Positions 1 to 64,000 are shown, numbered from the stretch's first letter. The stretch is DNA of 64,000 nucleotides from an uncultured Ignavibacteriales bacterium (GCA_964520865.1 CAZFOY010000002.1:2278-66277); one strand, 5' to 3'. A program made the numbers and translations. The notes: generated by a model not told the origin, from the sequence alone.

Positions 1-985
1 TCGGCTGGGGCAGTTTCTGAATCCCGAATCCGTGTTCCAGAAGCAGACGATAGTAAGACAGCTCTACTTGTGAATAGGCCCGCGTTTCAAAGCAGCTTTC
101 AGAGATATTGGAGCAGGTGGCGGTGGCCGGCTCGAGCTGCCCGAAGTAGATTTCTACTTTGTTGCGCAGGTCGGCCCCTTCCAGCTCGATCAGGAGCTCT
201 TCAATTATCTCCGTAGTAAAACTTTTGTCGATGTTGACGCGAATCACCACCGGAAGTCGAGTAGTTGCGTACTGGATATTCTCGATAATCCTACGGTAAC
301 TGTCCTTTCCGTTTTTGAGCGGTCGCTTCTTATTGTGGATTCGCTCCGGGCCATCGATCGTTACCTGCACCTGTCCGAACTTGAGTTCGGCCAGCTTGTC
401 GGCCGCCTTCTGATCGAGAAGATAGCCGTTCGTGATCACTCCGCTGCATGCGTAGTCAAATTTGTATTCTTCGGCAAGGTCCAGAAATGATTCGGTGAGA
501 TCCGTGATTATGTCCATAGCCAGGAGCGGTTCTCCGCCGTACCAGGTGGTCTGAACATCGTGCAAGGTATCCCCCTGCTTTTCGACGAACGCGATTAAGG
601 CTTCGGCCACCCGCGGCGACATCCGACCCTTCTTGTTTTCTTCGAAACAATAGTTGCAGGCCATGTTACATGCCATGGTCGGGGCGATAATCAGTCCGAG
701 AGAGGTTGGATCGAAGCGCACTTTGCGATAGCGGAATTTCATCCAATCCAATTCGGGAAGGTCACTGTCGACGACGAAATGGCCGTATTGCAGCTGTCCG
801 AGCAATTCCTGCTCGGCGGTGTCGAGATTCTCCGGAGAACCGTTTCCCAGTTTGCCGGCCAGACGCTGATACGTGGCATAATTCTCCGACGTCATCAGGG
901 CGACAGCGCCACTCGCGGCATTGAAGGCCAGATAGTAACCGTCGCGCCAGGGTTGAAAATGATTGAAGCGCGATAACTTTGGCAT
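1..985 (-). CDS. radical SAM enzyme, peptide-maturase-like (N-terminal 328 aa; C-terminus lies beyond the window edge)
   Basis: Absent from the ORF track because it has no stop in the window. My minus-strand translation from ATG at 985 reads MPKLSRFNHFQPWRDGYYLAFNAASGAVALMT... It has a CX3CX2C cluster (MACNMACNYC, Cys106/110/113), a GGEPLL motif (WYGGEPLLAM) and VITNG. About 95 aa precede the cluster, as in RRE-bearing RiPP maturases. AAAGG lies 6 nt upstream of the ATG. Confidence 0.75.
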   Translation of the reverse strand, partial: MPKLSRFNHFQPWRDGYYLAFNAASGAVALMTSENYATYQRLAGKLGNGSPENLDTAEQELLGQLQYGHFVVDSDLPELDWMKFRYRKVRFDPTSLGLIIAPTMACNMACNYCFEENKKGRMSPRVAEALIAFVEKQGDTLHDVQTTWYGGEPLLAMDIITDLTESFLDLAEEYKFDYACSGVITNGYLLDQKAADKLAELKFGQVQVTIDGPERIHNKKRPLKNGKDSYRRIIENIQYATTRLPVVIRVNIDKSFTTEIIEELLIELEGADLRNKVEIYFGQLEPATATCSNISESCFETRAYSQVELSYYRLLLEHGFGIQKLPQP

Positions 986-1018
986 GACTCGCCTTTCGTT
1001 TTGAAAATCCCTGGCAGG

Positions 1019-1037
1019 GAGCAACTCGAAGTTGCTC
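1019..1037 (-). promoter_or_regulatory. intercistronic hairpin (7-bp perfect stem GAGCAAC/GTTGCTC, 5-nt loop) between the small ORF and the radical SAM gene
   Basis: Read directly from the sequence: gagcaac-tcgaa-gttgctc, about 35 nt upstream of the radical SAM ATG. No U-tract follows, so it is not a classical terminator. Confidence 0.4.
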
Positions 1038-1080
1038 GCCTGCCGTTGCTCTTCAGGGATGCGTCTTTGGCGCAACCCAT

Positions 1081-1092
1081 GTCAATATTGAC
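1081..1092. repeat. perfect 12-bp palindrome GTCAATATTGAC in the peptide-maturase spacer
   Basis: The sequence is its own reverse complement. Any function (operator?) is unknown. Confidence 0.5.
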
Positions 1093-1212
1093 TGACATTA
1101 TTCGACGTGCGGGAAGAAGTCGCCCGGGATGCCTCCCTGCGCGCCGTGTGAGGTCACATAAACCGTGTCGTCGAACGCGGAAGCCGTATGGCGGGATCCG
1201 GTCGACGCATCC

Positions 1213-1314
1213 TTATATGATGATTCCGTACAGCGGTTTGATGTGGCAGAAGCTGGAACATTTCGTTGTGCAGAAGCCCAGTTTGGTGTCCAGCGGATCG
1301 ATCAAATAGATCAT
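1213..1314 (-). CDS. small Cys-rich peptide (33 aa), candidate RiPP precursor: MIYLIDPLDTKLGFCTTKCSSFCHIKPLYGIII
   Basis: Too short for the ORF track. ATG at 1314, TAA at 1215-1213. GAGGAGG Shine-Dalgarno (1329-1323) sits 8 nt upstream of the ATG. An in-frame TAA eight codons upstream fixes the start. Core is Cx3Cx3C. Same strand as, and immediately upstream of, the radical SAM gene. Confidence 0.55.
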   Translation of the reverse strand: MIYLIDPLDTKLGFCTTKCSSFCHIKPLYGIII

Positions 1315-1575
1315 GCGGTTCACCTCCTCTAACAGTTAAATATTATGTGTAACTGCGGATGCACCACACCCTGGTACATCTCCTCAACTTACGAATGTTC
1401 GCGGACTTTGAATGTGCCGATACGGCGGACTTATCGAGTGGAACTTACTACATACCCGGCCGAACCCACGGCCGCCGTCGCGACGCGCCTCCCTCAAAAC
1501 GTTGTCTATTGGTTGTCGAGTCGAAATGTTGAACTCGTCTTGAACTACCACTCGAAATTGAAACAACCTGCATGC

Positions 1576-1604
1576 ATAATATTATTCGTAGAGTAACGTG
1601 TCAA
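1576..1604 (-). promoter_or_regulatory. sigma70-type promoter, -35 TTGACA / 17 nt / -10 TATTAT, reading toward the peptide-radical SAM pair
   Basis: Exact -35 consensus (1604-1599) and a near-consensus -10 (1581-1576) at optimal spacing on the minus strand. Confidence 0.5.
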
Positions 1605-1920
1605 GGATAATGTGGTCCGCGTTCGCACGATGTGATCAGAAGCTGCGTGTCGCGCTGATGAAACAATACAAAGAAGTACGTTTTCTTTGAAACGATCGAA
1701 GGTTGCGTTGGGTCTGACTTTGGGGAAGTCCGCCTGTCTCACCAGTGACGATAATTCCTTCCGGCCCTTAAACCGGTCCGGGGTGTATGGTCGGTAATCT
1801 CCAGTTCCGGCCGTCTTACCGAAACGGGCGGTAGTCAGCTTGGAAGATCGAAAAGAATTGGGGGAAACGATCCTGGCCGGATTAATCTAAAACAGATCCG
1901 GCACTGTCTAATTTTTGGAA

Positions 1921-1929
1921 TGTTATAAT
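1921..1929 (+). promoter_or_regulatory. extended -10 element TGtTATAAT upstream of the adaptor/ABC operon
   Basis: Consensus TATAAT at 1924-1929 with TG at 1921-1922, 37 nt upstream of the ATG at 1966. No good -35 element. Confidence 0.35.
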
Positions 1930-1965
1930 GTGGTGAAGAGCAATTAGCGTAAAAGGACCAAGAAT

Positions 1966-3258
1966 ATGAAGAAGAAGACAGTCTGGCTTCTAATCCTCCT
2001 CATAGTAATAGTTGTCGGAGGGATATTGGTAAGGAACGCGATGTCGAAGTCAGATACCGTGACCTACGATTTCGCCAAAATAGAGCGCGGCAATGTGCTC
2101 AACACTATTTCGGCCAGTGGTACGCTCAGCCCGGTTACTACGGTCGATATCGGGACCCAGGTCTCGGGGACTATCGACTCCGTATATGTCGATTACAATG
2201 ACAACGTGAAACAGGGGCAGGTCCTGGCCGTTCTGGATACTGTTCTGCTTAAGACTAATGTGATTGACGCCGAAGCGAATCTGGAGCGGGCTAACGCCGC
2301 GCTGAGCCAGGCGGAAGCGGACTTCGACCGGGCCAAAAAGCTCTATGACAAAAAGCTGATTTCCGACGCCGATTACATTACGGCGCAGGTCAATATCAAG
2401 ACTCAGGAAGCGGCAGTGAAGTCGGCCCAGGCGGATGTGACCAGGGCTCACCGAAACCTCCAGTATGCCGTAATCAGATCGCCTATCAAGGGGACTGTGA
2501 TCAGCAAGAACGTTGAATCGGGGCAAACGGTCGCGGCAAGCTTCTCTACGCCGACGCTGTTCAAGATAGCTCAGGACCTTTCCCATATGCAGATTCTGGC
2601 CGACGTGGATGAAGGGGATATTGGTCAAATCAAGGACGGTCAAGAGGTTACGTTCGAAGTTCAGGCGTACCCGGACAAGCAGTTTTCCGGAACGGTGAAT
2701 CAGCTGCGACTTGAACCAACCACGCTACAAAATGTCGTTACCTACACGGTCGTTATCGATGCTGCCAATCCGGACAATCTGTTGCTTCCCGGCATGACGG
2801 CGACAGTGGATTTCATTGTCGATAAGCTGACGGATGTCACTTTAGTTCCGAACAAGGCGTTGCGTTTTCAACCATCCGAAGAGGAGATGGCGGCGTTTCG
2901 TGAGCGACGTCAGAAAGAGTTGGCCGACATGCCGGATTCGGTCAAGGCCAGATTCCGCGGGGGACAGGGAAGGAGTGGCGGCGGAGGCATGGGGGGCGGA
3001 ATGGCCGGAGGCGGTATGATGGCCGGCGGCGGGGGTGGCGCGAACCGATCGCAGAATTTCGGCCACGTTTGGTACCTTGACTCGGACAATCAACTGGCGA
3101 TGGCGCCGCTTCGCCTGGGAGCCACCGATGGCACCAACACGCAAGTCGTTTCGAGCAGGACTTTGAAGGACGGAATGGAAGTAATCGTCGGAACCGGCTC
3201 CAGCGGCCAGTCTTCCGACTCGCAACATCGGCCGATGGGATTTCGGCTTTTCCGATAA
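1966..3258 (+). CDS. HlyD/MacA-family periplasmic adaptor subunit
   Basis: N-terminal TM anchor, barrel-sandwich and long coiled-coil hairpin region (EANLERANAALSQAEADFDRAKKLYDKKLIS...VIRSPIKGTVI). First gene of an adaptor-ATPase-permease operon. Confidence 0.9.
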   Translation: MKKKTVWLLILLIVIVVGGILVRNAMSKSDTVTYDFAKIERGNVLNTISASGTLSPVTTVDIGTQVSGTIDSVYVDYNDNVKQGQVLAVLDTVLLKTNVIDAEANLERANAALSQAEADFDRAKKLYDKKLISDADYITAQVNIKTQEAAVKSAQADVTRAHRNLQYAVIRSPIKGTVISKNVESGQTVAASFSTPTLFKIAQDLSHMQILADVDEGDIGQIKDGQEVTFEVQAYPDKQFSGTVNQLRLEPTTLQNVVTYTVVIDAANPDNLLLPGMTATVDFIVDKLTDVTLVPNKALRFQPSEEEMAAFRERRQKELADMPDSVKARFRGGQGRSGGGGMGGGMAGGGMMAGGGGGANRSQNFGHVWYLDSDNQLAMAPLRLGATDGTNTQVVSSRTLKDGMEVIVGTGSSGQSSDSQHRPMGFRLFR

Positions 3259-3279
3259 AGCGAGAATAACTCAACGGAG

Positions 3280-4053
3280 ATGGACACAACTATGACAACT
3301 GTAATCGAGACCCGCGGCCTGACCAAGACGTTTCAGATGGGATCGGTACCGGTCCACGCCCTCCGCGGTGTTGATTTGAAAATAGAGTCCGGAGAATTCG
3401 TGGCGATCATGGGTGCGTCCGGATCGGGGAAGTCCACCCTCATGAATCTGCTCGGCTGTCTTGACCGACCTTCGTCCGGTGAATACTGGCTCGATGGAAT
3501 GAAAGTCGACAGTTTGAGCAAAAACGAGTTCGCCGCCGTGCGCAACGAGCGGATCGGATTCGTTTTTCAGGGCTTCAATCTTCTGGCCCGCACTTCGGCA
3601 CTTGAAAATGTGGAACTGCCGTTATTCTATGACCGGGGGAGACGCATCGAAAACCCACGGCAGGAGGCTATCGACGTACTCAAACAGGTGGGCCTCGGCG
3701 AACGGATGGACCATGAGCCGAATCAACTCTCCGGCGGGCAGCAGCAACGAGTGGCGATTGCACGAGCACTCGTCAACCGACCCGCGATTGTCCTTGCCGA
3801 CGAACCGACCGGCAACCTGGATAGTCGGACCTCTGCCGAGGTGATGGCGCTGTTTCAGGAACTGAACGATCGGGGCATCACGATAGTCCTGGTGACTCAC
3901 GACGCCGATATAGCGGCGTATGCCAAGCGCATAGTGGAAATCAGGGATGGGCTGGTGATTCGGGATGTCGCCGTGACCGATCGGCGAGACGCCCACAAGG
4001 ATATGGCCGCTCTTCCGTCCAGGGAGACGGAACCGGAGGAGGCCGACGTATGA
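3280..4053 (+). CDS. ABC transporter ATP-binding protein (MacB/LolD family)
   Basis: Walker [10 protein letters not shown], signature [15 protein letters not shown], Walker [14 protein letters not shown]-loop VTHD. Confidence 0.9.
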
Positions 4054-5270
4054 AAGAATTCAAAAACTTGTTGAAGGCGGCATTTAGAAGCCTGCTTAAG
4101 AACCGCATGCGGAGCCTGTTGACGTCGCTCGGTATAATTATCGGTGTCAGTGCAGTGATCGTTATGGTCGCGGTCGGGCAGGGGTCGCAGGCGCAGATTG
4201 AAAAAAGTATTAATGCCCTGGGCACGAACCTCCTGATTGCGTTTCCGAGCAGCGGGTCTTCCCGGGGCGTTCACTTCGGGGCGGGCACCCTCAATCGGTT
4301 CACCTTCAGCGATGTCGACAAGCTGCGTAAAGAAGCTACCTTGCTGCAAGCCGTATCTCCGGTAGTGCGTACCGGAGCCCAGGTGATCGGCGGCGGAACC
4401 AACTGGGCAACGGAGATCTATGGCGTGACGCCGGACTACTTCAGCATCCGCAATTGGGAAATTGACAAAGGTGATTTCTTCTCCGAGCGCGATGTATCCA
4501 CCAACAAGAAAGTGGCCGTACTGGGTGCAACCGTGGCAAACCAGCTCTTCCCGGAACAGGATCCGGTCGGACAGAGTATCCGCATCAGAAATATACCATT
4601 TACCGTGGTCGGGGTGTTGAAGGCAAAAGGGCAGAGCGGGATGGGGCACGACCAGGACGACATCATCCTGGCTCCCGCAACCACGGTGCTGTACCGCCTC
4701 AAGGGTGGACGCTGGATAGATATGATTAACGCCAGCGCCGTATCGACCAATCAGATGGACTCGGCGATGGCCCAGATGACGACGATCCTTCGTGCCGCGC
4801 ACCGTATTCCCGAAGGTGAGGACAACGATTTCACGATCCGAAGTCAGGCTGAAATTACCGAAGCTGTTACCGAGACTACGAGTACAATGACTCTGCTCCT
4901 CGGATCGATCGCGGCAGTAAGCCTGGTGGTTGGCGGTATCGGCATCATGAATATCATGCTCGTGTCAGTGACCGAGCGAACCCGCGAGATCGGTATCAGA
5001 CTCTCGGTTGGAGCAAGAGAGAGCGATATACTCTTCCAATTTCTGACCGAAGCGGTTGTTCTCAGTCTGGCCGGAGGACTGATCGGGATACTTCTGTCTG
5101 CCCTTGTTGTAGCCGGCCTCGGCCGGTTCACGCAGCTACACCCCATAATCTCGCCGCAGATCATCACGATTTCGGTGTTGTTTGCCGGAGCGGTCGGCGT
5201 TTTCTTCGGCTTCTACCCGGCGCGGAAGGCGGCGGCGTTGAATCCGATCGACGCCCTCAGGCATGAATAG
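4050..5270 (+). CDS. ABC transporter permease, MacB periplasmic domain + FtsX fold
   Basis: ATGA start/stop overlap with the ATPase gene. N-terminal TM, large periplasmic domain, C-terminal FtsX-type helices ([14 protein letters not shown]... [16 protein letters not shown]). Confidence 0.9.
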
Positions 5271-5291
5271 AGCGCTTCCGCGGAAAATTCT

Positions 5292-5329
5292 GAAGACTGT
5301 CCGACCTAAATTGGACAGTCTTTCTCTTT
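5292..5329 (+). terminator. Rho-independent terminator after the exporter operon
   Basis: gaagactgtcc / 10-nt loop / ggacagtcttt stem, followed by ctctttg. Confidence 0.6.
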
Positions 5330-5565
5330 GATCCCTACAGGGTTACAGCTTCTGTTCGGTCGGGCAGAAATTGCGACAGGCATACCTGCGAAACAACTCC
5401 ACCCGACCGTCGTATACTTAATCCAGAAATAGCAACTGGCTCCTATTTTGGATCCGGAGGGAATCTGCCCTCTCTGTGACTGTCACCTTACACCGGTGTT
5501 TATGAACAGCAGTATTCTGACTCGCTTAACTGGAGCCCCCAAAGCGAATATGCAGGAGTACGCCC

Positions 5566-7923
5566 ATGAATACCGTGAAGTTGATACGGGCAAGATTATT
5601 TGTTCTCTTATTCATACTAACCCTCATTCTGTCCGCGGCACCTGTTGTCCTGGCCACGAAAACGCCGGCCCCGGTTTTTAATCCCGAACTAACGGTAGCC
5701 AAGACCGCAAAAGCGATCAAGGTCGATGGAAATATCAGTCCTGCCGAATGGGCCGGAGCTGCCGAGATCTCCAATTTCGTTGAACGTTATCCCGGAGAAA
5801 ACACTCAGCCCGCGGTCGCTACACAAACTTTCGTTACTTACGACCGGGACAACCTGTATGTGGCATTCGTCTGTCACGATGATCCGGCGAGTATTCGGGC
5901 TACGATGTGCCAGCGGGACCAATTCAACGGCGATGATGATGTCTGTGTACTAATCGATACCTATGGGAAGGCGGCCTGGGCCTACGAGCTTCTCGTGAAT
6001 CCGTACGGAGTTCAGAAGGACCGACTCTGGACGCAAGTTGCAGGAGAAGACAGTGGTTTCGACATGGTCTGGGCATCGGCGGCCAAAGTAACTGATTCAG
6101 GATATCAAGTCGAGATTGCGGTCCCCTTCTCGAGCATGAGGTTCCCCAATCAATCACCACAATCGTGGAAGATGGATTTCTGGAGAAACCGGCCCCGACA
6201 AAGCTCGCACCAGTACAGTTGGGCGGCGTACAACCGTAACGAACAATGCTGGCCGTGCCAGTGGGGAGAGGTCAACGGGATTGGCGACGTCAACCCGGGG
6301 AAAGGGATGGAGATTCTGCCCACCTATGTTGCCCATCAGGCAGGTTATCTCAACGACGGCGGTGATCCCACTTCCGGTTTCCACGAAGGAGACGTGAGCG
6401 GCGAGCTGTCGCTGGGCGCAAAGTACTCGATCTCCTCGAATGCCACGCTCGAAGGTGCGTACAATCCGGACTTCAGCCAGATCGAAAGCGACGCGGCGCA
6501 GGTCGACGTGAACTCGACAATCGCCCTTTTCTACCCGGAGCGAAGGCCGTTCTTTCAGGAAGGATCCGATATTTTCCGTACGCTGTTCAACTCCTTCTAT
6601 ACCCGAACGGTCAACGATCCGCAGTACGCCACGAAATTCATTACCAGGACTTCCGACTACAGCATTGGCTTCATGTCCGCCGAAGACAAGAATACACCGT
6701 ATTTACTTCCGCTCGAAGAACGCTCAGTGCTGTTCAACAGCGGCAAGAGCTATGTCAACGTCCTTCGGGGGAGTCGAGCGATCGGCGCAGAATCTCGAAT
6801 GGGATTCATCCTTACGGATCGAAGGCTCGACGGGGGAGGGTACGGAACAATTGCTTCAGTTGACGGTCGTTTTCGCCTGACCCAGCAATACAGTGTCCTG
6901 GGCCAGTTCATATCGAGTTTTACCGGCGAACCGGACAAGGCAGGACCGAGCGCGGGGCTCGAAGGCGTCAAAATCGATCGGGGAAAGCGAACGGCAATAT
7001 TCGACGGCGAGTCGTTTCACGGCAACGCGCTGATCACGCAATTGCGCCGACAGGCCCGCGAATGGAGCTTCACGATTGATTACGATCAGGTTGAGCCGTC
7101 CTATCGCACGCTTACCGGTTATGACCCGTGGGTAGATTATCGCAACACGTTTGTCGGTACCCAGTATACCTTCTATCCGACCAAAGGGTTGTTCCAGCGA
7201 ATCCAACCGTCGATCAATGTCGATGGAAGATGGTTGTTCGACGGGACCCGGCGGTGGGAACACCAGTATCTAAACTTGTACACGCAGTTAAGATGGGCGC
7301 AGACCGAAGCAAGCATTTCCGTGTCGAGAGGATCCGAATCCTGGACAAGCGGCTACTCAGGGAATCTGATCGAGTACAACGGACTCGTTTCCGTCGGGTT
7401 CAATGCCGATGGTCAGTTCTCCAATGCGCTCGGATATCAGTTCAATCTGCAGAGATCCAAGGATGTCGCCCGATTTGCCGAAGCGGAGGGACTTCAAAAC
7501 TCGGTGGAAGTATCTCTGGGGATCAAGCCAGTCGACCGTCTGTTGATCGAACCGGACGTCAATTATGTCCGAAGCACGCACGCCGACAAGGGAAACGAGC
7601 TTTATCGCCAGTTCATTTTCCATACGCGGTTGAGTATGCAGCTCAATCGGCAGTTGTCGTTGAGGCTGGTGCTGCAGTACAATGATTCCCGCGCTGCCAT
7701 TTACACGGGCGAAGATACTCAGGGACCGACATATTATCACGCTTTGAACAAGTCGTGGGCGGTCGATCCGTTGTTGACGTATCGAATCAGTTCATTCAGC
7801 GTGTTGTACGCCGGAGCGACTCACCAGTATGACTTCTTTCCGATGAATGATCAGTTCAATTCGCAATGGAGGCTGGGTTCGCGTCAGTTCTTCCTGAAAC
7901 TACAGTATTTGTTCCAAGCATAG
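5566..7923 (+). CDS. secreted/outer-membrane protein with CBM9-like N-terminal domain and DUF5916-like beta-rich body
   Basis: AGGAG lies 8 nt upstream. Signal peptide present. N-terminal KVDGNISPAEWAGAAEISNFVERYPGE...LYVAFVCHDD resembles CBM family 9. The long aromatic-rich C-terminal region ends in F-Q-A, as outer-membrane beta-barrels often do. Confidence 0.65.
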   Translation: MNTVKLIRARLFVLLFILTLILSAAPVVLATKTPAPVFNPELTVAKTAKAIKVDGNISPAEWAGAAEISNFVERYPGENTQPAVATQTFVTYDRDNLYVAFVCHDDPASIRATMCQRDQFNGDDDVCVLIDTYGKAAWAYELLVNPYGVQKDRLWTQVAGEDSGFDMVWASAAKVTDSGYQVEIAVPFSSMRFPNQSPQSWKMDFWRNRPRQSSHQYSWAAYNRNEQCWPCQWGEVNGIGDVNPGKGMEILPTYVAHQAGYLNDGGDPTSGFHEGDVSGELSLGAKYSISSNATLEGAYNPDFSQIESDAAQVDVNSTIALFYPERRPFFQEGSDIFRTLFNSFYTRTVNDPQYATKFITRTSDYSIGFMSAEDKNTPYLLPLEERSVLFNSGKSYVNVLRGSRAIGAESRMGFILTDRRLDGGGYGTIASVDGRFRLTQQYSVLGQFISSFTGEPDKAGPSAGLEGVKIDRGKRTAIFDGESFHGNALITQLRRQAREWSFTIDYDQVEPSYRTLTGYDPWVDYRNTFVGTQYTFYPTKGLFQRIQPSINVDGRWLFDGTRRWEHQYLNLYTQLRWAQTEASISVSRGSESWTSGYSGNLIEYNGLVSVGFNADGQFSNALGYQFNLQRSKDVARFAEAEGLQNSVEVSLGIKPVDRLLIEPDVNYVRSTHADKGNELYRQFIFHTRLSMQLNRQLSLRLVLQYNDSRAAIYTGEDTQGPTYYHALNKSWAVDPLLTYRISSFSVLYAGATHQYDFFPMNDQFNSQWRLGSRQFFLKLQYLFQA

Positions 7924-7971
7924 CGACGGTCTTCTGTCGGCGAGGCAGAGGCAAGACCATCGTCGCGATTA

Positions 7972-7999
7972 GAGCGGGAGGCGAGTGGCTCTCCCGCTC
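7972..7999. terminator. GC-rich hairpin between convergent genes (GAGCGGGAG / 10-nt loop / CTCCCGCTC)
   Basis: Perfect 9-bp stem read directly from the sequence. No clear U-tract. Confidence 0.4.
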
Positions 8000-8025
8000 G
8001 TCCATTTCAGGTAAATCGACTTCTG

Positions 8026-11000
8026 TTACTTATTCTTTGCTGTCACGGGCAGGTGAAACAGCATCTGAGGACTTATCTCCCGTTTCTCGAGATTCTTTCC
8101 CGAGACAAACACCGCCAGAGCTTCGTCCCCTTTCTTCTGGAACATCCTGATAGTAATCGGGTGATAACCGGCTTTCAAGGCGATGGATCCGGGCACTTCC
8201 CCTTCGCCATGGAGTCCGTCGTTGTCAACTATGAGTGAGTCGGCGACCCACAACCGGCTGCCGTCATCCGAGGACAGGTCAAAGTCATACAATCCATCGG
8301 AAGACACCTTGATATAGCCGGTGAATAGCAGGCCGAAGTCTTCGGGTCGGGCAAAATCCGGAATAACGATTGAATCCATGACTGTCTGTTTGACCGGGGC
8401 AAGCGAATCAAAGTCCGGCAAGTTGTCCCAGGATCCTTCATAGTAAGTGCACGCAAGCCCGTTTACAGGATTAGCCGGCGGCTGGACCGCTTCTATCAGC
8501 GTAGCCTTCGTAAACTTCGAGGATATCGAATAAGGGCTGACGCCGTTATCCTTGAAAGCACTCGCTTTTAAGGTAGTTGTCTTGGTCAGCTTGATCGGTT
8601 CCTTGTAAACGGCCGAAGTTATAGTCGGCTCGGAACCGTCGAGCGTGTACCTGATCGTGGCGCCGGGAGTCGGCGACGTGAGACTAACATCGAGATTATC
8701 GAGAAAATCGTGGCGTTTCGCGACAAGGTTCACGATCGCGTTGTCGATTTCATCGTACAACGGATGGGCCGGGACTATTTTATCGTAGGGCGTATTCACC
8801 GCCGTCGCGGCCATGATTCTAATCCGCTTGTCGTTCGGCAACGTAACGTGCTTCGCTCCTTCGGGGAGATCAAGCTCTACGAGGAACAGGTAGGTATATT
8901 CGTAAGCGTCGTTCTCGCCCTTCGGCGTATGCCGATGCGTTCCGACCCACGCAACCGGTTCTCGGTTGATGTAGGCCGGGGCAATCTGACCCCTTTCTTC
9001 GACAAAATTACCCCCGACAAGCCGATTGTTCCACTGGCCGAGCTTCTCATGATAATCCTGCACCCAGACGTTCGTCTCCTTGCCGTCGACGGAGAATTTG
9101 CCTTCAGCAGGTCCGTCGACTGCGGCAGCGAGGATGTAGCAGCGATTGAATGTACCGGCCGGGATATTCAAGTCCTGTCCTTCGCATACCACAACATTGT
9201 TCTCACCGTCTTTCTTTGGTCCGAACTTGAACGCGACATTCTTGTAAACGAGCAACTCCGGCAGCAGGTCTCCGGCTATCGTGTAGGCGTGACCATCGAA
9301 ATCACCATCGGTCCGATTCTCGTTGGTGCTGATGCCGTCGTGGTTGAACGGCATTTCGAGAACGGCACTTAGCGGTGTCTCGACCGGCCGCTCCTTGGCA
9401 GGCGAGAGTGTAACGGCAATTGTCCTCGGCTGGTACTTCTTGAAAGACAAATCCAGCGACCCGTTGTCCACGGTCAATGGACCGATTTCCTCTTCGGACC
9501 CGTTAAGCTCCCTGGCCGACGCAATCGGACGGTCAAAACTCATCTTTAGGCCATCGACCGGAGATCCGGTCAATTCGCGCATCCTGACTACGATCTGACT
9601 TGTATCTTCAGCTTTCTTCACCGCTGTTATCATGACCGGGGCCGGTTGATTCGGGGCATCGGACTTGACCAGAGACAACATTGATAAAGTCTTTCCCATT
9701 GTTCCCTTGTGTTCAGGGACCTGAAAAGCATAGAGCGGCTGATTAAGCCTCGCACCTTCCCACGCGATGTCGCCCTTCCGCCAGTCACCTGCATGTCCGA
9801 CGATCGCAAAGGTGAACCGATGATGCCCTTCGTCCATGGATCTCTGATCGCCGACCCACGACCAGTTTTCATACACACCCGGAGTGTGAATCAGGGTCAG
9901 CCGAAGTGTTCCTGAATCCGGATGGTCCCATCCGTACTTGCAGTCGTTGAGAACAGCGACTCCATAAGATCCATCGGGCGAAGTCATATCGGCCCACTGA
10001 TGGGCCGGGACCTCGTACAGCTTCGGCTGATCGATACCGCGCTGGATCGTGCCGAGCCCAAGATCGTAGGTGACCTTTTCGTTCGCGCATGTCAGCGGGA
10101 AAGCTGCCTTGAGAAGCGTTTCGCGTTCGTACCAATCGACCGTATTGTTCACTTCGACCCGACTTCCGCTCGCGCCGGCGCCGAGGCTGACGACCTGGTG
10201 GAAATCACTGTTAGGGGTATGCCGGGTGATTTCAAGACTCACCCGTACCGGTCCGTTTTCAATTACTCTTATTTCAGCCGGTTTGTCTGAGACCGTTTTG
10301 GGAGTGTCGATAATGTCTTCATACTGAATTTCCCAGGCAGGCCACTGTTTCGGTTTGTCGTGAAGCATCTGCAGCGAAGCAGGGGCAGACAGCAGTTCCC
10401 GATTCAGAGCTTTGTCGAACACGGAAGTAATATCGCCGTACTGATTCAACTTGACGGTGTACTGTTGGTTGTCCAGTTGGCTTGAGGTCGCGGACAGCCC
10501 TGTCTGAATTGCGCAAGGCTTGTCTGACGGCCGAACGTCGTAGACCGCATAACCGACCGAGGGGGCGTGGGCAAGGAAGATCACGTGCGCCTTGCCGCTA
10601 TTGATGCTAAGAACCTGAGATGGGACCTCTTTGTTGTCCGGGCCGTAAACTCTGAATGAGGCAGGGGTCTTTCCCTCGAAATTGATATCGACGTCAGCGA
10701 TATCCTGCCGGTCAATGGCAAGCGGATTGTAGATAAGCACCGGAGTTCCTTTGGCTCGGGTATCGAGAACCGGTGAGGTTGCCTCCACCGCGTTTTGAAG
10801 GACACCGGCGAATCTATTAAGGCAGAGGATCTCATCGTTCCATGAGAATTCATAAGCTTCAGGAATGCTGGTCCCGGTGACATCGTCGTGAAATTGGTGC
10901 CAGATGAACCGAATCCAGGTATCGCGAAGGAATTCCCGTGGGTAGCGATACCCGCCCATCGATTCGGCGATAACGGAAGCACGTTCGGCGGCATCGCCGA

Positions 11001-11988
11001 GCTGTTCGTTCTTCCGGTTCCATCGCTTCATGGCAGCCTCGGAGCTGTAACACCCGACGCCGTGATGGGTCATCAGGAGTTCCCCGTTGTATACCGGAAG
11101 ATGAATGTTTTTCTGGGCCGTTACCGAGTCATAGAGCTGATCTGAAGTGATGTTCTCGACTTTGAGCGGTCCATCGCTCTTCTCCGATTTGGTCAGCCAG
11201 TCGACCGACAGAGAGTCGGGCGCCCCGCCTGTATCTCCGGTCCCGAAATACATAACGCCGGCGTACAGACCCGAGGAATCCCCCTGATTGTTCACTTTCC
11301 TCAGCCAGGTGGTGTCACGGCTCATGTCGTGCTTGAGTTGTGTTCCGTAAGAACCCGGATTCACTGCCGACACCAGCCGGGAACCGTCGACACCCTCCCA
11401 GAGGCCGATGTCGAACGGTACGCCGACAGCCGATCCCCAGGTAAGCTTCTGTGTGGAGAAGCTCTTGAGACCGCAGTGTGCCGCAATTGAGGGGAGAGCA
11501 TAGCCGAATCCAAAGCAGTCGGGGAGAAAGACGTCGTTGCTGGTTTTGCCGAATTCACGTTTGAAATAGCCGTTGCCGTACAGCGTCTGGCGTACCAGCG
11601 ACTCGAAGGATGGAATGTTTACATCCATCGCATCAACCCAGCTTCCTGTGACATGCCAGCGTCCTTCGGCGATGTATTTCTTCAGTTGTGCGAACTCCTC
11701 GGGATAATATTCCTGAAGAAGCATATAATGGAAAGCGCCTTCCCAGCCAAAGGTGTAGCTGGGATATTCCCGCATGAGTTTGAAATTGTCGTGGAAGGTT
11801 GCGGGGACGAATTCGTTGATCGTATTTTGTATCGTCCAGCGCCACTGCGTGTCGAGGTGCGAGGTGCCGACCGCCCACAGGCGTTTGGCCGGCATGCCGG
11901 AGGTATCCGGTGATGGTTGAGTCTTTCCTGTCATGAAGAATCCTACCGTAAAGATGCAGACTGCTATAATACTGTTTCGCATACACAC
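8026..11988 (-). CDS. secreted GH38 alpha-mannosidase with C-terminal chitobiase/hexosaminidase-C-like and PA14 domains
   Basis: GH38 N-domain GTSHLDTQWRWT, central WHQFHDDVTGTS. Near the C-terminus, ATIRYTLDGSEPT (CHB_HEX_C-like) followed by PA14-like YYEGSW...GYIKVSSDGLYDFDLSSDDGSRLWV. N-terminal signal/TM present. Confidence 0.9.
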   Translation of the reverse strand: MCMRNSIIAVCIFTVGFFMTGKTQPSPDTSGMPAKRLWAVGTSHLDTQWRWTIQNTINEFVPATFHDNFKLMREYPSYTFGWEGAFHYMLLQEYYPEEFAQLKKYIAEGRWHVTGSWVDAMDVNIPSFESLVRQTLYGNGYFKREFGKTSNDVFLPDCFGFGYALPSIAAHCGLKSFSTQKLTWGSAVGVPFDIGLWEGVDGSRLVSAVNPGSYGTQLKHDMSRDTTWLRKVNNQGDSSGLYAGVMYFGTGDTGGAPDSLSVDWLTKSEKSDGPLKVENITSDQLYDSVTAQKNIHLPVYNGELLMTHHGVGCYSSEAAMKRWNRKNEQLGDAAERASVIAESMGGYRYPREFLRDTWIRFIWHQFHDDVTGTSIPEAYEFSWNDEILCLNRFAGVLQNAVEATSPVLDTRAKGTPVLIYNPLAIDRQDIADVDINFEGKTPASFRVYGPDNKEVPSQVLSINSGKAHVIFLAHAPSVGYAVYDVRPSDKPCAIQTGLSATSSQLDNQQYTVKLNQYGDITSVFDKALNRELLSAPASLQMLHDKPKQWPAWEIQYEDIIDTPKTVSDKPAEIRVIENGPVRVSLEITRHTPNSDFHQVVSLGAGASGSRVEVNNTVDWYERETLLKAAFPLTCANEKVTYDLGLGTIQRGIDQPKLYEVPAHQWADMTSPDGSYGVAVLNDCKYGWDHPDSGTLRLTLIHTPGVYENWSWVGDQRSMDEGHHRFTFAIVGHAGDWRKGDIAWEGARLNQPLYAFQVPEHKGTMGKTLSMLSLVKSDAPNQPAPVMITAVKKAEDTSQIVVRMRELTGSPVDGLKMSFDRPIASARELNGSEEEIGPLTVDNGSLDLSFKKYQPRTIAVTLSPAKERPVETPLSAVLEMPFNHDGISTNENRTDGDFDGHAYTIAGDLLPELLVYKNVAFKFGPKKDGENNVVVCEGQDLNIPAGTFNRCYILAAAVDGPAEGKFSVDGKETNVWVQDYHEKLGQWNNRLVGGNFVEERGQIAPAYINREPVAWVGTHRHTPKGENDAYEYTYLFLVELDLPEGAKHVTLPNDKRIRIMAATAVNTPYDKIVPAHPLYDEIDNAIVNLVAKRHDFLDNLDVSLTSPTPGATIRYTLDGSEPTITSAVYKEPIKLTKTTTLKASAFKDNGVSPYSISSKFTKATLIEAVQPPANPVNGLACTYYEGSWDNLPDFDSLAPVKQTVMDSIVIPDFARPEDFGLLFTGYIKVSSDGLYDFDLSSDDGSRLWVADSLIVDNDGLHGEGEVPGSIALKAGYHPITIRMFQKKGDEALAVFVSGKNLEKREISPQMLFHLPVTAKNK

Positions 11989-12043
11989 CTCCTGTGTAAT
12001 CAGCGCTTTTCGAGAAGCGGTCGGTGATGTTGAACGAGGATCG

Positions 12044-13423
12044 CTATCCGGAGAATCTGAATCCTCGTTGTTTCAATCTATCGAGCAAGACCGCGGCGAG
12101 GATCACTCCGCCGAGGACGACTTTTTGGGTGTAACTTTCCACATTCGTGAGATTCATGCCGTTCTGGATGACGGCGATAATGAACGCTCCGATCAATGTT
12201 CCGGAGATTCGTCCTTCGCCACCCATCAGGCTGGTGCCCCCTACAACCACGGCTGCAATAACATATAACTCATACGTCAGGCCGTAGGTCGGAGCGCCAC
12301 TTTTTAACTGCGAGGCCATGATGACTCCGCCGAGGCCGGCCAGGAGTCCGCAGATGACATAAGCCCAGAACAGAATTAACTTCACGCGAATCCCGGACAG
12401 ACGGGCAGCTTCAGGATTGCCGCCTACGGCGTAAATGTATCGTCCAATCGTGGTTCGAGTCATTACGATGTGGGCGAGAACGTACAAGACGATCATCAGG
12501 ATGACGGCGTAAGGGATATTGAACAGCGGATCGGCGCCGCGACCGAGCAAAATAAATCCGTCGGGGAGCTGATATATCGGCTTTCCCTGCGATATGATAT
12601 AGGCAAACCCGGCCGCCACCTGCATCATCGACAGCGTGGCGATAAACGGAGGAATGCCGAATCCGGTGATCATCACGCCGCTGAACGCGCCGGTCGCCGC
12701 GCATACGAGGATGCCGCCGAGTCCGGCGATGAGGACAGCCGTGGTCGAGGCCGAAGCTCCGCCCATATGACCTACGATCCACGCAGTCACAACTGCCGAA
12801 AGTGCGATCAGACTGCCGACCGACAAGTCGATTCCGGCGGTGATAATGACAATGGTCATACCGATCGCGATAATTGCTATGACCGTTATTTGATTGGCTA
12901 CATTGCGCAGATTGTCGGCAAGCAGAAAGGTCGGCCAGCGGTAAGTCGGGGGCGTCACGATCTCACTCGATTGATAGTCCTTCAACTGTGACACGATCGC
13001 GCCGATCACGGCCGAAAATGATTGAGTGGTGGCGATGATCTGAGGAACTTCCTTCCGCAACGCGACCTGACTGAGGGAATCGCGAAGAACACTCGGCTCG
13101 CTGGAGAAGATAATGCGCGATGGAATCGAGGATTCCTTGAGCTTTCTCTCTAAAGTGTTCGCGAAGAGGGAGTCTTCGCCGTTTACTCGCGCGACTATAA
13201 GCACGCCGCTGTTCAGAGATTGGTTCTGCTTCAGAGAGGTCATTAGCTTTTCTGCGGCGCTTGACCCTGTTGGCGACTGCTCTCTCAATGTGAGCACGGA
13301 AAAGAGGAGACACAGGATAAGCAGAACTCCCAGCATGCCATAGTCACCGAGAATCTTCGACCATCGGCCCCGACTCGCTTTAGGGCGTTCCGTCCGTACC
13401 GATTTCTTCGTCTCTTCAGTCAC
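12044..13423 (-). CDS. sugar ABC transporter permease (RbsC/AraH family) with about 150-aa N-terminal extension
   Basis: The C-terminal 310 aa are a typical ribose-type permease core (GIDLSVGS..., GGTSLMGGEG). GTGA overlap with the upstream ATPase stop. Confidence 0.85.
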   Translation of the reverse strand: MTEETKKSVRTERPKASRGRWSKILGDYGMLGVLLILCLLFSVLTLREQSPTGSSAAEKLMTSLKQNQSLNSGVLIVARVNGEDSLFANTLERKLKESSIPSRIIFSSEPSVLRDSLSQVALRKEVPQIIATTQSFSAVIGAIVSQLKDYQSSEIVTPPTYRWPTFLLADNLRNVANQITVIAIIAIGMTIVIITAGIDLSVGSLIALSAVVTAWIVGHMGGASASTTAVLIAGLGGILVCAATGAFSGVMITGFGIPPFIATLSMMQVAAGFAYIISQGKPIYQLPDGFILLGRGADPLFNIPYAVILMIVLYVLAHIVMTRTTIGRYIYAVGGNPEAARLSGIRVKLILFWAYVICGLLAGLGGVIMASQLKSGAPTYGLTYELYVIAAVVVGGTSLMGGEGRISGTLIGAFIIAVIQNGMNLTNVESYTQKVVLGGVILAAVLLDRLKQRGFRFSG

Positions 13424-14940
13424 GATACCGCCAAAGCCATGACATCTTCGTGCCTGGCTGTTTTAGGGTTGGTGATCTCGCCTGAAATTTCACCTTCGCG
13501 CATCACCAGTATCCGGTCGCTGATCCCGAGAACCTCCGGAAGCTCCGAAGAAATGACGATGATCACTTTCCCCTGTGCCGCGAGTTCGTTGATAAGCAGA
13601 TAGGTTTCATACTTGGCGCCGACATCGATCCCACGCGTCGGTTCATCGAATATGATAACTTTCGAATCGGTCTCAAGCCAGCGGGCGACGAGGAGCTTCT
13701 GCTGGTTACCACCCGACAGATGCTCGGCCGGCTGCTCCGGTCCGGTGACTCGGATGTTAAGGGCGGACACTCGTCCCGCGAAGCGAGAGCGTTCTTGCTT
13801 CTTATTGATCCATCCGAATCGGGACCAGCTGCGGAGATTGGGGAGAGCGAAATTCTCCTCGACCGATGCCCCCAATATCAGCCCCTGTCGTTTCCGATCC
13901 TCCGTCAGCAGACATATTCCGGATCGGATAGCATCACGGGGAGAGGAGATATGAAGACGGCGACCATCGAGCTCGACTTCTCCGCTGATCGCCGGATCGG
14001 CGCCGAATATAAGGCGGGCGAGCTCGGTGCGTCCGGCCCCCATGAGACCGGCCAGTCCGAGTACTTCGCCTCGTTTCACCGCGAACGAAATCGGCCCGAG
14101 GCCTGGACCCGCGAGATTTCGGACTACAAAACAAATATCTTTCGGAGCAGGTCTGTGTCTGGGAAATTCGTCTTCAAGCGACCGTCCGACCATCTGTTCG
14201 ATCAGCTGTCGTCGCGTGTAATTCTGAGAGGTGCGGGTGTCGATTGTCAATCCGTCGCGCATGACTGTGATGCGGTCGGCAATCTCAAAAATCTCGTCGA
14301 GGCGGTGGCTGATGAAGATGACTCCGATTCCTCGACCGGTGATCTCCTTCAGAATATCGAATAGAGCTTCGACTTCGCGGGGAGCCAGCGCCGCCGTCGG
14401 TTCATCCATCACCAGAACACGACACTCCGAGAGCAGGGCTCGCGCGATCTCGACCAGCTGTTGTTGCGCAACCGTCAATTCAGAAACGAGGGTATCTGAG
14501 TCAAGGCTGAGGCCCAGGCGCTCGAGGACCGGCTCGCATTGAGTACGCTCGAAATTGTTGTCGATTATCCCGTGATGAGTCCGTTCACGTCCAAGAAAGA
14601 GGTTGGCGCGAACAGTCATGGCAGGCACTAGTGTAAACTCCTGGTGGATCGCCGCGATCCCGGCATGTCGCGCCTCAACAGGTGAATGGAATTCAATCGG
14701 CTGACCATCGATCTCAATCGTCCCGCTGTCCGGCCGGTGCACTCCGGTGAGTATTTTGATCAGCGTGCTCTTACCTGCACCGTTCTCGCCGACAAGTGCG
14801 TGGATCTCCCCGGGCCGTAGATCGAAATTCCCATTCCCGACCGCCTGCACGCCCGGAAACGACTTCCTGAGTGCGGTCATACGCACGAGCGGACGGCCGG
14901 TGACTTCCGATCGGCCCTTGTCTGAACGGGGTTCGGTCAT
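13420..14940 (-). CDS. sugar ABC transporter ATP-binding protein, duplicated ABC domains (RbsA/MglA family)
   Basis: Two nucleotide-binding domains: GENGAGKST / LTVAQQQLVEIARAL and LSGGNQQKLLVARWL / IIFDEPTRGID. Confidence 0.9.
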   Translation of the reverse strand: MTEPRSDKGRSEVTGRPLVRMTALRKSFPGVQAVGNGNFDLRPGEIHALVGENGAGKSTLIKILTGVHRPDSGTIEIDGQPIEFHSPVEARHAGIAAIHQEFTLVPAMTVRANLFLGRERTHHGIIDNNFERTQCEPVLERLGLSLDSDTLVSELTVAQQQLVEIARALLSECRVLVMDEPTAALAPREVEALFDILKEITGRGIGVIFISHRLDEIFEIADRITVMRDGLTIDTRTSQNYTRRQLIEQMVGRSLEDEFPRHRPAPKDICFVVRNLAGPGLGPISFAVKRGEVLGLAGLMGAGRTELARLIFGADPAISGEVELDGRRLHISSPRDAIRSGICLLTEDRKRQGLILGASVEENFALPNLRSWSRFGWINKKQERSRFAGRVSALNIRVTGPEQPAEHLSGGNQQKLLVARWLETDSKVIIFDEPTRGIDVGAKYETYLLINELAAQGKVIIVISSELPEVLGISDRILVMREGEISGEITNPKTARHEDVMALAVS

Positions 14941-14950
14941 TCTCTAAGAA

Positions 14951-15907
14951 TCAATTGGCATCCTGCTGAGTGTAGAGGGCGCAGGGAATCAAGATAGTCG
15001 GAGGAACTTCTTCGCCGGAAACGTATGCTTTGACAGCTCCGATTGTTCTCTCGCCGATCACGTGTGGCTGCTGGATAACATCGGCGTATATCTTACCTGC
15101 TTTAATTGCCGCCCGCGCTTCGGGCACGGCATCGAACCCGACGATAGTTATCTGCCCGCTCTTGCCGGCTTTCTCGACCGCCGCGAGGGCGCCGAGGGCG
15201 GAGTCGTCGTTAATGCCGAATATCGCGGTCAAATCCGGATGGGCCTGGATAATGTCCTCGGCCGTTCGGAACGCCTGATCTTTGACCCCGTGGCCGGACA
15301 GTTTGGCGACAATCTTTAAACCGGGATACTTGGCCAGTTCGTCTTCGAATCCCTTCACCCGCTGAATAACCGACTCAACTTCCGGATGGTCGATTATCGC
15401 AACCTTACCGGTGCCATTCAACGCCTTGGCGATCGCCTGCGCGGCGAGTGCGCCGCCGGCGATGTTGTCCGAAGCCACGTGAGACACGACTTTGACTCCT
15501 TCAGCCAGGCAGGCGATATCGGCGGTAAAGACCGGAATACCGGCGTCGTTGGCCGCCTTGATCGCCGTGCCGATCGATTTGGAGTCGCAGGGAGAGACGA
15601 TGATGGCGTCTACCTTTCGGACGATGAAATCCTGAATCTGATCCTTCTGCTTTGCGACGTCAAACTCGCCCGCCGTAACGAGCAGTTGATAACCGGCCGA
15701 ATCGGCCGCGTCTTTCAGCCCTGCCTCGAGTTCCTGATAGAAGGGGTGAGTTCGCGTGAGCAACGACACACCGATAGTCAATTTAGGCTGTTTGGTGGTC
15801 ACTTTTGCGGAAGCGTTGTCGGTTTCGCTCTTGTGGCATCCTGCCAGGAGCATTGCCGCCAAAACGATACTGCTGATTGAACCTGCGATGATGAATTTTC
15901 TGAACAT
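14951..15907 (-). CDS. sugar ABC transporter substrate-binding lipoprotein (RbsB-like periplasmic binding protein)
   Basis: Lipobox LLAGC. Type I periplasmic binding fold sequence (IGVSLLTRTHPFYQEL...VDAIIVSP...IPVFTADI). Confidence 0.85.
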   Translation of the reverse strand: MFRKFIIAGSISSIVLAAMLLAGCHKSETDNASAKVTTKQPKLTIGVSLLTRTHPFYQELEAGLKDAADSAGYQLLVTAGEFDVAKQKDQIQDFIVRKVDAIIVSPCDSKSIGTAIKAANDAGIPVFTADIACLAEGVKVVSHVASDNIAGGALAAQAIAKALNGTGKVAIIDHPEVESVIQRVKGFEDELAKYPGLKIVAKLSGHGVKDQAFRTAEDIIQAHPDLTAIFGINDDSALGALAAVEKAGKSGQITIVGFDAVPEARAAIKAGKIYADVIQQPHVIGERTIGAVKAYVSGEEVPPTILIPCALYTQQDAN

Positions 15908-16082
15908 GGCCTACCTCGTGTGCAGTTTTGCGAATGGCAACCGGCGGAGCCGGCCGAAAGTCTTTAATCCGTTAAACATAAACCAACCGCCGGAAAGCGG
16001 CAAGTGAATTGTATCGACCCCGGTGCGCAGGTTCGAAATCTCTTTAGCGAGTAGTAAAAAATCCATATTATGAAATGATGAG

Positions 16083-16961
16083 ATGACCTTCGAATCCGGT
16101 AAGGAGGTTAGTGTGGAAGAATCGAAAAAAATAGTGATAATCTCCGACGGTACGGGGAAAACGGCCAAGCGGCTCATGGACTCGGTGCTCGCGCAGTACT
16201 CCATCGATGAAGTTGAGTTCTCGCTGATCAATATTTACCAGGAAGTGCGGGATAGGAAGAAGATAGACAAGCTGCTGAATGAGATTCAGGACGACTACCT
16301 GGTCGTCTTTTCGATTATCTCTGAATCGCTCGCCCGATATATGCATGAGAAGCTGTCGAGGCGGGCAGTTCTGCACTTGAACGTGCTCGAGCCGATGCTC
16401 AATACGATGTCAAAATTCCTCGGGGTGCATCCCGATTACCAGCCGGGCATTCTGCAGATCATCGACGATCGCTATTACAAGAAGGTCGATGCGATCGGTT
16501 TCACGGTAGAGCATGACGACGGTCAGGGACACCTGACGGGCGACGCCGACATCATCCTGCTCGGGCTTTCACGTACGTGCAAGACACCGATAAGCATGTA
16601 CCTCGCCTGCAACTACGGCCTGAAGGTGGCGAATATCCCGATTTTTCCCGGCAACACAATGGAGCAGGTGCTATCCTCCCGGCTTGTCAAGGCGAAGCAC
16701 GATCATATATTCGGCCTGCTGATGCAGCCTGAGGTGCTGATGCATGTCCGGGAAGAGCGGCTGGCCTATCTCGCCCGTACGAGCAGCTCCCAGCTGGAAC
16801 TGAAAACGTACTATGATTTACGCGATATTCGCGCAGAACTTCGATTTTGCCGCGAACTGTTCGGGCGCAAGAAGTGGAAGACTATCGATGTGACCCGAAG
16901 GGCAATCGAAGAGATCTCCATGGAGCTGCTCGAGCAGATCGGGCTCAGTCCGTATCATTGA
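16083..16961 (+). CDS. ppsR: pyruvate, water/phosphate dikinase regulatory protein (bifunctional kinase/pyrophosphorylase, DUF299)
   Basis: VIISDGTGKTAKRL N-terminal motif and GLSRTCKTPISMYLA P-loop region. Typical length (292 aa). Confidence 0.8.
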   Translation: MTFESGKEVSVEESKKIVIISDGTGKTAKRLMDSVLAQYSIDEVEFSLINIYQEVRDRKKIDKLLNEIQDDYLVVFSIISESLARYMHEKLSRRAVLHLNVLEPMLNTMSKFLGVHPDYQPGILQIIDDRYYKKVDAIGFTVEHDDGQGHLTGDADIILLGLSRTCKTPISMYLACNYGLKVANIPIFPGNTMEQVLSSRLVKAKHDHIFGLLMQPEVLMHVREERLAYLARTSSSQLELKTYYDLRDIRAELRFCRELFGRKKWKTIDVTRRAIEEISMELLEQIGLSPYH

Positions 16962-17074
16962 CTTCTTTCGCCTGAATTAATAGAGCGGAGGTCCCGAAAC
17001 CCGGATTTAGTTTCGCCCGGAAGGTCGGGAAAATCGTATTGGCTATTGATATTACGATCGCGATACTTTGAGAT

Positions 17075-17803
17075 GTGAGTGCAGAGGATATAGTCGTGAC
17101 CGAAAACAGATGGCTTAGAACGGTCGAGGTCTGTAAGTACTATCGACGCGGACCGCACGAGGTGCGGGCGGTCGATGGTGTCTCGCTGGGAATCGATCGG
17201 GGCGACAATATCGGAATTGTAGGTGCCTCCGGTTCCGGCAAGTCGACCCTGCTGAATCTTATGGCGGGGCTCGATACGCCGACCTCGGGAACGATAGATT
17301 TCGATGGTACCTCGCTGACTTCGCTCGATCGACGAGAGATCTCATCGTACCGGGCCCACAAGGTCGGCATGGTCTTTCAGTCGTTCAATCTCATTCCCCA
17401 TTTCACGGCGCAGAGAAATGTAGAGTTAGCCTTGTATTTCAATGACACGCCGCCAGACGAGCGCCGGAAACGAGCAATTACAATGCTTGCCCGGCTCGGT
17501 ATGGCTGATCGTCTCGACCACCGTCCCGCCGATCTTTCCGGCGGAGAACAGCAGAGAGTCGCCATTGCCCGCGCGCTCGTGAAGAAACCGGAAATCTTGT
17601 TTGCCGATGAACCGACCGGAAATCTCGACCAGACCAACAGCCTGCAAATAGCGGAACTTCTCAGAGAGCTTAACGAAGAAGGATTGACAATTGTACTGGT
17701 GACGCACGACGCCGAGATGGCCCAAAGGTGCGTGAATCGGATTGTCAGGATGCACTACGGCAAAATTGTCGACGATTCTGAAGCAGGGGAGGGGGGCCAA
17801 TGA
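17075..17803 (+). CDS. ABC transporter ATP-binding protein (MacB/LolD family)
   Basis: GTG start. [36 protein letters not shown]. Confidence 0.9.
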   Translation: MSAEDIVVTENRWLRTVEVCKYYRRGPHEVRAVDGVSLGIDRGDNIGIVGASGSGKSTLLNLMAGLDTPTSGTIDFDGTSLTSLDRREISSYRAHKVGMVFQSFNLIPHFTAQRNVELALYFNDTPPDERRKRAITMLARLGMADRLDHRPADLSGGEQQRVAIARALVKKPEILFADEPTGNLDQTNSLQIAELLRELNEEGLTIVLVTHDAEMAQRCVNRIVRMHYGKIVDDSEAGEGGQ

Positions 17804-19269
17804 CTCTTCGTGACCTGCTCGACATTTCTATCGGCAATCTCTGGCGAATGAAGCTCCGGGCGTTCCTCACGACCGCCGGAGTTGTAATCGCGATTGCAGC
17901 GTTTGTGTCAATGCTTTCGTTCGGCGCGGGCAACCAGGCCTATCTTGCCGAACAATTCGACAAGTTGGGGCTGTTTGCCACCATGCAGGTCCACCCGATA
18001 CGCACGAGGGACAATTCGGATACGACCGACGTTCGTCAGCTGACCGACGAAGCCGTCACCCAACTCGCCGCCATTCCGGGGGTCAAGATCGCTTACCCGT
18101 TCGATGCCTTTCAGGTGATCGTCCTGGTAGGGGATACTGCCATCAAGACCGAGGCGCAAGCGCTACCGGCGTCGGCCGTTCGTACCAAGCTCTTCTCCCA
18201 GTTGGCCGCCGGGGCGCCGCTTTCAAGCGATTCGGCCAACGAGGCGATGGCCACCGAGCAGTTCCTCAAGCTGGCCGGGATCGAATCTCCGGACTCGCTG
18301 GTGGGGAAGAAGATCATCGTCACCGTAAAAGTATCGACTATCGACAGTGCCCTGACGAATGTAGTTCGCGATCCGGACGGTTCGACACGAAAGCGGTTCG
18401 AGCAAATCAGAATAGATTCGTTGTTCAAGCCGGAATTTCTTCGAAAGTTCGCAAGTGAGGAATTGAGCAGCGCCATCTCCCGGTTTGTCGATGGGTATTT
18501 CAACAATCAGGCTGCTGTCAGTGATACACTGGTGGTGACCGGCGTATTGAAAGGCAAACACGGGGATTACGGCCGGTTCTCACGCATGAAGCCGATACTG
18601 ATCCCGGTCAAGACGGCAAGGCACTTTAGCAGCAGCGGAATGCCGACCGACAATGCCTCCCTGCTGGCATCATTAAGAAGCGGCGAGCTGTTCACGCCAA
18701 ACGGCGGAAGCGGCCGGACTTATCCGCGAGTGACACTCGACATAGATCCTCACGTCCCCTACCAGATGATCAGCGACAGCGTTAAGGCGCTCGGATTCAG
18801 CTCATTCAGTTATCTGGAGCAGTTCAAAGAGATTCAGAAGTTCTTTCTGTATTTCAATCTCGCCCTTGGTCTGATCGGCCTGATCGCCATGACGACTGCG
18901 TCGCTCGGTATCGTCAATACGATGGTGATGTCGATCATTGAACGGACACGCGAGATAGGGGTGCTTAAGTCACTGGGGGCAGATGAGTTCGATATTCGTC
19001 TGCTGTTTCTGGTCGAATCAGGCGTCATTGGTGCGGTCGGGGCTGTTGCCGGCATTGTCGTCGGCTGGATTATCGCCCGAGGAGCTTCGTTCGTGGCCAA
19101 AACCATCATGATCAGGGAAGGGGTGACGCCGATTGAGCTCTTCCGGCTGCCTCTGTGGCTGATCCTCGTAGCCTTCGCGTTTGGTTTCATCGTCAGCATT
19201 CTGGCCGGCTATTATCCTGCATCGCGAGCCGCCGGAGTCGACCCGGTGAAAGCGCTCCGCAATGAATAG
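17800..19269 (+). CDS. ABC transporter permease, FtsX/MacB-like
   Basis: ATGA overlap with the ATPase gene. N-terminal TM, large extracytoplasmic domain, C-terminal FtsX helices (ERTREIGVLKSLGA...YPASRAAGVDPVKALR). Confidence 0.85.
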   Translation: MTLRDLLDISIGNLWRMKLRAFLTTAGVVIAIAAFVSMLSFGAGNQAYLAEQFDKLGLFATMQVHPIRTRDNSDTTDVRQLTDEAVTQLAAIPGVKIAYPFDAFQVIVLVGDTAIKTEAQALPASAVRTKLFSQLAAGAPLSSDSANEAMATEQFLKLAGIESPDSLVGKKIIVTVKVSTIDSALTNVVRDPDGSTRKRFEQIRIDSLFKPEFLRKFASEELSSAISRFVDGYFNNQAAVSDTLVVTGVLKGKHGDYGRFSRMKPILIPVKTARHFSSSGMPTDNASLLASLRSGELFTPNGGSGRTYPRVTLDIDPHVPYQMISDSVKALGFSSFSYLEQFKEIQKFFLYFNLALGLIGLIAMTTASLGIVNTMVMSIIERTREIGVLKSLGADEFDIRLLFLVESGVIGAVGAVAGIVVGWIIARGASFVAKTIMIREGVTPIELFRLPLWLILVAFAFGFIVSILAGYYPASRAAGVDPVKALRNE

Positions 19270-19651
19270 CCCAACGCGCCCTTAAGGGCGTACTCAGATC
19301 CTTTTTCTCCACATATAGTTAGAAATTTCCCAAAGTCAATGTTGAGCTGAGTGCAATGTCTCCAAATTACTAATCTGATGCTTACCCTCGTTTAATTATT
19401 CCCTAACACAATAAGGGTTCTGTTGGGAAATCGTTACCAACATGCAAGCGCCGGAAAAACTTGAAAACGAAAACAGACCCGAAATCGAAAGTAGACAAGT
19501 ACAATATCCCCGTCGGTTATGTTGCGCACAGGCAAACGACCCGGACAAAGGATTGGTCAGACACGAAAACTAAAGGAAGAGGCAGATTTTGAAACACGAA
19601 TTAACCTCACAGTCACAAACTTTTCATCCCAAAACCAGGAGCAGAGAACAC

Positions 19652-20719
19652 ATGAAGAGAGTGATCACGATCTTCGCAATCGTCATCGGTTTGATGTCGG
19701 CGGTTTCAGTACACGCTGCGGATACCAAGGTGGGTGGCCGCATGTACGGTTACTGGATGCTTAACAAGACCGATGGAGCTGACAACTACAACAATTTTGG
19801 TCTTGATCGCGCCTATATCGATGTGAAGTCGAAACTGACCGAGTATACTTCCGCGCGGGCGACCATGGACCTGAAGCAGCTGGAAGGCTACGACGGCTAT
19901 ACGATGATTCTGAAGTACGGATACCTCGATTTCAAGCCAAAATTCGGTGAAGGTTGGGTAACTTTCAGGTTCGGTCTTCAGCCGACTCTCTATATCGACA
20001 ACATGCAGGACCTCTGGCATCGCCGCTATGCCCTGAAGGTAATCAGCGACAACAAAGAAATGCTGACCTCATCGGATCTCGGCGCCGGCCTCCTGGTTGA
20101 CCTGAGCAAAGACAAAAAGTACGGCTATGTTCAGGCCACCGTTTGGAATGGCGGTTCCTACTCGCACGTGAAAGACAAAAACAAGAACAAGAACTTCAAC
20201 GCCTTCATCCACTTGAACCCGGTTCCGACCAATGAAGACTGGAAGAAGTCGACGATTCTTGCCCAGGCGTATGTCGGTTCGCAGAATGTGGCGATCGACA
20301 GCGGCATGAGCGCCTCCGATGTGAAACAGAACCTGTTTGAATTCGGCGGCCTGCTCGCCTATCGGAACAGCTTCGATATCGGCGCCGACCTCAATTTCGA
20401 GACCAAAGGCATGGCTGACACAGCCGGCACGTATATGGACGTTAAGTCTCAGGGGCTGTCGTTCTTCGGCACTTTCTTCTTCCAGGATTTTGTCGACGAG
20501 GCCTCCCCGCTCCGGGACATCAACCTGTTCGGTCGTGTTGACAAATACGATCCTAATACCGACGTCGACAAAGACGGCGAAACGATGGTGGTAGGCGGCG
20601 TTGAGTGCGTTCCCGCCCCCGGCGTCAGAGCTTCGATCAGCTACCGGAACACCAGTTATCAGGCTGACAATGCGGTCAAGACAAAGACCTTCTACTTTAA
20701 CACGTTGGTGAAATTCTAA
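19652..20719 (+). CDS. porin-like outer-membrane beta-barrel protein (hypothetical)
   Basis: I prefer the internal ATG at 19652 (AGGAG 11 nt upstream). It gives a clean signal peptide, MKRVITIFAIVIGLMSAVSVHA/AD. Alternating aromatic/polar beta-strand pattern; ends in ...LVKF. Confidence 0.55.
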   Translation: MKRVITIFAIVIGLMSAVSVHAADTKVGGRMYGYWMLNKTDGADNYNNFGLDRAYIDVKSKLTEYTSARATMDLKQLEGYDGYTMILKYGYLDFKPKFGEGWVTFRFGLQPTLYIDNMQDLWHRRYALKVISDNKEMLTSSDLGAGLLVDLSKDKKYGYVQATVWNGGSYSHVKDKNKNKNFNAFIHLNPVPTNEDWKKSTILAQAYVGSQNVAIDSGMSASDVKQNLFEFGGLLAYRNSFDIGADLNFETKGMADTAGTYMDVKSQGLSFFGTFFFQDFVDEASPLRDINLFGRVDKYDPNTDVDKDGETMVVGGVECVPAPGVRASISYRNTSYQADNAVKTKTFYFNTLVKF

Positions 20720-20762
20720 TCGGAAACCAAGCCGAGCAGATGTGTAAAAAGTAAATGGACGG

Positions 20763-20806
20763 GCGGGGTTGAATCCATGCTACAATTCAGCCTCGCTCGT
20801 TTCATT
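20763..20806 (+). terminator. probable terminator after the porin-like gene
   Basis: 12-bp stem gcggggttgaat/attcagcctcgc (two G-U pairs on the plus-strand RNA), followed by tcgtttcattc. Confidence 0.4.
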
Positions 20807-20848
20807 CTATATCCCTCGGACTATTTCTACACTGATCTTAAGTTCTCA

Positions 20849-21346
20849 CTAACGAGATGACTTGACTTTGCCGCCGACAGGTACGGATCGAGCCAGCTCC
20901 TTTTCAATCAATGTCACCGCCCGCTCTACGGCATGCCGCACCGGGGCGGACATTTCAACTCCGGTTTCGAACGTGGCCGCTTCGATTCCGAAAAGTATCA
21001 ATTTTGTCGGTAGCGTCTTGAGCACCCGGCTCAGTTTGACGGCCTCAAGCAGACTGAAGAGGTGTGAGGACTGAGTATGCCAGTTGTCCGGCAAATCGGT
21101 TTCGCCGAGATCAATCCGATGAATAAACCCCGGCGGCATCGACGATCGAACGGCATCGACCACAATTACATTATCGAATTCCTGCCAGAGCTGAATGATA
21201 TCGGTACCATCGCGCGCCGTTTCCCGGAGACAGACTCCGGTGAGATTTCGGGTTTTGAGCTTTCGGACGATGGCAAGGCCGGCGCGGTCGTCCCCGCGAA
21301 ATTCGTTACCTATTCCAATGATGAGGGTCGAAGATGTGTGAGGCAT
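20849..21346 (-). CDS. [NiFe]-hydrogenase maturation endopeptidase
   Basis: LIIGIGNEFRGDDRAGLAIV motif. 165 aa. Directly downstream of the large-subunit gene. Confidence 0.85.
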   Translation of the reverse strand: MPHTSSTLIIGIGNEFRGDDRAGLAIVRKLKTRNLTGVCLRETARDGTDIIQLWQEFDNVIVVDAVRSSMPPGFIHRIDLGETDLPDNWHTQSSHLFSLLEAVKLSRVLKTLPTKLILFGIEAATFETGVEMSAPVRHAVERAVTLIEKELARSVPVGGKVKSSR

Positions 21347-21350
21347 ATGA

Positions 21351-22646
21351 CTAAGTCCTTTCCACGGTCAATTTCAGGAAGTGCGTTGCACAGGAGATGC
21401 AAGGATCGTAATTGCGGACGGCTTGTTCGCACTTCAGGGTGAGTTCTTCCTGGGGCAGGTCGATGAATCTCGTAGCAACCTCGCGAAGATCGCTTTCGAT
21501 CATCTTCTGATTCTGAGCGGTGGGGGGGACGATCTTGGCGGTTTGAATAACACCCCGATCGTCCAACGTATATCTGTGATACAGAATCCCGCGTGGAGCT
21601 TCCGAACATCCGCATCCGCGTCCGGATCGTGGCTGGATCTCGACACTCGGCTGCGCCGGCTGTTCGTACTTCTCGATAATCCTGATCGCATCCTCTACAA
21701 CCTGAGCGGTCTCAACCGCGCGAACGATTATCCCTTTGAACGGGTTCGTGCAGGTCTTCTTCAATCCCGCTTTGAGGGCCGCTTTCTGAACGTCGGGATA
21801 GAGCTGGTCAAAATTGAGATTGTACCGGGCGAGCGGACCTGTGAAGTACGCTCCTTTCCCTTTCAATCTGGAATGAAGCGCGTTGGCGTGCTTGATGTGC
21901 TCTTCTTCGAAGTAGATTTCGTATTCATCGATCGAGATATCCAGCCCCTTGTTAGAAACGACCCGACCTTCGTTAAACGGATATTCATCAGGATGGCGGA
22001 GGGCTACGAACTCGTAGTCACGGTCGATGTCGGGGAAGGGAAGGCCCGCGGCGAATTGAATCATCTCGTACGCAGCTTCCTGTGCCCATTTGAGCTTCTT
22101 AAGGAAGCCACGAAGTTCCTTCTGAGTTGGGGTCTTGTAGAATCCGCCAACCTTTACGTTGATCGGGTGAATCTCGCGGCCGCCCAGCAGGATCATGAGT
22201 TCGTTGCCGATCTTCTTGAGTTCGAGCGCTTTCTTAACTATCTCCGGATGTACCTGGGCGATTTGAATGGCATCCTCGAATCCGAGAAAATCCGGAGCAT
22301 GGAGCATGTACACATGGAGAACGTGACTCTCGATCCATTCACCGCAATAGATGAGCCGACGCAGGGCCCGAAGTTGTCCGTCGACTTTGGCGCCGAATGC
22401 CTGCTCCATAGCATGGACAGAACTCATCTGATACGCGACAGGGCAGATTCCGCAGATCCTGGCCGTGATATCCGGTGCTTCGTAGTAGTTGCGGTCGCGA
22501 AGAAAGGCTTCGAAGAACCGAGGCGGTTCAAATATCTTGAACTTCACCTCTTTGACTTCGTTCTCCTTGATTCGAATATGCAACGCCCCTTCGCCTTCGA
22601 CGCGGGCGAGGTAATCGACTTTTATTGTCTTACTGCTTTCTTTCAT
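21351..22646 (-). CDS. [NiFe]-hydrogenase large (alpha) subunit, group 3b-like
   Basis: N-terminal [10 protein letters not shown] and C-terminal DPCISCATH nickel-binding motifs with a short cleavable tail. 431 aa, the size of group 3 enzymes. Confidence 0.9.
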
Positions 22647-23415
22647 GGATCGTGCTTTCCTTCATAAAGGCGTCGGCATCCGCGTTGAACCCCCGAAATG
22701 TCCGCACCAGATCATCGGGGCTCATTCCGCAAAGTTTGAACCGTTCGGCGAGCGCTTCGGTGTTCGGCGTCTCTTTGGGACCGAAGCAACTGTAGCACCC
22801 ACGGTTATACGAGGGACAGATAGCGCCGCAACCGGCCTGCGTGACCGGTCCCATGCACAATGTCTGGTGAGCCACCATAACACAGGTATTGCCCCGGAGT
22901 TTGCAGTCGATACAAACGCTGTGTTTGGGGGTGACCGGCTTGCGCCGATTCAGAAACGCGTTCAGCACTTCAAGCAGCTGGTATTTGTTGATCGGGCAGC
23001 CGCGAAGTTCAAAGTCGACCGCCACATGGTTGGCAATCGGGGTAGAGTTGTTCAGCGTCTCGATATACTGAGGATGAGCGTAGACCGCACTTGTGAACTC
23101 GCGGACATCTTTGAAATTTCGCAATGCCTGTATCCCACCGGCCGTCGCGCAGGCGCCAATAGTGATGAGGAATTTGGAGCTCCGTCGGATCTTATGAATC
23201 CGCTCGGCATCATGCGGCGTCGTGATCGAGCCCTCCACCAGTGACACTTCGTATGGTCCGCGCATAACCGCCCGGGACGCTTCGGGGAAATTGGCAATAT
23301 CGATATGGGAGGTGACAGCCAGTAATTCATCCTCGCAGTCGAGCAGGCTGAGCTGACAGCCATCGCAGGAGGCGAACTTCCAGACCGCCAGTTTCGGTTT
23401 CTTGTCGCGATTCAT
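22630..23415 (-). CDS. [NiFe]-hydrogenase small (delta) subunit, group 3b-like
   Basis: ASCDGCQLS proximal-cluster motif and multiple Cys clusters. NuoB-like fold. Overlaps the alpha-subunit gene by 17 nt. Confidence 0.85.
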
Positions 23416-23418
23416 AGG

Positions 23419-24288
23419 CTACACCTCCCTCTTGTTGAAGAGGTCGCGGACGACGTCGAAACTGAACACCGGTCCGTCTTTACAGATAAACTTGGGGCCG
23501 AACTGACAGTGACCGCACAGTCCGATTGCGCATTTCATATTACGTTCCATCGAAACATAGATATTCTCAACCGGGACGCCTCGTTTCTGGAGCGCCAGGA
23601 CGGTATAGCGCATCATCACCTCCGGTCCGCAGATCATGGCGATGCAGCCTGAAGGGTCGAAACTTGTTCTCGGAATCAAGGTTGTGACAACCCCGACATT
23701 CCCGCGCCAGCCTTCATCAGCCCGGTCAACCGTAACCTCCACGTCCAGGTCGAACCGTGCCCGCCACTGCTCCAGCTCCTGGCGGAACAGGATATCCTGA
23801 GGTGTTCGGGTACCGTACAGCAATACCACTTTCCCGTATTTGTCGCGGTCGGCCAGAATTTGATAGAGGGCCGGACGAAGAGGTGCAAGGCCGATACCAC
23901 CGGTGATCAGCACGACATCTTTGCCAAGGGCCTTGTCGGTCGGCCATCCCGCACCGAACGGTCCGCGAATTCCAACCGTATCGCCAACGGCAAGGCGGCG
24001 GAGCGCTTTGGTGACAGCACCGACTGCTCTGACGGTATGAACGAGGGGATTCGGCTGGGTCGGATCACCACTTATCGAAATCGGGACTTCACCGACACCA
24101 TAGATATACAGCATATTAAACTGTCCCGGTTTGAATTCGAGGCCGTCAGAACCTCCGATTGCCGTCAGGTCGATCGTGAACGTATCCTCGGTCTCCTTGC
24201 GGACCCGCTGGATGCGATACATGCTGGGGCACATGGCGTCGAGCGCGCTTGTCCCCGATTTGCTTGGGGCTTTAGGGTTGTACGCCAT
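23419..24288 (-). CDS. hydrogenase gamma subunit, FAD/NAD(P)-binding oxidoreductase with C-terminal 2Fe-2S
   Basis: Ferredoxin-NADP reductase-like fold (GGIGLAPLR) and a C-terminal CAIGLCGHCQ cluster motif. Confidence 0.85.
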   Translation of the reverse strand: MAYNPKAPSKSGTSALDAMCPSMYRIQRVRKETEDTFTIDLTAIGGSDGLEFKPGQFNMLYIYGVGEVPISISGDPTQPNPLVHTVRAVGAVTKALRRLAVGDTVGIRGPFGAGWPTDKALGKDVVLITGGIGLAPLRPALYQILADRDKYGKVVLLYGTRTPQDILFRQELEQWRARFDLDVEVTVDRADEGWRGNVGVVTTLIPRTSFDPSGCIAMICGPEVMMRYTVLALQKRGVPVENIYVSMERNMKCAIGLCGHCQFGPKFICKDGPVFSFDVVRDLFNKREV

Positions 24289-24733
24289 AAATATCCAACA
24301 ACTGAATTCGCAGGGCCAGAAGTTCGTCCTCCATGAGGTGAACGAAGCGTCTCATGATTTCGTAGCCGAGTTCATGGTCTTCTTCGCACTTACGCCTCAG
24401 ACAGGCTCCGTCGAGTGCAATCGCACGCGTCAGTTCCATCGCGCGGCAGTCGAAGTGTCGAAGGTGCGGGGCGACCAGCCAGGACCATCCAAGGACGCTG
24501 CCTTCACCCAGCGTCTGAACGACAATGCCTCCCTTGTGCGGGCGAAAGACTTCCAGAGCAAGTCTTCCGTGACGGATGAAATAGAACTGATTTGCTTCAT
24601 CCCCCTCGTGAAATACATAGTCCCCTTCATCGAAACGGACGTTTGAGGCACAGCCCATCAGCAACTCGATATGTCGACTTTCCATCCCTTTGAGGAAAGG
24701 GTGTTCGGCCAGATACGGCTCAAGCGTTTGCAT
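24272..24733 (-). CDS. standalone cyclic-nucleotide-binding-domain protein (about 153 aa, no HTH)
   Basis: I start at the ATG at 24733 (GGAGG 6 nt upstream) rather than the track start. cNMP-domain pattern FLKGM...[22 protein letters not shown]...[12 protein letters not shown]...CRA. Overlaps the beta-subunit stop by 14 nt and the gamma-subunit start by 17 nt. Confidence 0.8.
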
Positions 24734-25901
24734 TCGGTACCTCCATAGACTCTGATCCTTTTGCCTGTCCTGCGTCCGTTTCACGGATCGCACGCAACTC
24801 TTCGGTTATATCGATGCCGACCGGGCACCAGGTAATGCACCGTCCGCAGCCTACGCATCCGGGGGTGCCGAACTGATCTATCCACGACGCCAGCTTGTGC
24901 GTCATCCACTGGCGGTAGCGGGCTTTGGCCGACGGTCTGACCGAGCCGCCGTGGATGTACGAGTATTCCATCGCAAAACAGGAATCCCATCTTCTGATCC
25001 GCTCGGCCGTGGAGCCGGACAGGTCTGTCAGATCCTCGACGGTAGCACAGAAGCAGGTGGGGCAGACCATGGTACAATTCGCGCAGGTGAGACATCGCCT
25101 TCCCACTTGATCCCAACGACGGTTGTCGACATTCCGATAGAGCAGTTCCTTCATGTCGGAAGTGTCGAGAGATCGACCCATCTGTGATGATGTTTCGGTC
25201 AGCTTCTGCGATTCCGTTTTCAACTGCTCCTCGGTTGCTTTCACCGCCGGCAGAACGTTCAGCAGCCTCCGCCCTGCGTCCGATCCGGCAGACGCGATAA
25301 AGTAGTGCGTTGTTTTGCTGTAGATCTCCGTGAGAGCAAGGTCGTATCCGTCCGAGGCCGAAGGTCCTGTCCCCATCGATGCGCAGAAACAGGTCCCACC
25401 CGCTCGCGTGCAGTTGACGACAATCAGCAGCAGATTGTCGCGCGTCCGCTTGTACAACGGATCGACGAATTCGCCCTGCATGAATATCTTATCCTGGATC
25501 TTGATCGCGGCGAGTTCGCAGGGACGAACTCCGAAAAAGGCAAGCTTTGCTGACGCTGCCTCGGGACGTTCCACTTCGAACCCGGTCTTTGTTCGTTTCA
25601 GGCGATTGATCTGCTGACGAGGGGGGAAGAGATAACGCTTCCAGGACTGGCCGCCCACCGTGAAGTCGAACGATGCCTTGTTCCCGGATGGTTCGAGCTT
25701 GTAGCTGGCCGGCTCCTGGCTGTCTGCCCAGCCCGATGGCAACGACTCCAGGGCGTTGATCTCGTCGAGCACGATTGCGCGCTCCCGAACGATCGGCCCG
25801 ATCACGCTATATCCTTCCGATTTGATAGCTGCCAAGAGTTTTGGCAGGTCATCACGTTCGATTATCAGCTTGTCTTTGGTTTTTCGAGTTTGGGGACTCA
25901 T
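24720..25901 (-). CDS. hydrogenase beta subunit, 4Fe-4S protein (AsrA/HydB-like)
   Basis: Two ferredoxin-type motifs ([16 protein letters not shown]; [12 protein letters not shown]). First gene of the beta-gamma-delta-alpha arrangement known from sulfhydrogenase-type enzymes. Confidence 0.8.
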
Positions 25902-25962
25902 TTGCTCTTCCGTTTTGTAAGGCCTCGGTTATCAAATCACCACAGGATCGAAAACATACATT

Positions 25963-25990
25963 AACTTATCTATGTTATCGGTATTGTCAA
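25963..25990 (-). promoter_or_regulatory. candidate sigma70 promoter of the hydrogenase operon (-35 TTGACA, 16 nt, -10 TAAGTT)
   Basis: Exact -35 hexamer at 25990-25985. Weak -10. Confidence 0.3.
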
Positions 25991-25999
25991 GGGAAATTA

Positions 26000-26015
26000 T
26001 GAGAAATATTTCACA
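26000..26015. promoter_or_regulatory. CRP/FNR-family-like palindrome TGAGA-N6-TCACA
   Basis: tgagaaatatttcaca is one mismatch from TGTGA-N6-TCACA. It abuts the -35 of the candidate hydrogenase promoter. Confidence 0.3.
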
Positions 26016-26286
26016 AAATGATTATGCTTCGGCAAATTAAAAGCGTTAATATACAATCGGTTACACGTGCCGTTCTTGTGCCGCCAACGACGATGTATTG
26101 TATGACATTTATCCTGACTGCTATCGGACCGGCGGCTCGGAATTCGGTCGACAGTGATCGAGATGATCTCGATGGCCCACATTGTCGTTATCAGATCGAC
26201 ACCGGGCGCCGCTCCTAATTGACAGGTACATATGCGTTTAGGAACATCTATCAGGATGGGTCGGGACTGGCGGTGTCAGTTTTGGG

Positions 26287-26314
26287 TTGCGGATAAGAGG
26301 GGATATGCTATATT
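26287..26314 (+). promoter_or_regulatory. candidate sigma70 promoter (-35 TTGCGG, 16 nt, -10 TATATT)
   Basis: Read directly from the sequence, about 90 nt upstream of the ATG at 26401. Confidence 0.3.
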
Positions 26315-26400
26315 TGAAAAGACAAAGAGACCAACCCTTTAGTACTCGCGATTTGTTCCGGGATCTAACCCGACTCTTAAACTGACTGGATTCGCAAATC

Positions 26401-27078
26401 ATGCTGATTTTGACACTTCGGCTTGCTACAGTTATGATCTCTTGTGTACTTCTGGCCGGCGCCGTTCTGGCAGCCGACGGCTATGTCTATCCGGATTCAG
26501 CGCGGATACTCTTCTCCTGGCAAACTTCAGGTGACACCATCACAGTTCAGCTGACCAATTCAGGAACGAGCCCGGTGCAGTTCAGCAGCATCACCGACAT
26601 CACCGAGGCAGATGTAACCACACTCCGATGTACTATTGATGGAACAGATATCACCCCGATCCCGGCTCTCAGCTTGTGGGGATCTATCTATCCGTCGAAG
26701 CTCTCCACAAGTTGGCAAACGGGTGCGTTTTCGCATTCCGCGGTTGTCAGGTTTGTTGCGCCCGGATACCAGCCGGGGAGTCTGAGTTGGATGGCGTTTT
26801 CGGACTATCCGATGTTCGGTATGGCTGATAGTGCCTTCGCACCCGGTGATTGCTGCGTCGGGTTGCGGGGAAACATTAACAACGATCCACTGGATCAGAC
26901 CGACATCTCCGATCTGATTTACTTTGTTGAATACATGTTCAACGATCCGCCCGCAGCGGCACCACCCTGTCTTGAAGAAGCAGATCTGACCGAGGACGGC
27001 ACGATTGACATCGGCGATTTGATCGCGTTAGTGGATTACACATTCGGAAAGGGACCGGATCTCCCGTCCTGCCCCTGA
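26401..27078 (+). CDS. secreted hypothetical protein with C-terminal dockerin-like duplicated EF-hand module
   Basis: Signal peptide ...LLAGAVLA/AD. C-terminal GNINNDPLDQTDISDLIYFVEYMF ... ADLTEDGTIDIGDLIALVDYTF gives two calcium-loop plus helix repeats. Confidence 0.6.
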   Translation: MLILTLRLATVMISCVLLAGAVLAADGYVYPDSARILFSWQTSGDTITVQLTNSGTSPVQFSSITDITEADVTTLRCTIDGTDITPIPALSLWGSIYPSKLSTSWQTGAFSHSAVVRFVAPGYQPGSLSWMAFSDYPMFGMADSAFAPGDCCVGLRGNINNDPLDQTDISDLIYFVEYMFNDPPAAAPPCLEEADLTEDGTIDIGDLIALVDYTFGKGPDLPSCP

Positions 27079-27102
27079 GCTGATTTTTGTCGAGCTGCAG
27101 AA

Positions 27103-27127
27103 AAGGCGACCCACGGCGAGTCGCCTT
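27103..27127. terminator. hairpin between convergent genes (AAGGCGAC / 9-nt loop / GTCGCCTT)
   Basis: 8-bp perfect stem, flanked by an A-run on the 5' side and ctcaaatt on the 3' side. Confidence 0.5.
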
Positions 27128-27198
27128 CTCAAATTAACACCCGTCATATTCGTATCAGGATATAGATGCTGCGGCATTGGCTCTTGATCTGACGGTGG

Positions 27199-28929
27199 TC
27201 AGATCCTGAACTGCGCAACCATCTCCTTCATACCTTCGGCCTGTCGATTGAGTTCTTCGGCCGCCGCCGCCGACTGTTCAGCTCCAGTTGCAGTCTCCTT
27301 TGTAACCGAGGAGATGTGCTCGATATTCCGGGAGATCTGCTCGGCCGCAGAAGACTGCTCTTCGGTAGCCGTCGCGATCTGTTGAACCATATCCATCACC
27401 CGCTGCGACATCGCAACGATCTCGGTCAGACTGCCGCCGGCTTTGTCGGCGAGTTGACGACCATTGTCCACTTCGGTAATTCCTGCTTCCATGGAGTGAA
27501 CGGCATCGGTCGTTTCATTCTGGATCCCCTTGATCATGTCGGTGATCTCGCCGGTCGCTTTGCCCGTTCGTTCGGCGAGCTTGCGCACTTCGTCGGCAAC
27601 GACGGCGAATCCGCGGCCCTGTTCGCCTGCTCGGGCGGCTTCGATCGCCGCATTCAACGCCAGCAGATTTGTCTGGTCGGCAATGTCATCGATGACGCTG
27701 ATTATCTCGCCGATCTGGTCGGCCGATTTCGCAAGTTTGCCGATCGAGTCCGAGGAGAGGCGGACAACTTCGGCGATCCGCTGCATGCCGTGAATCGTAT
27801 CCCCGACAATCTGTCCGCCCTGGGTGGCGTTATCCGAGGCGTTCTTCGCGCCATCCGAAGCTTCGGAAGCATTCCGTGAGGATTCGACGATCGTCACGGT
27901 CATCTCTTCGACCGCGCTCGAGATCTGTCCTATCTGACCGGCCTGCTGTTGGGCTCCCTTGGACATCTGTTCCGAGGAGGAGGAGATCTCACTTGCCGCC
28001 GAAACCAACTGGGTGGCATTGTCATTCAGCTGGCGAACCATCTGTTTCAGATTCGTCGTCATCTTGTTCAGAGAAATAGCGATCTGGTCCTTCGCCGAGA
28101 TTGTTTCTTCGACCGCCTTAACCAGCGTGCCCACTTCGTCACTTGAGTACTTTCCTATCTTCACGATTTCCGATTGTCGGACCTGATGAGTGAGGTCGTT
28201 GGATGCTACCGCATCGACGACTCCGACGAAGTCATGGAACTCGGCGTTCATCTGGTTGCTCAGTTCCACTACCTTTTGAATCGGTTTCGAGATCCGTCGG
28301 GCAATGACCCAGCCGATGAGGGTGCCGACCACGAGCGCTACAATTCCGAGAGTCATGATCAGCTGGAAAGCGCTTGCTTCGTGATGTTCGGCTCCGACCG
28401 TGACGCTATCCAGTCCGTGCGATACTTTGGCCAGGACATTCTCCACCTCCGTATCGAAATTGTCGGCGTTCTTGAGAACTCGTTCGAAGAAGTCTTTGAA
28501 TTCGGAGTTGTCGTTGGACTTCTCCGCCATTTGTATCAATCGTTGGGCACTGTCGTCAAAAGTAGTGTAATCGGCTTCGAGTTTCTTGAGGGCATCGAGC
28601 AGTCCAAGCGAAGTCAGATTCTTGCTGCTCGCGATCATCGACTCGGCCTCATCCAATTCCTGTTTGAGTTCTTTTCCCTTTTCTTCGTAAGTGTTGAGTT
28701 CTTCCGGCTGCCGGTCGAGCAGGTATCCTCTCAAGTTGCTTTCCTGGGTGAGGGCCGCTGCCTCGGCGTTGGTGATTTTCTCGTTTAGCGGTACGTAAGA
28801 TGTAGCTATCTCGGTCACGGCGTCGCCGATGAGCCCCATCTTCCAGTCCGAGACGAGAATCGTGATTGCAAGTACTGCTAATACGAAGCAGAACCCGGCC
28901 AGGATTTTTCCACCGATCTTCATTTTCAT
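27199..28929 (-). CDS. methyl-accepting chemotaxis protein (2 TM, periplasmic helical sensor, HAMP, MCP signalling domain)
   Basis: Highly conserved signalling hairpin [35 protein letters not shown]. Confidence 0.9.
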
Positions 28930-29452
28930 GACGGTGTCTCCTTGTTGCAGAATTTCAAAACATGCGGCCGGCCCGGCAGGATGTTGATCGGACTTCAGGT
29001 GCCCAGTTTTTGCCGATTGGGAACCACCGAGGAATGTCTGCCCACCTCTGGGTCGTACCTACACTATTTGCGGTGGTGGAGAAAAGTGCCCGGATTCTGT
29101 TTCCGTTCCAACGCTGGCTTTCAAATGTCAGACTCTGAATCGGCGCGCTACCGGCGTTGCGAGTCGGACGTACCGATCGAATATCGGAATAGAATGATTT
29201 GGTAAGTTTGCATGCCCGCCTATCAAATCTCCTTGTCTTCCGGTGATTGTAGATCCCGGCTTGACTCTAAATCTTATCGTCACATACCCGGATTCGATAA
29301 TGAGGCTTTTTGTGGGCACGGGGGAGTAAGATATCTACTTAGTGCACGTCGCCCTCTCGTCATGAAAGCATACGCGGCAGAGTCATAACCCTGTGGATAT
29401 AAGGACAAAACGGAGCAGAAGATGCTATGAAATGGACCGTAAGGGGATTCGG

Positions 29453-31315
29453 CTACATCGAATTCAGAAATCCGACGAGATTGACCTGCTTATTGTTTAC
29501 GCCCAGCTTGTTTCTGATCTGCTGTCGGAATTTGTGTACCGTCAGAAGGGAGATATTGAGGGTGTTGGCAATATCCTTGGAAGAAAAGCCGCTCTTGATC
29601 ATCTTGCAGATCTCAACCTCGCGAGGGGACAGCTTGGCGTACTGCTTTTCAAGCCGGTTGATGAAAGGGGAAGTGATGTCATTGAGGCACGATTCGAGAA
29701 AGTGAAGGTATGATTTGTTGGTGTCATCGGCTCGTTCGTAGAGAGTCTGCAGAACGGGCACGATAAGCCGGTCGACGTTTGCCTGGATCTGACGCTTGAT
29801 CTGTTCTTTCTCGTCGCCGATCTGCAGCAGGATTTCCTTCAAAGCCGAGTTCTTTTCCTCCAGCACCTGTTCTTCCCGCGCAAGCTTTTCGTTGGTAGCC
29901 TGGAGTTCCTCTTCAATCTGCATGCGTGAAGTTATATCTCGGCACTGAAGCAGCGAATAGTGCTCCCGGTGGACCGTGATGGAGGTTACCGATGATTCGA
30001 AATCAACGAATTCTCCATTGGCATTCTCGCACCGCCAGATGAAATCACCTGCCCAGTCGCGTGATTCCGAGGCGGCGTTGAGCGCTTCCCGGGCGGATCT
30101 TCGGTCGCCGGGATGGACCCGTTTGACGAGAGCCTCGAGATCCGAGGGACAGAACCCGAAGAAGCTGAGGCAGGAGGGGTTGGCCATGAGGATCTTGCCT
30201 TGACTATCGATCATCACAATCATCTCCCGGGAATTATTGAAGATCAGCCGAAGTCTCTCTTCGCCCGTGCGCAGATGAGAGAGCTGTTCCTCCGTACCGG
30301 TAATATCCCTGAAGCCTGCTACAACGCCGGTCACGTGGGAGGCAACATCGTGAAGAGGATAGAGGACAAGTTCAAGGGTCCCGGCGGTTGTTCTTCCCAA
30401 CAGGCCGGTCGGGGATTGAAGCCGATGGATTTCGAGGTTCAGGCGAATACTCCTGCCTTCGTGAAAGACCTGCTCGACAGTTTCGTCGAATCCGAGCTCA
30501 TGGATCGCCTGATCGAGCAGGATATTGAAGCTTCGCTCGTTTTCACTGAGATTGAAGAACCGGACGCAGGCATTGTTCATCCAGACGGTGCTTCCGTCCC
30601 GGTCGGTAATGAGATACGGATCAGGAGCCTGTCGGAGGGCATCGACCGAAGCTTCGCCTTGAGGATCACTTGACGAAGTAGATCGACCAAGCAGGTCCGG
30701 GTGTTTTGAAAGGGAAGCAGCGATCGAGGAGACGAGCGTACGATCTAGGTCGGTCCAGGGCTCACCTTCGGTCGTCCTGACACAACCGACGATAGCGGAC
30801 AGGTTATCGCCGTCGCAGATGCCGGCGCAGATCACCGCTTTGGTCCCCCTCGTTTCCAAAATCGCCTTGAGCCCGAACGCTTCTTTCGGTAATTCGGTCA
30901 ATGATTCGAAAGCCAGCGTCCTGCTCTCCTCCAATCGGTCAACTATCCATTGAACCGTGGCCGCGGGCACCTGGTCGATACCGATGGCGTGTTTCTCGAC
31001 CGATGACTGATACCAGCCGTAAGTACGGTCGAAGAATCTCCCATCATCGGAGAGCTGAAAAATGAGGCACTTTTCGGATCTGGTCAGCGTACACAATTCA
31101 CGCAGAACGTTTTCGATGTGTGCGCCATTCGGGTGTTTCGACAGATCGAGCAGGGCGCTCGTAAGGTCAATGAGCCAGTTCTCATCGCACCGGGCGATGT
31201 CGGAGGCTGGAGCCGGGCTTGACTCCGGACCTCTCGTAAACTGCATCTTTTGAGAAACTCTCGGCTTTCTGTCCTTCGTCGTTGGCACTATTGAGCTTCC
31301 GCCTGTCTTGCGCAA
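29453..31315 (-). CDS. GAF/PAS sensor LuxR-family transcriptional regulator
   Basis: C-terminal LuxR/GerE HTH (LSPREVEICKMIKSGFSSKDIANTLNISLLTVHKFRQQIRNKLG). Upstream PAS-like repeats and a coiled coil. The track start is TTG; an ATG alternative lies at 31246. Confidence 0.85.
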   Translation of the reverse strand: MRKTGGSSIVPTTKDRKPRVSQKMQFTRGPESSPAPASDIARCDENWLIDLTSALLDLSKHPNGAHIENVLRELCTLTRSEKCLIFQLSDDGRFFDRTYGWYQSSVEKHAIGIDQVPAATVQWIVDRLEESRTLAFESLTELPKEAFGLKAILETRGTKAVICAGICDGDNLSAIVGCVRTTEGEPWTDLDRTLVSSIAASLSKHPDLLGRSTSSSDPQGEASVDALRQAPDPYLITDRDGSTVWMNNACVRFFNLSENERSFNILLDQAIHELGFDETVEQVFHEGRSIRLNLEIHRLQSPTGLLGRTTAGTLELVLYPLHDVASHVTGVVAGFRDITGTEEQLSHLRTGEERLRLIFNNSREMIVMIDSQGKILMANPSCLSFFGFCPSDLEALVKRVHPGDRRSAREALNAASESRDWAGDFIWRCENANGEFVDFESSVTSITVHREHYSLLQCRDITSRMQIEEELQATNEKLAREEQVLEEKNSALKEILLQIGDEKEQIKRQIQANVDRLIVPVLQTLYERADDTNKSYLHFLESCLNDITSPFINRLEKQYAKLSPREVEICKMIKSGFSSKDIANTLNISLLTVHKFRQQIRNKLGVNNKQVNLVGFLNSM

Positions 31316-31611
31316 TCCAAATAGGTTTACTACTGTTTCCTATTCTTATCGGCCGAAGTGTGCAGATTCTAAACAGTTGCTGAAGATATCTGCGGTGCTT
31401 CCAACACCGGGTACCGAGGATGTGAGTCAAAAAAAGGTGGTGGAAAGGTCAAACCTATGGCCCGATAAGCTGTAAAACAGTTGAGAAAAGAGACTGGTAC
31501 GAGAAACAGGAGCCGGAAATCAAACACTCGAAATCACACGACCTTTCTTTGCAGGCACGGAACGGCTTGCTTGAAGCGGTGCGCTCAAAAGGCAGGGCAA
31601 CTCTGCCCCGC

Positions 31612-32667
31612 ATGCTGATTCTTGCCCCCGAATCGGGCCAGGATTTTCTCGATATCGATAAAGTGTTGCGGATCAATAGCTTGATTAATGAATCGGGGAG
31701 TTGTGCCGAAGTGATCCGGGTCGCACCATCGACCTCGGCAAGAGATGAGGTAAGCGCATCCGTCTCAGCCCTGTGGAGGAGGCGTGGTGAATTCTCGGTT
31801 ATCCGCTCGCTGCTCCGAAAGATCGGCTCATTTGATGTTGTCTTTATCGAGTACACAACGGGAATGTCGTTCCTGAGACTGGTGCTTCCGGCTATCCTGC
31901 TGGCCAAGTTCTTTGGAAAGAAAGTGGTGTTGAATTACCGTCACTACGCAGCCTTCGCAAGGCTCTACGACGGCGGCCCAATTCAAAATCGCCTGTTTGG
32001 CCTGTGTGACCGAGTTTTGGTGCTTTCCGACTTCCAGCATCACCGGCTCGAGAGATTCAGGCTTCGCAGCGGCTTCCTGCCGGAGTATTTGCGCGCCGGA
32101 CCTTCAGAACCGAAAAAGATCGAATCACTGCAGCCAAGGATATTGGTGGCCGGTCCCATTGAGAAGATTAGCAATTTGATCTGCGTGCTGAAGGCATATC
32201 GTCTGGTCAAGCAGAAATATCCGAGAACCGAACTGGTCATAGCCGGCGATGGGACAAGGAAACGGTCGCTGATGGCGCTCATAGATCGGGAGAAGATCCC
32301 CGGAGTGACTTTCCGTTCACTCCGTACACTGGACGAATTGAATGAACTTTACGGCGAAGCGGATCTGTTCGTGAACTGCTCATATTTGGATTATCTTCCC
32401 GCCACGATGATCGAGGCAGCGGCTCACGGGCTTCCGATCATCTCGACACCATCGGTGAGTGTCCTGGAGTCATTTTGTGAGGGGGAGAGCGTTTTGTTCG
32501 GCCGACACAACGATCATGTGTCCTTGTCGGACAAGATCATAGAGCTGGTCGAAAATCCTCAGCTGGTGCAGAAGCTCTGCGGACACGCAGGACGTGTCGT
32601 CGAGAATTTCCGCTGGGAGAAAGTACGTCCCGGCTGGCACTCCCTGCTCTCCCAAATAACCGAATAG
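31612..32667 (+). CDS. glycosyltransferase family 4 (GT-B fold)
   Basis: C-terminal GT1/GT4 motif EADLFVNCSYLDYLPATMIEAAAHGLPIIST. I prefer the ATG at 31612 (MLILAPESG...) over the TTG at 31549. Confidence 0.8.
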   Translation: MLILAPESGQDFLDIDKVLRINSLINESGSCAEVIRVAPSTSARDEVSASVSALWRRRGEFSVIRSLLRKIGSFDVVFIEYTTGMSFLRLVLPAILLAKFFGKKVVLNYRHYAAFARLYDGGPIQNRLFGLCDRVLVLSDFQHHRLERFRLRSGFLPEYLRAGPSEPKKIESLQPRILVAGPIEKISNLICVLKAYRLVKQKYPRTELVIAGDGTRKRSLMALIDREKIPGVTFRSLRTLDELNELYGEADLFVNCSYLDYLPATMIEAAAHGLPIISTPSVSVLESFCEGESVLFGRHNDHVSLSDKIIELVENPQLVQKLCGHAGRVVENFRWEKVRPGWHSLLSQITE

Positions 32668-32817
32668 GTTGCCATTTCCTAACCGAGGCCCGAGATATCA
32701 GTCAGCTTTTTTGTTTTGCTGTCCTCCGGTCGCTTCATATATTCCGTACACAAACAACCGCAAATTGAACTCGTTCAGCCGCAATCGGGCTGAGAGACTG
32801 AACATAAGGATGCTCTT

Positions 32818-33831
32818 GTGATGGCCGAAATCGAATCGAAGTACGACCTGGCGGTAGTAATGCCGGTCCGCAACGAAGAGAAGTTCCTCGGACAGACCCT
32901 CGATCAGCTCTATTTGCAGGATTTTCCGATGGATCGACTTGAGGTCGTGATTTCCGAAGGAGGTTCGACCGACCGGACCCGGGAAATTGCCGAATCCTAC
33001 AAGAGCAGATTCGGATCTCTTAAGATACTCGATAATCCGCGACGTCTGCCGTCGAGCGGGCGAAATGTCGGGGTCAAAAACTCGACTGCGCCTTATATCG
33101 TCGTCATTGACGGACACACCTACATTCCGAACAAGAGCTTTCTGAAGGATATTCTTGAAATATTCAAACGGACAGGGGCCCAGTGTCTTTGTCGTCCTCA
33201 ACCGTTGAATCCGCCGGACATCAACGAATTTCAGACGGCGGTGGCACTCTGTCGGAGTTCGTCGCTCGGACACAAGCCGGGCTCGGAAATTTATTCAGAA
33301 GCCGAAGGGGAAGTAGACCCGACATCTTCGGGGGCGATGTACGTGCGCCCTGTCTTCGATCAAATCGGGTATTTCGATGAGTCATTCGACGCCTGTGAAG
33401 ACGTCGATTTTAACTACCGGGTCAAGCTGGCCGGCTTGAGTTCGTTTCTTTCGCCGAAACTCAAAGTGTATTACTACCCTCGGGCGACTATCCGTGGTCT
33501 CTGGCGCCAGATGGGAAGGTACGGGCGAGGGAGATTCAGGTTTTCACGCAAGTATAAGATATTTTCGCCGGTGCAATGGTTCGCGGCGATGGGCGTGCTC
33601 GGCTTCGGACTCATGCTTGTCCTGTCGTTCCTTTTCGCTCCGATCTTTCAGGTGTTCAAGACAGTCACTGCCCTGTACATCCTGGTCGTGCTTCTTTACT
33701 CGTTCGCCCTGGCCCTGAGGGAGAAGCAGTTGGCGTGTCTGCTCTACGGACCGTTGATCTTTCCCACCGTGCACTTCGGACTCGGTTTCGGCTTTCTCAA
33801 AGAGATGGTCGATCAGTTCAAGCGAAAATAG
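32818..33831 (+). CDS. glycosyltransferase family 2 with C-terminal TM helices
   Basis: LAVVMPVRNEEKFLGQTLDQL...EGGSTDRT GT-A N-terminal signature. DxD-like VVIDGH. Confidence 0.85.
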   Translation: MMAEIESKYDLAVVMPVRNEEKFLGQTLDQLYLQDFPMDRLEVVISEGGSTDRTREIAESYKSRFGSLKILDNPRRLPSSGRNVGVKNSTAPYIVVIDGHTYIPNKSFLKDILEIFKRTGAQCLCRPQPLNPPDINEFQTAVALCRSSSLGHKPGSEIYSEAEGEVDPTSSGAMYVRPVFDQIGYFDESFDACEDVDFNYRVKLAGLSSFLSPKLKVYYYPRATIRGLWRQMGRYGRGRFRFSRKYKIFSPVQWFAAMGVLGFGLMLVLSFLFAPIFQVFKTVTALYILVVLLYSFALALREKQLACLLYGPLIFPTVHFGLGFGFLKEMVDQFKRK

Positions 33832-33860
33832 ATCCTAATTAGACTCAGGGAGGCAGCGAT

Positions 33861-35096
33861 ATGCCGTCGATGTACAGTTATAGCTCTCTGGAAACGTTTC
33901 GCATCTGCCCCAAGAAGTTTCAGTTTACTTATATTGACAAAGTTCCGGTAGAGGAGAAAGTCGCGGCTGACACATATCTGGGCAGCGCGGTTCATCGCGC
34001 GTTGCGCAAGCTCTATACGGCCGGCGCCGACGGCGTGCTCATTCCGCTCGATGACATTGTAAAGTTTTATCGCTCCGAATGGAATAAGCTGTCCCGCGAA
34101 CTGATCTCCGTCACTTCGGATTTCTACACGGTTGACGATTATATTCGAATTGGCGAGGAGATGTTGGCCAGACACTACGAGAAGCATAAACCGTTCAATC
34201 AGGGGACCTTGCTTGGGGCCGAGATGCATCTTGTCTGCACTTTACCGGACACGCCGTTCAAGTTTCGCTGCTATATCGACCGACTGTGGAAAAAGGAATC
34301 CGGTGAAGTCGAGATTTGCGACTTCAAGACCGGCCAGACCCTGGCGCGACCGCAGGATCCGAAATTCTTTTTCCAGATGGGGATCTATCAACTGGCGGTG
34401 CAACAAAACTTTCCTAAATACCAGGACATCTTGGTCGCTCAGTATTTCCTTCGTAAAGACGAGATAGTTTCTTATCGCATGTCGCCGGAGGAGATCGCTC
34501 AGCTGGTCGAGCAGCTGCGGCAGGCCGTTCTTGCCAGCCTTCAGGCCACGAAGTTAGGCGAGTTTCCGGCTCAGGAGGGGACCCACTGCAATTATTGTGA
34601 TTACGTGAGCGTGTGCCCCGCCAAGAAGCATCGCAAGCTTCTCGATGAAGAAGCTGCATCCGGAGGAAGTGTCGACGCGGAGAAGCTCAGGGAATTGGCG
34701 AATCGCTATATCGAGAAAAATCAGGAAAGCAAGACGATAAAGTCGGAGCTCGATTCTCTCAAGGCGGAACTTCTGGAAATCGCCCGCGAGCAGGATATGT
34801 CCGTTTTCGAAGGGGACACCGGGCGGGTTTCGGTGAAGGTCAACACCCGTGAGAAGTTCGTAACCAAGTCTGAAGATGAACAGGCGTTCGCCGACCTGAA
34901 TGCGACAGCCCGGGAACTCAGACTCGATGATTACTTTGTGGTCGACTCCACCAGCCTTCTCAAAGACGTGTACCTCAAGAAGATGCTGCCCCAAGATCAG
35001 CTCGACAAGCTCTCGCGGTTCGTCATGCGTAAGGACGAGCCTCGGGTGACTATCAAGCGCACCCATCAATCGGACAAGGACGAAGATATCGTCTGA
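33861..35096 (+). CDS. PD-(D/E)XK nuclease, Cas4/AddB-like with Fe-S cysteines and a C-terminal coiled-coil extension
   Basis: Motifs YIDRLW...GEVEICDFKTG (D...ExK) and QMGIYQLAV (QxxxY). Cys16 plus CNYCDYVSVCP (CX2CX5C), as in Cas4/AddB iron-staple nucleases. Confidence 0.8.
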   Translation: MPSMYSYSSLETFRICPKKFQFTYIDKVPVEEKVAADTYLGSAVHRALRKLYTAGADGVLIPLDDIVKFYRSEWNKLSRELISVTSDFYTVDDYIRIGEEMLARHYEKHKPFNQGTLLGAEMHLVCTLPDTPFKFRCYIDRLWKKESGEVEICDFKTGQTLARPQDPKFFFQMGIYQLAVQQNFPKYQDILVAQYFLRKDEIVSYRMSPEEIAQLVEQLRQAVLASLQATKLGEFPAQEGTHCNYCDYVSVCPAKKHRKLLDEEAASGGSVDAEKLRELANRYIEKNQESKTIKSELDSLKAELLEIAREQDMSVFEGDTGRVSVKVNTREKFVTKSEDEQAFADLNATARELRLDDYFVVDSTSLLKDVYLKKMLPQDQLDKLSRFVMRKDEPRVTIKRTHQSDKDEDIV

Positions 35097-35126
35097 AAAG
35101 TCAAAGGACGTGGGAAGTGAAAAGGA

Positions 35127-35151
35127 AAAGCCCGACCGAAGGTCGGGCTTT
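35127..35151. terminator. bidirectional Rho-independent terminator (AAAGCCCGACC gaa GGTCGGGCTTT)
   Basis: 11-bp perfect stem with a 3-nt loop. T-rich on the plus side, A-rich before the stem. Lies between convergent genes. Confidence 0.65.
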
Positions 35152-35178
35152 CTTCATTTCTAATATGAAGGAACGATA

Positions 35179-35757
35179 TTAGTCGACCTGTTTCGCTACG
35201 AAGGCAGGGCGAATCTCGATGATCTCCCGGTTGGCTATCGGAATGGTGTCCGGAGTGGCCCCTCCCTGCACAGTCGAGGCTATGACCAGCAGAGAGTTGT
35301 TGGGGTTGGTCGTAGTGGTGTCAACATCGAGTTTCTCGATCGGCTTCTTGTCCAGCGACGATACAAATACGGTTACCAGTCGTCCACTGCCTGCATCGAG
35401 TATCTTATGGGTCGGTCCGAGATTGGCGATCATGCCAAGCGTGACACATTGAATCGCGGTATCAGCCCGCATCCCCTTGTAGTCGAAAGTCTCTACCCGG
35501 CCACCCGTATAGATGGCTGAGTCGGCTACTACCCGGGTCATGCCTGCCGTCATCCTTAGCGGCACTGACAGACCCACGACCGATTCGTCGTTGGTGCAGC
35601 TGATAGTAATCGTCCAGTTGTTATCGTTGATTTTCGCGACATCGGCATACACGGTGTCAATCTTCCCGAAGTTGTCGACCTGGGCGGCCGCCAGGGCAGG
35701 CAGGATTACCACCGATGCTACAAGCATCAAGAGAGAGATCGTCCGTAAGCGTTTCAT
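35179..35757 (-). CDS. secreted hypothetical protein (beta-rich, 192 aa)
   Basis: Signal peptide ...ILPALAAA/QV. No motif I can name. Confidence 0.55.
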   Translation of the reverse strand: MKRLRTISLLMLVASVVILPALAAAQVDNFGKIDTVYADVAKINDNNWTITISCTNDESVVGLSVPLRMTAGMTRVVADSAIYTGGRVETFDYKGMRADTAIQCVTLGMIANLGPTHKILDAGSGRLVTVFVSSLDKKPIEKLDVDTTTTNPNNSLLVIASTVQGGATPDTIPIANREIIEIRPAFVAKQVD

Positions 35758-35802
35758 TTTTCCTCCATCCTCGTTAAATACAAGCGCCTTGTCTTGTACC
35801 CT

Positions 35803-37311
35803 CTATTTGTCAAAAAGATCCTCGCCGGTTGTGTCTTCGCCGATTGTCGTCAGGGAAGATTGAAGAATGGCTCTAAGAGAATCTGCCTTCTGAGGGTTAT
35901 TCAATTGTGTACGATATATTTCGGAAGCTTCGGCCAGGGCACTGCTCCCCTGACTGGTCCGTGGAAATTTGTTGAACACGGTCTGAAGTGTCTGGGCCGT
36001 TTTGGTCCAGTTCTTATCGAGACGGTATAGGTCTGCTTTATATAGCAGGGCGCGAGCCTCGTCCTGTCGACCCGCTCCACTTGATTCCAGGGCGCTGAAA
36101 TACTGCTCGGCATCTTTGTGCCACTTGTCCGCTTCGGCCGTCCGGCCGTGATCTCGGAAGTACTTTACGAGGTACAGGTAGGTCTGCATCGCCTCTTCAG
36201 AATAGCGGTATTTCTCTATCAGCAGGTCGTACTCGTTTTGAGCCAGGTTCCACTTGCCATCCAGTTCATACGCCCTCGCATATGTATATTGTACTGCCGG
36301 TGTGGCGGCGTAGTAGTCAGGGAACATCTTCTTGATCATGTCGATCTGAGCCCGGGCTTCGGCATACTTCTTCTGATCCATGTTGAGGATCGCTATTTTG
36401 AACTGAACTTCCGGCTTCATTGCCGAGTCTTCCGGTTTGAGCCGGTCGAGCGTTTCGTTGTAGAGCGCCATGGCGGTGTCGAACTTGCCCAGTTGTCCAC
36501 CGTAGATATCGGCCTTACGGATGAGTATCGTCAGATAGCTCGGCTTGGAAGGATCTGCAATCGCGTTCAGTTCGGCAATCTCCTTCCGCCATTGCCTTGA
36601 ATCATCATACATGCTGGCGAGATTCGAATGGCTGGCAATTGCCACTTTAGTCCCCGGATAATCGGTTACCAGATTGCGATAATAGTTCTCAGCCTGGTTG
36701 AATCGATTCTGGGCCGCCGACGTGTCCCTGAGATAGCTGAGCACGCGGTAGATATGTGTCGGTAAGTTGAAGACCGGGAAGATAATTTCACCGGCCTTGT
36801 CAAGCGGCGGATAGAATCTCTCGATAGCGTTGTCATAAACGGCCAGGGCAGAGTCCCACATATTGGACGACTGCAGTGTCTGGCCAAGGTTAATGTATGC
36901 GTTGGCAAGTTGTGCTCCGGAAAGACTCAGCGTGTTGAGCATTCGGTTAAACAACAGAATGCAACTGTCCGCCTGACCACTCGAGTAGTACAACTGGCCA
37001 AGGCGATTCGAGGTCTGGTATGCGAGGTATGTCAGTTCATTGTACTCGACCGGATACCGCATGCTGTCCGTCGACTTGAGCGAACTGATGCAGAACGCGA
37101 GCAGGTTGCGGTATTCGCCGGATACTTGCGCTAACGTCGATGGTGTGAGATTCGGGTTTAGGGCCAGTACATTCTTCAGCGCCCGCTCGGCCCGATCAAA
37201 CCGCTTCTCTGCTTCGTAACGTGAGCGAAGCGCCGGATTGTCCGAGCAGGACGACAGAGCCGCAAGGATAAGGAGACCTAATACAATTTTGAAGCCGGAC
37301 GTTTTTCTCAT
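35803..37311 (-). CDS. TPR-repeat lipoprotein
   Basis: The internal ATG at 37311 gives MRKTSGFKIVLGLLILAALSSC (lipobox). The body is repeated TPR-like helices. The 72-aa track extension crosses a terminator. Confidence 0.8.
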   Translation of the reverse strand: MRKTSGFKIVLGLLILAALSSCSDNPALRSRYEAEKRFDRAERALKNVLALNPNLTPSTLAQVSGEYRNLLAFCISSLKSTDSMRYPVEYNELTYLAYQTSNRLGQLYYSSGQADSCILLFNRMLNTLSLSGAQLANAYINLGQTLQSSNMWDSALAVYDNAIERFYPPLDKAGEIIFPVFNLPTHIYRVLSYLRDTSAAQNRFNQAENYYRNLVTDYPGTKVAIASHSNLASMYDDSRQWRKEIAELNAIADPSKPSYLTILIRKADIYGGQLGKFDTAMALYNETLDRLKPEDSAMKPEVQFKIAILNMDQKKYAEARAQIDMIKKMFPDYYAATPAVQYTYARAYELDGKWNLAQNEYDLLIEKYRYSEEAMQTYLYLVKYFRDHGRTAEADKWHKDAEQYFSALESSGAGRQDEARALLYKADLYRLDKNWTKTAQTLQTVFNKFPRTSQGSSALAEASEIYRTQLNNPQKADSLRAILQSSLTTIGEDTTGEDLFDK

Positions 37312-37434
37312 GATAGTTGTATCGGAAATTGATGATGTCTTGTATACACTTAGGCGAATATAGAAGAATCCAAAACGGGGTACAAGGCAATTTTCCGGTT
37401 TTCTGCACTGTCGGTCGCGCCCCGGCCAATAAAA

Positions 37435-37457
37435 AAACCCGCCTTGAAGGCGGGTTT
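37435..37457 (-). terminator. Rho-independent terminator after the PEP-CTERM gene
   Basis: aaacccgcc ttgaa ggcgggttt. On the minus strand it is followed by a T7-8 run. Confidence 0.7.
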
Positions 37458-37483
37458 TGTACAGGAAATTCAGGACGAATTGT

Positions 37484-38233
37484 CTATTTTTTACGTCTGC
37501 GAACGATTCCGGTACCCAGCAGGCCAAGACCGAACAGGAGCATTGTCCCCGGTTCAGGTACGGCAGTCGTGAAGTTCTCTTCCATCAGGTCATTGCCACA
37601 GCCGACATTGACGTGGAAGGACAAACTGTTGAAGTTTCCGAGCAGCGAACGGTCAAACTTCAATTCCCAAACGTACGTGTCGCCGTTTCCGGGAGACATG
37701 TAGTTCGTCTCGAGATCCGGGGCGAAAGTCATCATCGAATTGACCGAACCCAGAAGATTCCCTTGGGCCATTTCATGAGCGCCGGCGGCGTTTCTGATGG
37801 TCGAATTGCTGTAGTAGCTGTGGGGATCCTGCTGAATGTAGTTCCAGCTGTTTACCTGATACAGGCCGGTATTGTTGCCGCCTGCAGTGAGATCGACGGC
37901 ATACTGATATTTGTTGCCGCCGTCGACACCGATAAACAGATCGCCGAGTCTGAACCCTTCCTGGGAATAGCCAAATGAGTTCGTCAGCGATACGTAAACG
38001 AAATCCTGGTCTACCGCCACATTCAGACCTTCAAGATCGAATGCCTCACCGCCCGGATTGTATGAACCGGGGGAAGGCTGGTGGCCTATCCCGTAAGGAT
38101 AGCTGATGGGAGCCCAGTTGTTGTTGTGGTCGAAGATGTGGTCCTGTCCAAAGTCGTAGTAGGTGTAGCTGAAGCCGAAAGCCTGAACTGACACCAGCAT
38201 GAGGGCCGCGACCAGAATTACAAGTTTCTTCAT
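37484..38233 (-). CDS. PEP-CTERM sorting-domain secreted protein
   Basis: Signal peptide. C-terminal VPEPGTMLLFGLGLLGTGIVRRRKK is a canonical PEP-CTERM motif plus TM plus basic tail. Confidence 0.85.
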   Translation of the reverse strand: MKKLVILVAALMLVSVQAFGFSYTYYDFGQDHIFDHNNNWAPISYPYGIGHQPSPGSYNPGGEAFDLEGLNVAVDQDFVYVSLTNSFGYSQEGFRLGDLFIGVDGGNKYQYAVDLTAGGNNTGLYQVNSWNYIQQDPHSYYSNSTIRNAAGAHEMAQGNLLGSVNSMMTFAPDLETNYMSPGNGDTYVWELKFDRSLLGNFNSLSFHVNVGCGNDLMEENFTTAVPEPGTMLLFGLGLLGTGIVRRRKK

Positions 38234-38248
38234 AATATCTCCTGTACT

Positions 38249-38290
38249 GCAATTGATTATATTCGTCCAGTCCTACCTATAGCAATTGAT
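38249..38290. repeat. two exact copies of GCAATTGAT, 33 bp apart, bracketing the promoter above
   Basis: Copies at 38249-38257 and 38282-38290. A third exact copy in inverted orientation lies at 51326-51334. Confidence 0.6.
38256..38285 (-). promoter_or_regulatory. candidate sigma70 promoter of the PEP-CTERM gene (-35 TTGCTA, 18 nt, -10 TATAAT)
   Basis: Consensus -10 at 38261-38256. AGGAG RBS downstream. Both core elements abut copies of ATCAATTGC. Confidence 0.45.
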
Positions 38291-38566
38291 ATGCCGCCTA
38301 TCGGTGCTCACGAGACGATATGTATCTCTTTTGAATACAGAGACTTACGCTACCCAATCCGGTTTTCAAGAGACGATAGTGGCAAGCCGTTGCACAATGT
38401 TTGCGAAAATCACGATTCCATACGGGTGCGTTGCATCAGTTGTAGCTCGGTGGAATTTAAGGCGATAGACCTCCCGTTTCTTCATCTTGAAGCTGCTGAA
38501 AGCAGGTAAACTACAGCAATTGTGGTGTCATCTCACGGTTGGGCTGTCACAAAAAAAGGAACTACC

Positions 38567-39838
38567 GTGAGAATATTTGGTCGCAAGAAACTGCCGATTC
38601 CGCCTGCTACCGCCGCGATGAAGAATCCGGCAACAGTATTAATGGGGAACCAACCAGCGGTCGGACGGAAAAGCATCGGTCGGTATTTGCCGGGACTGCC
38701 TGTGGATAGCGGCTTATCCCGGAGGAACAAAATAATGCTCTACCGCTTCCTCGCGGACGAGATCCCGGTTGTGCAGGCGTGCGTGGCTACCTGGGTGAGG
38801 ATGAGCACCGCTCCCGGAAAGTATGTGATTAATCCCGATGTCTCAGCCGCGGTCCGGAAGCGGGCCGACGGGAAGCTGAACGAGCTTGCCGACCGACTCA
38901 ATTCGCACGAGCAACGAAGGCAAGGAAGCCTGGTCACGTTTCTCGCCGAGCTGTTTCAAGGGCTGTACCGTGACGGAGCATTCGGTGGGTTCCTCAGGGT
39001 GAGAGAAGATGGGATTGCTATCGACCGATTTCAACCTGTAGACACTTCGTCGGTCATACTGGACTCCACGAACGGTCAACGTCGGCTTCTGTTCGAAGGA
39101 AAAGATCAGTTGCTATCGCTCGACAGCCCTGATTTCTACATGCTGTCATTCAATTCCGATGAAACCCGTCCGCTCGGTCGATCGATCCTGCAAACCATTC
39201 CGTTCGTAGCGTACATTCAGCAGCAGCTTGTCGATGATATGCGGAGGACAAGTCATAACGCGGGCTATCATCGGCTGCATGTCAAGGTAACCCCTCCCGA
39301 ACGAATCTCCGGCGAGTCGGACAAAGCCTACATCGATCGGATCAACAGCTACTTCGACTCCACTGTCTCGATGATCAAGTCATGCCGGATCGATGAGAAC
39401 CCGGTGACCTGGGACAATGTTGCCATCGATCATATCGGTCCGGAGAACGTACGGGCCGTTACCAACAGCTGGTTCATGAATCATCGGGCGATGGTCGAAG
39501 AAATCTGCGCCGGAACCAACCTCGCTCCATTCATGCTTGGTTATTCGTACGGTGCCACTTCGACATGGTCGTCGTTCAAGTTCGATCTGGCGATGAGACA
39601 GGTGCGTTCGGTGCAAGCCGAGGCCGCTACTTTCCTTGAGTGGATCGGAAACATTGAATTGACTCTCGCCGGCATTCCCGCAACTTGCAGCTTTCACTTT
39701 GACAACACCTACGCATATCAAGCAACCGATGCCTCGGCGATTCGGGCGCGAGAGGTCGATGGCCTGCTCAGACTGTTCGAGTCAGGTCTGATCGACGAAG
39801 CCACCGCCCGCCAGAAAGCCCAGCAGCTGCTTTCGTGA
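38567..39838 (+). CDS. phage portal-like protein (putative)
   Basis: Translationally coupled (GTGA) to a terminase large subunit. About 420 aa. The N-terminal LYRFLADEIPVVQACVATW region is reminiscent of Mu gp29/DUF935-type portals. Start uncertain: GTG at 38567 with AAGGA 6 nt upstream, or the track start at 38522. Confidence 0.45.
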   Translation: MRIFGRKKLPIPPATAAMKNPATVLMGNQPAVGRKSIGRYLPGLPVDSGLSRRNKIMLYRFLADEIPVVQACVATWVRMSTAPGKYVINPDVSAAVRKRADGKLNELADRLNSHEQRRQGSLVTFLAELFQGLYRDGAFGGFLRVREDGIAIDRFQPVDTSSVILDSTNGQRRLLFEGKDQLLSLDSPDFYMLSFNSDETRPLGRSILQTIPFVAYIQQQLVDDMRRTSHNAGYHRLHVKVTPPERISGESDKAYIDRINSYFDSTVSMIKSCRIDENPVTWDNVAIDHIGPENVRAVTNSWFMNHRAMVEEICAGTNLAPFMLGYSYGATSTWSSFKFDLAMRQVRSVQAEAATFLEWIGNIELTLAGIPATCSFHFDNTYAYQATDASAIRAREVDGLLRLFESGLIDEATARQKAQQLLS

Positions 39839-41163
39839 CGATTGCCGAACAGGTCGACTGGCGCCTGGCCCTGGCCGATCCGGTTCACTTCGCGGAAGCA
39901 GTGCTCGGAATCAGCCTGCACCCGGGTCAGAAGAATTGGCTTCGTGAATCAATATCACACGAGAACCTGCTCGTTACAGGGAATCGGTGGGGAAAATCGT
40001 TTATCTGCGCGGTCAAGGCGCTTCATCGGGCGGTCTTTCGATTACGCGATATCAAATATGATACTTCCCGCAAATACCGCATTGTTACCGCCTCGATCAC
40101 GCAAGACCAGGCGAATATCGTTTTTGACCGAGCCGTCCGGCTGCTTCGTGAATCCGAGCTGCTCCATCCTTTCATTCTCACACTGACGAGATCCCCCTAT
40201 CCGCGATTGGTACTTTCGAACGGCGCGGTGCTCGAGGCGCGTTCGACGCAGAATCGGGGAGAGTATCTTCTTGGTAACGACTATGATTACTTCATCTTCG
40301 ATGAAGTCGCGTTCGAGAGCGATCCCGACTATGTCGTCGAAGAGGTCATCAAAATGCGCCTTGCCGACCGTGAGGGGATGCTTGATCTCGTCTCCACGCC
40401 GAATGGTCGAAACTGGTTCTACCTCCGCGCACGCGAAATAATCGAACGAAAACGGCCCGGGTACTTTCAGTCCGGGGATACCCGGGACAACAAATTCATT
40501 TCAGAAAGCGCAGTTCGGGCACGAATCGAGTCGTTCTCCGACCGCAGAGTTCAGCAAAACATCATGGGGAAGTTCGTCGACAGCGGCGGCGAGATTCTCA
40601 AAGGTGAATATGTCGATCGCGCGTTGGAGAACGCAAAGCGCATCGGGCAGGGAGCTGATTCGACCCGCTATTTTGTCTCGGGATGGGATCTTGCTCGCAA
40701 GAGAACTGCCACGGTTGGTGTGACAGTCTCGGTTGAAAACGGACACGCACATGTCGTCTGCCTGGAGCGATTTCGAATGTTCGACTGGAACGTGGTCATT
40801 GAGAAGATCCGCCAGCGCCAGGAAGAGTACCCCGGAGAACTGGTCGTAGATGCTACCGGGCTGGGTGATGTCGTCGTTGAGCAACTCCGGGATTACCGAC
40901 CGACCGCCGTAATCTTCTCGCCATCGACCAAGGCAGAACTGCTCACCAATGTCGAGCTTTACCATGCCCGTAATCTGCTGTCATACCACCGCTGGGAATT
41001 GCCGGATGGACCGGGGCGGATCTGGTCGCTCGAAGATGAACTTCGCAAGGCGCAGTGGGATGACAATTCAGAATGCGATGCCCTGATGGCATTAGCCCTC
41101 GCGCTGTGGCCGCTCAGAAAACGCAAGATGATTGCACCACTGCCCAGAGTCGGACGAGTGTAG
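39835..41163 (+). CDS. phage terminase large subunit-like protein
   Basis: Walker A-like GNRWGKS, Walker B YDYFIFDE, coupling motif STP. The C-terminal RNase H-like nuclease has acidic motifs GWDLA, VVDATGLG and CDALMALALA. Confidence 0.85.
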   Translation: MTIAEQVDWRLALADPVHFAEAVLGISLHPGQKNWLRESISHENLLVTGNRWGKSFICAVKALHRAVFRLRDIKYDTSRKYRIVTASITQDQANIVFDRAVRLLRESELLHPFILTLTRSPYPRLVLSNGAVLEARSTQNRGEYLLGNDYDYFIFDEVAFESDPDYVVEEVIKMRLADREGMLDLVSTPNGRNWFYLRAREIIERKRPGYFQSGDTRDNKFISESAVRARIESFSDRRVQQNIMGKFVDSGGEILKGEYVDRALENAKRIGQGADSTRYFVSGWDLARKRTATVGVTVSVENGHAHVVCLERFRMFDWNVVIEKIRQRQEEYPGELVVDATGLGDVVVEQLRDYRPTAVIFSPSTKAELLTNVELYHARNLLSYHRWELPDGPGRIWSLEDELRKAQWDDNSECDALMALALALWPLRKRKMIAPLPRVGRV

Positions 41164-41297
41164 CGTGATTCGTTCGATTCACCCGGAATCCTGTTGAAAT
41201 TCAATTCGTTAATCGAGACATATGAACTTCATCTTTAAGGTGGCGATAAATTCACCGACGGCCGGTGAATTACGACAGATTCTCTCCAAAAAACCTG

Positions 41298-41325
41298 TTG
41301 ACACGCTCCGAAGGATGCGTATTAT
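41298..41325 (+). promoter_or_regulatory. sigma70 promoter for carAB (-35 TTGACA, 16 nt, -10 TATTAT)
   Basis: Exact -35 and near-consensus -10. About 170 nt upstream of the carA ATG. Confidence 0.55.
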
Positions 41326-41496
41326 GGTTCAATCTCACCCAGGTCCGCACGGTACCTTCGACCGGAGATTCGTCGTCCACGTTGCGGACAGGCCGTATCA
41401 CAAGATAACCGACAGGAAGGTCTCGAAAGTGTTCAAAGGACTCGGAACACACAACTCGACTTGCGTCGCAACGGGCAGCGCGGGGTGGCTGCACTG

Positions 41497-42621
41497 ATGG
41501 CTGCGCTGGGCACGGCACGGCTTGTTCTCGAAGACGGCACAATATTTGAGGGGGAAGGATTCGGATTTCAGGGCGCATCGGCGGGCGAAGTTGTTTTCAG
41601 CACCGGGATGGTCGGATATCCGGAATCATTGACCGATCCTTCATACAAAGGACAGATCCTCACACTTACCTACCCGCTTGTCGGCAACTACGGAGTCCCG
41701 GAGTTTACCAGAGATGAATCCGGACTGCCGCTTGGATTCGAATCGGAAAAGATTCAGGCCTCAGGCTTGATCGTGTCGGAGTACGCCTCGAGACACAGCC
41801 ATCACTCGGCCGCCCGGTCGCTCGATCAATGGCTCGAAAACGAGCAAATCCCCGGCCTTGCCGGAATCGACACCAGGGCACTTACCAAGATACTCCGCGA
41901 ACGGGGTTCGATGCTCGGGAAGATAGAATTCCCCGGCATGCCGACCGAGTTCTTTGATCCGAATGCCGCCGATCTTGCGGCCTCAGTTACTCCATCGGAA
42001 GTTACCCGTCTCGGCGGCAAGCCTGATTCATCTTCGAAGCGCCTTACCGTCGTGATGCTCGACTGCGGTGCGAAGGTGAGTATTCCCCGCAGTCTTCTTC
42101 GTCGCGGCGTCGATATTGTCCGCGTGCCTTACGACCATTACTTCCTGAATCTCGATTACGATGGTTTGTTGATAACGAACGGTCCGGGGGATCCCCGCAT
42201 GTACGGTACGACCGTGAAGAACATCGAGCGCTCGCTGGCCGTAGGCAAACCAATACTTGGTATCTGTCTCGGTCATCAGCTCCTGGCTCTGGCGGCCGGC
42301 GCGGATACGTACAAACTCAAGTTCGGTCATCGAAGCCACAACCAGCCGTGCATCGAACACAACGGTAACGGGTCGAATTCCAGATCGAAGCCGGGGCGGT
42401 GTTTCATTACTTCGCAGAATCATGGCTACGTCGTTCGCAAAGACAGTCTTCCGCACGACTGGACGGTCTGGTTTACGAATGTGAACGACGGGACGGTCGA
42501 GGGAATTCACCACATCAGTAAACCGTTCTTCAGCGTACAGTTCCATCCCGAAGCCAACCCCGGCCCGGAAGATACCGGGTGGATATTCGACGAGTTTGTC
42601 GAGAGGATGCTCCGTGAGTAG
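41497..42621 (+). CDS. carA: carbamoyl-phosphate synthase small (glutaminase) subunit
   Basis: ARLVLEDGTIFEGEGFG N-terminus. Catalytic GICLGHQLL and QFHPE motifs. ATG at 41497 preferred over the TTG at 41461. Confidence 0.9.
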   Translation: MAALGTARLVLEDGTIFEGEGFGFQGASAGEVVFSTGMVGYPESLTDPSYKGQILTLTYPLVGNYGVPEFTRDESGLPLGFESEKIQASGLIVSEYASRHSHHSAARSLDQWLENEQIPGLAGIDTRALTKILRERGSMLGKIEFPGMPTEFFDPNAADLAASVTPSEVTRLGGKPDSSSKRLTVVMLDCGAKVSIPRSLLRRGVDIVRVPYDHYFLNLDYDGLLITNGPGDPRMYGTTVKNIERSLAVGKPILGICLGHQLLALAAGADTYKLKFGHRSHNQPCIEHNGNGSNSRSKPGRCFITSQNHGYVVRKDSLPHDWTVWFTNVNDGTVEGIHHISKPFFSVQFHPEANPGPEDTGWIFDEFVERMLRE

Positions 42622-45600
42622 ACCGGAGTTTGCCGACCGGCACCTTCCCGAGACGGTTCTGGTGTTGGGTAGTTCGGCGCTCAAGATCGGAGAAGCAGGG
42701 GAGTTCGATTATTCCGGAAGCCAGGCGATCAAGGCCCTTCAGGAAGAAGGGATCCGTACCGTACTAATCAATCCCAATGTCGCAACGATACAAACTTCCG
42801 AACATCTTGCCGACGAAATCTATTTTGCTCCGATAACGCCCCGGTTTGTCGAACAGGTGATCGCCGATGAACGGCCCGATGCGATCATGCTGGGTTTCGG
42901 CGGTCAGACGGCGCTCAACTGCGGAGTGGAGCTGTATCGCTCCGGCGTGCTGCAAAAATACGAAGTCAAAATACTCGGCGCTCCGATCGAGTCGGTAATA
43001 GACACCGAAGACCGGGAGCGATTCGTCAGTCGCCTCAACGAGATCGAGGTGAAGTCTCCCCGAAGCATATCTACCGTGTCGGTCGAGGAGGCTGTCGAAG
43101 CCGCCGGAAAGATCGGTTTTCCCTGCATGGCAAGAGTAGCATTCGCGCTGGGCGGTCTTGGGTCTGGCATTTGCCGCGATGAAGGACAACTCCGTGATCT
43201 TGCCCAGCGTGCTTTCGCTCACACCACGCAACTGCTCGTAGAGGAGTACCTCGAGGGATGGAAAGAGATCGAGTACGAAGTGGTACGCGACCGCTTCGAC
43301 ACCTGCGTGACCGTCTGTAATATGGAAAATCTCGATCCGATGGGGATTCACACGGGGGAGAGTATTGTGGTCGCACCCAGCCAGACGCTGAACAACGATG
43401 AATATCAGATGCTCCGGGATATTGCCATTCGAGTCATTCGGCATCTTGGAATCATTGGAGAGTGCAACATACAATACGCTCTGTCGCCGGACAGCCGGGA
43501 CTATCGGGTGATTGAAGTAAATGCACGGTTGTCGCGAAGCTCTGCGCTTGCCTCCAAGGCGACCGGTTATCCACTGGCCTTTGTGGCGGCCAAGCTGGCA
43601 CTCGGAAAATCTCTCGCCGAAGTAAGAAATTCGGTGACCCAGGTCACAATGGCCTGTTTCGAACCTGCGCTCGACTATGTGGTGGTGAAGGCACCGCGGT
43701 GGGATCTTAACAAATTCCACGGTGTCTCGACCCGGATCGGATCGGCGATGAAGTCAGTCGGCGAAGTCATGGCGATCGGGAGAAAGTTCGAAGAGGCGCT
43801 GCAGAAGGCGTTGCGCATGATCCAGACCGGCGCCGCCGGGCTTGTCGAAAACCCGACGATTACTTTCGACGATCTCAGTAAGTCGCTCAGAGAGCCGACA
43901 GAGCGGCGTATTTTCGCGGTGGCCGATGCGATCAGGGCCGGTATGTCGGCTTGCGAAATCCACAATATCACCCATATCGACCGCTGGTTTATCGACAAAA
44001 TTGCGAATATCGTGGAAATCGATACCGAATTGAAGAGCTCCGGTGTTCACGGTCTGGACAGAAGGCTTATGCTCAGGGCCAAGCAGCATGGGTTCGCCGA
44101 TCTGCAGATTGCCCGCGCAACCGGGACGAACGAAGATAAGATTACCGGGATGCGACGATCCTGGGAACTCCGGCCCCGCATCAAGCAGATCGACACCCTG
44201 GCGGCCGAATATCCGGCCGTGACCAACTATCTCTACCTGACCTACAACGGGACAGAAGATGATATAAGTTTCGGGCAGGAGGGCGGAGTCATGATCCTCG
44301 GACCGGGAGCCTATCGTATCGGCAGCTCGGTAGAATTCGACTGGTGTTGCGTGAACGCGGTCAGGACTTTGCGCCAGCTGGGCTATAGAACCTTAATGGT
44401 CAACTATAATCCGGAAACGGTAAGCACTGATTATGACGAATGTGACCGACTCTATTTCGACGAGCTGTCGTTCGAGACGGTGTCGGATATCTATCACCTT
44501 GAGCAGCCGATAGGGCTGATCCTGTCGATGGGCGGACAGATCCCGAACAGCCTTGCACTTCGATGCACCGAAGCCGGAATGCGGGTGCTGGGTACGTCGG
44601 CTCGGAACATCGACCGCGCCGAGGACAGACACAAATTTTCGAGCCTGCTCGAGAAACTTGAACTCCCGCAGCCGGAATGGCGCGAAGTCAGTTCACTGGA
44701 GGAGACGCATCATTTTGCCGAGTCCGTCGGCTATCCGGTCATCATCAGGCCTTCGTACGTGCTCTCAGGTGCCGCGATGGCTGTAGCGGGAAACAGCGAG
44801 GAGCTAACCGAGTATCTCAATAAGGCAGTGAAAGTCTCGCCGGAACACCCGGTCGTAATCAGCAAATTCATCGAAAATGCGAAGGAGATTGATGTTGACG
44901 CCGTGGCGCGTGACGGTGAGCTGGTAGTGTGGGCGGTATCAGAACACGTAGAAAACGCCGGTGTGCATTCGGGGGATGCTACGCTCGTCCTGCCGCCTCA
45001 ACGCACCTATCTGGAGACAATGCGCCGGATCAGGAAGATCTGCACACAGGTGGCCAGCTCGTTGTCGATAAACGGTCCGTTTAATATCCAGTTCCTGGCC
45101 CGTCATAATCAGGTGATGGTAATCGAGTGCAATCTCCGGGCGTCGCGCAGTTTTCCGTTCGTTTCGAAGGTGCTCAAGACGAATTTCATCGAGGCCGCAA
45201 CGCGCGTTATCATGGGCCGGCCGGTTCAGGAGACCGGCAAATCATTCCTCGAACTTGATTACGTGGGAGTGAAGGCTCCGGAATTCTCATTTTCGCGGCT
45301 CGAGGGTGCAGACCCGACACTCGGTGTCGAAATGGCATCGACGGGCGAGGTCGCTTGTTTGGGCTGGGATTTCGACGAAGCGTTTCTCAAAGCACTGATT
45401 GCCGTCGGCTTCAAATTTCCCCTTAAGTCTGTACTTCTCTCTTCGGGACCGATTGAAAGCAAAGCGGCGTTTCTCGAAAGCGCGCACGGCCTCAAGACAC
45501 TTGGTGTAGAATTCTACGCAACTCAGGGTACAGCCGATTTCATGCGCCAGCACGGTTTCGATGTGACCGTGCTCAAATGGCCGCTCGAAGATGGAGAACC

Positions 45601-45829
45601 GCGCGCCACCGATCATATCAAGCAGGGGAAAATAGACCTTGTGATTAATATTCCGAAAGACTATCGCAAGGAAGAACTGACCAACGATTATCTCATTCGT
45701 CGCACGGCGGTCGATTTCAAAGTCCCGCTTATCACCAACCTTCAGTTGGCACAACGCCTCGCTGAGTCCCTTTGCCGCGTTCCGGTCGAATCGCTCCGGG
45801 TGCAAAGCTGGAACAGATACGGGGAGTAA
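42614..45829 (+). CDS. carB: carbamoyl-phosphate synthase large subunit
   Basis: Duplicated ATP-grasp halves and an MGS-like C-terminal domain. EFDYSGSQA near the N-terminus. The GTG at 42614 has GAGAGGA 6 nt upstream and overlaps the carA stop. The TTG at 42596 is the alternative. Confidence 0.95.
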   Translation: MSRPEFADRHLPETVLVLGSSALKIGEAGEFDYSGSQAIKALQEEGIRTVLINPNVATIQTSEHLADEIYFAPITPRFVEQVIADERPDAIMLGFGGQTALNCGVELYRSGVLQKYEVKILGAPIESVIDTEDRERFVSRLNEIEVKSPRSISTVSVEEAVEAAGKIGFPCMARVAFALGGLGSGICRDEGQLRDLAQRAFAHTTQLLVEEYLEGWKEIEYEVVRDRFDTCVTVCNMENLDPMGIHTGESIVVAPSQTLNNDEYQMLRDIAIRVIRHLGIIGECNIQYALSPDSRDYRVIEVNARLSRSSALASKATGYPLAFVAAKLALGKSLAEVRNSVTQVTMACFEPALDYVVVKAPRWDLNKFHGVSTRIGSAMKSVGEVMAIGRKFEEALQKALRMIQTGAAGLVENPTITFDDLSKSLREPTERRIFAVADAIRAGMSACEIHNITHIDRWFIDKIANIVEIDTELKSSGVHGLDRRLMLRAKQHGFADLQIARATGTNEDKITGMRRSWELRPRIKQIDTLAAEYPAVTNYLYLTYNGTEDDISFGQEGGVMILGPGAYRIGSSVEFDWCCVNAVRTLRQLGYRTLMVNYNPETVSTDYDECDRLYFDELSFETVSDIYHLEQPIGLILSMGGQIPNSLALRCTEAGMRVLGTSARNIDRAEDRHKFSSLLEKLELPQPEWREVSSLEETHHFAESVGYPVIIRPSYVLSGAAMAVAGNSEELTEYLNKAVKVSPEHPVVISKFIENAKEIDVDAVARDGELVVWAVSEHVENAGVHSGDATLVLPPQRTYLETMRRIRKICTQVASSLSINGPFNIQFLARHNQVMVIECNLRASRSFPFVSKVLKTNFIEAATRVIMGRPVQETGKSFLELDYVGVKAPEFSFSRLEGADPTLGVEMASTGEVACLGWDFDEAFLKALIAVGFKFPLKSVLLSSGPIESKAAFLESAHGLKTLGVEFYATQGTADFMRQHGFDVTVLKWPLEDGEPRATDHIKQGKIDLVINIPKDYRKEELTNDYLIRRTAVDFKVPLITNLQLAQRLAESLCRVPVESLRVQSWNRYGE

Positions 45830-45911
45830 TCCCCGGCAACGCAAATCCTGTGATCGAACCGGAACCTGTAGTCATCGCTCCGAGGCGCAATCAGAAAACC
45901 GGAGAACGGAC

Positions 45912-46529
45912 TCAACGGATTATCGAAACCTGTTCGATGTCATCCAGCGGTACTTCAACTTTGCCGCCGTTGTTGCTACCCACGAGTCGCCACTCGTTCT
46001 TGAAACTTAGCGTAGGTTGATCGAGCACGGTGGTTTGTTTCTTTCCCTGTGCGTTCATTCGCTCGAGTTTGAGACGTTGTCTGCCCCTGATCGCCGCGTT
46101 GATGAGCATCGAAGACAGAATCTCCGAACAGTCGCTTACCTTTGCCACGCCGGCAAGCTGCTCCTCGTAGGCATCGAGAATCTCCTCCAGCGGATGCTCC
46201 TGACTTGAAATCAATTTGGAGATCAACATCTCGATATTGCCCTGATACCTGTCGCCAAGGCCGGCCGCGAGCAAACGCAGGCCGGAGACGAGCATGACCG
46301 CTTCATCCGGTCCGAGTGCAACCCCCTGGCTTTTGTTCCGCTGATACAGCCGGTACGCCTTGAGCCGCTTGTCGTATACGACCGGGAAGTTCGCCTCGGA
46401 GATGTCGTTGATGTATCGGTAGGCGGTTCGTTCCGGGACTCCACAAACTCGCTCGATCGTCTTCAGGGTGACCATCGGTCGATTCGTGAACAGATTAATA
46501 AGAGTGAGGATTCTACTTAGTTTGTTCAT
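45912..46529 (-). CDS. HTH (DeoR/YafY-type) regulator with WYL-like C-terminal domain
   Basis: N-terminal LSRILTLINLFTNRPMVTLKTIERVCGVPERTAYRYINDI is a winged HTH. C-terminal ...FKNEWRLVGSNNGGKVEVPLDDIEQVSII resembles the WYL beta-barrel. At 205 aa it is shorter than typical YafY proteins. Confidence 0.55.
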   Translation of the reverse strand: MNKLSRILTLINLFTNRPMVTLKTIERVCGVPERTAYRYINDISEANFPVVYDKRLKAYRLYQRNKSQGVALGPDEAVMLVSGLRLLAAGLGDRYQGNIEMLISKLISSQEHPLEEILDAYEEQLAGVAKVSDCSEILSSMLINAAIRGRQRLKLERMNAQGKKQTTVLDQPTLSFKNEWRLVGSNNGGKVEVPLDDIEQVSIIR

Positions 46530-46578
46530 ATTCGATTGCGGGAGGCGCGTTTTGTGCGCCCCCCTTCCTTCGCTCAGT

Positions 46579-46839
46579 CTACAAGACTATATTAACGAGT
46601 ACATTGAATACATCCAGATAGCTGATTCCTTCGGGTGCGATCGAGTAGGTACCTCCGGTGCCCGTCGTATCGGTAACCACACCGTTTGAAGTCCCGGTTG
46701 TGTCGGGCGTCGGACACGGCGGATCGCCGCCGTCACCGGCGAGAGCGATACCGGGAAGCAGCCCGGCTGCGCAGAATTGAATTACAAGAATTACCAGTCC
46801 GATGATGATGCTGTGTTTCAGTAACTGATCTCTTCTCAT
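46579..46839 (-). CDS. small secreted/membrane protein (86 aa), Thr/Gly-rich with duplicated DTTGT motif
   Basis: GGAGG lies 5 nt upstream of the ATG. N-terminal hydrophobic segment ends ...GIALA/GD. Mature part reads PPCPTPDTTGTSNGVVTDTTGTGGTYS..., with a hydrophobic C-terminus. Confidence 0.55.
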   Translation of the reverse strand: MRRDQLLKHSIIIGLVILVIQFCAAGLLPGIALAGDGGDPPCPTPDTTGTSNGVVTDTTGTGGTYSIAPEGISYLDVFNVLVNIVL

Positions 46840-46882
46840 TTCTACCTCCTCTTGAAGTTGGTGCGTTCTACAAGTGGGGGTA

Positions 46883-46899
46883 TATCAAAACGGCTGCCA
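46883..46899 (-). promoter_or_regulatory. sigma54-like promoter element TGGCAG-N5-TTTGA
   Basis: The minus strand reads TTGGCAGCCGTTTTGATA. GG and TTG have the correct -24/-12 spacing, but the -12 is GA instead of GC. About 45 nt upstream of the small-protein ATG and just downstream of the EBP-type gene. Confidence 0.3.
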
Positions 46900-47105
46900 A
46901 CGCGGACGCGCTCACATCGCTCGTGCTATGACATTCGATGACAGTGGATTACGAGAAATTGCCCGCTGCTGACTAATAGCGGATTAACCAATTCTATTCA
47001 GGCGGTTGATTCGTCAAACGGGTAACTTGTTGATAGACATGCCGACGACAATGCCGGAAGATGGGTGCAAAGTTGGGTAATTCGGTAATCTGAAGGGGAA
47101 AAAGG

Positions 47106-50100
47106 CTAATCTTTGAGGTGATATTTCTGAATTTTATACTGTAGCGTGGCGTAGGGCATACCAAGAGCCTCGGCGGTCCGCTTCACATTCCCTTTGTTCT
47201 TGATTAATGTCGCGCGTATCGTCTCTTTCTCAATCTGTTCTTTGAGCTTTTTCTTTTGCTGCGGGTCGTTGAAGGCCCGTTGCATTGGGGAAGGAAGATC
47301 GGTAAGCTTGACCTTCTCGCCGGCCTGGACAACACAGAATCTTTCTACGACGTTACGGAGTTCGCGCACGTTGCCGGGCCAGTCGTAGCTGAGGAAGGCC
47401 ATCCGCACATCATGCTCGAACACAGGTGGACGGTGACCGGTCGAGAAAAGCTTGACGAAGTGCTCTAGGAGTAACCTGATATCGTCGATGCGTTCTCGGA
47501 GCGGCGGGATTTCGAACACATATCCGCTGATACGATGGTAAAGGTCGCTGCGGAAGGTCCCTTCATCGATCATTTTCAACAGATCCTTATTGGTCGCGTA
47601 GATGAACCGGATATCTGTCTTGAGCACTTTGTTGCTGCCGACACGCTCGAACTCCTGGTACTCGACAGCACGGAGGATCTTGGCTTGGGCTGCGAGCGGC
47701 ATGTCGCCAATCTCGTCAAGGAACAGCGTCCCTCCATCGGCGGCTGAAAATTTTCCGTCGCGTGCCGCGACACCGGTTGCCGCGTTGCTCGCGACACCGA
47801 AAAGTTCACTTTCGAGCATGCTCTCAGGAAGCGCCGAGCAGTTGAGTTTCACCAGAGGACGATCCTTGCGATCGCTCAACCGGTGAAGATACTCGGCTAC
47901 GATTTCCTTGCCGGTGCCACTTTCTCCAAGTATCAGCACTGGCAGGGAGAACCGGGCGATCTCCGGAAGCCGGTCGAACATTTTCTGAACGGCACGATCC
48001 TGCGTGATGAACCGGTGCGCCCCGATCTGCTTGTTGATATCTTCAACCAGCTGGCGGTTAATGACGCTCATGTCGCGATAGCTTTCGATTGCCGAAAGCA
48101 TCAGGCCGATGAAATTGGCGATTGATCTGATGTACGTTACATCGTCCTGCTCGAACAAGGCCGGAATCGTGTGGTGATCCAGATAGAGCACGCCCAGCAG
48201 TTTATCTCCGTGCATGATAGGCAGGCAGATGACCGAGAGGATGTTGTGCGCCACGATGCTACGGTAGTCTTTAGTCCGCTTGTCGGTTACGGCATTGTCG
48301 AGAATGAGCGGTTCGTGCTGATGGGCCACCTGTGACGGAACTCTCATGCTGATGTCGGCGATGTCCCGAAGGCTTTCGTCGTCGCAATTGACAAACGCCT
48401 TCACCCGTAGCTCGTCGGACTGACTCGCCTTTTCAAGAATTACCCCTCGCTCCGCGCCGGTCTGATCGACGGCAAAACGGACAATCTGTTCCAGTGAACG
48501 ACCATAGTCGTCAATATGCTTCAGAATCTCGGATATGCCCAGCAGTGAGGCAACGATTCGCCCGATATTTTCCTCAGGGTTTTCAACCGTGTCGATTTCT
48601 GATTGCAGACCGGCCATCATAGGTTTGTTCTTCAATTGAGTGGCATGTCTCAGCGACTGAATGAGGAACTTAGTCCTTAGTTTCCCTCGACCGGACTTGC
48701 CGTACTCCAGGGCAATTCTCCGACAAACGATCATAGCGGCGAACGTTCTGCCCGCGCCGGACAGAATGCGATAACAGGATTTTAGCATCAAGAGCAGTTG
48801 CTCAGAATTGACCTCACCGTTCATGAGTGGCTTCAATTCTTTAAGTACGGCGAATATCGGAATCTCGGCGGTTTCGATCAACGGCTCGAGCGTGGCTGTC
48901 GTTTGCTTCAGGTCATCGAATCGAGTTTCGTTTTCATCCATCAGCATGTAGAAGAGGCAGTAGCCAGCGTCCCACACTGCGTCGTACTCTATCAGACTCT
49001 GCATGAGCGGCAGCAGATCAGGCGGAGGTTCAGTGGTATTGAATTTTCGGTTGGTCGAGACTACCAACTCCAATTCCTGCTGGCATCTCTGGTTATCGAT
49101 CCTTTCGAAAATATGGCGGGCGGACTCGGCGTATTCCGAAACTTGTTGAGTATTCCCTTCAAAGCAGGCGATTTCGGCAAGAGCCATATAGATGTGTCCC
49201 TCTGTCAGAGCGACCATATCGTTTCTTACCAGGTCCAATGCTATCATTGCTGCTGATTTCGCTTGTTCCAGGGAGCTGCGTGTTTTCTCCAAAACCAAAA
49301 GGCTGTAGTAGTACGTTGCAAATTCGCGGTGATCCATTTCCGAGGCATAGTTGCTCCAGACTCTGCTGAGCCAGTATTCCGCCTTTCGATATTCACCGAG
49401 CCTCAGATAGCAGAAGCCGAGGTGTCTCCACATTTCACGCTCCCGCCAGCGCTCCGATCCCTTTATCGCGTCCATCGTCAGCACGGCTCTTGCCGTTTTG
49501 ATGGTATCACCCGGCCGGTACATGGTGCGAAGGCATGAGACCAGGCCGGCTGCCCCCCGAAGCGCTTCGCTTTCGAGACGAACATCGCGGGCAACCTCAT
49601 AACTCTTGCGAAACTGCATCTCGGCGTCGGCCGTCCTCCCCTGGGTGAAAGCGGCATAGCCAAGCACATAATGGTTGGTCGAATCGAGCAAGGGCGAGTC
49701 GAGTTCCGAGGAACGTTCCAGGATCGTCCGCATGGACTCCTCAACCTCGGCGAATTTACCTTCCAGGCAGAGCACCAGGGCACCAAGAGACTCGAATACC
49801 AGCTCCATTTCGAGGGAGTGTGCCTTTCTCGCCTCGGCCATGCCGAGCTCAGCGAGATCAGCACCATACTGATTCGGCCTGATTCCGAACGACCTCGGTA
49901 TGAGACGATAGACGAGATCCAGGTCGACCGCGTTTCTGGACTGCTGCAGCCGGACCGCTTCATCCATCAACGAGACGCACTCACGCCGTAGGCCCATTTG
50001 TAATGCGAGATCAGCCGATTCTTTCAGAACTCTTTCAAGCAATTCCGTGCTCAGCTCGAGCTGCTTTTCGATATGAGCCTCCCGGATCGCCTGATAAATC

Positions 50101-51293
50101 AGCAGGGCAGGCTCCGGGATGTCGCGATCTGAGAGGTCATTCGCGGTTCGAGCGGCTTCACTCACGATTTCCTGCGATGTAAGCGTGCATTGAGCGGGGA
50201 TCAAGGCATGCCCCGCGCTTATCTCTGAAGCGGCATTGTACACTTCGATGAGCAGATTGCCGGGTGGAGCCAGGTACCAGTACTCCCCGAGCCTCTTGAT
50301 TGCGCTCTCCAGGGCGATTCGCCTGAACAAAGCAAAGGCCTGGCGCTTCGAATTGCGCAGGATATCCTGAAGGCTGTCGACCAATTCGGTTCGGAGTCCC
50401 AAAATCTTGCAGGCGTCCAGCAACGACTTCTTGATGCCGGCGTTCTCGATCTGACGCACACCGGTCTCACGGTACCGATTGAGAAGTATGATCCCCGCGA
50501 GCTTACGCTCTAATTCGGCATGTCGCTTTTGGTCGACGAACTTGTACTTGAGTAGCGTGTCTATGAGCACCCTTGGCCGATGCAGCGGATCCGCGCTCGT
50601 CAGTTCGTCCGCAAGTTCCCTGAGCCTCGAGACATCAGCTTCGACATCGTGAGCGGTCCGATCAAGCGACTCCTCGATCACTTTTTTGAGCATCATGCCG
50701 ATGGAAAAATTGTCCGATTGAATCAGAATCGTCTCATTGTTGAGAATCTCCGGCGCGATGTGATCCGGGCTGCCGACAATTCGAGCCTTCGGGTAGGAGC
50801 CGGCTTCACACATGAAGTCGAGGTCGATAAGGCGAATCCGTGGAACACCTTTCGAATCTGAGGGGCCAACTATGAAATTGCTCAGTTTCAGGTCACAGTG
50901 GACAAACTGAAGGAAGTGGAGATAGTCAATTGTGAGAAAGAGTTCCGGTAGCAGGAGATCAAGGCGCTCCAGTAACAACGATCCGGTGAGAACCTGCCAT
51001 CGATCCTCGTCGAACTTCGGATACTCGATGAACAATACCCCGTTCTCGACACACTTAGCCCGGGCGGTCAGGACCCGTGGATTTCTTATGCCGCGCTGGC
51101 AGGAGTAAGAGTTGAGTAGAACATTTCGCTTTTCATCGGTCGGAATAGTGCTTTCCGGATTGACCGTCTTAACAAAACAGGGATACCCGCTGGCTGTCGA
51201 CTCGGCGATCCAGGATTGACTCAAATCGTTGGTTGAAAGAAGATGGACGAAGTGGTATTTGGTGCTGACAGGGTCTGACATGGTAGCCGCCAC
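47106..51293 (-). CDS. Ser/Thr protein kinase - helical/TPR - GAF - sigma54-type AAA+ - Fis HTH fusion regulator (1395 aa)
   Basis: Kinase motifs: CFVKTV (Lys), HCDLKLSNFIV, IDLDF, GSPDHIAPE. GAF: ...LSVICLPIMHGDKLLGVLYLDH. AAA+: VLILGESGTGKE, GGTLFLDEIGDM, WPGNVRELRN. C-terminal HTH: GNVKRTAEALGMPYATLQYKI. GTG start; ATG alternative at 51281. Confidence 0.85.
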   Translation of the reverse strand: MAATMSDPVSTKYHFVHLLSTNDLSQSWIAESTASGYPCFVKTVNPESTIPTDEKRNVLLNSYSCQRGIRNPRVLTARAKCVENGVLFIEYPKFDEDRWQVLTGSLLLERLDLLLPELFLTIDYLHFLQFVHCDLKLSNFIVGPSDSKGVPRIRLIDLDFMCEAGSYPKARIVGSPDHIAPEILNNETILIQSDNFSIGMMLKKVIEESLDRTAHDVEADVSRLRELADELTSADPLHRPRVLIDTLLKYKFVDQKRHAELERKLAGIILLNRYRETGVRQIENAGIKKSLLDACKILGLRTELVDSLQDILRNSKRQAFALFRRIALESAIKRLGEYWYLAPPGNLLIEVYNAASEISAGHALIPAQCTLTSQEIVSEAARTANDLSDRDIPEPALLIYQAIREAHIEKQLELSTELLERVLKESADLALQMGLRRECVSLMDEAVRLQQSRNAVDLDLVYRLIPRSFGIRPNQYGADLAELGMAEARKAHSLEMELVFESLGALVLCLEGKFAEVEESMRTILERSSELDSPLLDSTNHYVLGYAAFTQGRTADAEMQFRKSYEVARDVRLESEALRGAAGLVSCLRTMYRPGDTIKTARAVLTMDAIKGSERWREREMWRHLGFCYLRLGEYRKAEYWLSRVWSNYASEMDHREFATYYYSLLVLEKTRSSLEQAKSAAMIALDLVRNDMVALTEGHIYMALAEIACFEGNTQQVSEYAESARHIFERIDNQRCQQELELVVSTNRKFNTTEPPPDLLPLMQSLIEYDAVWDAGYCLFYMLMDENETRFDDLKQTTATLEPLIETAEIPIFAVLKELKPLMNGEVNSEQLLLMLKSCYRILSGAGRTFAAMIVCRRIALEYGKSGRGKLRTKFLIQSLRHATQLKNKPMMAGLQSEIDTVENPEENIGRIVASLLGISEILKHIDDYGRSLEQIVRFAVDQTGAERGVILEKASQSDELRVKAFVNCDDESLRDIADISMRVPSQVAHQHEPLILDNAVTDKRTKDYRSIVAHNILSVICLPIMHGDKLLGVLYLDHHTIPALFEQDDVTYIRSIANFIGLMLSAIESYRDMSVINRQLVEDINKQIGAHRFITQDRAVQKMFDRLPEIARFSLPVLILGESGTGKEIVAEYLHRLSDRKDRPLVKLNCSALPESMLESELFGVASNAATGVAARDGKFSAADGGTLFLDEIGDMPLAAQAKILRAVEYQEFERVGSNKVLKTDIRFIYATNKDLLKMIDEGTFRSDLYHRISGYVFEIPPLRERIDDIRLLLEHFVKLFSTGHRPPVFEHDVRMAFLSYDWPGNVRELRNVVERFCVVQAGEKVKLTDLPSPMQRAFNDPQQKKKLKEQIEKETIRATLIKNKGNVKRTAEALGMPYATLQYKIQKYHLKD

Positions 51294-51371
51294 ATTACCT
51301 ATTTGCGATATTGCCTCTTCAGTTTATCAATTGCGAGAGCCGGAACCACTGCTTCGGATCGTTATCCGCAT

Positions 51372-51400
51372 AGTATAGTCAATTGAGTTCTGTTAATCAA
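51372..51400 (-). promoter_or_regulatory. candidate sigma70 promoter of the kinase-EBP gene (-35 TTGATT, 17 nt, -10 TATACT)
   Basis: Read on the minus strand. Both hexamers overlap or abut CAATTGA motifs. Confidence 0.4.
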
Positions 51401-51919
51401 TTGGTTATGTGCGATCACAAATCAGCCTGTCGTTCCATTCGAGAAATCGACTCGCTTGTCAAGATATGTACGTGGGAAATAGCACTGGAAGTAACCAGGC
51501 TGATCGGAAAGGACGCCCTTAGCAGAGCCGGTCCCTATCCCGATCAGGAAGTGTTCGCGTCACAGGATAGAGCTTGGTTGCCGTAAGGATGCTGTACGGA
51601 CATGTAAGACAAGGTCTTAGGGTGGGCGTGGTGTTGCGCGACGCTGCGAACTCGCTCGCGACAGTCGGAACACCGCCGCGACAACACTGTTTCGATAGAC
51701 ATAGGTACAAGTTGACGGGCCGGGTTTGACTGCTCTCGTTGTCCGCTAACGGAAGATGACGACAGTTGCTCCTTTACTTCGCCAGGGCTTTCAGCTATGG
51801 TGATGTAACTTCACACGCCACCGATTGGCGAATGCGAAAGTGTGGATGTTAATTGTCGGCCGATTTTGCCGAAATTGTAAGAACAGCAGAGATAGGAAAG
51901 CAGCAATGACAAGGAGTCC

Positions 51920-53905
51920 ATGGTGATAGACCACGAAAAGAATTCCCAAAATTCCCAAGCAACCACCTATGCCCGATCGAGTGGGTTTCCCGACACCGTG
52001 ATTCATGGTCCGACGCTGCTTTCGGATTACGATGTTCACCTGTTCCGGGAGGGCAATCATCTCCGGGTTTACGAAAAACTCGGTGCACACAAAATGATTG
52101 TGGATGGTGTGGAGGGGGTACTTTTCGCAGTATGGGCGCCCAATGCCTACCTTGTCACCGTTATGGGGGACTTCAACGGGTGGAACCCGGAATCGCACGA
52201 ACTCGCCCCGCGTTGGGACGGGTCCGGTATCTGGGAGGGTTTCGTACCCGGGTTGAGCGCAGGGGTGAGGTACAAATATCATATCGATTCCCTTAACAAG
52301 AGTTATCGAGCCGATAAGGGAGATCCCTATGCCTTCCTCTGGGAGAAAGCCCCGCACACGGCATCGATCGTGCACGAACTGCAATATGACTGGAACGATG
52401 ATAGCTGGATGAAAGAACGGCGGGAAAGCGATGCGTTACGGGAACCGATGTCGGTATACGAAGTCCATCTGGGTTCATGGCGACGTGTCCCCGACGATGA
52501 CAACCGGTTTTTGACTTATAGAGAATTGGCTGATCAACTTCCTGCATACGTCAGGGAGATGGGCTTCACGCATGTGGAGTTCCTGCCGGTCATGGAGCAT
52601 CCGTTCTACGGATCCTGGGGTTATCAGACGTCCGGGTATTTTGCTCCTACGAGTCGATACGGCACGCCACAGGATTTCATGTATCTTGTCGATCAGCTTC
52701 ATCAGAACGGAATCGCCGTGGTTCTTGACTGGGTTCCGTCTCATTTCCCGTCGGATTTGCACGGCCTTGCGTACTTCGATGGTACGCATCTGTACGAGCA
52801 TGAAGATCCGCGAAAGGGTTTCCATCCTGACTGGAAGAGCTACATATTCAATTACGGGCGCAACGAGGTCCGTAGTTTCTTGCTCAGCAGCGCCATCTTT
52901 TGGCTCGACCGCTACCATATCGACGGACTCCGGGTAGACGCGGTAGCTTCGATGCTCTATCTCGATTACTCGCGGCAGAACGGAGATTGGATCCCGAATA
53001 TGTACGGGGGGCGTGAGAATATCGAGGCGATAGATTTACTGCGTCGCTTCAACCAGGCGATCTACAGCGAATTTCCGGGCGCCCAGACAATCGCGGAGGA
53101 GTCCACCGCCTGGCCGATGGTCTCGCGACCGACCTATCTGGGAGGGCTCGGGTTCGGATTCAAATGGAACATGGGCTGGATGCACGATTCCCTCGACTAC
53201 TTTTCCAAAGATCCCATCCATCGGAAGTTTCATCATAACCAGCTGACCTTCAGCATCTGGTACGCCTTCTATGAGAATTTCGTACTGCCGCTGTCGCATG
53301 ACGAAGTGGTGCACGGTAAAGGTTCGCTGCTGAACAGCATGCCGGGTGAAGGCGGCGAGCGGTTTGCCAATCTTCGACTGCTCCTCGGGTATATGTGGAC
53401 ACACCCTGGCAAGAAACTGCTGTTTATGGGGGGAGAATTCGGACAGGGGGACGAATGGTATCACGAGAAGAGTCTTGACTGGCATCTTCTGCAGTATCCG
53501 CTCCAGAGCGGTTTGAAAAAATGGGTGCAGGATCTCAACGCGTTTTATCGTTCCGAGCCGACCCTCTTTGAACGTGATTTCGAGATGGATGGATTCCAAT
53601 GGGTTGACTGCAATGACGCTGACAACAGCGTTATCAGCTACATCAGGCGCGGATCATCCACCGACGATGTCCTCCTGGCAGTTTGTAATATGACGCCGGT
53701 TCCAAGGCTTGGTTACCGTGTTGGCGTGCCGCTCGATGGTCATTGGAAGGAAGTGCTGAACAGTGATGCCGGCGAGTATGAAGGAAGCGGGCTGGGGAAT
53801 ATGGGAGGCGTGACGGCCGAGCCGACACCGCTTCACGGCTTCGATAACTCGCTGACCCTTCTGCTGCCACCGCTTAGCGTCGTTGTTTTCAAGCGAGAAG
53901 CTTAA
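51920..53905 (+). CDS. glgB: 1,4-alpha-glucan branching enzyme
   Basis: GH13 motifs [36 protein letters not shown]-terminal CBM48-like region. Confidence 0.9.
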
Positions 53906-54029
53906 GGGGCGGGCCGGTTATTCGGTGACGATCTCTCTGCAAACCGCCTAAGATGACACAGGGACGTGTCGATAATGGAAATACTCAGGGTAAGTTCGAT
54001 CGACCGAATGGAATAAACAGGGAAGTAGT

Positions 54030-55535
54030 ATGAACCGACGCGGGAGCGGAATCCTCTTACACATTTCTTCGTTGCCATCCGCCTTTGGAGTCGGCGACTT
54101 TGGGCCGGCGGCAAATCGTTTCGCCGACTTTCTGTCTCTCGCCGGCCAGAGCTTTTGGCAGGTACTTCCCCTGAATCCCACCGATGCCGCATTAGGCAGT
54201 TCTCCCTACAGCAGCCCGTCAGCATTTGCTCTCAACCCTTTGTTCATCAGTCCGGAGTTACTTGCCAGGGAGCATCTTCTCGAAAACGCCGAGCTTAGTT
54301 CGTTTCCGCATTTCCCCGAAGAAAAGGTAGATTTTGCCAAAGTACTTCCCTACAAGCGAAGGCTTCTTGAACAGGCATTCGTCGCCTTTCGTTCTGCCGG
54401 AGCAATGGCGGAGTATCGCCTTTTCTGTGAGCACAACGGCTATTGGCTGAACGACTTCGCGCTGTTTCAGTCATTGAAACACAAATTCCACGGACAGGTC
54501 TGGAGCGACTGGCCGGAAGATATCCGCGATCGCCAGCCGCAAGCGCTGGAGGAGGCGTCAAGACAGCTCAGTGATGCGATTGAATACGAAAAATTTCTTC
54601 AGTTTGTATCTGCCCGACAGTGGTCGGAACTTCAGCAGTACTGCTCCGACCGGGGGATTCAGCTCATTGGCGATATACCGATCTATGTGAACTACGATAG
54701 CGCCGACGTATGGAGTCACCCGTATATCTTCAAATTAAACCAGGAGAAGAAACCAACCGTCGTTGCAGGCGTTCCACCCGATTATTTCAGCGAAACCGGC
54801 CAGCTCTGGGGAAATCCGGTCTATGACTGGGACGCTCTAAGGGATCGGAGATATGCCTGGTGGGTCAAACGGATGGAGCGCACCCTCGGGCTGTATGATC
54901 TGGCCCGCATAGATCACTTCCGCGGACTGGTAGCCTTCTGGGAGGTTCCGGCCCGCGAAGAAACAGCTATCAACGGCTATTGGGTAAAGGTCCCGACCGA
55001 TGACTTCTTCTCGACTCTCAGTTCACACTTCTTCAATCTGCCGCTGATTGCCGAAGACCTCGGATATATCACCGCCGAAGTGCGCGAAGTTGTGCGATCA
55101 CTTGGACTGCCCGGCATGAAGATTCTCCAGTTCGCCTTTGGGGCAGATATGCCGGACCATCCGTACTTGCCACACAATTATGATCGTAATTGTGTCGTAT
55201 ACACCGGAACACACGACAATAATACCGTCCGCGGCTGGTTTGAGAACGAAGCCGACGACGAGTGCAAGCAGCGCCTGGCGCAATACTTTGGATTCAAACA
55301 GACGGCCGAGGAGATACCGTGGACAATGGTCCGCGCGGCGATGATGTCGGTTGCGGATCTGGCGATTGCTCCTTTACAGGATATCGTCGGTCTCGGGGGC
55401 GAGGCGAGAATGAACAAGCCATCGGTCGCCAACGGTAACTGGTCCTGGCGATGCACCGAAGAAATGTTGTCCGATTCAGTCATTGATAAGCTCAAACAGG
55501 TAACACACATATTCGGTCGGGCCTCCGCCGTCTGA
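54030..55535 (+). CDS. malQ: 4-alpha-glucanotransferase (amylomaltase, GH77)
   Basis: N-terminal RGSGILLHISSLPSAFGVGDFG. IDHFRG, GDIPIYV and YTGTHDN motifs. Confidence 0.9.
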   Translation: MNRRGSGILLHISSLPSAFGVGDFGPAANRFADFLSLAGQSFWQVLPLNPTDAALGSSPYSSPSAFALNPLFISPELLAREHLLENAELSSFPHFPEEKVDFAKVLPYKRRLLEQAFVAFRSAGAMAEYRLFCEHNGYWLNDFALFQSLKHKFHGQVWSDWPEDIRDRQPQALEEASRQLSDAIEYEKFLQFVSARQWSELQQYCSDRGIQLIGDIPIYVNYDSADVWSHPYIFKLNQEKKPTVVAGVPPDYFSETGQLWGNPVYDWDALRDRRYAWWVKRMERTLGLYDLARIDHFRGLVAFWEVPAREETAINGYWVKVPTDDFFSTLSSHFFNLPLIAEDLGYITAEVREVVRSLGLPGMKILQFAFGADMPDHPYLPHNYDRNCVVYTGTHDNNTVRGWFENEADDECKQRLAQYFGFKQTAEEIPWTMVRAAMMSVADLAIAPLQDIVGLGGEARMNKPSVANGNWSWRCTEEMLSDSVIDKLKQVTHIFGRASAV

Positions 55536-55757
55536 TCGGGGCCGGATTCGGCTCCGAGCGCGGCATTCCGCTCGCAGGAACACTCTCACCGCACGGCTGT
55601 TACTATGTACTGACCTCGCGGACAATGGTTAATGAGGGTCTACTTTGAGGCCTGGCGGCCGATTTTAGTTGGACGAGCGTGGCCCCGAGGCTTAACTTCG
55701 CAGACAAGCACAAACTGATTCGGGGAGGTTCGGACGTTACTTACGGAAAGGCACACT

Positions 55758-58439
55758 ATGACTCCAGGCGAGCGATCAGAAATACAAAGAGAAATCGAGT
55801 ACGAGAACCGGGAATGGCTTGATTCTCTTGATTACGTCTATCAGAACGAAGGCCCGAATCGAGTCCGGGAATTACTGCGTAAACTGCAGCTTCGTGCCCA
55901 ACAGCACGGCGTTCACATTCACTTCACGGCCAACACCCCGTACATTAATACCATCCCTGCCGATCGTCAGCCGGTCTATCCGGGCAGCCGGGAAATCGAG
56001 CGAAGAATCAAGAGCATCCTTCGATGGAACGCGATGGCCATGGTGGTGCGGGCGAATCGGACTGCCAGCGGGATTGGTGGACATATCTCCACCTATGCCT
56101 CGACTGCCACCTTGTTCGAAGTCGGATTCAATCATTTTTTCCACGCCAAGAGGGAAGACTCCACCGAAGGAGATATCATCTATTTTCAGGGACATGCTGC
56201 CCCGGGCGTTTATGCCCGGGCGTTCCTCGAAGGACGTATTTCGGAGAAGCATCTTGAGAACTTCCGTCGGGAGCTCAAGCCGGGTGGTGGATTGTCGTCG
56301 TATCCGCATCCTTATCTGATGCCGGATTTCTGGGAGTTTCCGACGGTGTCGATGGGTCTCTCGCCGATCATGGCGATTTATCAGGCGAGATTCAGCCGCT
56401 ATTTGAAAGACCGGTCGCTTCGCAAAACAAGCGGACAGAAAGTCTGGGCGTTCCTTGGCGACGGTGAGCTGGATGAACCGGAGTCGCTCGGCGCGATTAC
56501 TCTGGCATCGCGGGAGCAGCTCGACAATCTCATATTTGTCATCAACTGCAATCTACAGAGACTGGACGGCCCCGTCAGGGGCAATGGAAAAGTCATTCAG
56601 GAACTGGAAGCAGCGTTCCGCGGCGCCGGATGGAATGTAATAAAGGTTATCTGGGGGGCGGACTGGGATCCACTCCTGGCTAACGATAGATACGGCCTGC
56701 TGGCGAAACGGATGGAAGAGACTCCCGACGGCCAGTATCAGAAATACTCGGTGACCGGTGGCGACTATATCCGCAAAGATTTCTTCGGCGCCGATCCGCG
56801 TCTGCTGGAGTTAGTGCAGCACTATTCCGATGAACAGCTCCAGAAACTCCGCCGTGGCGGTCATGATCCGGAAAAAGTATACGCTGCCTACAAAGCGGCG
56901 GTGGATCACCGCGGTTCCCCCACAGTGATTCTGGCCAAAACCATTAAGGGTTACGGCCTCGGCGAAGCAGGCGAGGGCAGGAACGTCACGCACCAACAGA
57001 AGAAGCTTAACGAGCAGGAACTCCGTGAATTCCGAAGCCGGTTCGGCATCCCTATTTCCGATGACGAAATAGCCGAGACGCCGTTCTATCGACCTTCGGA
57101 AGAGAGCGAAGAAATGCAATATATGCGGGAACGTCGGCTGGAACTGGGGGGATATGTTCCGCGCCGGATGGTGACTGTCAAGCCGATAGATCCGCCGCCG
57201 GCCGATATATTCGAAGATTTCTATCTCGGTTCCGGCGAACGTGAAGTTGCCACTACGATGGCGTTCGTTCACCTCCTGTCGAAACTTCTGGCCGATGAAA
57301 AGCTCGGTAAATACATCGTACCGATTGTCCCGGACGAAGCCAGGACGTTCGGTATGGAGTCGCTTTTCCGCAAGGTGGGCATTTACTCACACCAGGGCCA
57401 GATATACGAACCGGTGGACAAAGAAAGTCTCCTCTATTATAAGGAAGCAACCGACGGACAGATTCTCGAAGAAGGTATCACCGAAGCAGGTGCGATGTCA
57501 TCGTTCATTGCGGCGGCAACCGCTTATGCTACTCACGGCCTGAATATGATACCGTTCTTTATTTTCTATTCGATGTTCGGATTCCAGCGGATCGGCGACC
57601 TGATTTGGGCGGCCGGCGATGTGCGGGCCAGAGGTTTCCTCCTTGGCGGGACCTCCGGACGCACTACGCTCGCGGGAGAAGGGCTGCAGCATCAGGATGG
57701 ACACAGTCATCTACTCGCTTTCGCGCATCCGTCGGTCAAGGCATACGATCCGGCATTCGCCTACGAACTGGCCGTCATTATCAGGGACGGTATTCATCGT
57801 ATGCTCGAAAAGCAGGAGAGTGTATTCTATTACCTGACGGTGATGAACGAGTTCTACAAGATGCCACCAATGCCCAAAGGCGTCACCGACGGAATTATCA
57901 AGGGGATGTACCGATTCAAGAAGAGTTCGAACCAGCAGTCTGAATTCCGGGCCCATCTGTTCGGCAGCGGGACTATCCTGAACGAAGTAATCAAAGCGCA
58001 ACAGATTCTCGAGGAGAATTTCGACATAGCTGCGGAAGTGTGGAGTGTAACGAGCTACAAAGAGCTCTACTTCGACGGTATAGAAACGGAAAGATGGAAC
58101 TGGCGCAATTTCGACAAGAAGCCGAAGGCGCCGTACGTGAGTGCGTTACTTGCCGATGAGAAGGGAGTATTCGTGGCCGCCTCGGACTATGTCAAGGCGC
58201 TGCCCGCCTCGATTGCCAAATGGATCCCCGGACCGTTGACGGTGCTGGGAACCGACGGATACGGGCGGAGCGATACAAGGGATGCCCTGCGGGACTTCTT
58301 TGAAGTAGATGCGAACAACATTGCCTTCGCAGCCCTGGTGGCAATGCACCGGGAAGGAAAAGTCGAAGCTTCGGTCGTAAAAAAAGCGCAGAAGGATCTT
58401 GCCATTGACCCGAAGAAATCTAACCCGCTCTTTTCGTAA
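55758..58439 (+). CDS. aceE: pyruvate dehydrogenase E1 component, homodimeric type
   Basis: 893 aa. ThDP motif region GDGELDEPES...NCNLQRLDGPVRGN. Followed by E2 and E3 genes. Confidence 0.95.
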   Translation: MTPGERSEIQREIEYENREWLDSLDYVYQNEGPNRVRELLRKLQLRAQQHGVHIHFTANTPYINTIPADRQPVYPGSREIERRIKSILRWNAMAMVVRANRTASGIGGHISTYASTATLFEVGFNHFFHAKREDSTEGDIIYFQGHAAPGVYARAFLEGRISEKHLENFRRELKPGGGLSSYPHPYLMPDFWEFPTVSMGLSPIMAIYQARFSRYLKDRSLRKTSGQKVWAFLGDGELDEPESLGAITLASREQLDNLIFVINCNLQRLDGPVRGNGKVIQELEAAFRGAGWNVIKVIWGADWDPLLANDRYGLLAKRMEETPDGQYQKYSVTGGDYIRKDFFGADPRLLELVQHYSDEQLQKLRRGGHDPEKVYAAYKAAVDHRGSPTVILAKTIKGYGLGEAGEGRNVTHQQKKLNEQELREFRSRFGIPISDDEIAETPFYRPSEESEEMQYMRERRLELGGYVPRRMVTVKPIDPPPADIFEDFYLGSGEREVATTMAFVHLLSKLLADEKLGKYIVPIVPDEARTFGMESLFRKVGIYSHQGQIYEPVDKESLLYYKEATDGQILEEGITEAGAMSSFIAAATAYATHGLNMIPFFIFYSMFGFQRIGDLIWAAGDVRARGFLLGGTSGRTTLAGEGLQHQDGHSHLLAFAHPSVKAYDPAFAYELAVIIRDGIHRMLEKQESVFYYLTVMNEFYKMPPMPKGVTDGIIKGMYRFKKSSNQQSEFRAHLFGSGTILNEVIKAQQILEENFDIAAEVWSVTSYKELYFDGIETERWNWRNFDKKPKAPYVSALLADEKGVFVAASDYVKALPASIAKWIPGPLTVLGTDGYGRSDTRDALRDFFEVDANNIAFAALVAMHREGKVEASVVKKAQKDLAIDPKKSNPLFS

Positions 58440-58453
58440 GAGAGGACAACTTT

Positions 58454-59830
58454 ATGACTAAAGATATCAAGATCCCTGACATAGGTGAAAAGGTAGAAAA
58501 AGGAAGTGTCGTCTCCGTTCTTGTCGCCAAGGGGGACGCGGTCGAACTGGATCAGGCGATTATCGAGTTCGAAACGGAAAAAGCGGTCGTTGAGATCCCC
58601 TCCCCCGAGCATGGAAAGATCATTGAAGTGCTGGTAAAGGAAGGAGACACGCTCAAGATCGGCGACGTGATCGCCCGGATCGACACCGATGCTGCCTTGG
58701 AACGACCGGAACCTGAAGCTGCGGCTCCACCGCGTCACGAAATTCAGCCGGAAAAGCCCGCACCTCAGGACGAGACCGAGGTCACTGAGGTCCGGCAGTC
58801 TTCGCCGCCGACACCGAGTCGGGAACCGGCGTCTGCCCCTCCGCCGAGCGCCGGCCAGACGGAAGATACCGTAATTCTTATGCAGGGGCCGGTAGAGATC
58901 CCTCGTATACCTGCCGCCGCCTCACCGACTGTCCGTCGTCTCGCCCGCGAACTTGGCGCCGATATCAACGCCATTCGCGGTAGCGGACCGGGCGATCGAA
59001 TCACCGCTGACGATGTCAAAGAGTACATAAAGCAAGTAGTATCAGGAGGAAAAGGGGTATCGGTCGGGCCGAGCACGACGCGTCAGTTGCCCGACTTCGG
59101 CAATTGGGGAACGATCGAGCGCGAAACGATTTCAAGCGTCCGGGGTGTGATTGCGGAGAATACAGCCTTTGCATGGAGTGCTATTCCCCATGTTACTCAG
59201 TTTGACCAGGCAGATATCACTGAGCTGGAAAGATTCCGCGCCAGGCACGGCGAGAAGGTTCGCGAGCAGGGGGGAAGGCTGACCATCACGCCGATAGTGA
59301 TGAAGATTATAGTCGAAGCACTCAAACAGTTTCCGAAATTCAATGCTTCGATCGATACCTTGCGCGATGAGATCGTCTACAAGAAATACTATCACATCGG
59401 AATGGCCGTCGACACCGAGCGCGGCCTGTTGATGCCGGTCGTGCGGGATGCAGACAAAAAGTCCATCGTAGAACTTGCTATTGAAATCAAGCAGCTGGCT
59501 GACCGGGCAAGAAGCAGACGGCTCTCTCCGGAAGATATGGAAGGCGGCAGTTTCTCCATCTCGAATCAGGGAGGAATAGGCGGAACGAACTTCACGCCGA
59601 TAATCTTTTGGCCGCAGGTTGCCATACTCGGCATAAGTCGCAACAGCCCTCAGCCGCTACTTGTCGATGGTGAGTGGCAGTCACGGCAGGTCCTCCCGCT
59701 GTCACTTTCTTACGACCATCGTATTATCGACGGGGCGGATGCCGCGAGATTTCTGCGATGGGTCGTCGAGGCACTGGAAAATCCGCTCATGCTCATATTT
59801 GAGGGACGAAACTTGGAGCCGGGAAACTGA
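58454..59830 (+). CDS. aceF: dihydrolipoamide acetyltransferase (E2), single lipoyl domain
   Basis: Lipoyl-lysine motif EFETEKAVVEI. Subunit-binding domain ASPTVRRLARELGADI. Catalytic DHRIIDGADAARF. Confidence 0.9.
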   Translation: MTKDIKIPDIGEKVEKGSVVSVLVAKGDAVELDQAIIEFETEKAVVEIPSPEHGKIIEVLVKEGDTLKIGDVIARIDTDAALERPEPEAAAPPRHEIQPEKPAPQDETEVTEVRQSSPPTPSREPASAPPPSAGQTEDTVILMQGPVEIPRIPAAASPTVRRLARELGADINAIRGSGPGDRITADDVKEYIKQVVSGGKGVSVGPSTTRQLPDFGNWGTIERETISSVRGVIAENTAFAWSAIPHVTQFDQADITELERFRARHGEKVREQGGRLTITPIVMKIIVEALKQFPKFNASIDTLRDEIVYKKYYHIGMAVDTERGLLMPVVRDADKKSIVELAIEIKQLADRARSRRLSPEDMEGGSFSISNQGGIGGTNFTPIIFWPQVAILGISRNSPQPLLVDGEWQSRQVLPLSLSYDHRIIDGADAARFLRWVVEALENPLMLIFEGRNLEPGN

Positions 59831-59858
59831 CCTCCGATCAGATATAGGGAATCAGGTT

Positions 59859-61283
59859 ATGGTAGATAAGAAAATGGCAACGCAGCTGGTAGTGGTAGGC
59901 GGGGGACCGGGCGGATATGCGGCCGCATTTCTGGCCGCCGACATGGGCATGCAAGTAACCCTGGTCGATCCGGACAAAAATCCGGGCGGCGTCTGTTTGT
60001 ATCGGGGATGTATCCCTTCGAAGGCACTCCTGCACGTGGCGAAACTGATTCACGAAGCTTCGGAAGCTGAAGCCTGGGGCGTGCATTTCGAGAAACCCAG
60101 CTTCGATTTGGATAGAATCCGGGCATGGAAAGACGAGGTTGTCGACAAACTCACCGGAGGAGTGGGGCAACTTACCAAACAACGAAAGATCACCCACATT
60201 CGGGGGATGGCGAAGTTTATTGATGCCAACACGATTTCAATCGACAAAGTCGGCGGCGGCAGCGAGTCGCTTACCTTCGAGCACGCGATCCTCGCATCCG
60301 GCTCGGAGCCTGCCAGAATACCCGGCTTTCCGAAATCTCCAAACATTCTGGATTCAACCACGGCGCTGGATCTGGAAAGTATCCCGAAGACGCTTCTCGT
60401 GATTGGAGGAGGGTATATCGGACTGGAATTGGGGACGGTTTATGCTACGCTGGGATCGAAAGTGACTCTGGTCGAGATGACTTCGGGGCTGCTGCCCGGC
60501 GTTGATCGTGATCTTGTCAACGTGGTTCAGAAAAGGATAACCTCGCTGTTCGATACAGTTCTTCTGAACACCAAAGTGAGCGAACTCAAGGATCAGAAGA
60601 ACGGGTTGAAGGCGTCATTCGAAGGAAAGGGTGCCGATAAGCAATCCGGACTGTTCGAAAAGGTCCTTGTTTCGGTCGGTCGACGGCCACTTTCGGCGAA
60701 CCTCGGACTCGAGAATACAAAAATACAGCTGACTCAGCGCGGGTTCGTGAAAGTCGACGAGCAGCTTCGAACTGATGAACCGAGCATATTCGCAATCGGC
60801 GATGTGGTCGGCGAACCGATGCTGGCGCACAAGGCGTCACACGAGGGACGGACCGCGGTAGAAGCGATTGCCGGTCAGAAAGTAGCGTTTGAACCGCATG
60901 CGATACCGGCCGTCGTATTCACCGATCCGGAAATCGCATGGTGCGGCACGACTGAAAGCGAAGCAAAGAGCAAGGGGCAGCAGGTCAGTGTCGCTAAATT
61001 TCCCTGGGGTGCCTCGGGGCGAGCCGCGACCCTGGGCCGGAGTGACGGCCTCACGAAACTCATTATCGATCCGGAAACGGAACGTGTCCTCGGCCTGGGG
61101 CTGGTCGGTCCGGGTGCCGGTGAGCTGATAGCCGAAGGTGTCGTGGCCATAGAAATGGGTGCCCTGGCCAGCGATATCGGACTCTCGATCCACCCGCATC
61201 CGACACTTTCGGAAACGATTATGGAGGCGGCCGACTTGTTCTACGGTACTTCGACGCATTACTACCGACCGAAGCGTCGATAG
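59859..61283 (+). CDS. lpdA: dihydrolipoyl dehydrogenase (E3)
   Basis: VVVGGGPGGYAAAF FAD motif, redox disulfide GGVCLYRGCIPSK, C-terminal HPHPTLSE. The 66-codon track extension overlaps E2 and is rejected. Confidence 0.9.
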   Translation: MVDKKMATQLVVVGGGPGGYAAAFLAADMGMQVTLVDPDKNPGGVCLYRGCIPSKALLHVAKLIHEASEAEAWGVHFEKPSFDLDRIRAWKDEVVDKLTGGVGQLTKQRKITHIRGMAKFIDANTISIDKVGGGSESLTFEHAILASGSEPARIPGFPKSPNILDSTTALDLESIPKTLLVIGGGYIGLELGTVYATLGSKVTLVEMTSGLLPGVDRDLVNVVQKRITSLFDTVLLNTKVSELKDQKNGLKASFEGKGADKQSGLFEKVLVSVGRRPLSANLGLENTKIQLTQRGFVKVDEQLRTDEPSIFAIGDVVGEPMLAHKASHEGRTAVEAIAGQKVAFEPHAIPAVVFTDPEIAWCGTTESEAKSKGQQVSVAKFPWGASGRAATLGRSDGLTKLIIDPETERVLGLGLVGPGAGELIAEGVVAIEMGALASDIGLSIHPHPTLSETIMEAADLFYGTSTHYYRPKRR

Positions 61284-61664
61284 GAAACTCCACCGTTTGT
61301 AGTTGAAATCGATTTTCACCGCACGTCCTTCCGATGCGAAATGCGTCAGGCGAGGCATCGCTGCCCCCACACTTCCATCTTCATACTTGACATATTCGTT
61401 GATGTTGATGACATTATCTCTGTTAGCTTAGTTTGGGTTACAATATATCATATCGGAGGGTTGGATAGGGTTATGCATCCCGGGGCCCGCTCTCATGCAG
61501 CGGTCAGTTTCGCCGTTTCCCCAGTCATTTTATTATTCAGGATGGCGTTAAAGAACGACTCATTCTGCCCATATGTGGGTAACGCGTCCAACCATTCCGA
61601 TCCGTTCCCGGTGTATCGCATTGTGCGAGTCAAGCTCAGGGGATAACGAGAGGAGGAGTTTCTG

Positions 61665-63575
61665 ATGTTGAAGCACGGTTTCTTTGCAGTTGGAATATTT
61701 CTGTTAGTCTGTTGCTCGATCGGATCGGTTTCGGCAGAAAAATGGGGAGACGTCACCGATGAAGAATGGAACATGCAGCCGCCGAAGAACTATCCCGAAG
61801 CGAATGCCGAGGTGATCTATGACGTTGGCGAAATGAAAGTGACGCTTGATGCTATAGACTTCACTCGGCACGTCCGCATCAAGGTGTTTACCGACAAAGG
61901 GGCCGAGGATGTCGGTGATATCGCCATTCAGTACTACAAAGATGACAAGTTGAAAGGGCTGAAGGCCCAGACGATCACGCCGGACGGCAAGAAACATGAA
62001 GTAAAAGGCGGAGATATTCACTCCCGAGAATTCGGCAGCCAAAGAGAAAAGACATTCGCCTTTCCTGCCGTGGTCCCCGGATCGATACTTGAATACAAGT
62101 ATGAAAATGTGAATCAACGGTTCAGGGCGCTCGATCCCTGGTATTTTCAAACCGATCTCTTCACGCTCAAGTCGAGTTTCACGCTCGTGCTTGCCCCGGG
62201 GTTTACCTATTCATCGCTGGTAAAAAACATTCCGAGTTTCGAGAAGGATCCGAAAGTCGAAGATGCCATGTCTACGCAGGATAAGCTCTTTACCTGGACA
62301 CGGACTGACCTTCCCCCGGTAACTGACGAACCGTATATGAGTGCGGTACGCGACTATTTGTCGTCACTGTATTGTCAACTTGTCTCCTACGAATCTCCCT
62401 ATTTCAAACAGACGTTCATTACCGGTTGGGCAGATCTTGGCGATTTTTTCAGCAAGTTCGTCGATGACTACGCTCATAAGGACAACGGAGTCAAAGAAGC
62501 AGTAGCCGCCATTATAGACCCGAATGCCTCGAAATCCGAATCAAACGCGCGCGCAATCTACCGGTACGTGACCCAGGAGATCAAGACGAAGAGCACCGGT
62601 GATTGGTGGACTCACGACAATCTCAAGGAGATGCTCGTTGACAAATTCGGTACTTCGGACGAGAAGAACGTACTCCTGACCAAGATGTTGCGCGAGGCGG
62701 GAATCGACGCCTGGCCGGTCATGATCAGTACTCGGAGCCACGGTACTTTCAAGCCGGAACTCTACCAGCTAACGCAGTTGAACAAGGTAATCACCTACGC
62801 GGTGGTGGATTCCACCGGCATCTATATGGATGCCTCCAGCCGTTTCTGTCCTTACGGTTCTCTACCGGCAAACTCCATGAGCAACGCCGGCCTGTTGCTC
62901 GATGGCGAGAATTCTGAGTTGGTACGGATCTTTGCCGTTCTGCCGAAATGTTACCGGATCGATGCAACCAATATCGAGATCGACTCGGCGGGCGAGGCAC
63001 ATTGTCAGACCACGGTCGGTCTGACGGGATATTTCACCTCAACCTACGGCAGCCGCTATGAATCGGAAGAACCTGAGGATTTTGTCAAGAAGCGATTTGT
63101 TGACAGGATATCCAAAGATTATCAACTCGGAGAGTATTCTTTCGATTTCGACACGACAAGCAATCAGTGTAAACTCAATGTCGCGTATACCACGAACGAC
63201 CTGACCGAGAGCCTCGACCAGAATTTGCTGGTAACCCCCGCGGTCTACTATCTGAAAACTAACCCGTTCACGCTCAAGCAACGGGATTTCCCGGTCGATT
63301 TCGGCTTCCCCTTCACATATCAAAACATCGTGAATATTAAGTGTGACGGTGGCTATACGCCGGGCCAGCTGCCAAACGACACGACTCTCCAGATTGACGG
63401 CGCCACCTTCGAGCGACACACCATGGTCAACGGCGGAGACGTGACAGTCGAAAGTAAACTGGTGGTGGAGACCGCCAACTTCCTCCCGAGCCAGTACTTC
63501 GGGCTTCGTCAGTTCTTCACCGGAATCGAGGATGCTGACAACCAGAAAGTCGTCTTTACAAAGGCCGCTCAATGA
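61665..63575 (+). CDS. DUF3857-family secreted protein with central transglutaminase-like region
   Basis: GAGGAGG RBS and signal peptide. The N-terminal WGDVTDEEWNM...EANAEVIYDVGEMKV pattern is typical of DUF3857. Central ...FGTSDEKNVLLTKMLREAGIDAWPV is transglutaminase-core-like, with Ser where the catalytic Cys usually sits. Confidence 0.65.
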   Translation: MLKHGFFAVGIFLLVCCSIGSVSAEKWGDVTDEEWNMQPPKNYPEANAEVIYDVGEMKVTLDAIDFTRHVRIKVFTDKGAEDVGDIAIQYYKDDKLKGLKAQTITPDGKKHEVKGGDIHSREFGSQREKTFAFPAVVPGSILEYKYENVNQRFRALDPWYFQTDLFTLKSSFTLVLAPGFTYSSLVKNIPSFEKDPKVEDAMSTQDKLFTWTRTDLPPVTDEPYMSAVRDYLSSLYCQLVSYESPYFKQTFITGWADLGDFFSKFVDDYAHKDNGVKEAVAAIIDPNASKSESNARAIYRYVTQEIKTKSTGDWWTHDNLKEMLVDKFGTSDEKNVLLTKMLREAGIDAWPVMISTRSHGTFKPELYQLTQLNKVITYAVVDSTGIYMDASSRFCPYGSLPANSMSNAGLLLDGENSELVRIFAVLPKCYRIDATNIEIDSAGEAHCQTTVGLTGYFTSTYGSRYESEEPEDFVKKRFVDRISKDYQLGEYSFDFDTTSNQCKLNVAYTTNDLTESLDQNLLVTPAVYYLKTNPFTLKQRDFPVDFGFPFTYQNIVNIKCDGGYTPGQLPNDTTLQIDGATFERHTMVNGGDVTVESKLVVETANFLPSQYFGLRQFFTGIEDADNQKVVFTKAAQ

Positions 63576-64000
63576 AGTCGTTGGCGACAGCTTCATTGAT
63601 CGTCGCCGGATTGATCCTTTTATCGGGTGCGGCGTGGTCGAAAGAGAAGAAGAGTATCGACGAATACGATGCCGTCTACAACATCCGCGATTGGAAGTGC
63701 GAGATTGACGGCAACAAAGCCGTGGTAAAGGTGCACAATCGAATTACGGTGAAAAACAGGAGAGGTGACGATTACGGCTATATCCATCTTACCGATACCC
63801 GGTATAGCCAGTTGAAGGATGCCAATATCACTATCTCGGATACGACCGGCAAGGTGATCAACCGCTATGGCAAGAAGGATCTCCGGAAGGCCTGCGGCTA
63901 CGGTGCTTCGTATGCTCTTTACGAAGATATCTGTCATTACTTTACCGATGCCGCGGTTGCGACCTTTCCCTACGTTGTCGACCTCAACTACACTCGGGAG
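63572..64000 (+). CDS. second DUF3857-like secreted protein (N-terminal 143 aa; runs off the right edge)
   Basis: Absent from the ORF track (no stop in window). ATGA overlap with the preceding stop. My translation reads MKSLATASLIVAGLILLSGAAWSKEKKSIDEYDAVYNIRDWKCEIDG... Confidence 0.55.
   Translation, partial: MKSLATASLIVAGLILLSGAAWSKEKKSIDEYDAVYNIRDWKCEIDGNKAVVKVHNRITVKNRRGDDYGYIHLTDTRYSQLKDANITISDTTGKVINRYGKKDLRKACGYGASYALYEDICHYFTDAAVATFPYVVDLNYTRE

Follow-up and report, generated by a model that had tools for sequence, protein, structure and literature searches.

A giant kinase-TPR-GAF-AAA+-HTH regulator with a variant L1 loop and its neighbouring −24/−12-type promoter

Within the window, i.e., the whole 64,000-nucleotide stretch of DNA that was analysed, the minus strand carries at 47106..51293 an open reading frame (ORF) for a giant regulator, 1395 amino acids long when counted from a GTG at 51293. 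Because homologues begin MSDP..., translation probably starts at the ATG at 51281, which gives a protein of 1391 amino acids (P0001). From the N- to the C-terminus it combines a protein kinase fold with a TPR superhelix, followed by a GAF domain, a sigma54-type AAA+ module and, last, a Fis-type helix-turn-helix (HTH); a Pfam search finds Pkinase, TPR_12, GAF, Sigma54_activat, AAA_lid_14 and HTH_8, in agreement with a preliminary description of one multi-domain ORF, apart from the corrected start. The regulator heads a three-gene module (Table 1), in which it precedes a stretch of about 200 nt containing lineage-specific repeats, a −24/−12 promoter, a gene for a signal-peptide protein of ~86 amino acids and one for an HTH/WYL-type regulator of ~205 amino acids. 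This synteny is kept in the family loci whatever genes surround the module.

Table 1. Features of the regulator gene and of the module downstream of it.
Feature	Coordinates	Strand	Basis and details
Atypical Hanks-type protein kinase domain	50544..51269	-	Pfam, family alignment, profile against PDB, AF2, Foldseek
Helical linker, then TPR superhelix (MalT-domain-III / LGN-like)	48519..50543	-	AF2, Foldseek, TPR_12 and TPR_MalT matches
GAF domain	48096..48497	-	Pfam, residues 933-1064
Sigma54-interaction AAA+ core	47523..48008	-	Pfam Sigma54_activat, phmmer, family alignment
L1 loop tip NAATGV replacing GAFTGA	47769..47786	-	phmmer alignment, family alignment
AAA+ lid (AAA_lid_14) and C-terminal Fis-type HTH (HTH_8)	47121..47498	-	Pfam
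Candidate enhancer (UAS), heptamer repeats	46958..47089	-	Repeats compared across lineages
−24/−12 sigma54-type promoter TGGCAGCCGTTTTGAT, GG-N10-GA	46884..46899	-	Position and sequence conserved across the family
Leader hairpin (predicted)	46845..46879	-	Base pairing between 5' CCCC(A)C and GGAGG, the Shine-Dalgarno of the small ORF
86-aa small protein	46579..46839	-	Signal peptide (…ALA|GDGG), acidic Gly/Pro/Thr-rich linker, short hydrophobic C-terminus
205-aa HTH_11 / WYL-type transcription regulator	45912..46529	-	Last module gene; Pfam; conserved neighbour

The single-ORF architecture is common to 20 full-length homologues, to more than 118 representatives of 50%-identity clusters, each of ~1390 amino acids, and to 46 genomic loci; about 45 loci were read. 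An artificial joining of two genes by a frameshift or an assembly error is ruled out by this recurrence, and on such sequence comparisons the kinase-TPR-GAF-AAA+-HTH fusion is no assembly artefact but the real single gene that it had been taken for. The regulator is phylum-wide, occurring in Zixibacteria and relatives. By NCBIfam its C-terminal third groups with NifA, NorR and PspF-type activators, NifA and NorR being the best matches, with all scores below every equivalog cut-off.

The helical region modeled by AF2 is all helical in its TPR part (pLDDT 89.1), for which Foldseek returned LGN/Pins, APC subunits and MalT domain III (1hz4) as structural matches. A TPR-like helical repeat of about 550 amino acids had been noticed before; the superhelix is there, but the region extends over approximately residues 250-925 and begins with a linker of helices and a beta-hairpin (residues 250-345). 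Pfam finds no AAA_16 or NOD P-loop module in the window protein, and an assignment to the STAND NTPase-TPR regulators was therefore rejected. In the GAF domain, which had likewise been recognized from the start, the homologue alignment reveals an invariant cluster of C966, D967, D973, D1035, H1036 and H1037 (P0001 numbering). The AAA+ core fits the initial assignment to the NtrC type: it matches Sigma54_activat (PF00158) over residues 1096-1257 with 196 bits, covering model positions 2-164 of 168, and aligns with FleQ and ZraR at 2.6e-70 (phmmer). It keeps Walker A (GESGTGKE), the Walker B DE, the switch Asn, sensor I, the Arg fingers and sensor II, and the ATPase-coupling residues K1125, N1147, D1189/E1190, T1230/N1231, R1244, R1250 and R1306 (P0001 numbering) are invariant among 20 homologues. 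The Fis-type HTH proposed earlier is matched by HTH_8 at 1.8e-10.

The kinase domain is more ambiguous. Its bilobal fold is modeled with confidence (AF2, pLDDT 90.7) and resembles DAPK1, CaMKII and CASK (Foldseek, E ~1e-11), and a profile run against PDB gave an E-value of 5.6e-17, with alignment to CDPK1. Kept residues (P0001 numbering) are the beta3 Lys (K38), H128-C-D130-L-K132-x-x-N135, D153-L-D, P177/E178 of the APE motif and R235 of subdomain XI, where the Mg-binding Asp stands in D-L-D instead of DFG. However, the Gly-rich loop GxGxxG is absent, with a conserved S-x-N-x-L-x-Q-S-W in its place, and the position of the alphaC Glu is an invariant Ser (S58). The domain had been called apparently active; the catalytic motifs on which that rested are present, yet the lack of the Gly-rich loop and of the alphaC Glu leaves activity unestablished, and we describe it as a kinase domain with retained catalytic residues and unproven activity. 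It might autophosphorylate, phosphorylate a partner, or serve as a nucleotide-binding regulatory module.

It is nearly as plausible as its opposite that the N-terminal domain is a pseudokinase, i.e., a relic, inherited from a kinase-STAND-TPR-GAF-activator ancestor, which serves as a scaffold for binding a nucleotide or ligand and would perform no phosphotransfer and leave control to the GAF and TPR parts only. Besides the replaced loop and the alphaC substitution, this is favored by the partial and weak Pfam match (residues 59-209, 52 bits) and by three larger relatives (P0144, P0157 and P0022), which possess full canonical kinases (131-174 bits) along with the AAA_16 STAND module that the family of the window protein lacks. 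Classical pseudokinases usually lack at least one of the beta3 Lys, catalytic Asp, Asn, Mg-binding Asp, APE and subdomain XI Arg, whereas all of these are invariant or nearly so in the family alignment at ~30% overall identity. The substitute for the Gly-rich loop is itself invariant at S16, N18, Q22 and W24, an invariance that points to a functional site for a nucleotide or ligand.

At the tip of the L1 loop the protein reads NAATGV, as first noted, and alignment does not remove the anomaly: the motif stands opposite GAFTGA in FleQ and ZraR (phmmer), anchored on the shared Thr-Gly, with Ala for Phe, and the Phe or Tyr by which GAFTGA proteins are recognized at this tip is thus missing. In addition, the stretch from FG to G[KR]F is one residue shorter than usual, with 13 residues vs. 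14 in the canonical loop, a length shared by 117 of 118 family proteins. Across these 118 proteins the Phe position is occupied by A (107), V (5), F (4) or Y (2), and the other tip positions by T (111), G or D (95 and 15) and V (112), giving a consensus of [x][V/A]-A-T-G-V that is conserved above the domain average. Judged from this alignment, purifying selection maintains the variant tip throughout a deep family. In E. coli PspF, GAFTGA substitutions abolish open-complex formation, and F85 and T86 contact sigma54 region I (PMC3467059); by the PspF standard, therefore, NAATGV should be inactive.

Downstream of the regulator, the candidate enhancer contains the heptamers ATTACCG (47089-47083), ATTACCC (47081-47075) and GTTACCC (47026-47020) and the inverted copies GGTTAAT (46989-46983) and GGGCAAT (46964-46958), i.e., repeats at about −190/−182 and, inverted, at about −100/−90; other lineages have their own heptamer at equivalent positions. 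The promoter follows a family pattern of YGGCAY-N5-TTG[A/T] and lies at a fixed place downstream of the regulator; a search with a strict pattern detects it in 24 of 44 loci, where 0.12 would be expected and 500 shuffles gave at most 2. By curation it was located in 33 loci, at +183 to +224 after the regulator stop, and among these the positions outside the selection are also conserved (C in 28, A in 31, Y in 29 and T in 28 of 33). At the −12 element, 30 of the 33 have A or T where the canonical form has C. No sigma70-like hexamers were found on the coding strand of the spacer between the regulator and the small ORF. The 86-aa protein matched no known family, and the 205-aa regulator matches the PADLOC WYL model with an E-value of 1.5e-19.

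Use of sigma54 by the lineage is indicated indirectly. A canonical promoter, CGGCATATCAATTGCT (TTGC), lies in the window at 38296..38281 upstream of a PEP-CTERM gene and is conserved in a family locus (L001), and canonical GAFTGA activators occur in sister genomes, in two loci (L036 and L040) directly downstream of the module. No RpoN box was found within the 64-kb window or in the family loci. Two promoter types stand in one genome, TTGC and, at 46899..46884, TTGA, and two loop types within one lineage. The two features appear to vary together: the Phe-retaining members L076 and L078 have a −12 C, which is present in only 2 of 33 members with A/V loops, although this co-variation consists of two clear cases (P ~0.01, phylogeny not corrected for) and D. 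vulgaris DVUA0100 combines an ATGV loop with a −12 GC.

Taken together, we consider it moderately probable that the regulator belongs to the NtrC/NifA class of enhancer-binding proteins, integrates signals and has a derived L1 loop, and that it acts through sigma54 and is not a sigma70-type derivative. Action through sigma54 with the variant loop appears most likely because the regulator adjoins a sigma54-type promoter despite the lost Phe; we pair the two as putatively cognate solely from their conserved adjacency. The tip is conserved in more than 100 diverged relatives in which the ATPase, Arg-finger, sensor and switch Asn residues are invariant, and the loop is shortened by one residue rather than deleted as in the NtrC proteins of Caulobacter and R. 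capsulatus. DVUA0100, whose like loop is associated with sigma54 promoters, provides a precedent. However, the absence of the conserved −12 C from the promoter argues against this reading. The preliminary description had left two options, a variant loop still in use or a departure from canonical sigma54 activation, and had pointed to the tension with the sigma54-like element next door. That tension is real and seems to resolve towards a cognate activator/promoter pair: the conserved tip, the intact ATPase residues and the −24/−12 promoter favor the former option, while the latter is less supported.

In the proposed sigma54-dependent mechanism, the HTH would bind the heptamer repeats, and the assembly of hexamers and the ATPase would be gated jointly by the TPR/kinase part and the GAF domain, which may have a metal or ligand bound. 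Driven by ATP, the variant L1 loop would then move and remodel the closed sigma54-RNA polymerase at the −24/−12 promoter, and the secreted small protein and the secondary regulator would thereby be switched on. The leader hairpin, predicted to sequester the Shine-Dalgarno of the small ORF, may further restrain its translation.

Alternatively, the AAA+ module might have left the sigma54 system, as in TyrR, HupR, VpsR and the R. capsulatus and Caulobacter NtrC, and act at sigma70-type promoters or as a repressor or anti-activator on the heptamers, while another, canonical activator serves the −24/−12 element. We regard this as quite improbable. PspF is inactivated by loss of the Phe (PMC3467059), sigma70 promoters are the targets of relatives without GAFTGA (PMC10274813; PMC6158489), and the canonical activators of the lineage, including the one next to the module in L036/L040, could serve the promoter. 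However, the known sigma70-acting cases have lost at least 8 loop residues, as in the 8-residue deletion of Caulobacter (PMC10274813), whereas here one residue is missing from a loop with a highly conserved tip, and the residues coupling ATP to L1 movement (switch Asn, Walker B Glu and Arg fingers) do not vary. The spacer also lacks sigma70-like hexamers, and the promoter co-occurs with the regulator whatever genes surround them. Non-interchangeable RpoN copies in Cereibacter/Rhodobacter sphaeroides offer a precedent for a further possibility, in which the variant loop and the TTG[A/T] −12 element work as a dedicated trio with a second, divergent paralogue of RpoN, and the protein is an activator for the sigma54 family but not for the housekeeping sigma54. 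This is less probable still: the coexistence of two promoter types in one genome and two loop types in one lineage, the −12 C of Phe-retaining members and the specialised RpoN/activator pairs on record (PMC11999139) are compatible with it, but in D. vulgaris the promoters that accompany an ATGV loop are of the ordinary GG-N10-GC form.

Returning to the derived sigma54 activator, a more far-reaching combination of ideas can be formulated, which we think rather unlikely as a whole: Phe-less ATGV loops might constitute a second natural mechanistic class of sigma54 activators, the loop might have co-evolved in Zixibacteria with a C-less −12 element, and the module might be an autoinducing circuit. 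If so, ATGV-loop activators would contact sigma54 region I and the −12 fork junction in another way than GAFTGA proteins do, and, in an RRNPP-like manner, the activator would use its TPR domain to detect the processed form of the small secreted protein whose expression it switches on itself.

Among known systems, DVUA0100 (DVU_RS16390) of Desulfovibrio (Nitratidesulfovibrio) vulgaris, a predicted regulator of type III secretion (T3SS), offers a parallel for the loop: its tip GVATGV (FGIERGVATGVSARKG) stands in the same 13-residue loop with no alignment gap, the AAA+ domains are 45% identical, and it too adjoins −24/−12 promoters. Comparative genomics judged it still to be an activator of sigma54 promoters, with GG-N10-GC promoters in the T3SS locus (PMC4641369). 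However, it has 575 amino acids, with a low-complexity/coiled-coil N-terminus and neither kinase nor TPR nor GAF; the −12 GC is retained in its promoters, and it belongs to another phylum and a type III secretion regulon. NifA, NorR, FhlA and PexR share the order of GAF, sigma54-type AAA+ and Fis HTH. In PexR (PMC12754779) and NorR (PMC2941729), the AAA+ module is autoinhibited by the GAF domain, whose Cys/His/Asp residues bind metal; the family of the window protein has invariant Cys, Asp and His in its GAF, although the metal-ligand pattern differs from that of PexR. The window protein further differs from this group in ~925 extra N-terminal residues (kinase and TPR), in a shorter L1 loop with the tip xAATGV instead of GAFTGA, and in scoring under the equivalog cut-offs. 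P0144, P0157 and P0022 (uncharacterised, 1670-1780 aa) have the same domain order, and the first two carry an ATGV loop; unlike the window protein, all three combine a canonical full-length kinase with a STAND AAA_16 P-loop, and P0022 has a canonical GAFSGA loop.

TyrR, HupR, VpsR and the R. capsulatus and Caulobacter NtrC likewise have a PF00158 AAA+ core without the canonical Phe, but their L1 is deleted or scrambled (at least 8 residues) and their targets are of the sigma70 type, whereas the window protein retains a conserved loop and faces a −24/−12-like target; it was accordingly not placed among the GAFTGA-less, sigma70-acting derivatives, its loop having 13 residues against 14 and its neighbourhood a −24/−12 element and no sigma70-like site. 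The remaining likenesses are analogies. The TPR superhelix is similar to MalT domain III (Foldseek), but in comparison with MalT/PknK-type STAND-TPR proteins there is neither a NOD/P-loop nor a LuxR or N-terminal HTH, and output would be via the sigma54-type AAA+. In the RRNPP systems the architecture is another one and the hosts are Firmicutes, and any peptide link here is only predicted by analogy; what recalls them is a small signal-peptide protein with a hydrophobic C-terminus, encoded directly downstream of a TPR regulator.

The giant regulator (P0001) lies in a window of ~54% G+C without a break in composition at its locus, and its ORF comprises 1395 open codons when counted from GTG. 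Since its closest homologues have the N-terminus MSDP..., the true start is most likely an ATG that would give a protein of 1391 amino acids, whose residue numbers are used here. The fusion of kinase, helical repeat, GAF, AAA+ and HTH domains reported in the preliminary description is recovered by Pfam, with matches to Pkinase, TPR_12, GAF, Sigma54_activat, AAA_lid_14, and HTH_8, and its C-terminal third matches the NCBIfam models NifA, NorR, PspF, and AtoC, all under their equivalog cut-offs. A query of the N-terminal 1056 residues gave 20 full-length proteins (1374–1424 amino acids, 28–59% identity) of identical Pfam content, and in an exhaustive HMMER search with a GAF-AAA+-HTH query the ~120 best-ranking cluster representatives (50% identity) were members of the family, nearly all 1320–1460 amino acids long and matching in the region of residues ~920–1390. 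With each GTDB species represented by one genome, a kinase-domain profile picked out 46 true loci, labeled Zixibacteria, GN15, Calditrichota, or Ignavibacteriales (the last in automated TPA names), with a single unbroken ORF of ~1390–1450 codons in almost all of them. The nearest relative (L001; 59% identity) is on a 2.26-Mb Zixibacteria contig that is fully syntenic with the window. An artificial fusion by misassembly or frameshift is ruled out by the identical single ORF in more than 100 independent assemblies. One Zixibacteria MAG (RS_7_36) holds a family locus (L034) plus a second one (L035), whose kinase-like match is in a 388-aa ORF only. A 626-nt non-coding spacer separates the regulator from the divergent glgB-malQ-pdh genes and contains one sigma70-like site for the regulator; no terminator-like site was found in this spacer, and no known RNA family reached the Rfam gathering score in the window, the spacer and the small-ORF leader described below included.

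The AlphaFold2 model of residues 1–345 (pLDDT 90.7) resembles the catalytic domains of DAPK1, CaMKII, and CASK, and the family kinase profile matched protein kinases in the PDB at 5.6e-17. In this profile alignment, the beta3 Lys is K38, the catalytic loop is H128-C-D130-L-K132-x-x-N135, D153-L-D155 takes the DFG position, and APE, D190, and R235 are also in place; K38, the catalytic loop, D153-L-D155, APE, D190, and R235 are invariant or nearly so among 15–20 sequences of ~30–38% identity. However, the Gly-rich loop is replaced by S16-x-N18-x-L-x-Q22-S-W24, itself invariant, and the position of the alphaC Glu is an invariant S58. The N-terminal domain is therefore predicted to be an atypical kinase; its earlier description as apparently active holds for the conserved catalytic residues, but with the Gly-rich loop and the alphaC Glu missing, sequence cannot settle activity. 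In the model of residues 240–925 (pLDDT 89.1), a helical/beta-hairpin linker leads into a long TPR superhelix, and the model resembles LGN/Pins, APC subunits, and domain III of MalT.

The GAF domain is the best conserved portion of the N-terminal two thirds, with C966, D967, D973, D1035, H1036, and H1037 invariant (motif LYLDHHTIPALF). These Cys, Asp, and His residues suggest a metal or redox center such as NorR and PexR have in their GAF domains, although their spacing is not that of the PexR ligands (H102, H120, C122, and D140), and by analogy with the same two proteins the domain probably gates the AAA+ module. The AAA+ core has invariant Walker A (K1125), switch (N1147), Walker B (D1189/E1190), sensor I (T1230/N1231), and sensor II (R1306) residues, as well as invariant R1244 and R1250.

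The Phe of GAFTGA is regarded as a hallmark of sigma54 activators that is essential to their action, and the motif is often used in genome surveys to call proteins resembling enhancer-binding proteins (EBPs) sigma54-dependent. In P0001, the sigma54-contacting loop (L1) has the tip NAATGV, correctly placed in the preliminary description, and phmmer alignment with the solved FleQ and ZraR structures sets it opposite GAFTGA, with the shared Thr-Gly as anchor and an adjoining one-residue gap. Given this anchor and an unambiguous family alignment, a misalignment masking a true GAFTGA is ruled out; all frames of the window are free of GAFTGA-like strings. Of 118 family-sized proteins, 117 have 13 residues from FG to G[KR]F, compared with 14 in PspF, FleQ, and ZraR. 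Across the 118 proteins, the six tip positions are G, N, or K; V (63), A (34), or T (13); A (107), V (5), F (4), or Y (2) at the Phe position; T (111) or S (7); G (95) or D (15); and V (112). The tip is more conserved than the whole domain (~45–55% identity), which argues for a variant tip kept by selection for its function and against decay.

Outside the family, the ATGV loop is found in P0144 and P0157 (1670–1780 amino acids), which combine a canonical kinase with a STAND AAA_16 module, TPR, GAF, and AAA+, and in the short GAF-AAA+-HTH protein P0145, whereas P0022 has the long architecture yet a canonical GAFSGA loop. The family of P0001 seems to derive, by reduction, from the long kinase-STAND-TPR-GAF-AAA+ form, having lost the STAND module and diverged in its kinase.

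Two same-strand genes lie 3' of the regulator, and this module was observed in ~40 loci, with the exception of one lineage (L009/L014) that is without the small ORF. The product of the small ORF has a signal peptide that ends in A-x-A with D/E-G next to it, then an acidic segment rich in Gly, Pro, Thr, and Ser, and finally a short hydrophobic C-terminus; it matched no Pfam or NCBIfam family. The HTH protein has weak Pfam matches to HTH_11 and PafC-HTH as well as a match at 1.5e-19 to the WYL-regulator model of PADLOC. A defense-system reading was set aside, as the PADLOC matches at the module are generic (kinase, RtcR-AAA+, and WYL) and the module, present in single copy across the phylum, has changing neighbors. 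The flanking genes vary among genomes, and the window has glgB, malQ, and pyruvate dehydrogenase genes to one side of the module and carAB to its other side. In L036/L040 (~11500–13000), a canonical GAFTGA activator gene is directly 3' of the module, and no clear -24/-12 site is seen where the module promoter usually sits. The window also has, between a PEP-CTERM gene and carA, a pair of ORFs that recurs in L001 at the equivalent place (20072..22668) and could stem from phage packaging genes, either domesticated or persisting as a remnant.

Features of the regulator module and its surroundings, in window coordinates
Feature	Position	Strand	Remarks
Regulator ORF	47106..51293	-	
Predicted regulator start	51281	-	ATG
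Pkinase match			residues 59–209, partial
GAF domain	48096..48497	-	residues 933–1064
Sigma54_activat match			residues 1096–1257; 196 bits, nearly whole model
L1 tip	47786..47769	-	NAATGV
Upstream spacer	51294..51919		
Sigma70-like site	51400..51372	-	
Heptamers ATTACC[GC]	47089-47075		
Heptamer GGTTAAT	46989-46983		
Module promoter	46899..46884	-	TGGCAGCCGTTTTGAT; 45 nt ahead of small-ORF start codon
Leader	46845..46879	-	
Small ORF	46579..46839	-	76–111 amino acids across loci
HTH protein	45912..46529	-	about 204 amino acids
Canonical sigma54 promoter	38296..38281	-	CGGCATATCAATTGCT; 48 nt upstream of PEP-CTERM gene
PEP-CTERM gene	37484..38233	-	
Block upstream of canonical promoter	38300..38420		TGATTTT.GCAAAC..TGTGCAA....TTGCCA; also conserved in L001
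ORF pair	38522..41163	+	438 amino acids, no known family; 442 amino acids, terminase-large-subunit-like (Terminase_6N, 3e-9)

The spacer between the regulator stop codon and the small ORF is near-constant at ~260 nt, and in 33 curated loci it carries YGGCAY-N5-(T)TG at +183 to +224 past the stop. This set was selected on GG-N9-TG only, and the unselected positions are conserved as well (C in 28, A in 31, Y in 29, and T in 28 of the 33). When a 110-nt stretch per locus was scanned with the strict pattern [CT]GGCA[CT]-N5-[CT]TG, 24 of 44 loci matched, whereas 500 shuffles averaged 0.12 matches and never exceeded 2. The window's site is also conserved in the 59% relative. Both the spacing and the -24 half are of the sigma54 type, and at the -12 C position the curated loci have A (16) or T (14), with C in just two; no sigma70-like hexamer pair was found on that strand of the spacer. 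Upstream of the promoter, at least 14 of the 33 loci (automatic count) have a repeated heptamer specific to the lineage (e.g., TTGCCA/TGGCAA, TAGCCA/TGGCTA, and TTTCA/TGAAA), located immediately 3' of the stop codon (about -190 and -182 from the -24 element), with inverted copies at about -100 to -85. An enhancer serving the neighboring HTH-bearing activator would have this arrangement, and the heptamers are candidate binding sites. Three loci, L006 (~4820, minus strand), L008, and L030, have extra YGGCAC-N5-TTGA-type elements just upstream of the regulator gene, 38–101 nt upstream of divergent ORFs of 141–154 amino acids; in these lineages, the same activator may also act at these elements.

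Just past the -12 element, at the predicted mRNA 5' end, most loci have CCUCC (leaders L001–L047), complementary to the small ORF's Shine-Dalgarno sequence, GGAGG. The helix extensions differ by lineage with complementarity kept, as in CCUUUAUGCG/CGCAUAAAGG (L015), CCUCCUGUGUG/CACACAGGAGG (L031), and CUGAGUGUGAA/UUCACACUCAG (L027). Minimum-energy folds pair the Shine-Dalgarno sequence with the first 15 nt in 15 of 32 leaders (shuffles 6.4 ± 2.1, maximum 14 in 200), and the leader is predicted to sequester it.

The signs that the lineage uses sigma54 are indirect, and no RpoN box was found in the window or in ~0.5 Mb of related loci. The canonical promoter upstream of the PEP-CTERM gene, which is kept in L001, indicates that the organism would also use ordinary -12 GC promoters. 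Sister genomes encode canonical GAFTGA activators (L032, L036/L040, and L039), in L032 with a canonical promoter, CGGCACGCTCATTGCA, in the same locus. Thus, canonical and variant promoters coexist in this lineage, as do canonical and variant loops. Five family members (L074 and L076–L079) retain an aromatic residue at the Phe position. Two of them have clear promoters with a -12 C, namely L076 (NAFTGV, TGGCAACAATCTTGCG) and L078 (KAFTDV, TGGCAGGCCGCTTGCA); L079 (GAFTGV) has only a weak candidate, CGGCGCCGACTTCGCT, also with -12 C, L077 (NAYTGV, TGGCACGGCAGGTGAA) has -12 A, and L074 (GAYTGA) has only CAGCACTGAAATTGTA, with -24 AG instead of GG and -12 T. A -12 C therefore accompanies both clear Phe cases compared with 2 of 33 Ala/Val loops, a difference of P ~0.01 by simple counting that ignores phylogeny in a small sample. 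A strict coupling of Ala loops to a non-C -12 base is weakened by the two Ala-loop loci with -12 C (L012 and L028) and by DVUA0100 (DVU_RS16390) of D. vulgaris, which is 45% identical to P0001 in the AAA+ domain and has an ATGV loop, FGIERGVATGVSARKG, of the same 13-residue geometry together with GG-N10-GC elements in its type III secretion locus (TGGCATACTTGCTGCT and TGGCCCGCTTTTCGCA).

A loop that is retained, conserved, coupled to an intact ATPase, and paired with -24/-12 elements in two unrelated phyla favors reading P0001 as a sigma54 activator whose L1 loop is derived, which we consider fairly probable, and gives the variant loop better support than the loss of sigma54 activation that the preliminary description had set beside it. 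That P0001 is instead a sigma70-type regulator or repressor would fit E. coli PspF, in which F85 and T86 contact sigma54 region I and every GAFTGA change tested abolished open-complex formation (PMC3467059), and the general loss of activation in GAFTGA mutants (PMC7175178). However, EBP derivatives acting at sigma70 promoters have the loop deleted, by eight residues in Caulobacter NtrC and by more in R. capsulatus NtrC (PMC10274813), whereas this family keeps a conserved loop and an intact ATPase, and we regard such a role as unlikely. A dedicated RpoN paralogue serving P0001, a sub-variant of the sigma54 activator reading, seems quite improbable.

Taken together, the regulator is predicted to be a phylum-wide, hitherto uncharacterized kinase-TPR-GAF EBP with a Phe-less L1 loop, heading a conserved module with a putative promoter of non-canonical -12 sequence, a predicted secreted small protein, a WYL-type regulator, and a predicted Shine-Dalgarno-sequestering leader. 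This would be a phylum-wide signaling unit of an uncultured lineage in which a single polypeptide joins the logic of a eukaryotic-like kinase, TPR, GAF, and sigma54. More generally, a large and deeply diverged natural clade, comprising the ~1390-aa family (Zixibacteria, GN15, and Calditrichota), the 1700-aa STAND versions, the short GAF versions, and DVUA0100, has Ala for the GAFTGA Phe while all else is kept, the association with -24/-12 promoters included. If this association is functional, the classification of activators by motif has to be revised, natural Phe/Ala and -12 C/W variants provide a ready swap set for studying how L1 reads the fork junction, and sigma54 engagement follows wider rules than those of the PspF/NtrC paradigm. 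Our full-text literature search for the loop strings returned nothing relevant besides the regulon reconstruction of Kazakov et al., who had already noted GVATGV in DVUA0100 and considered it compatible with sigma54 promoter activation (PMC4641369).
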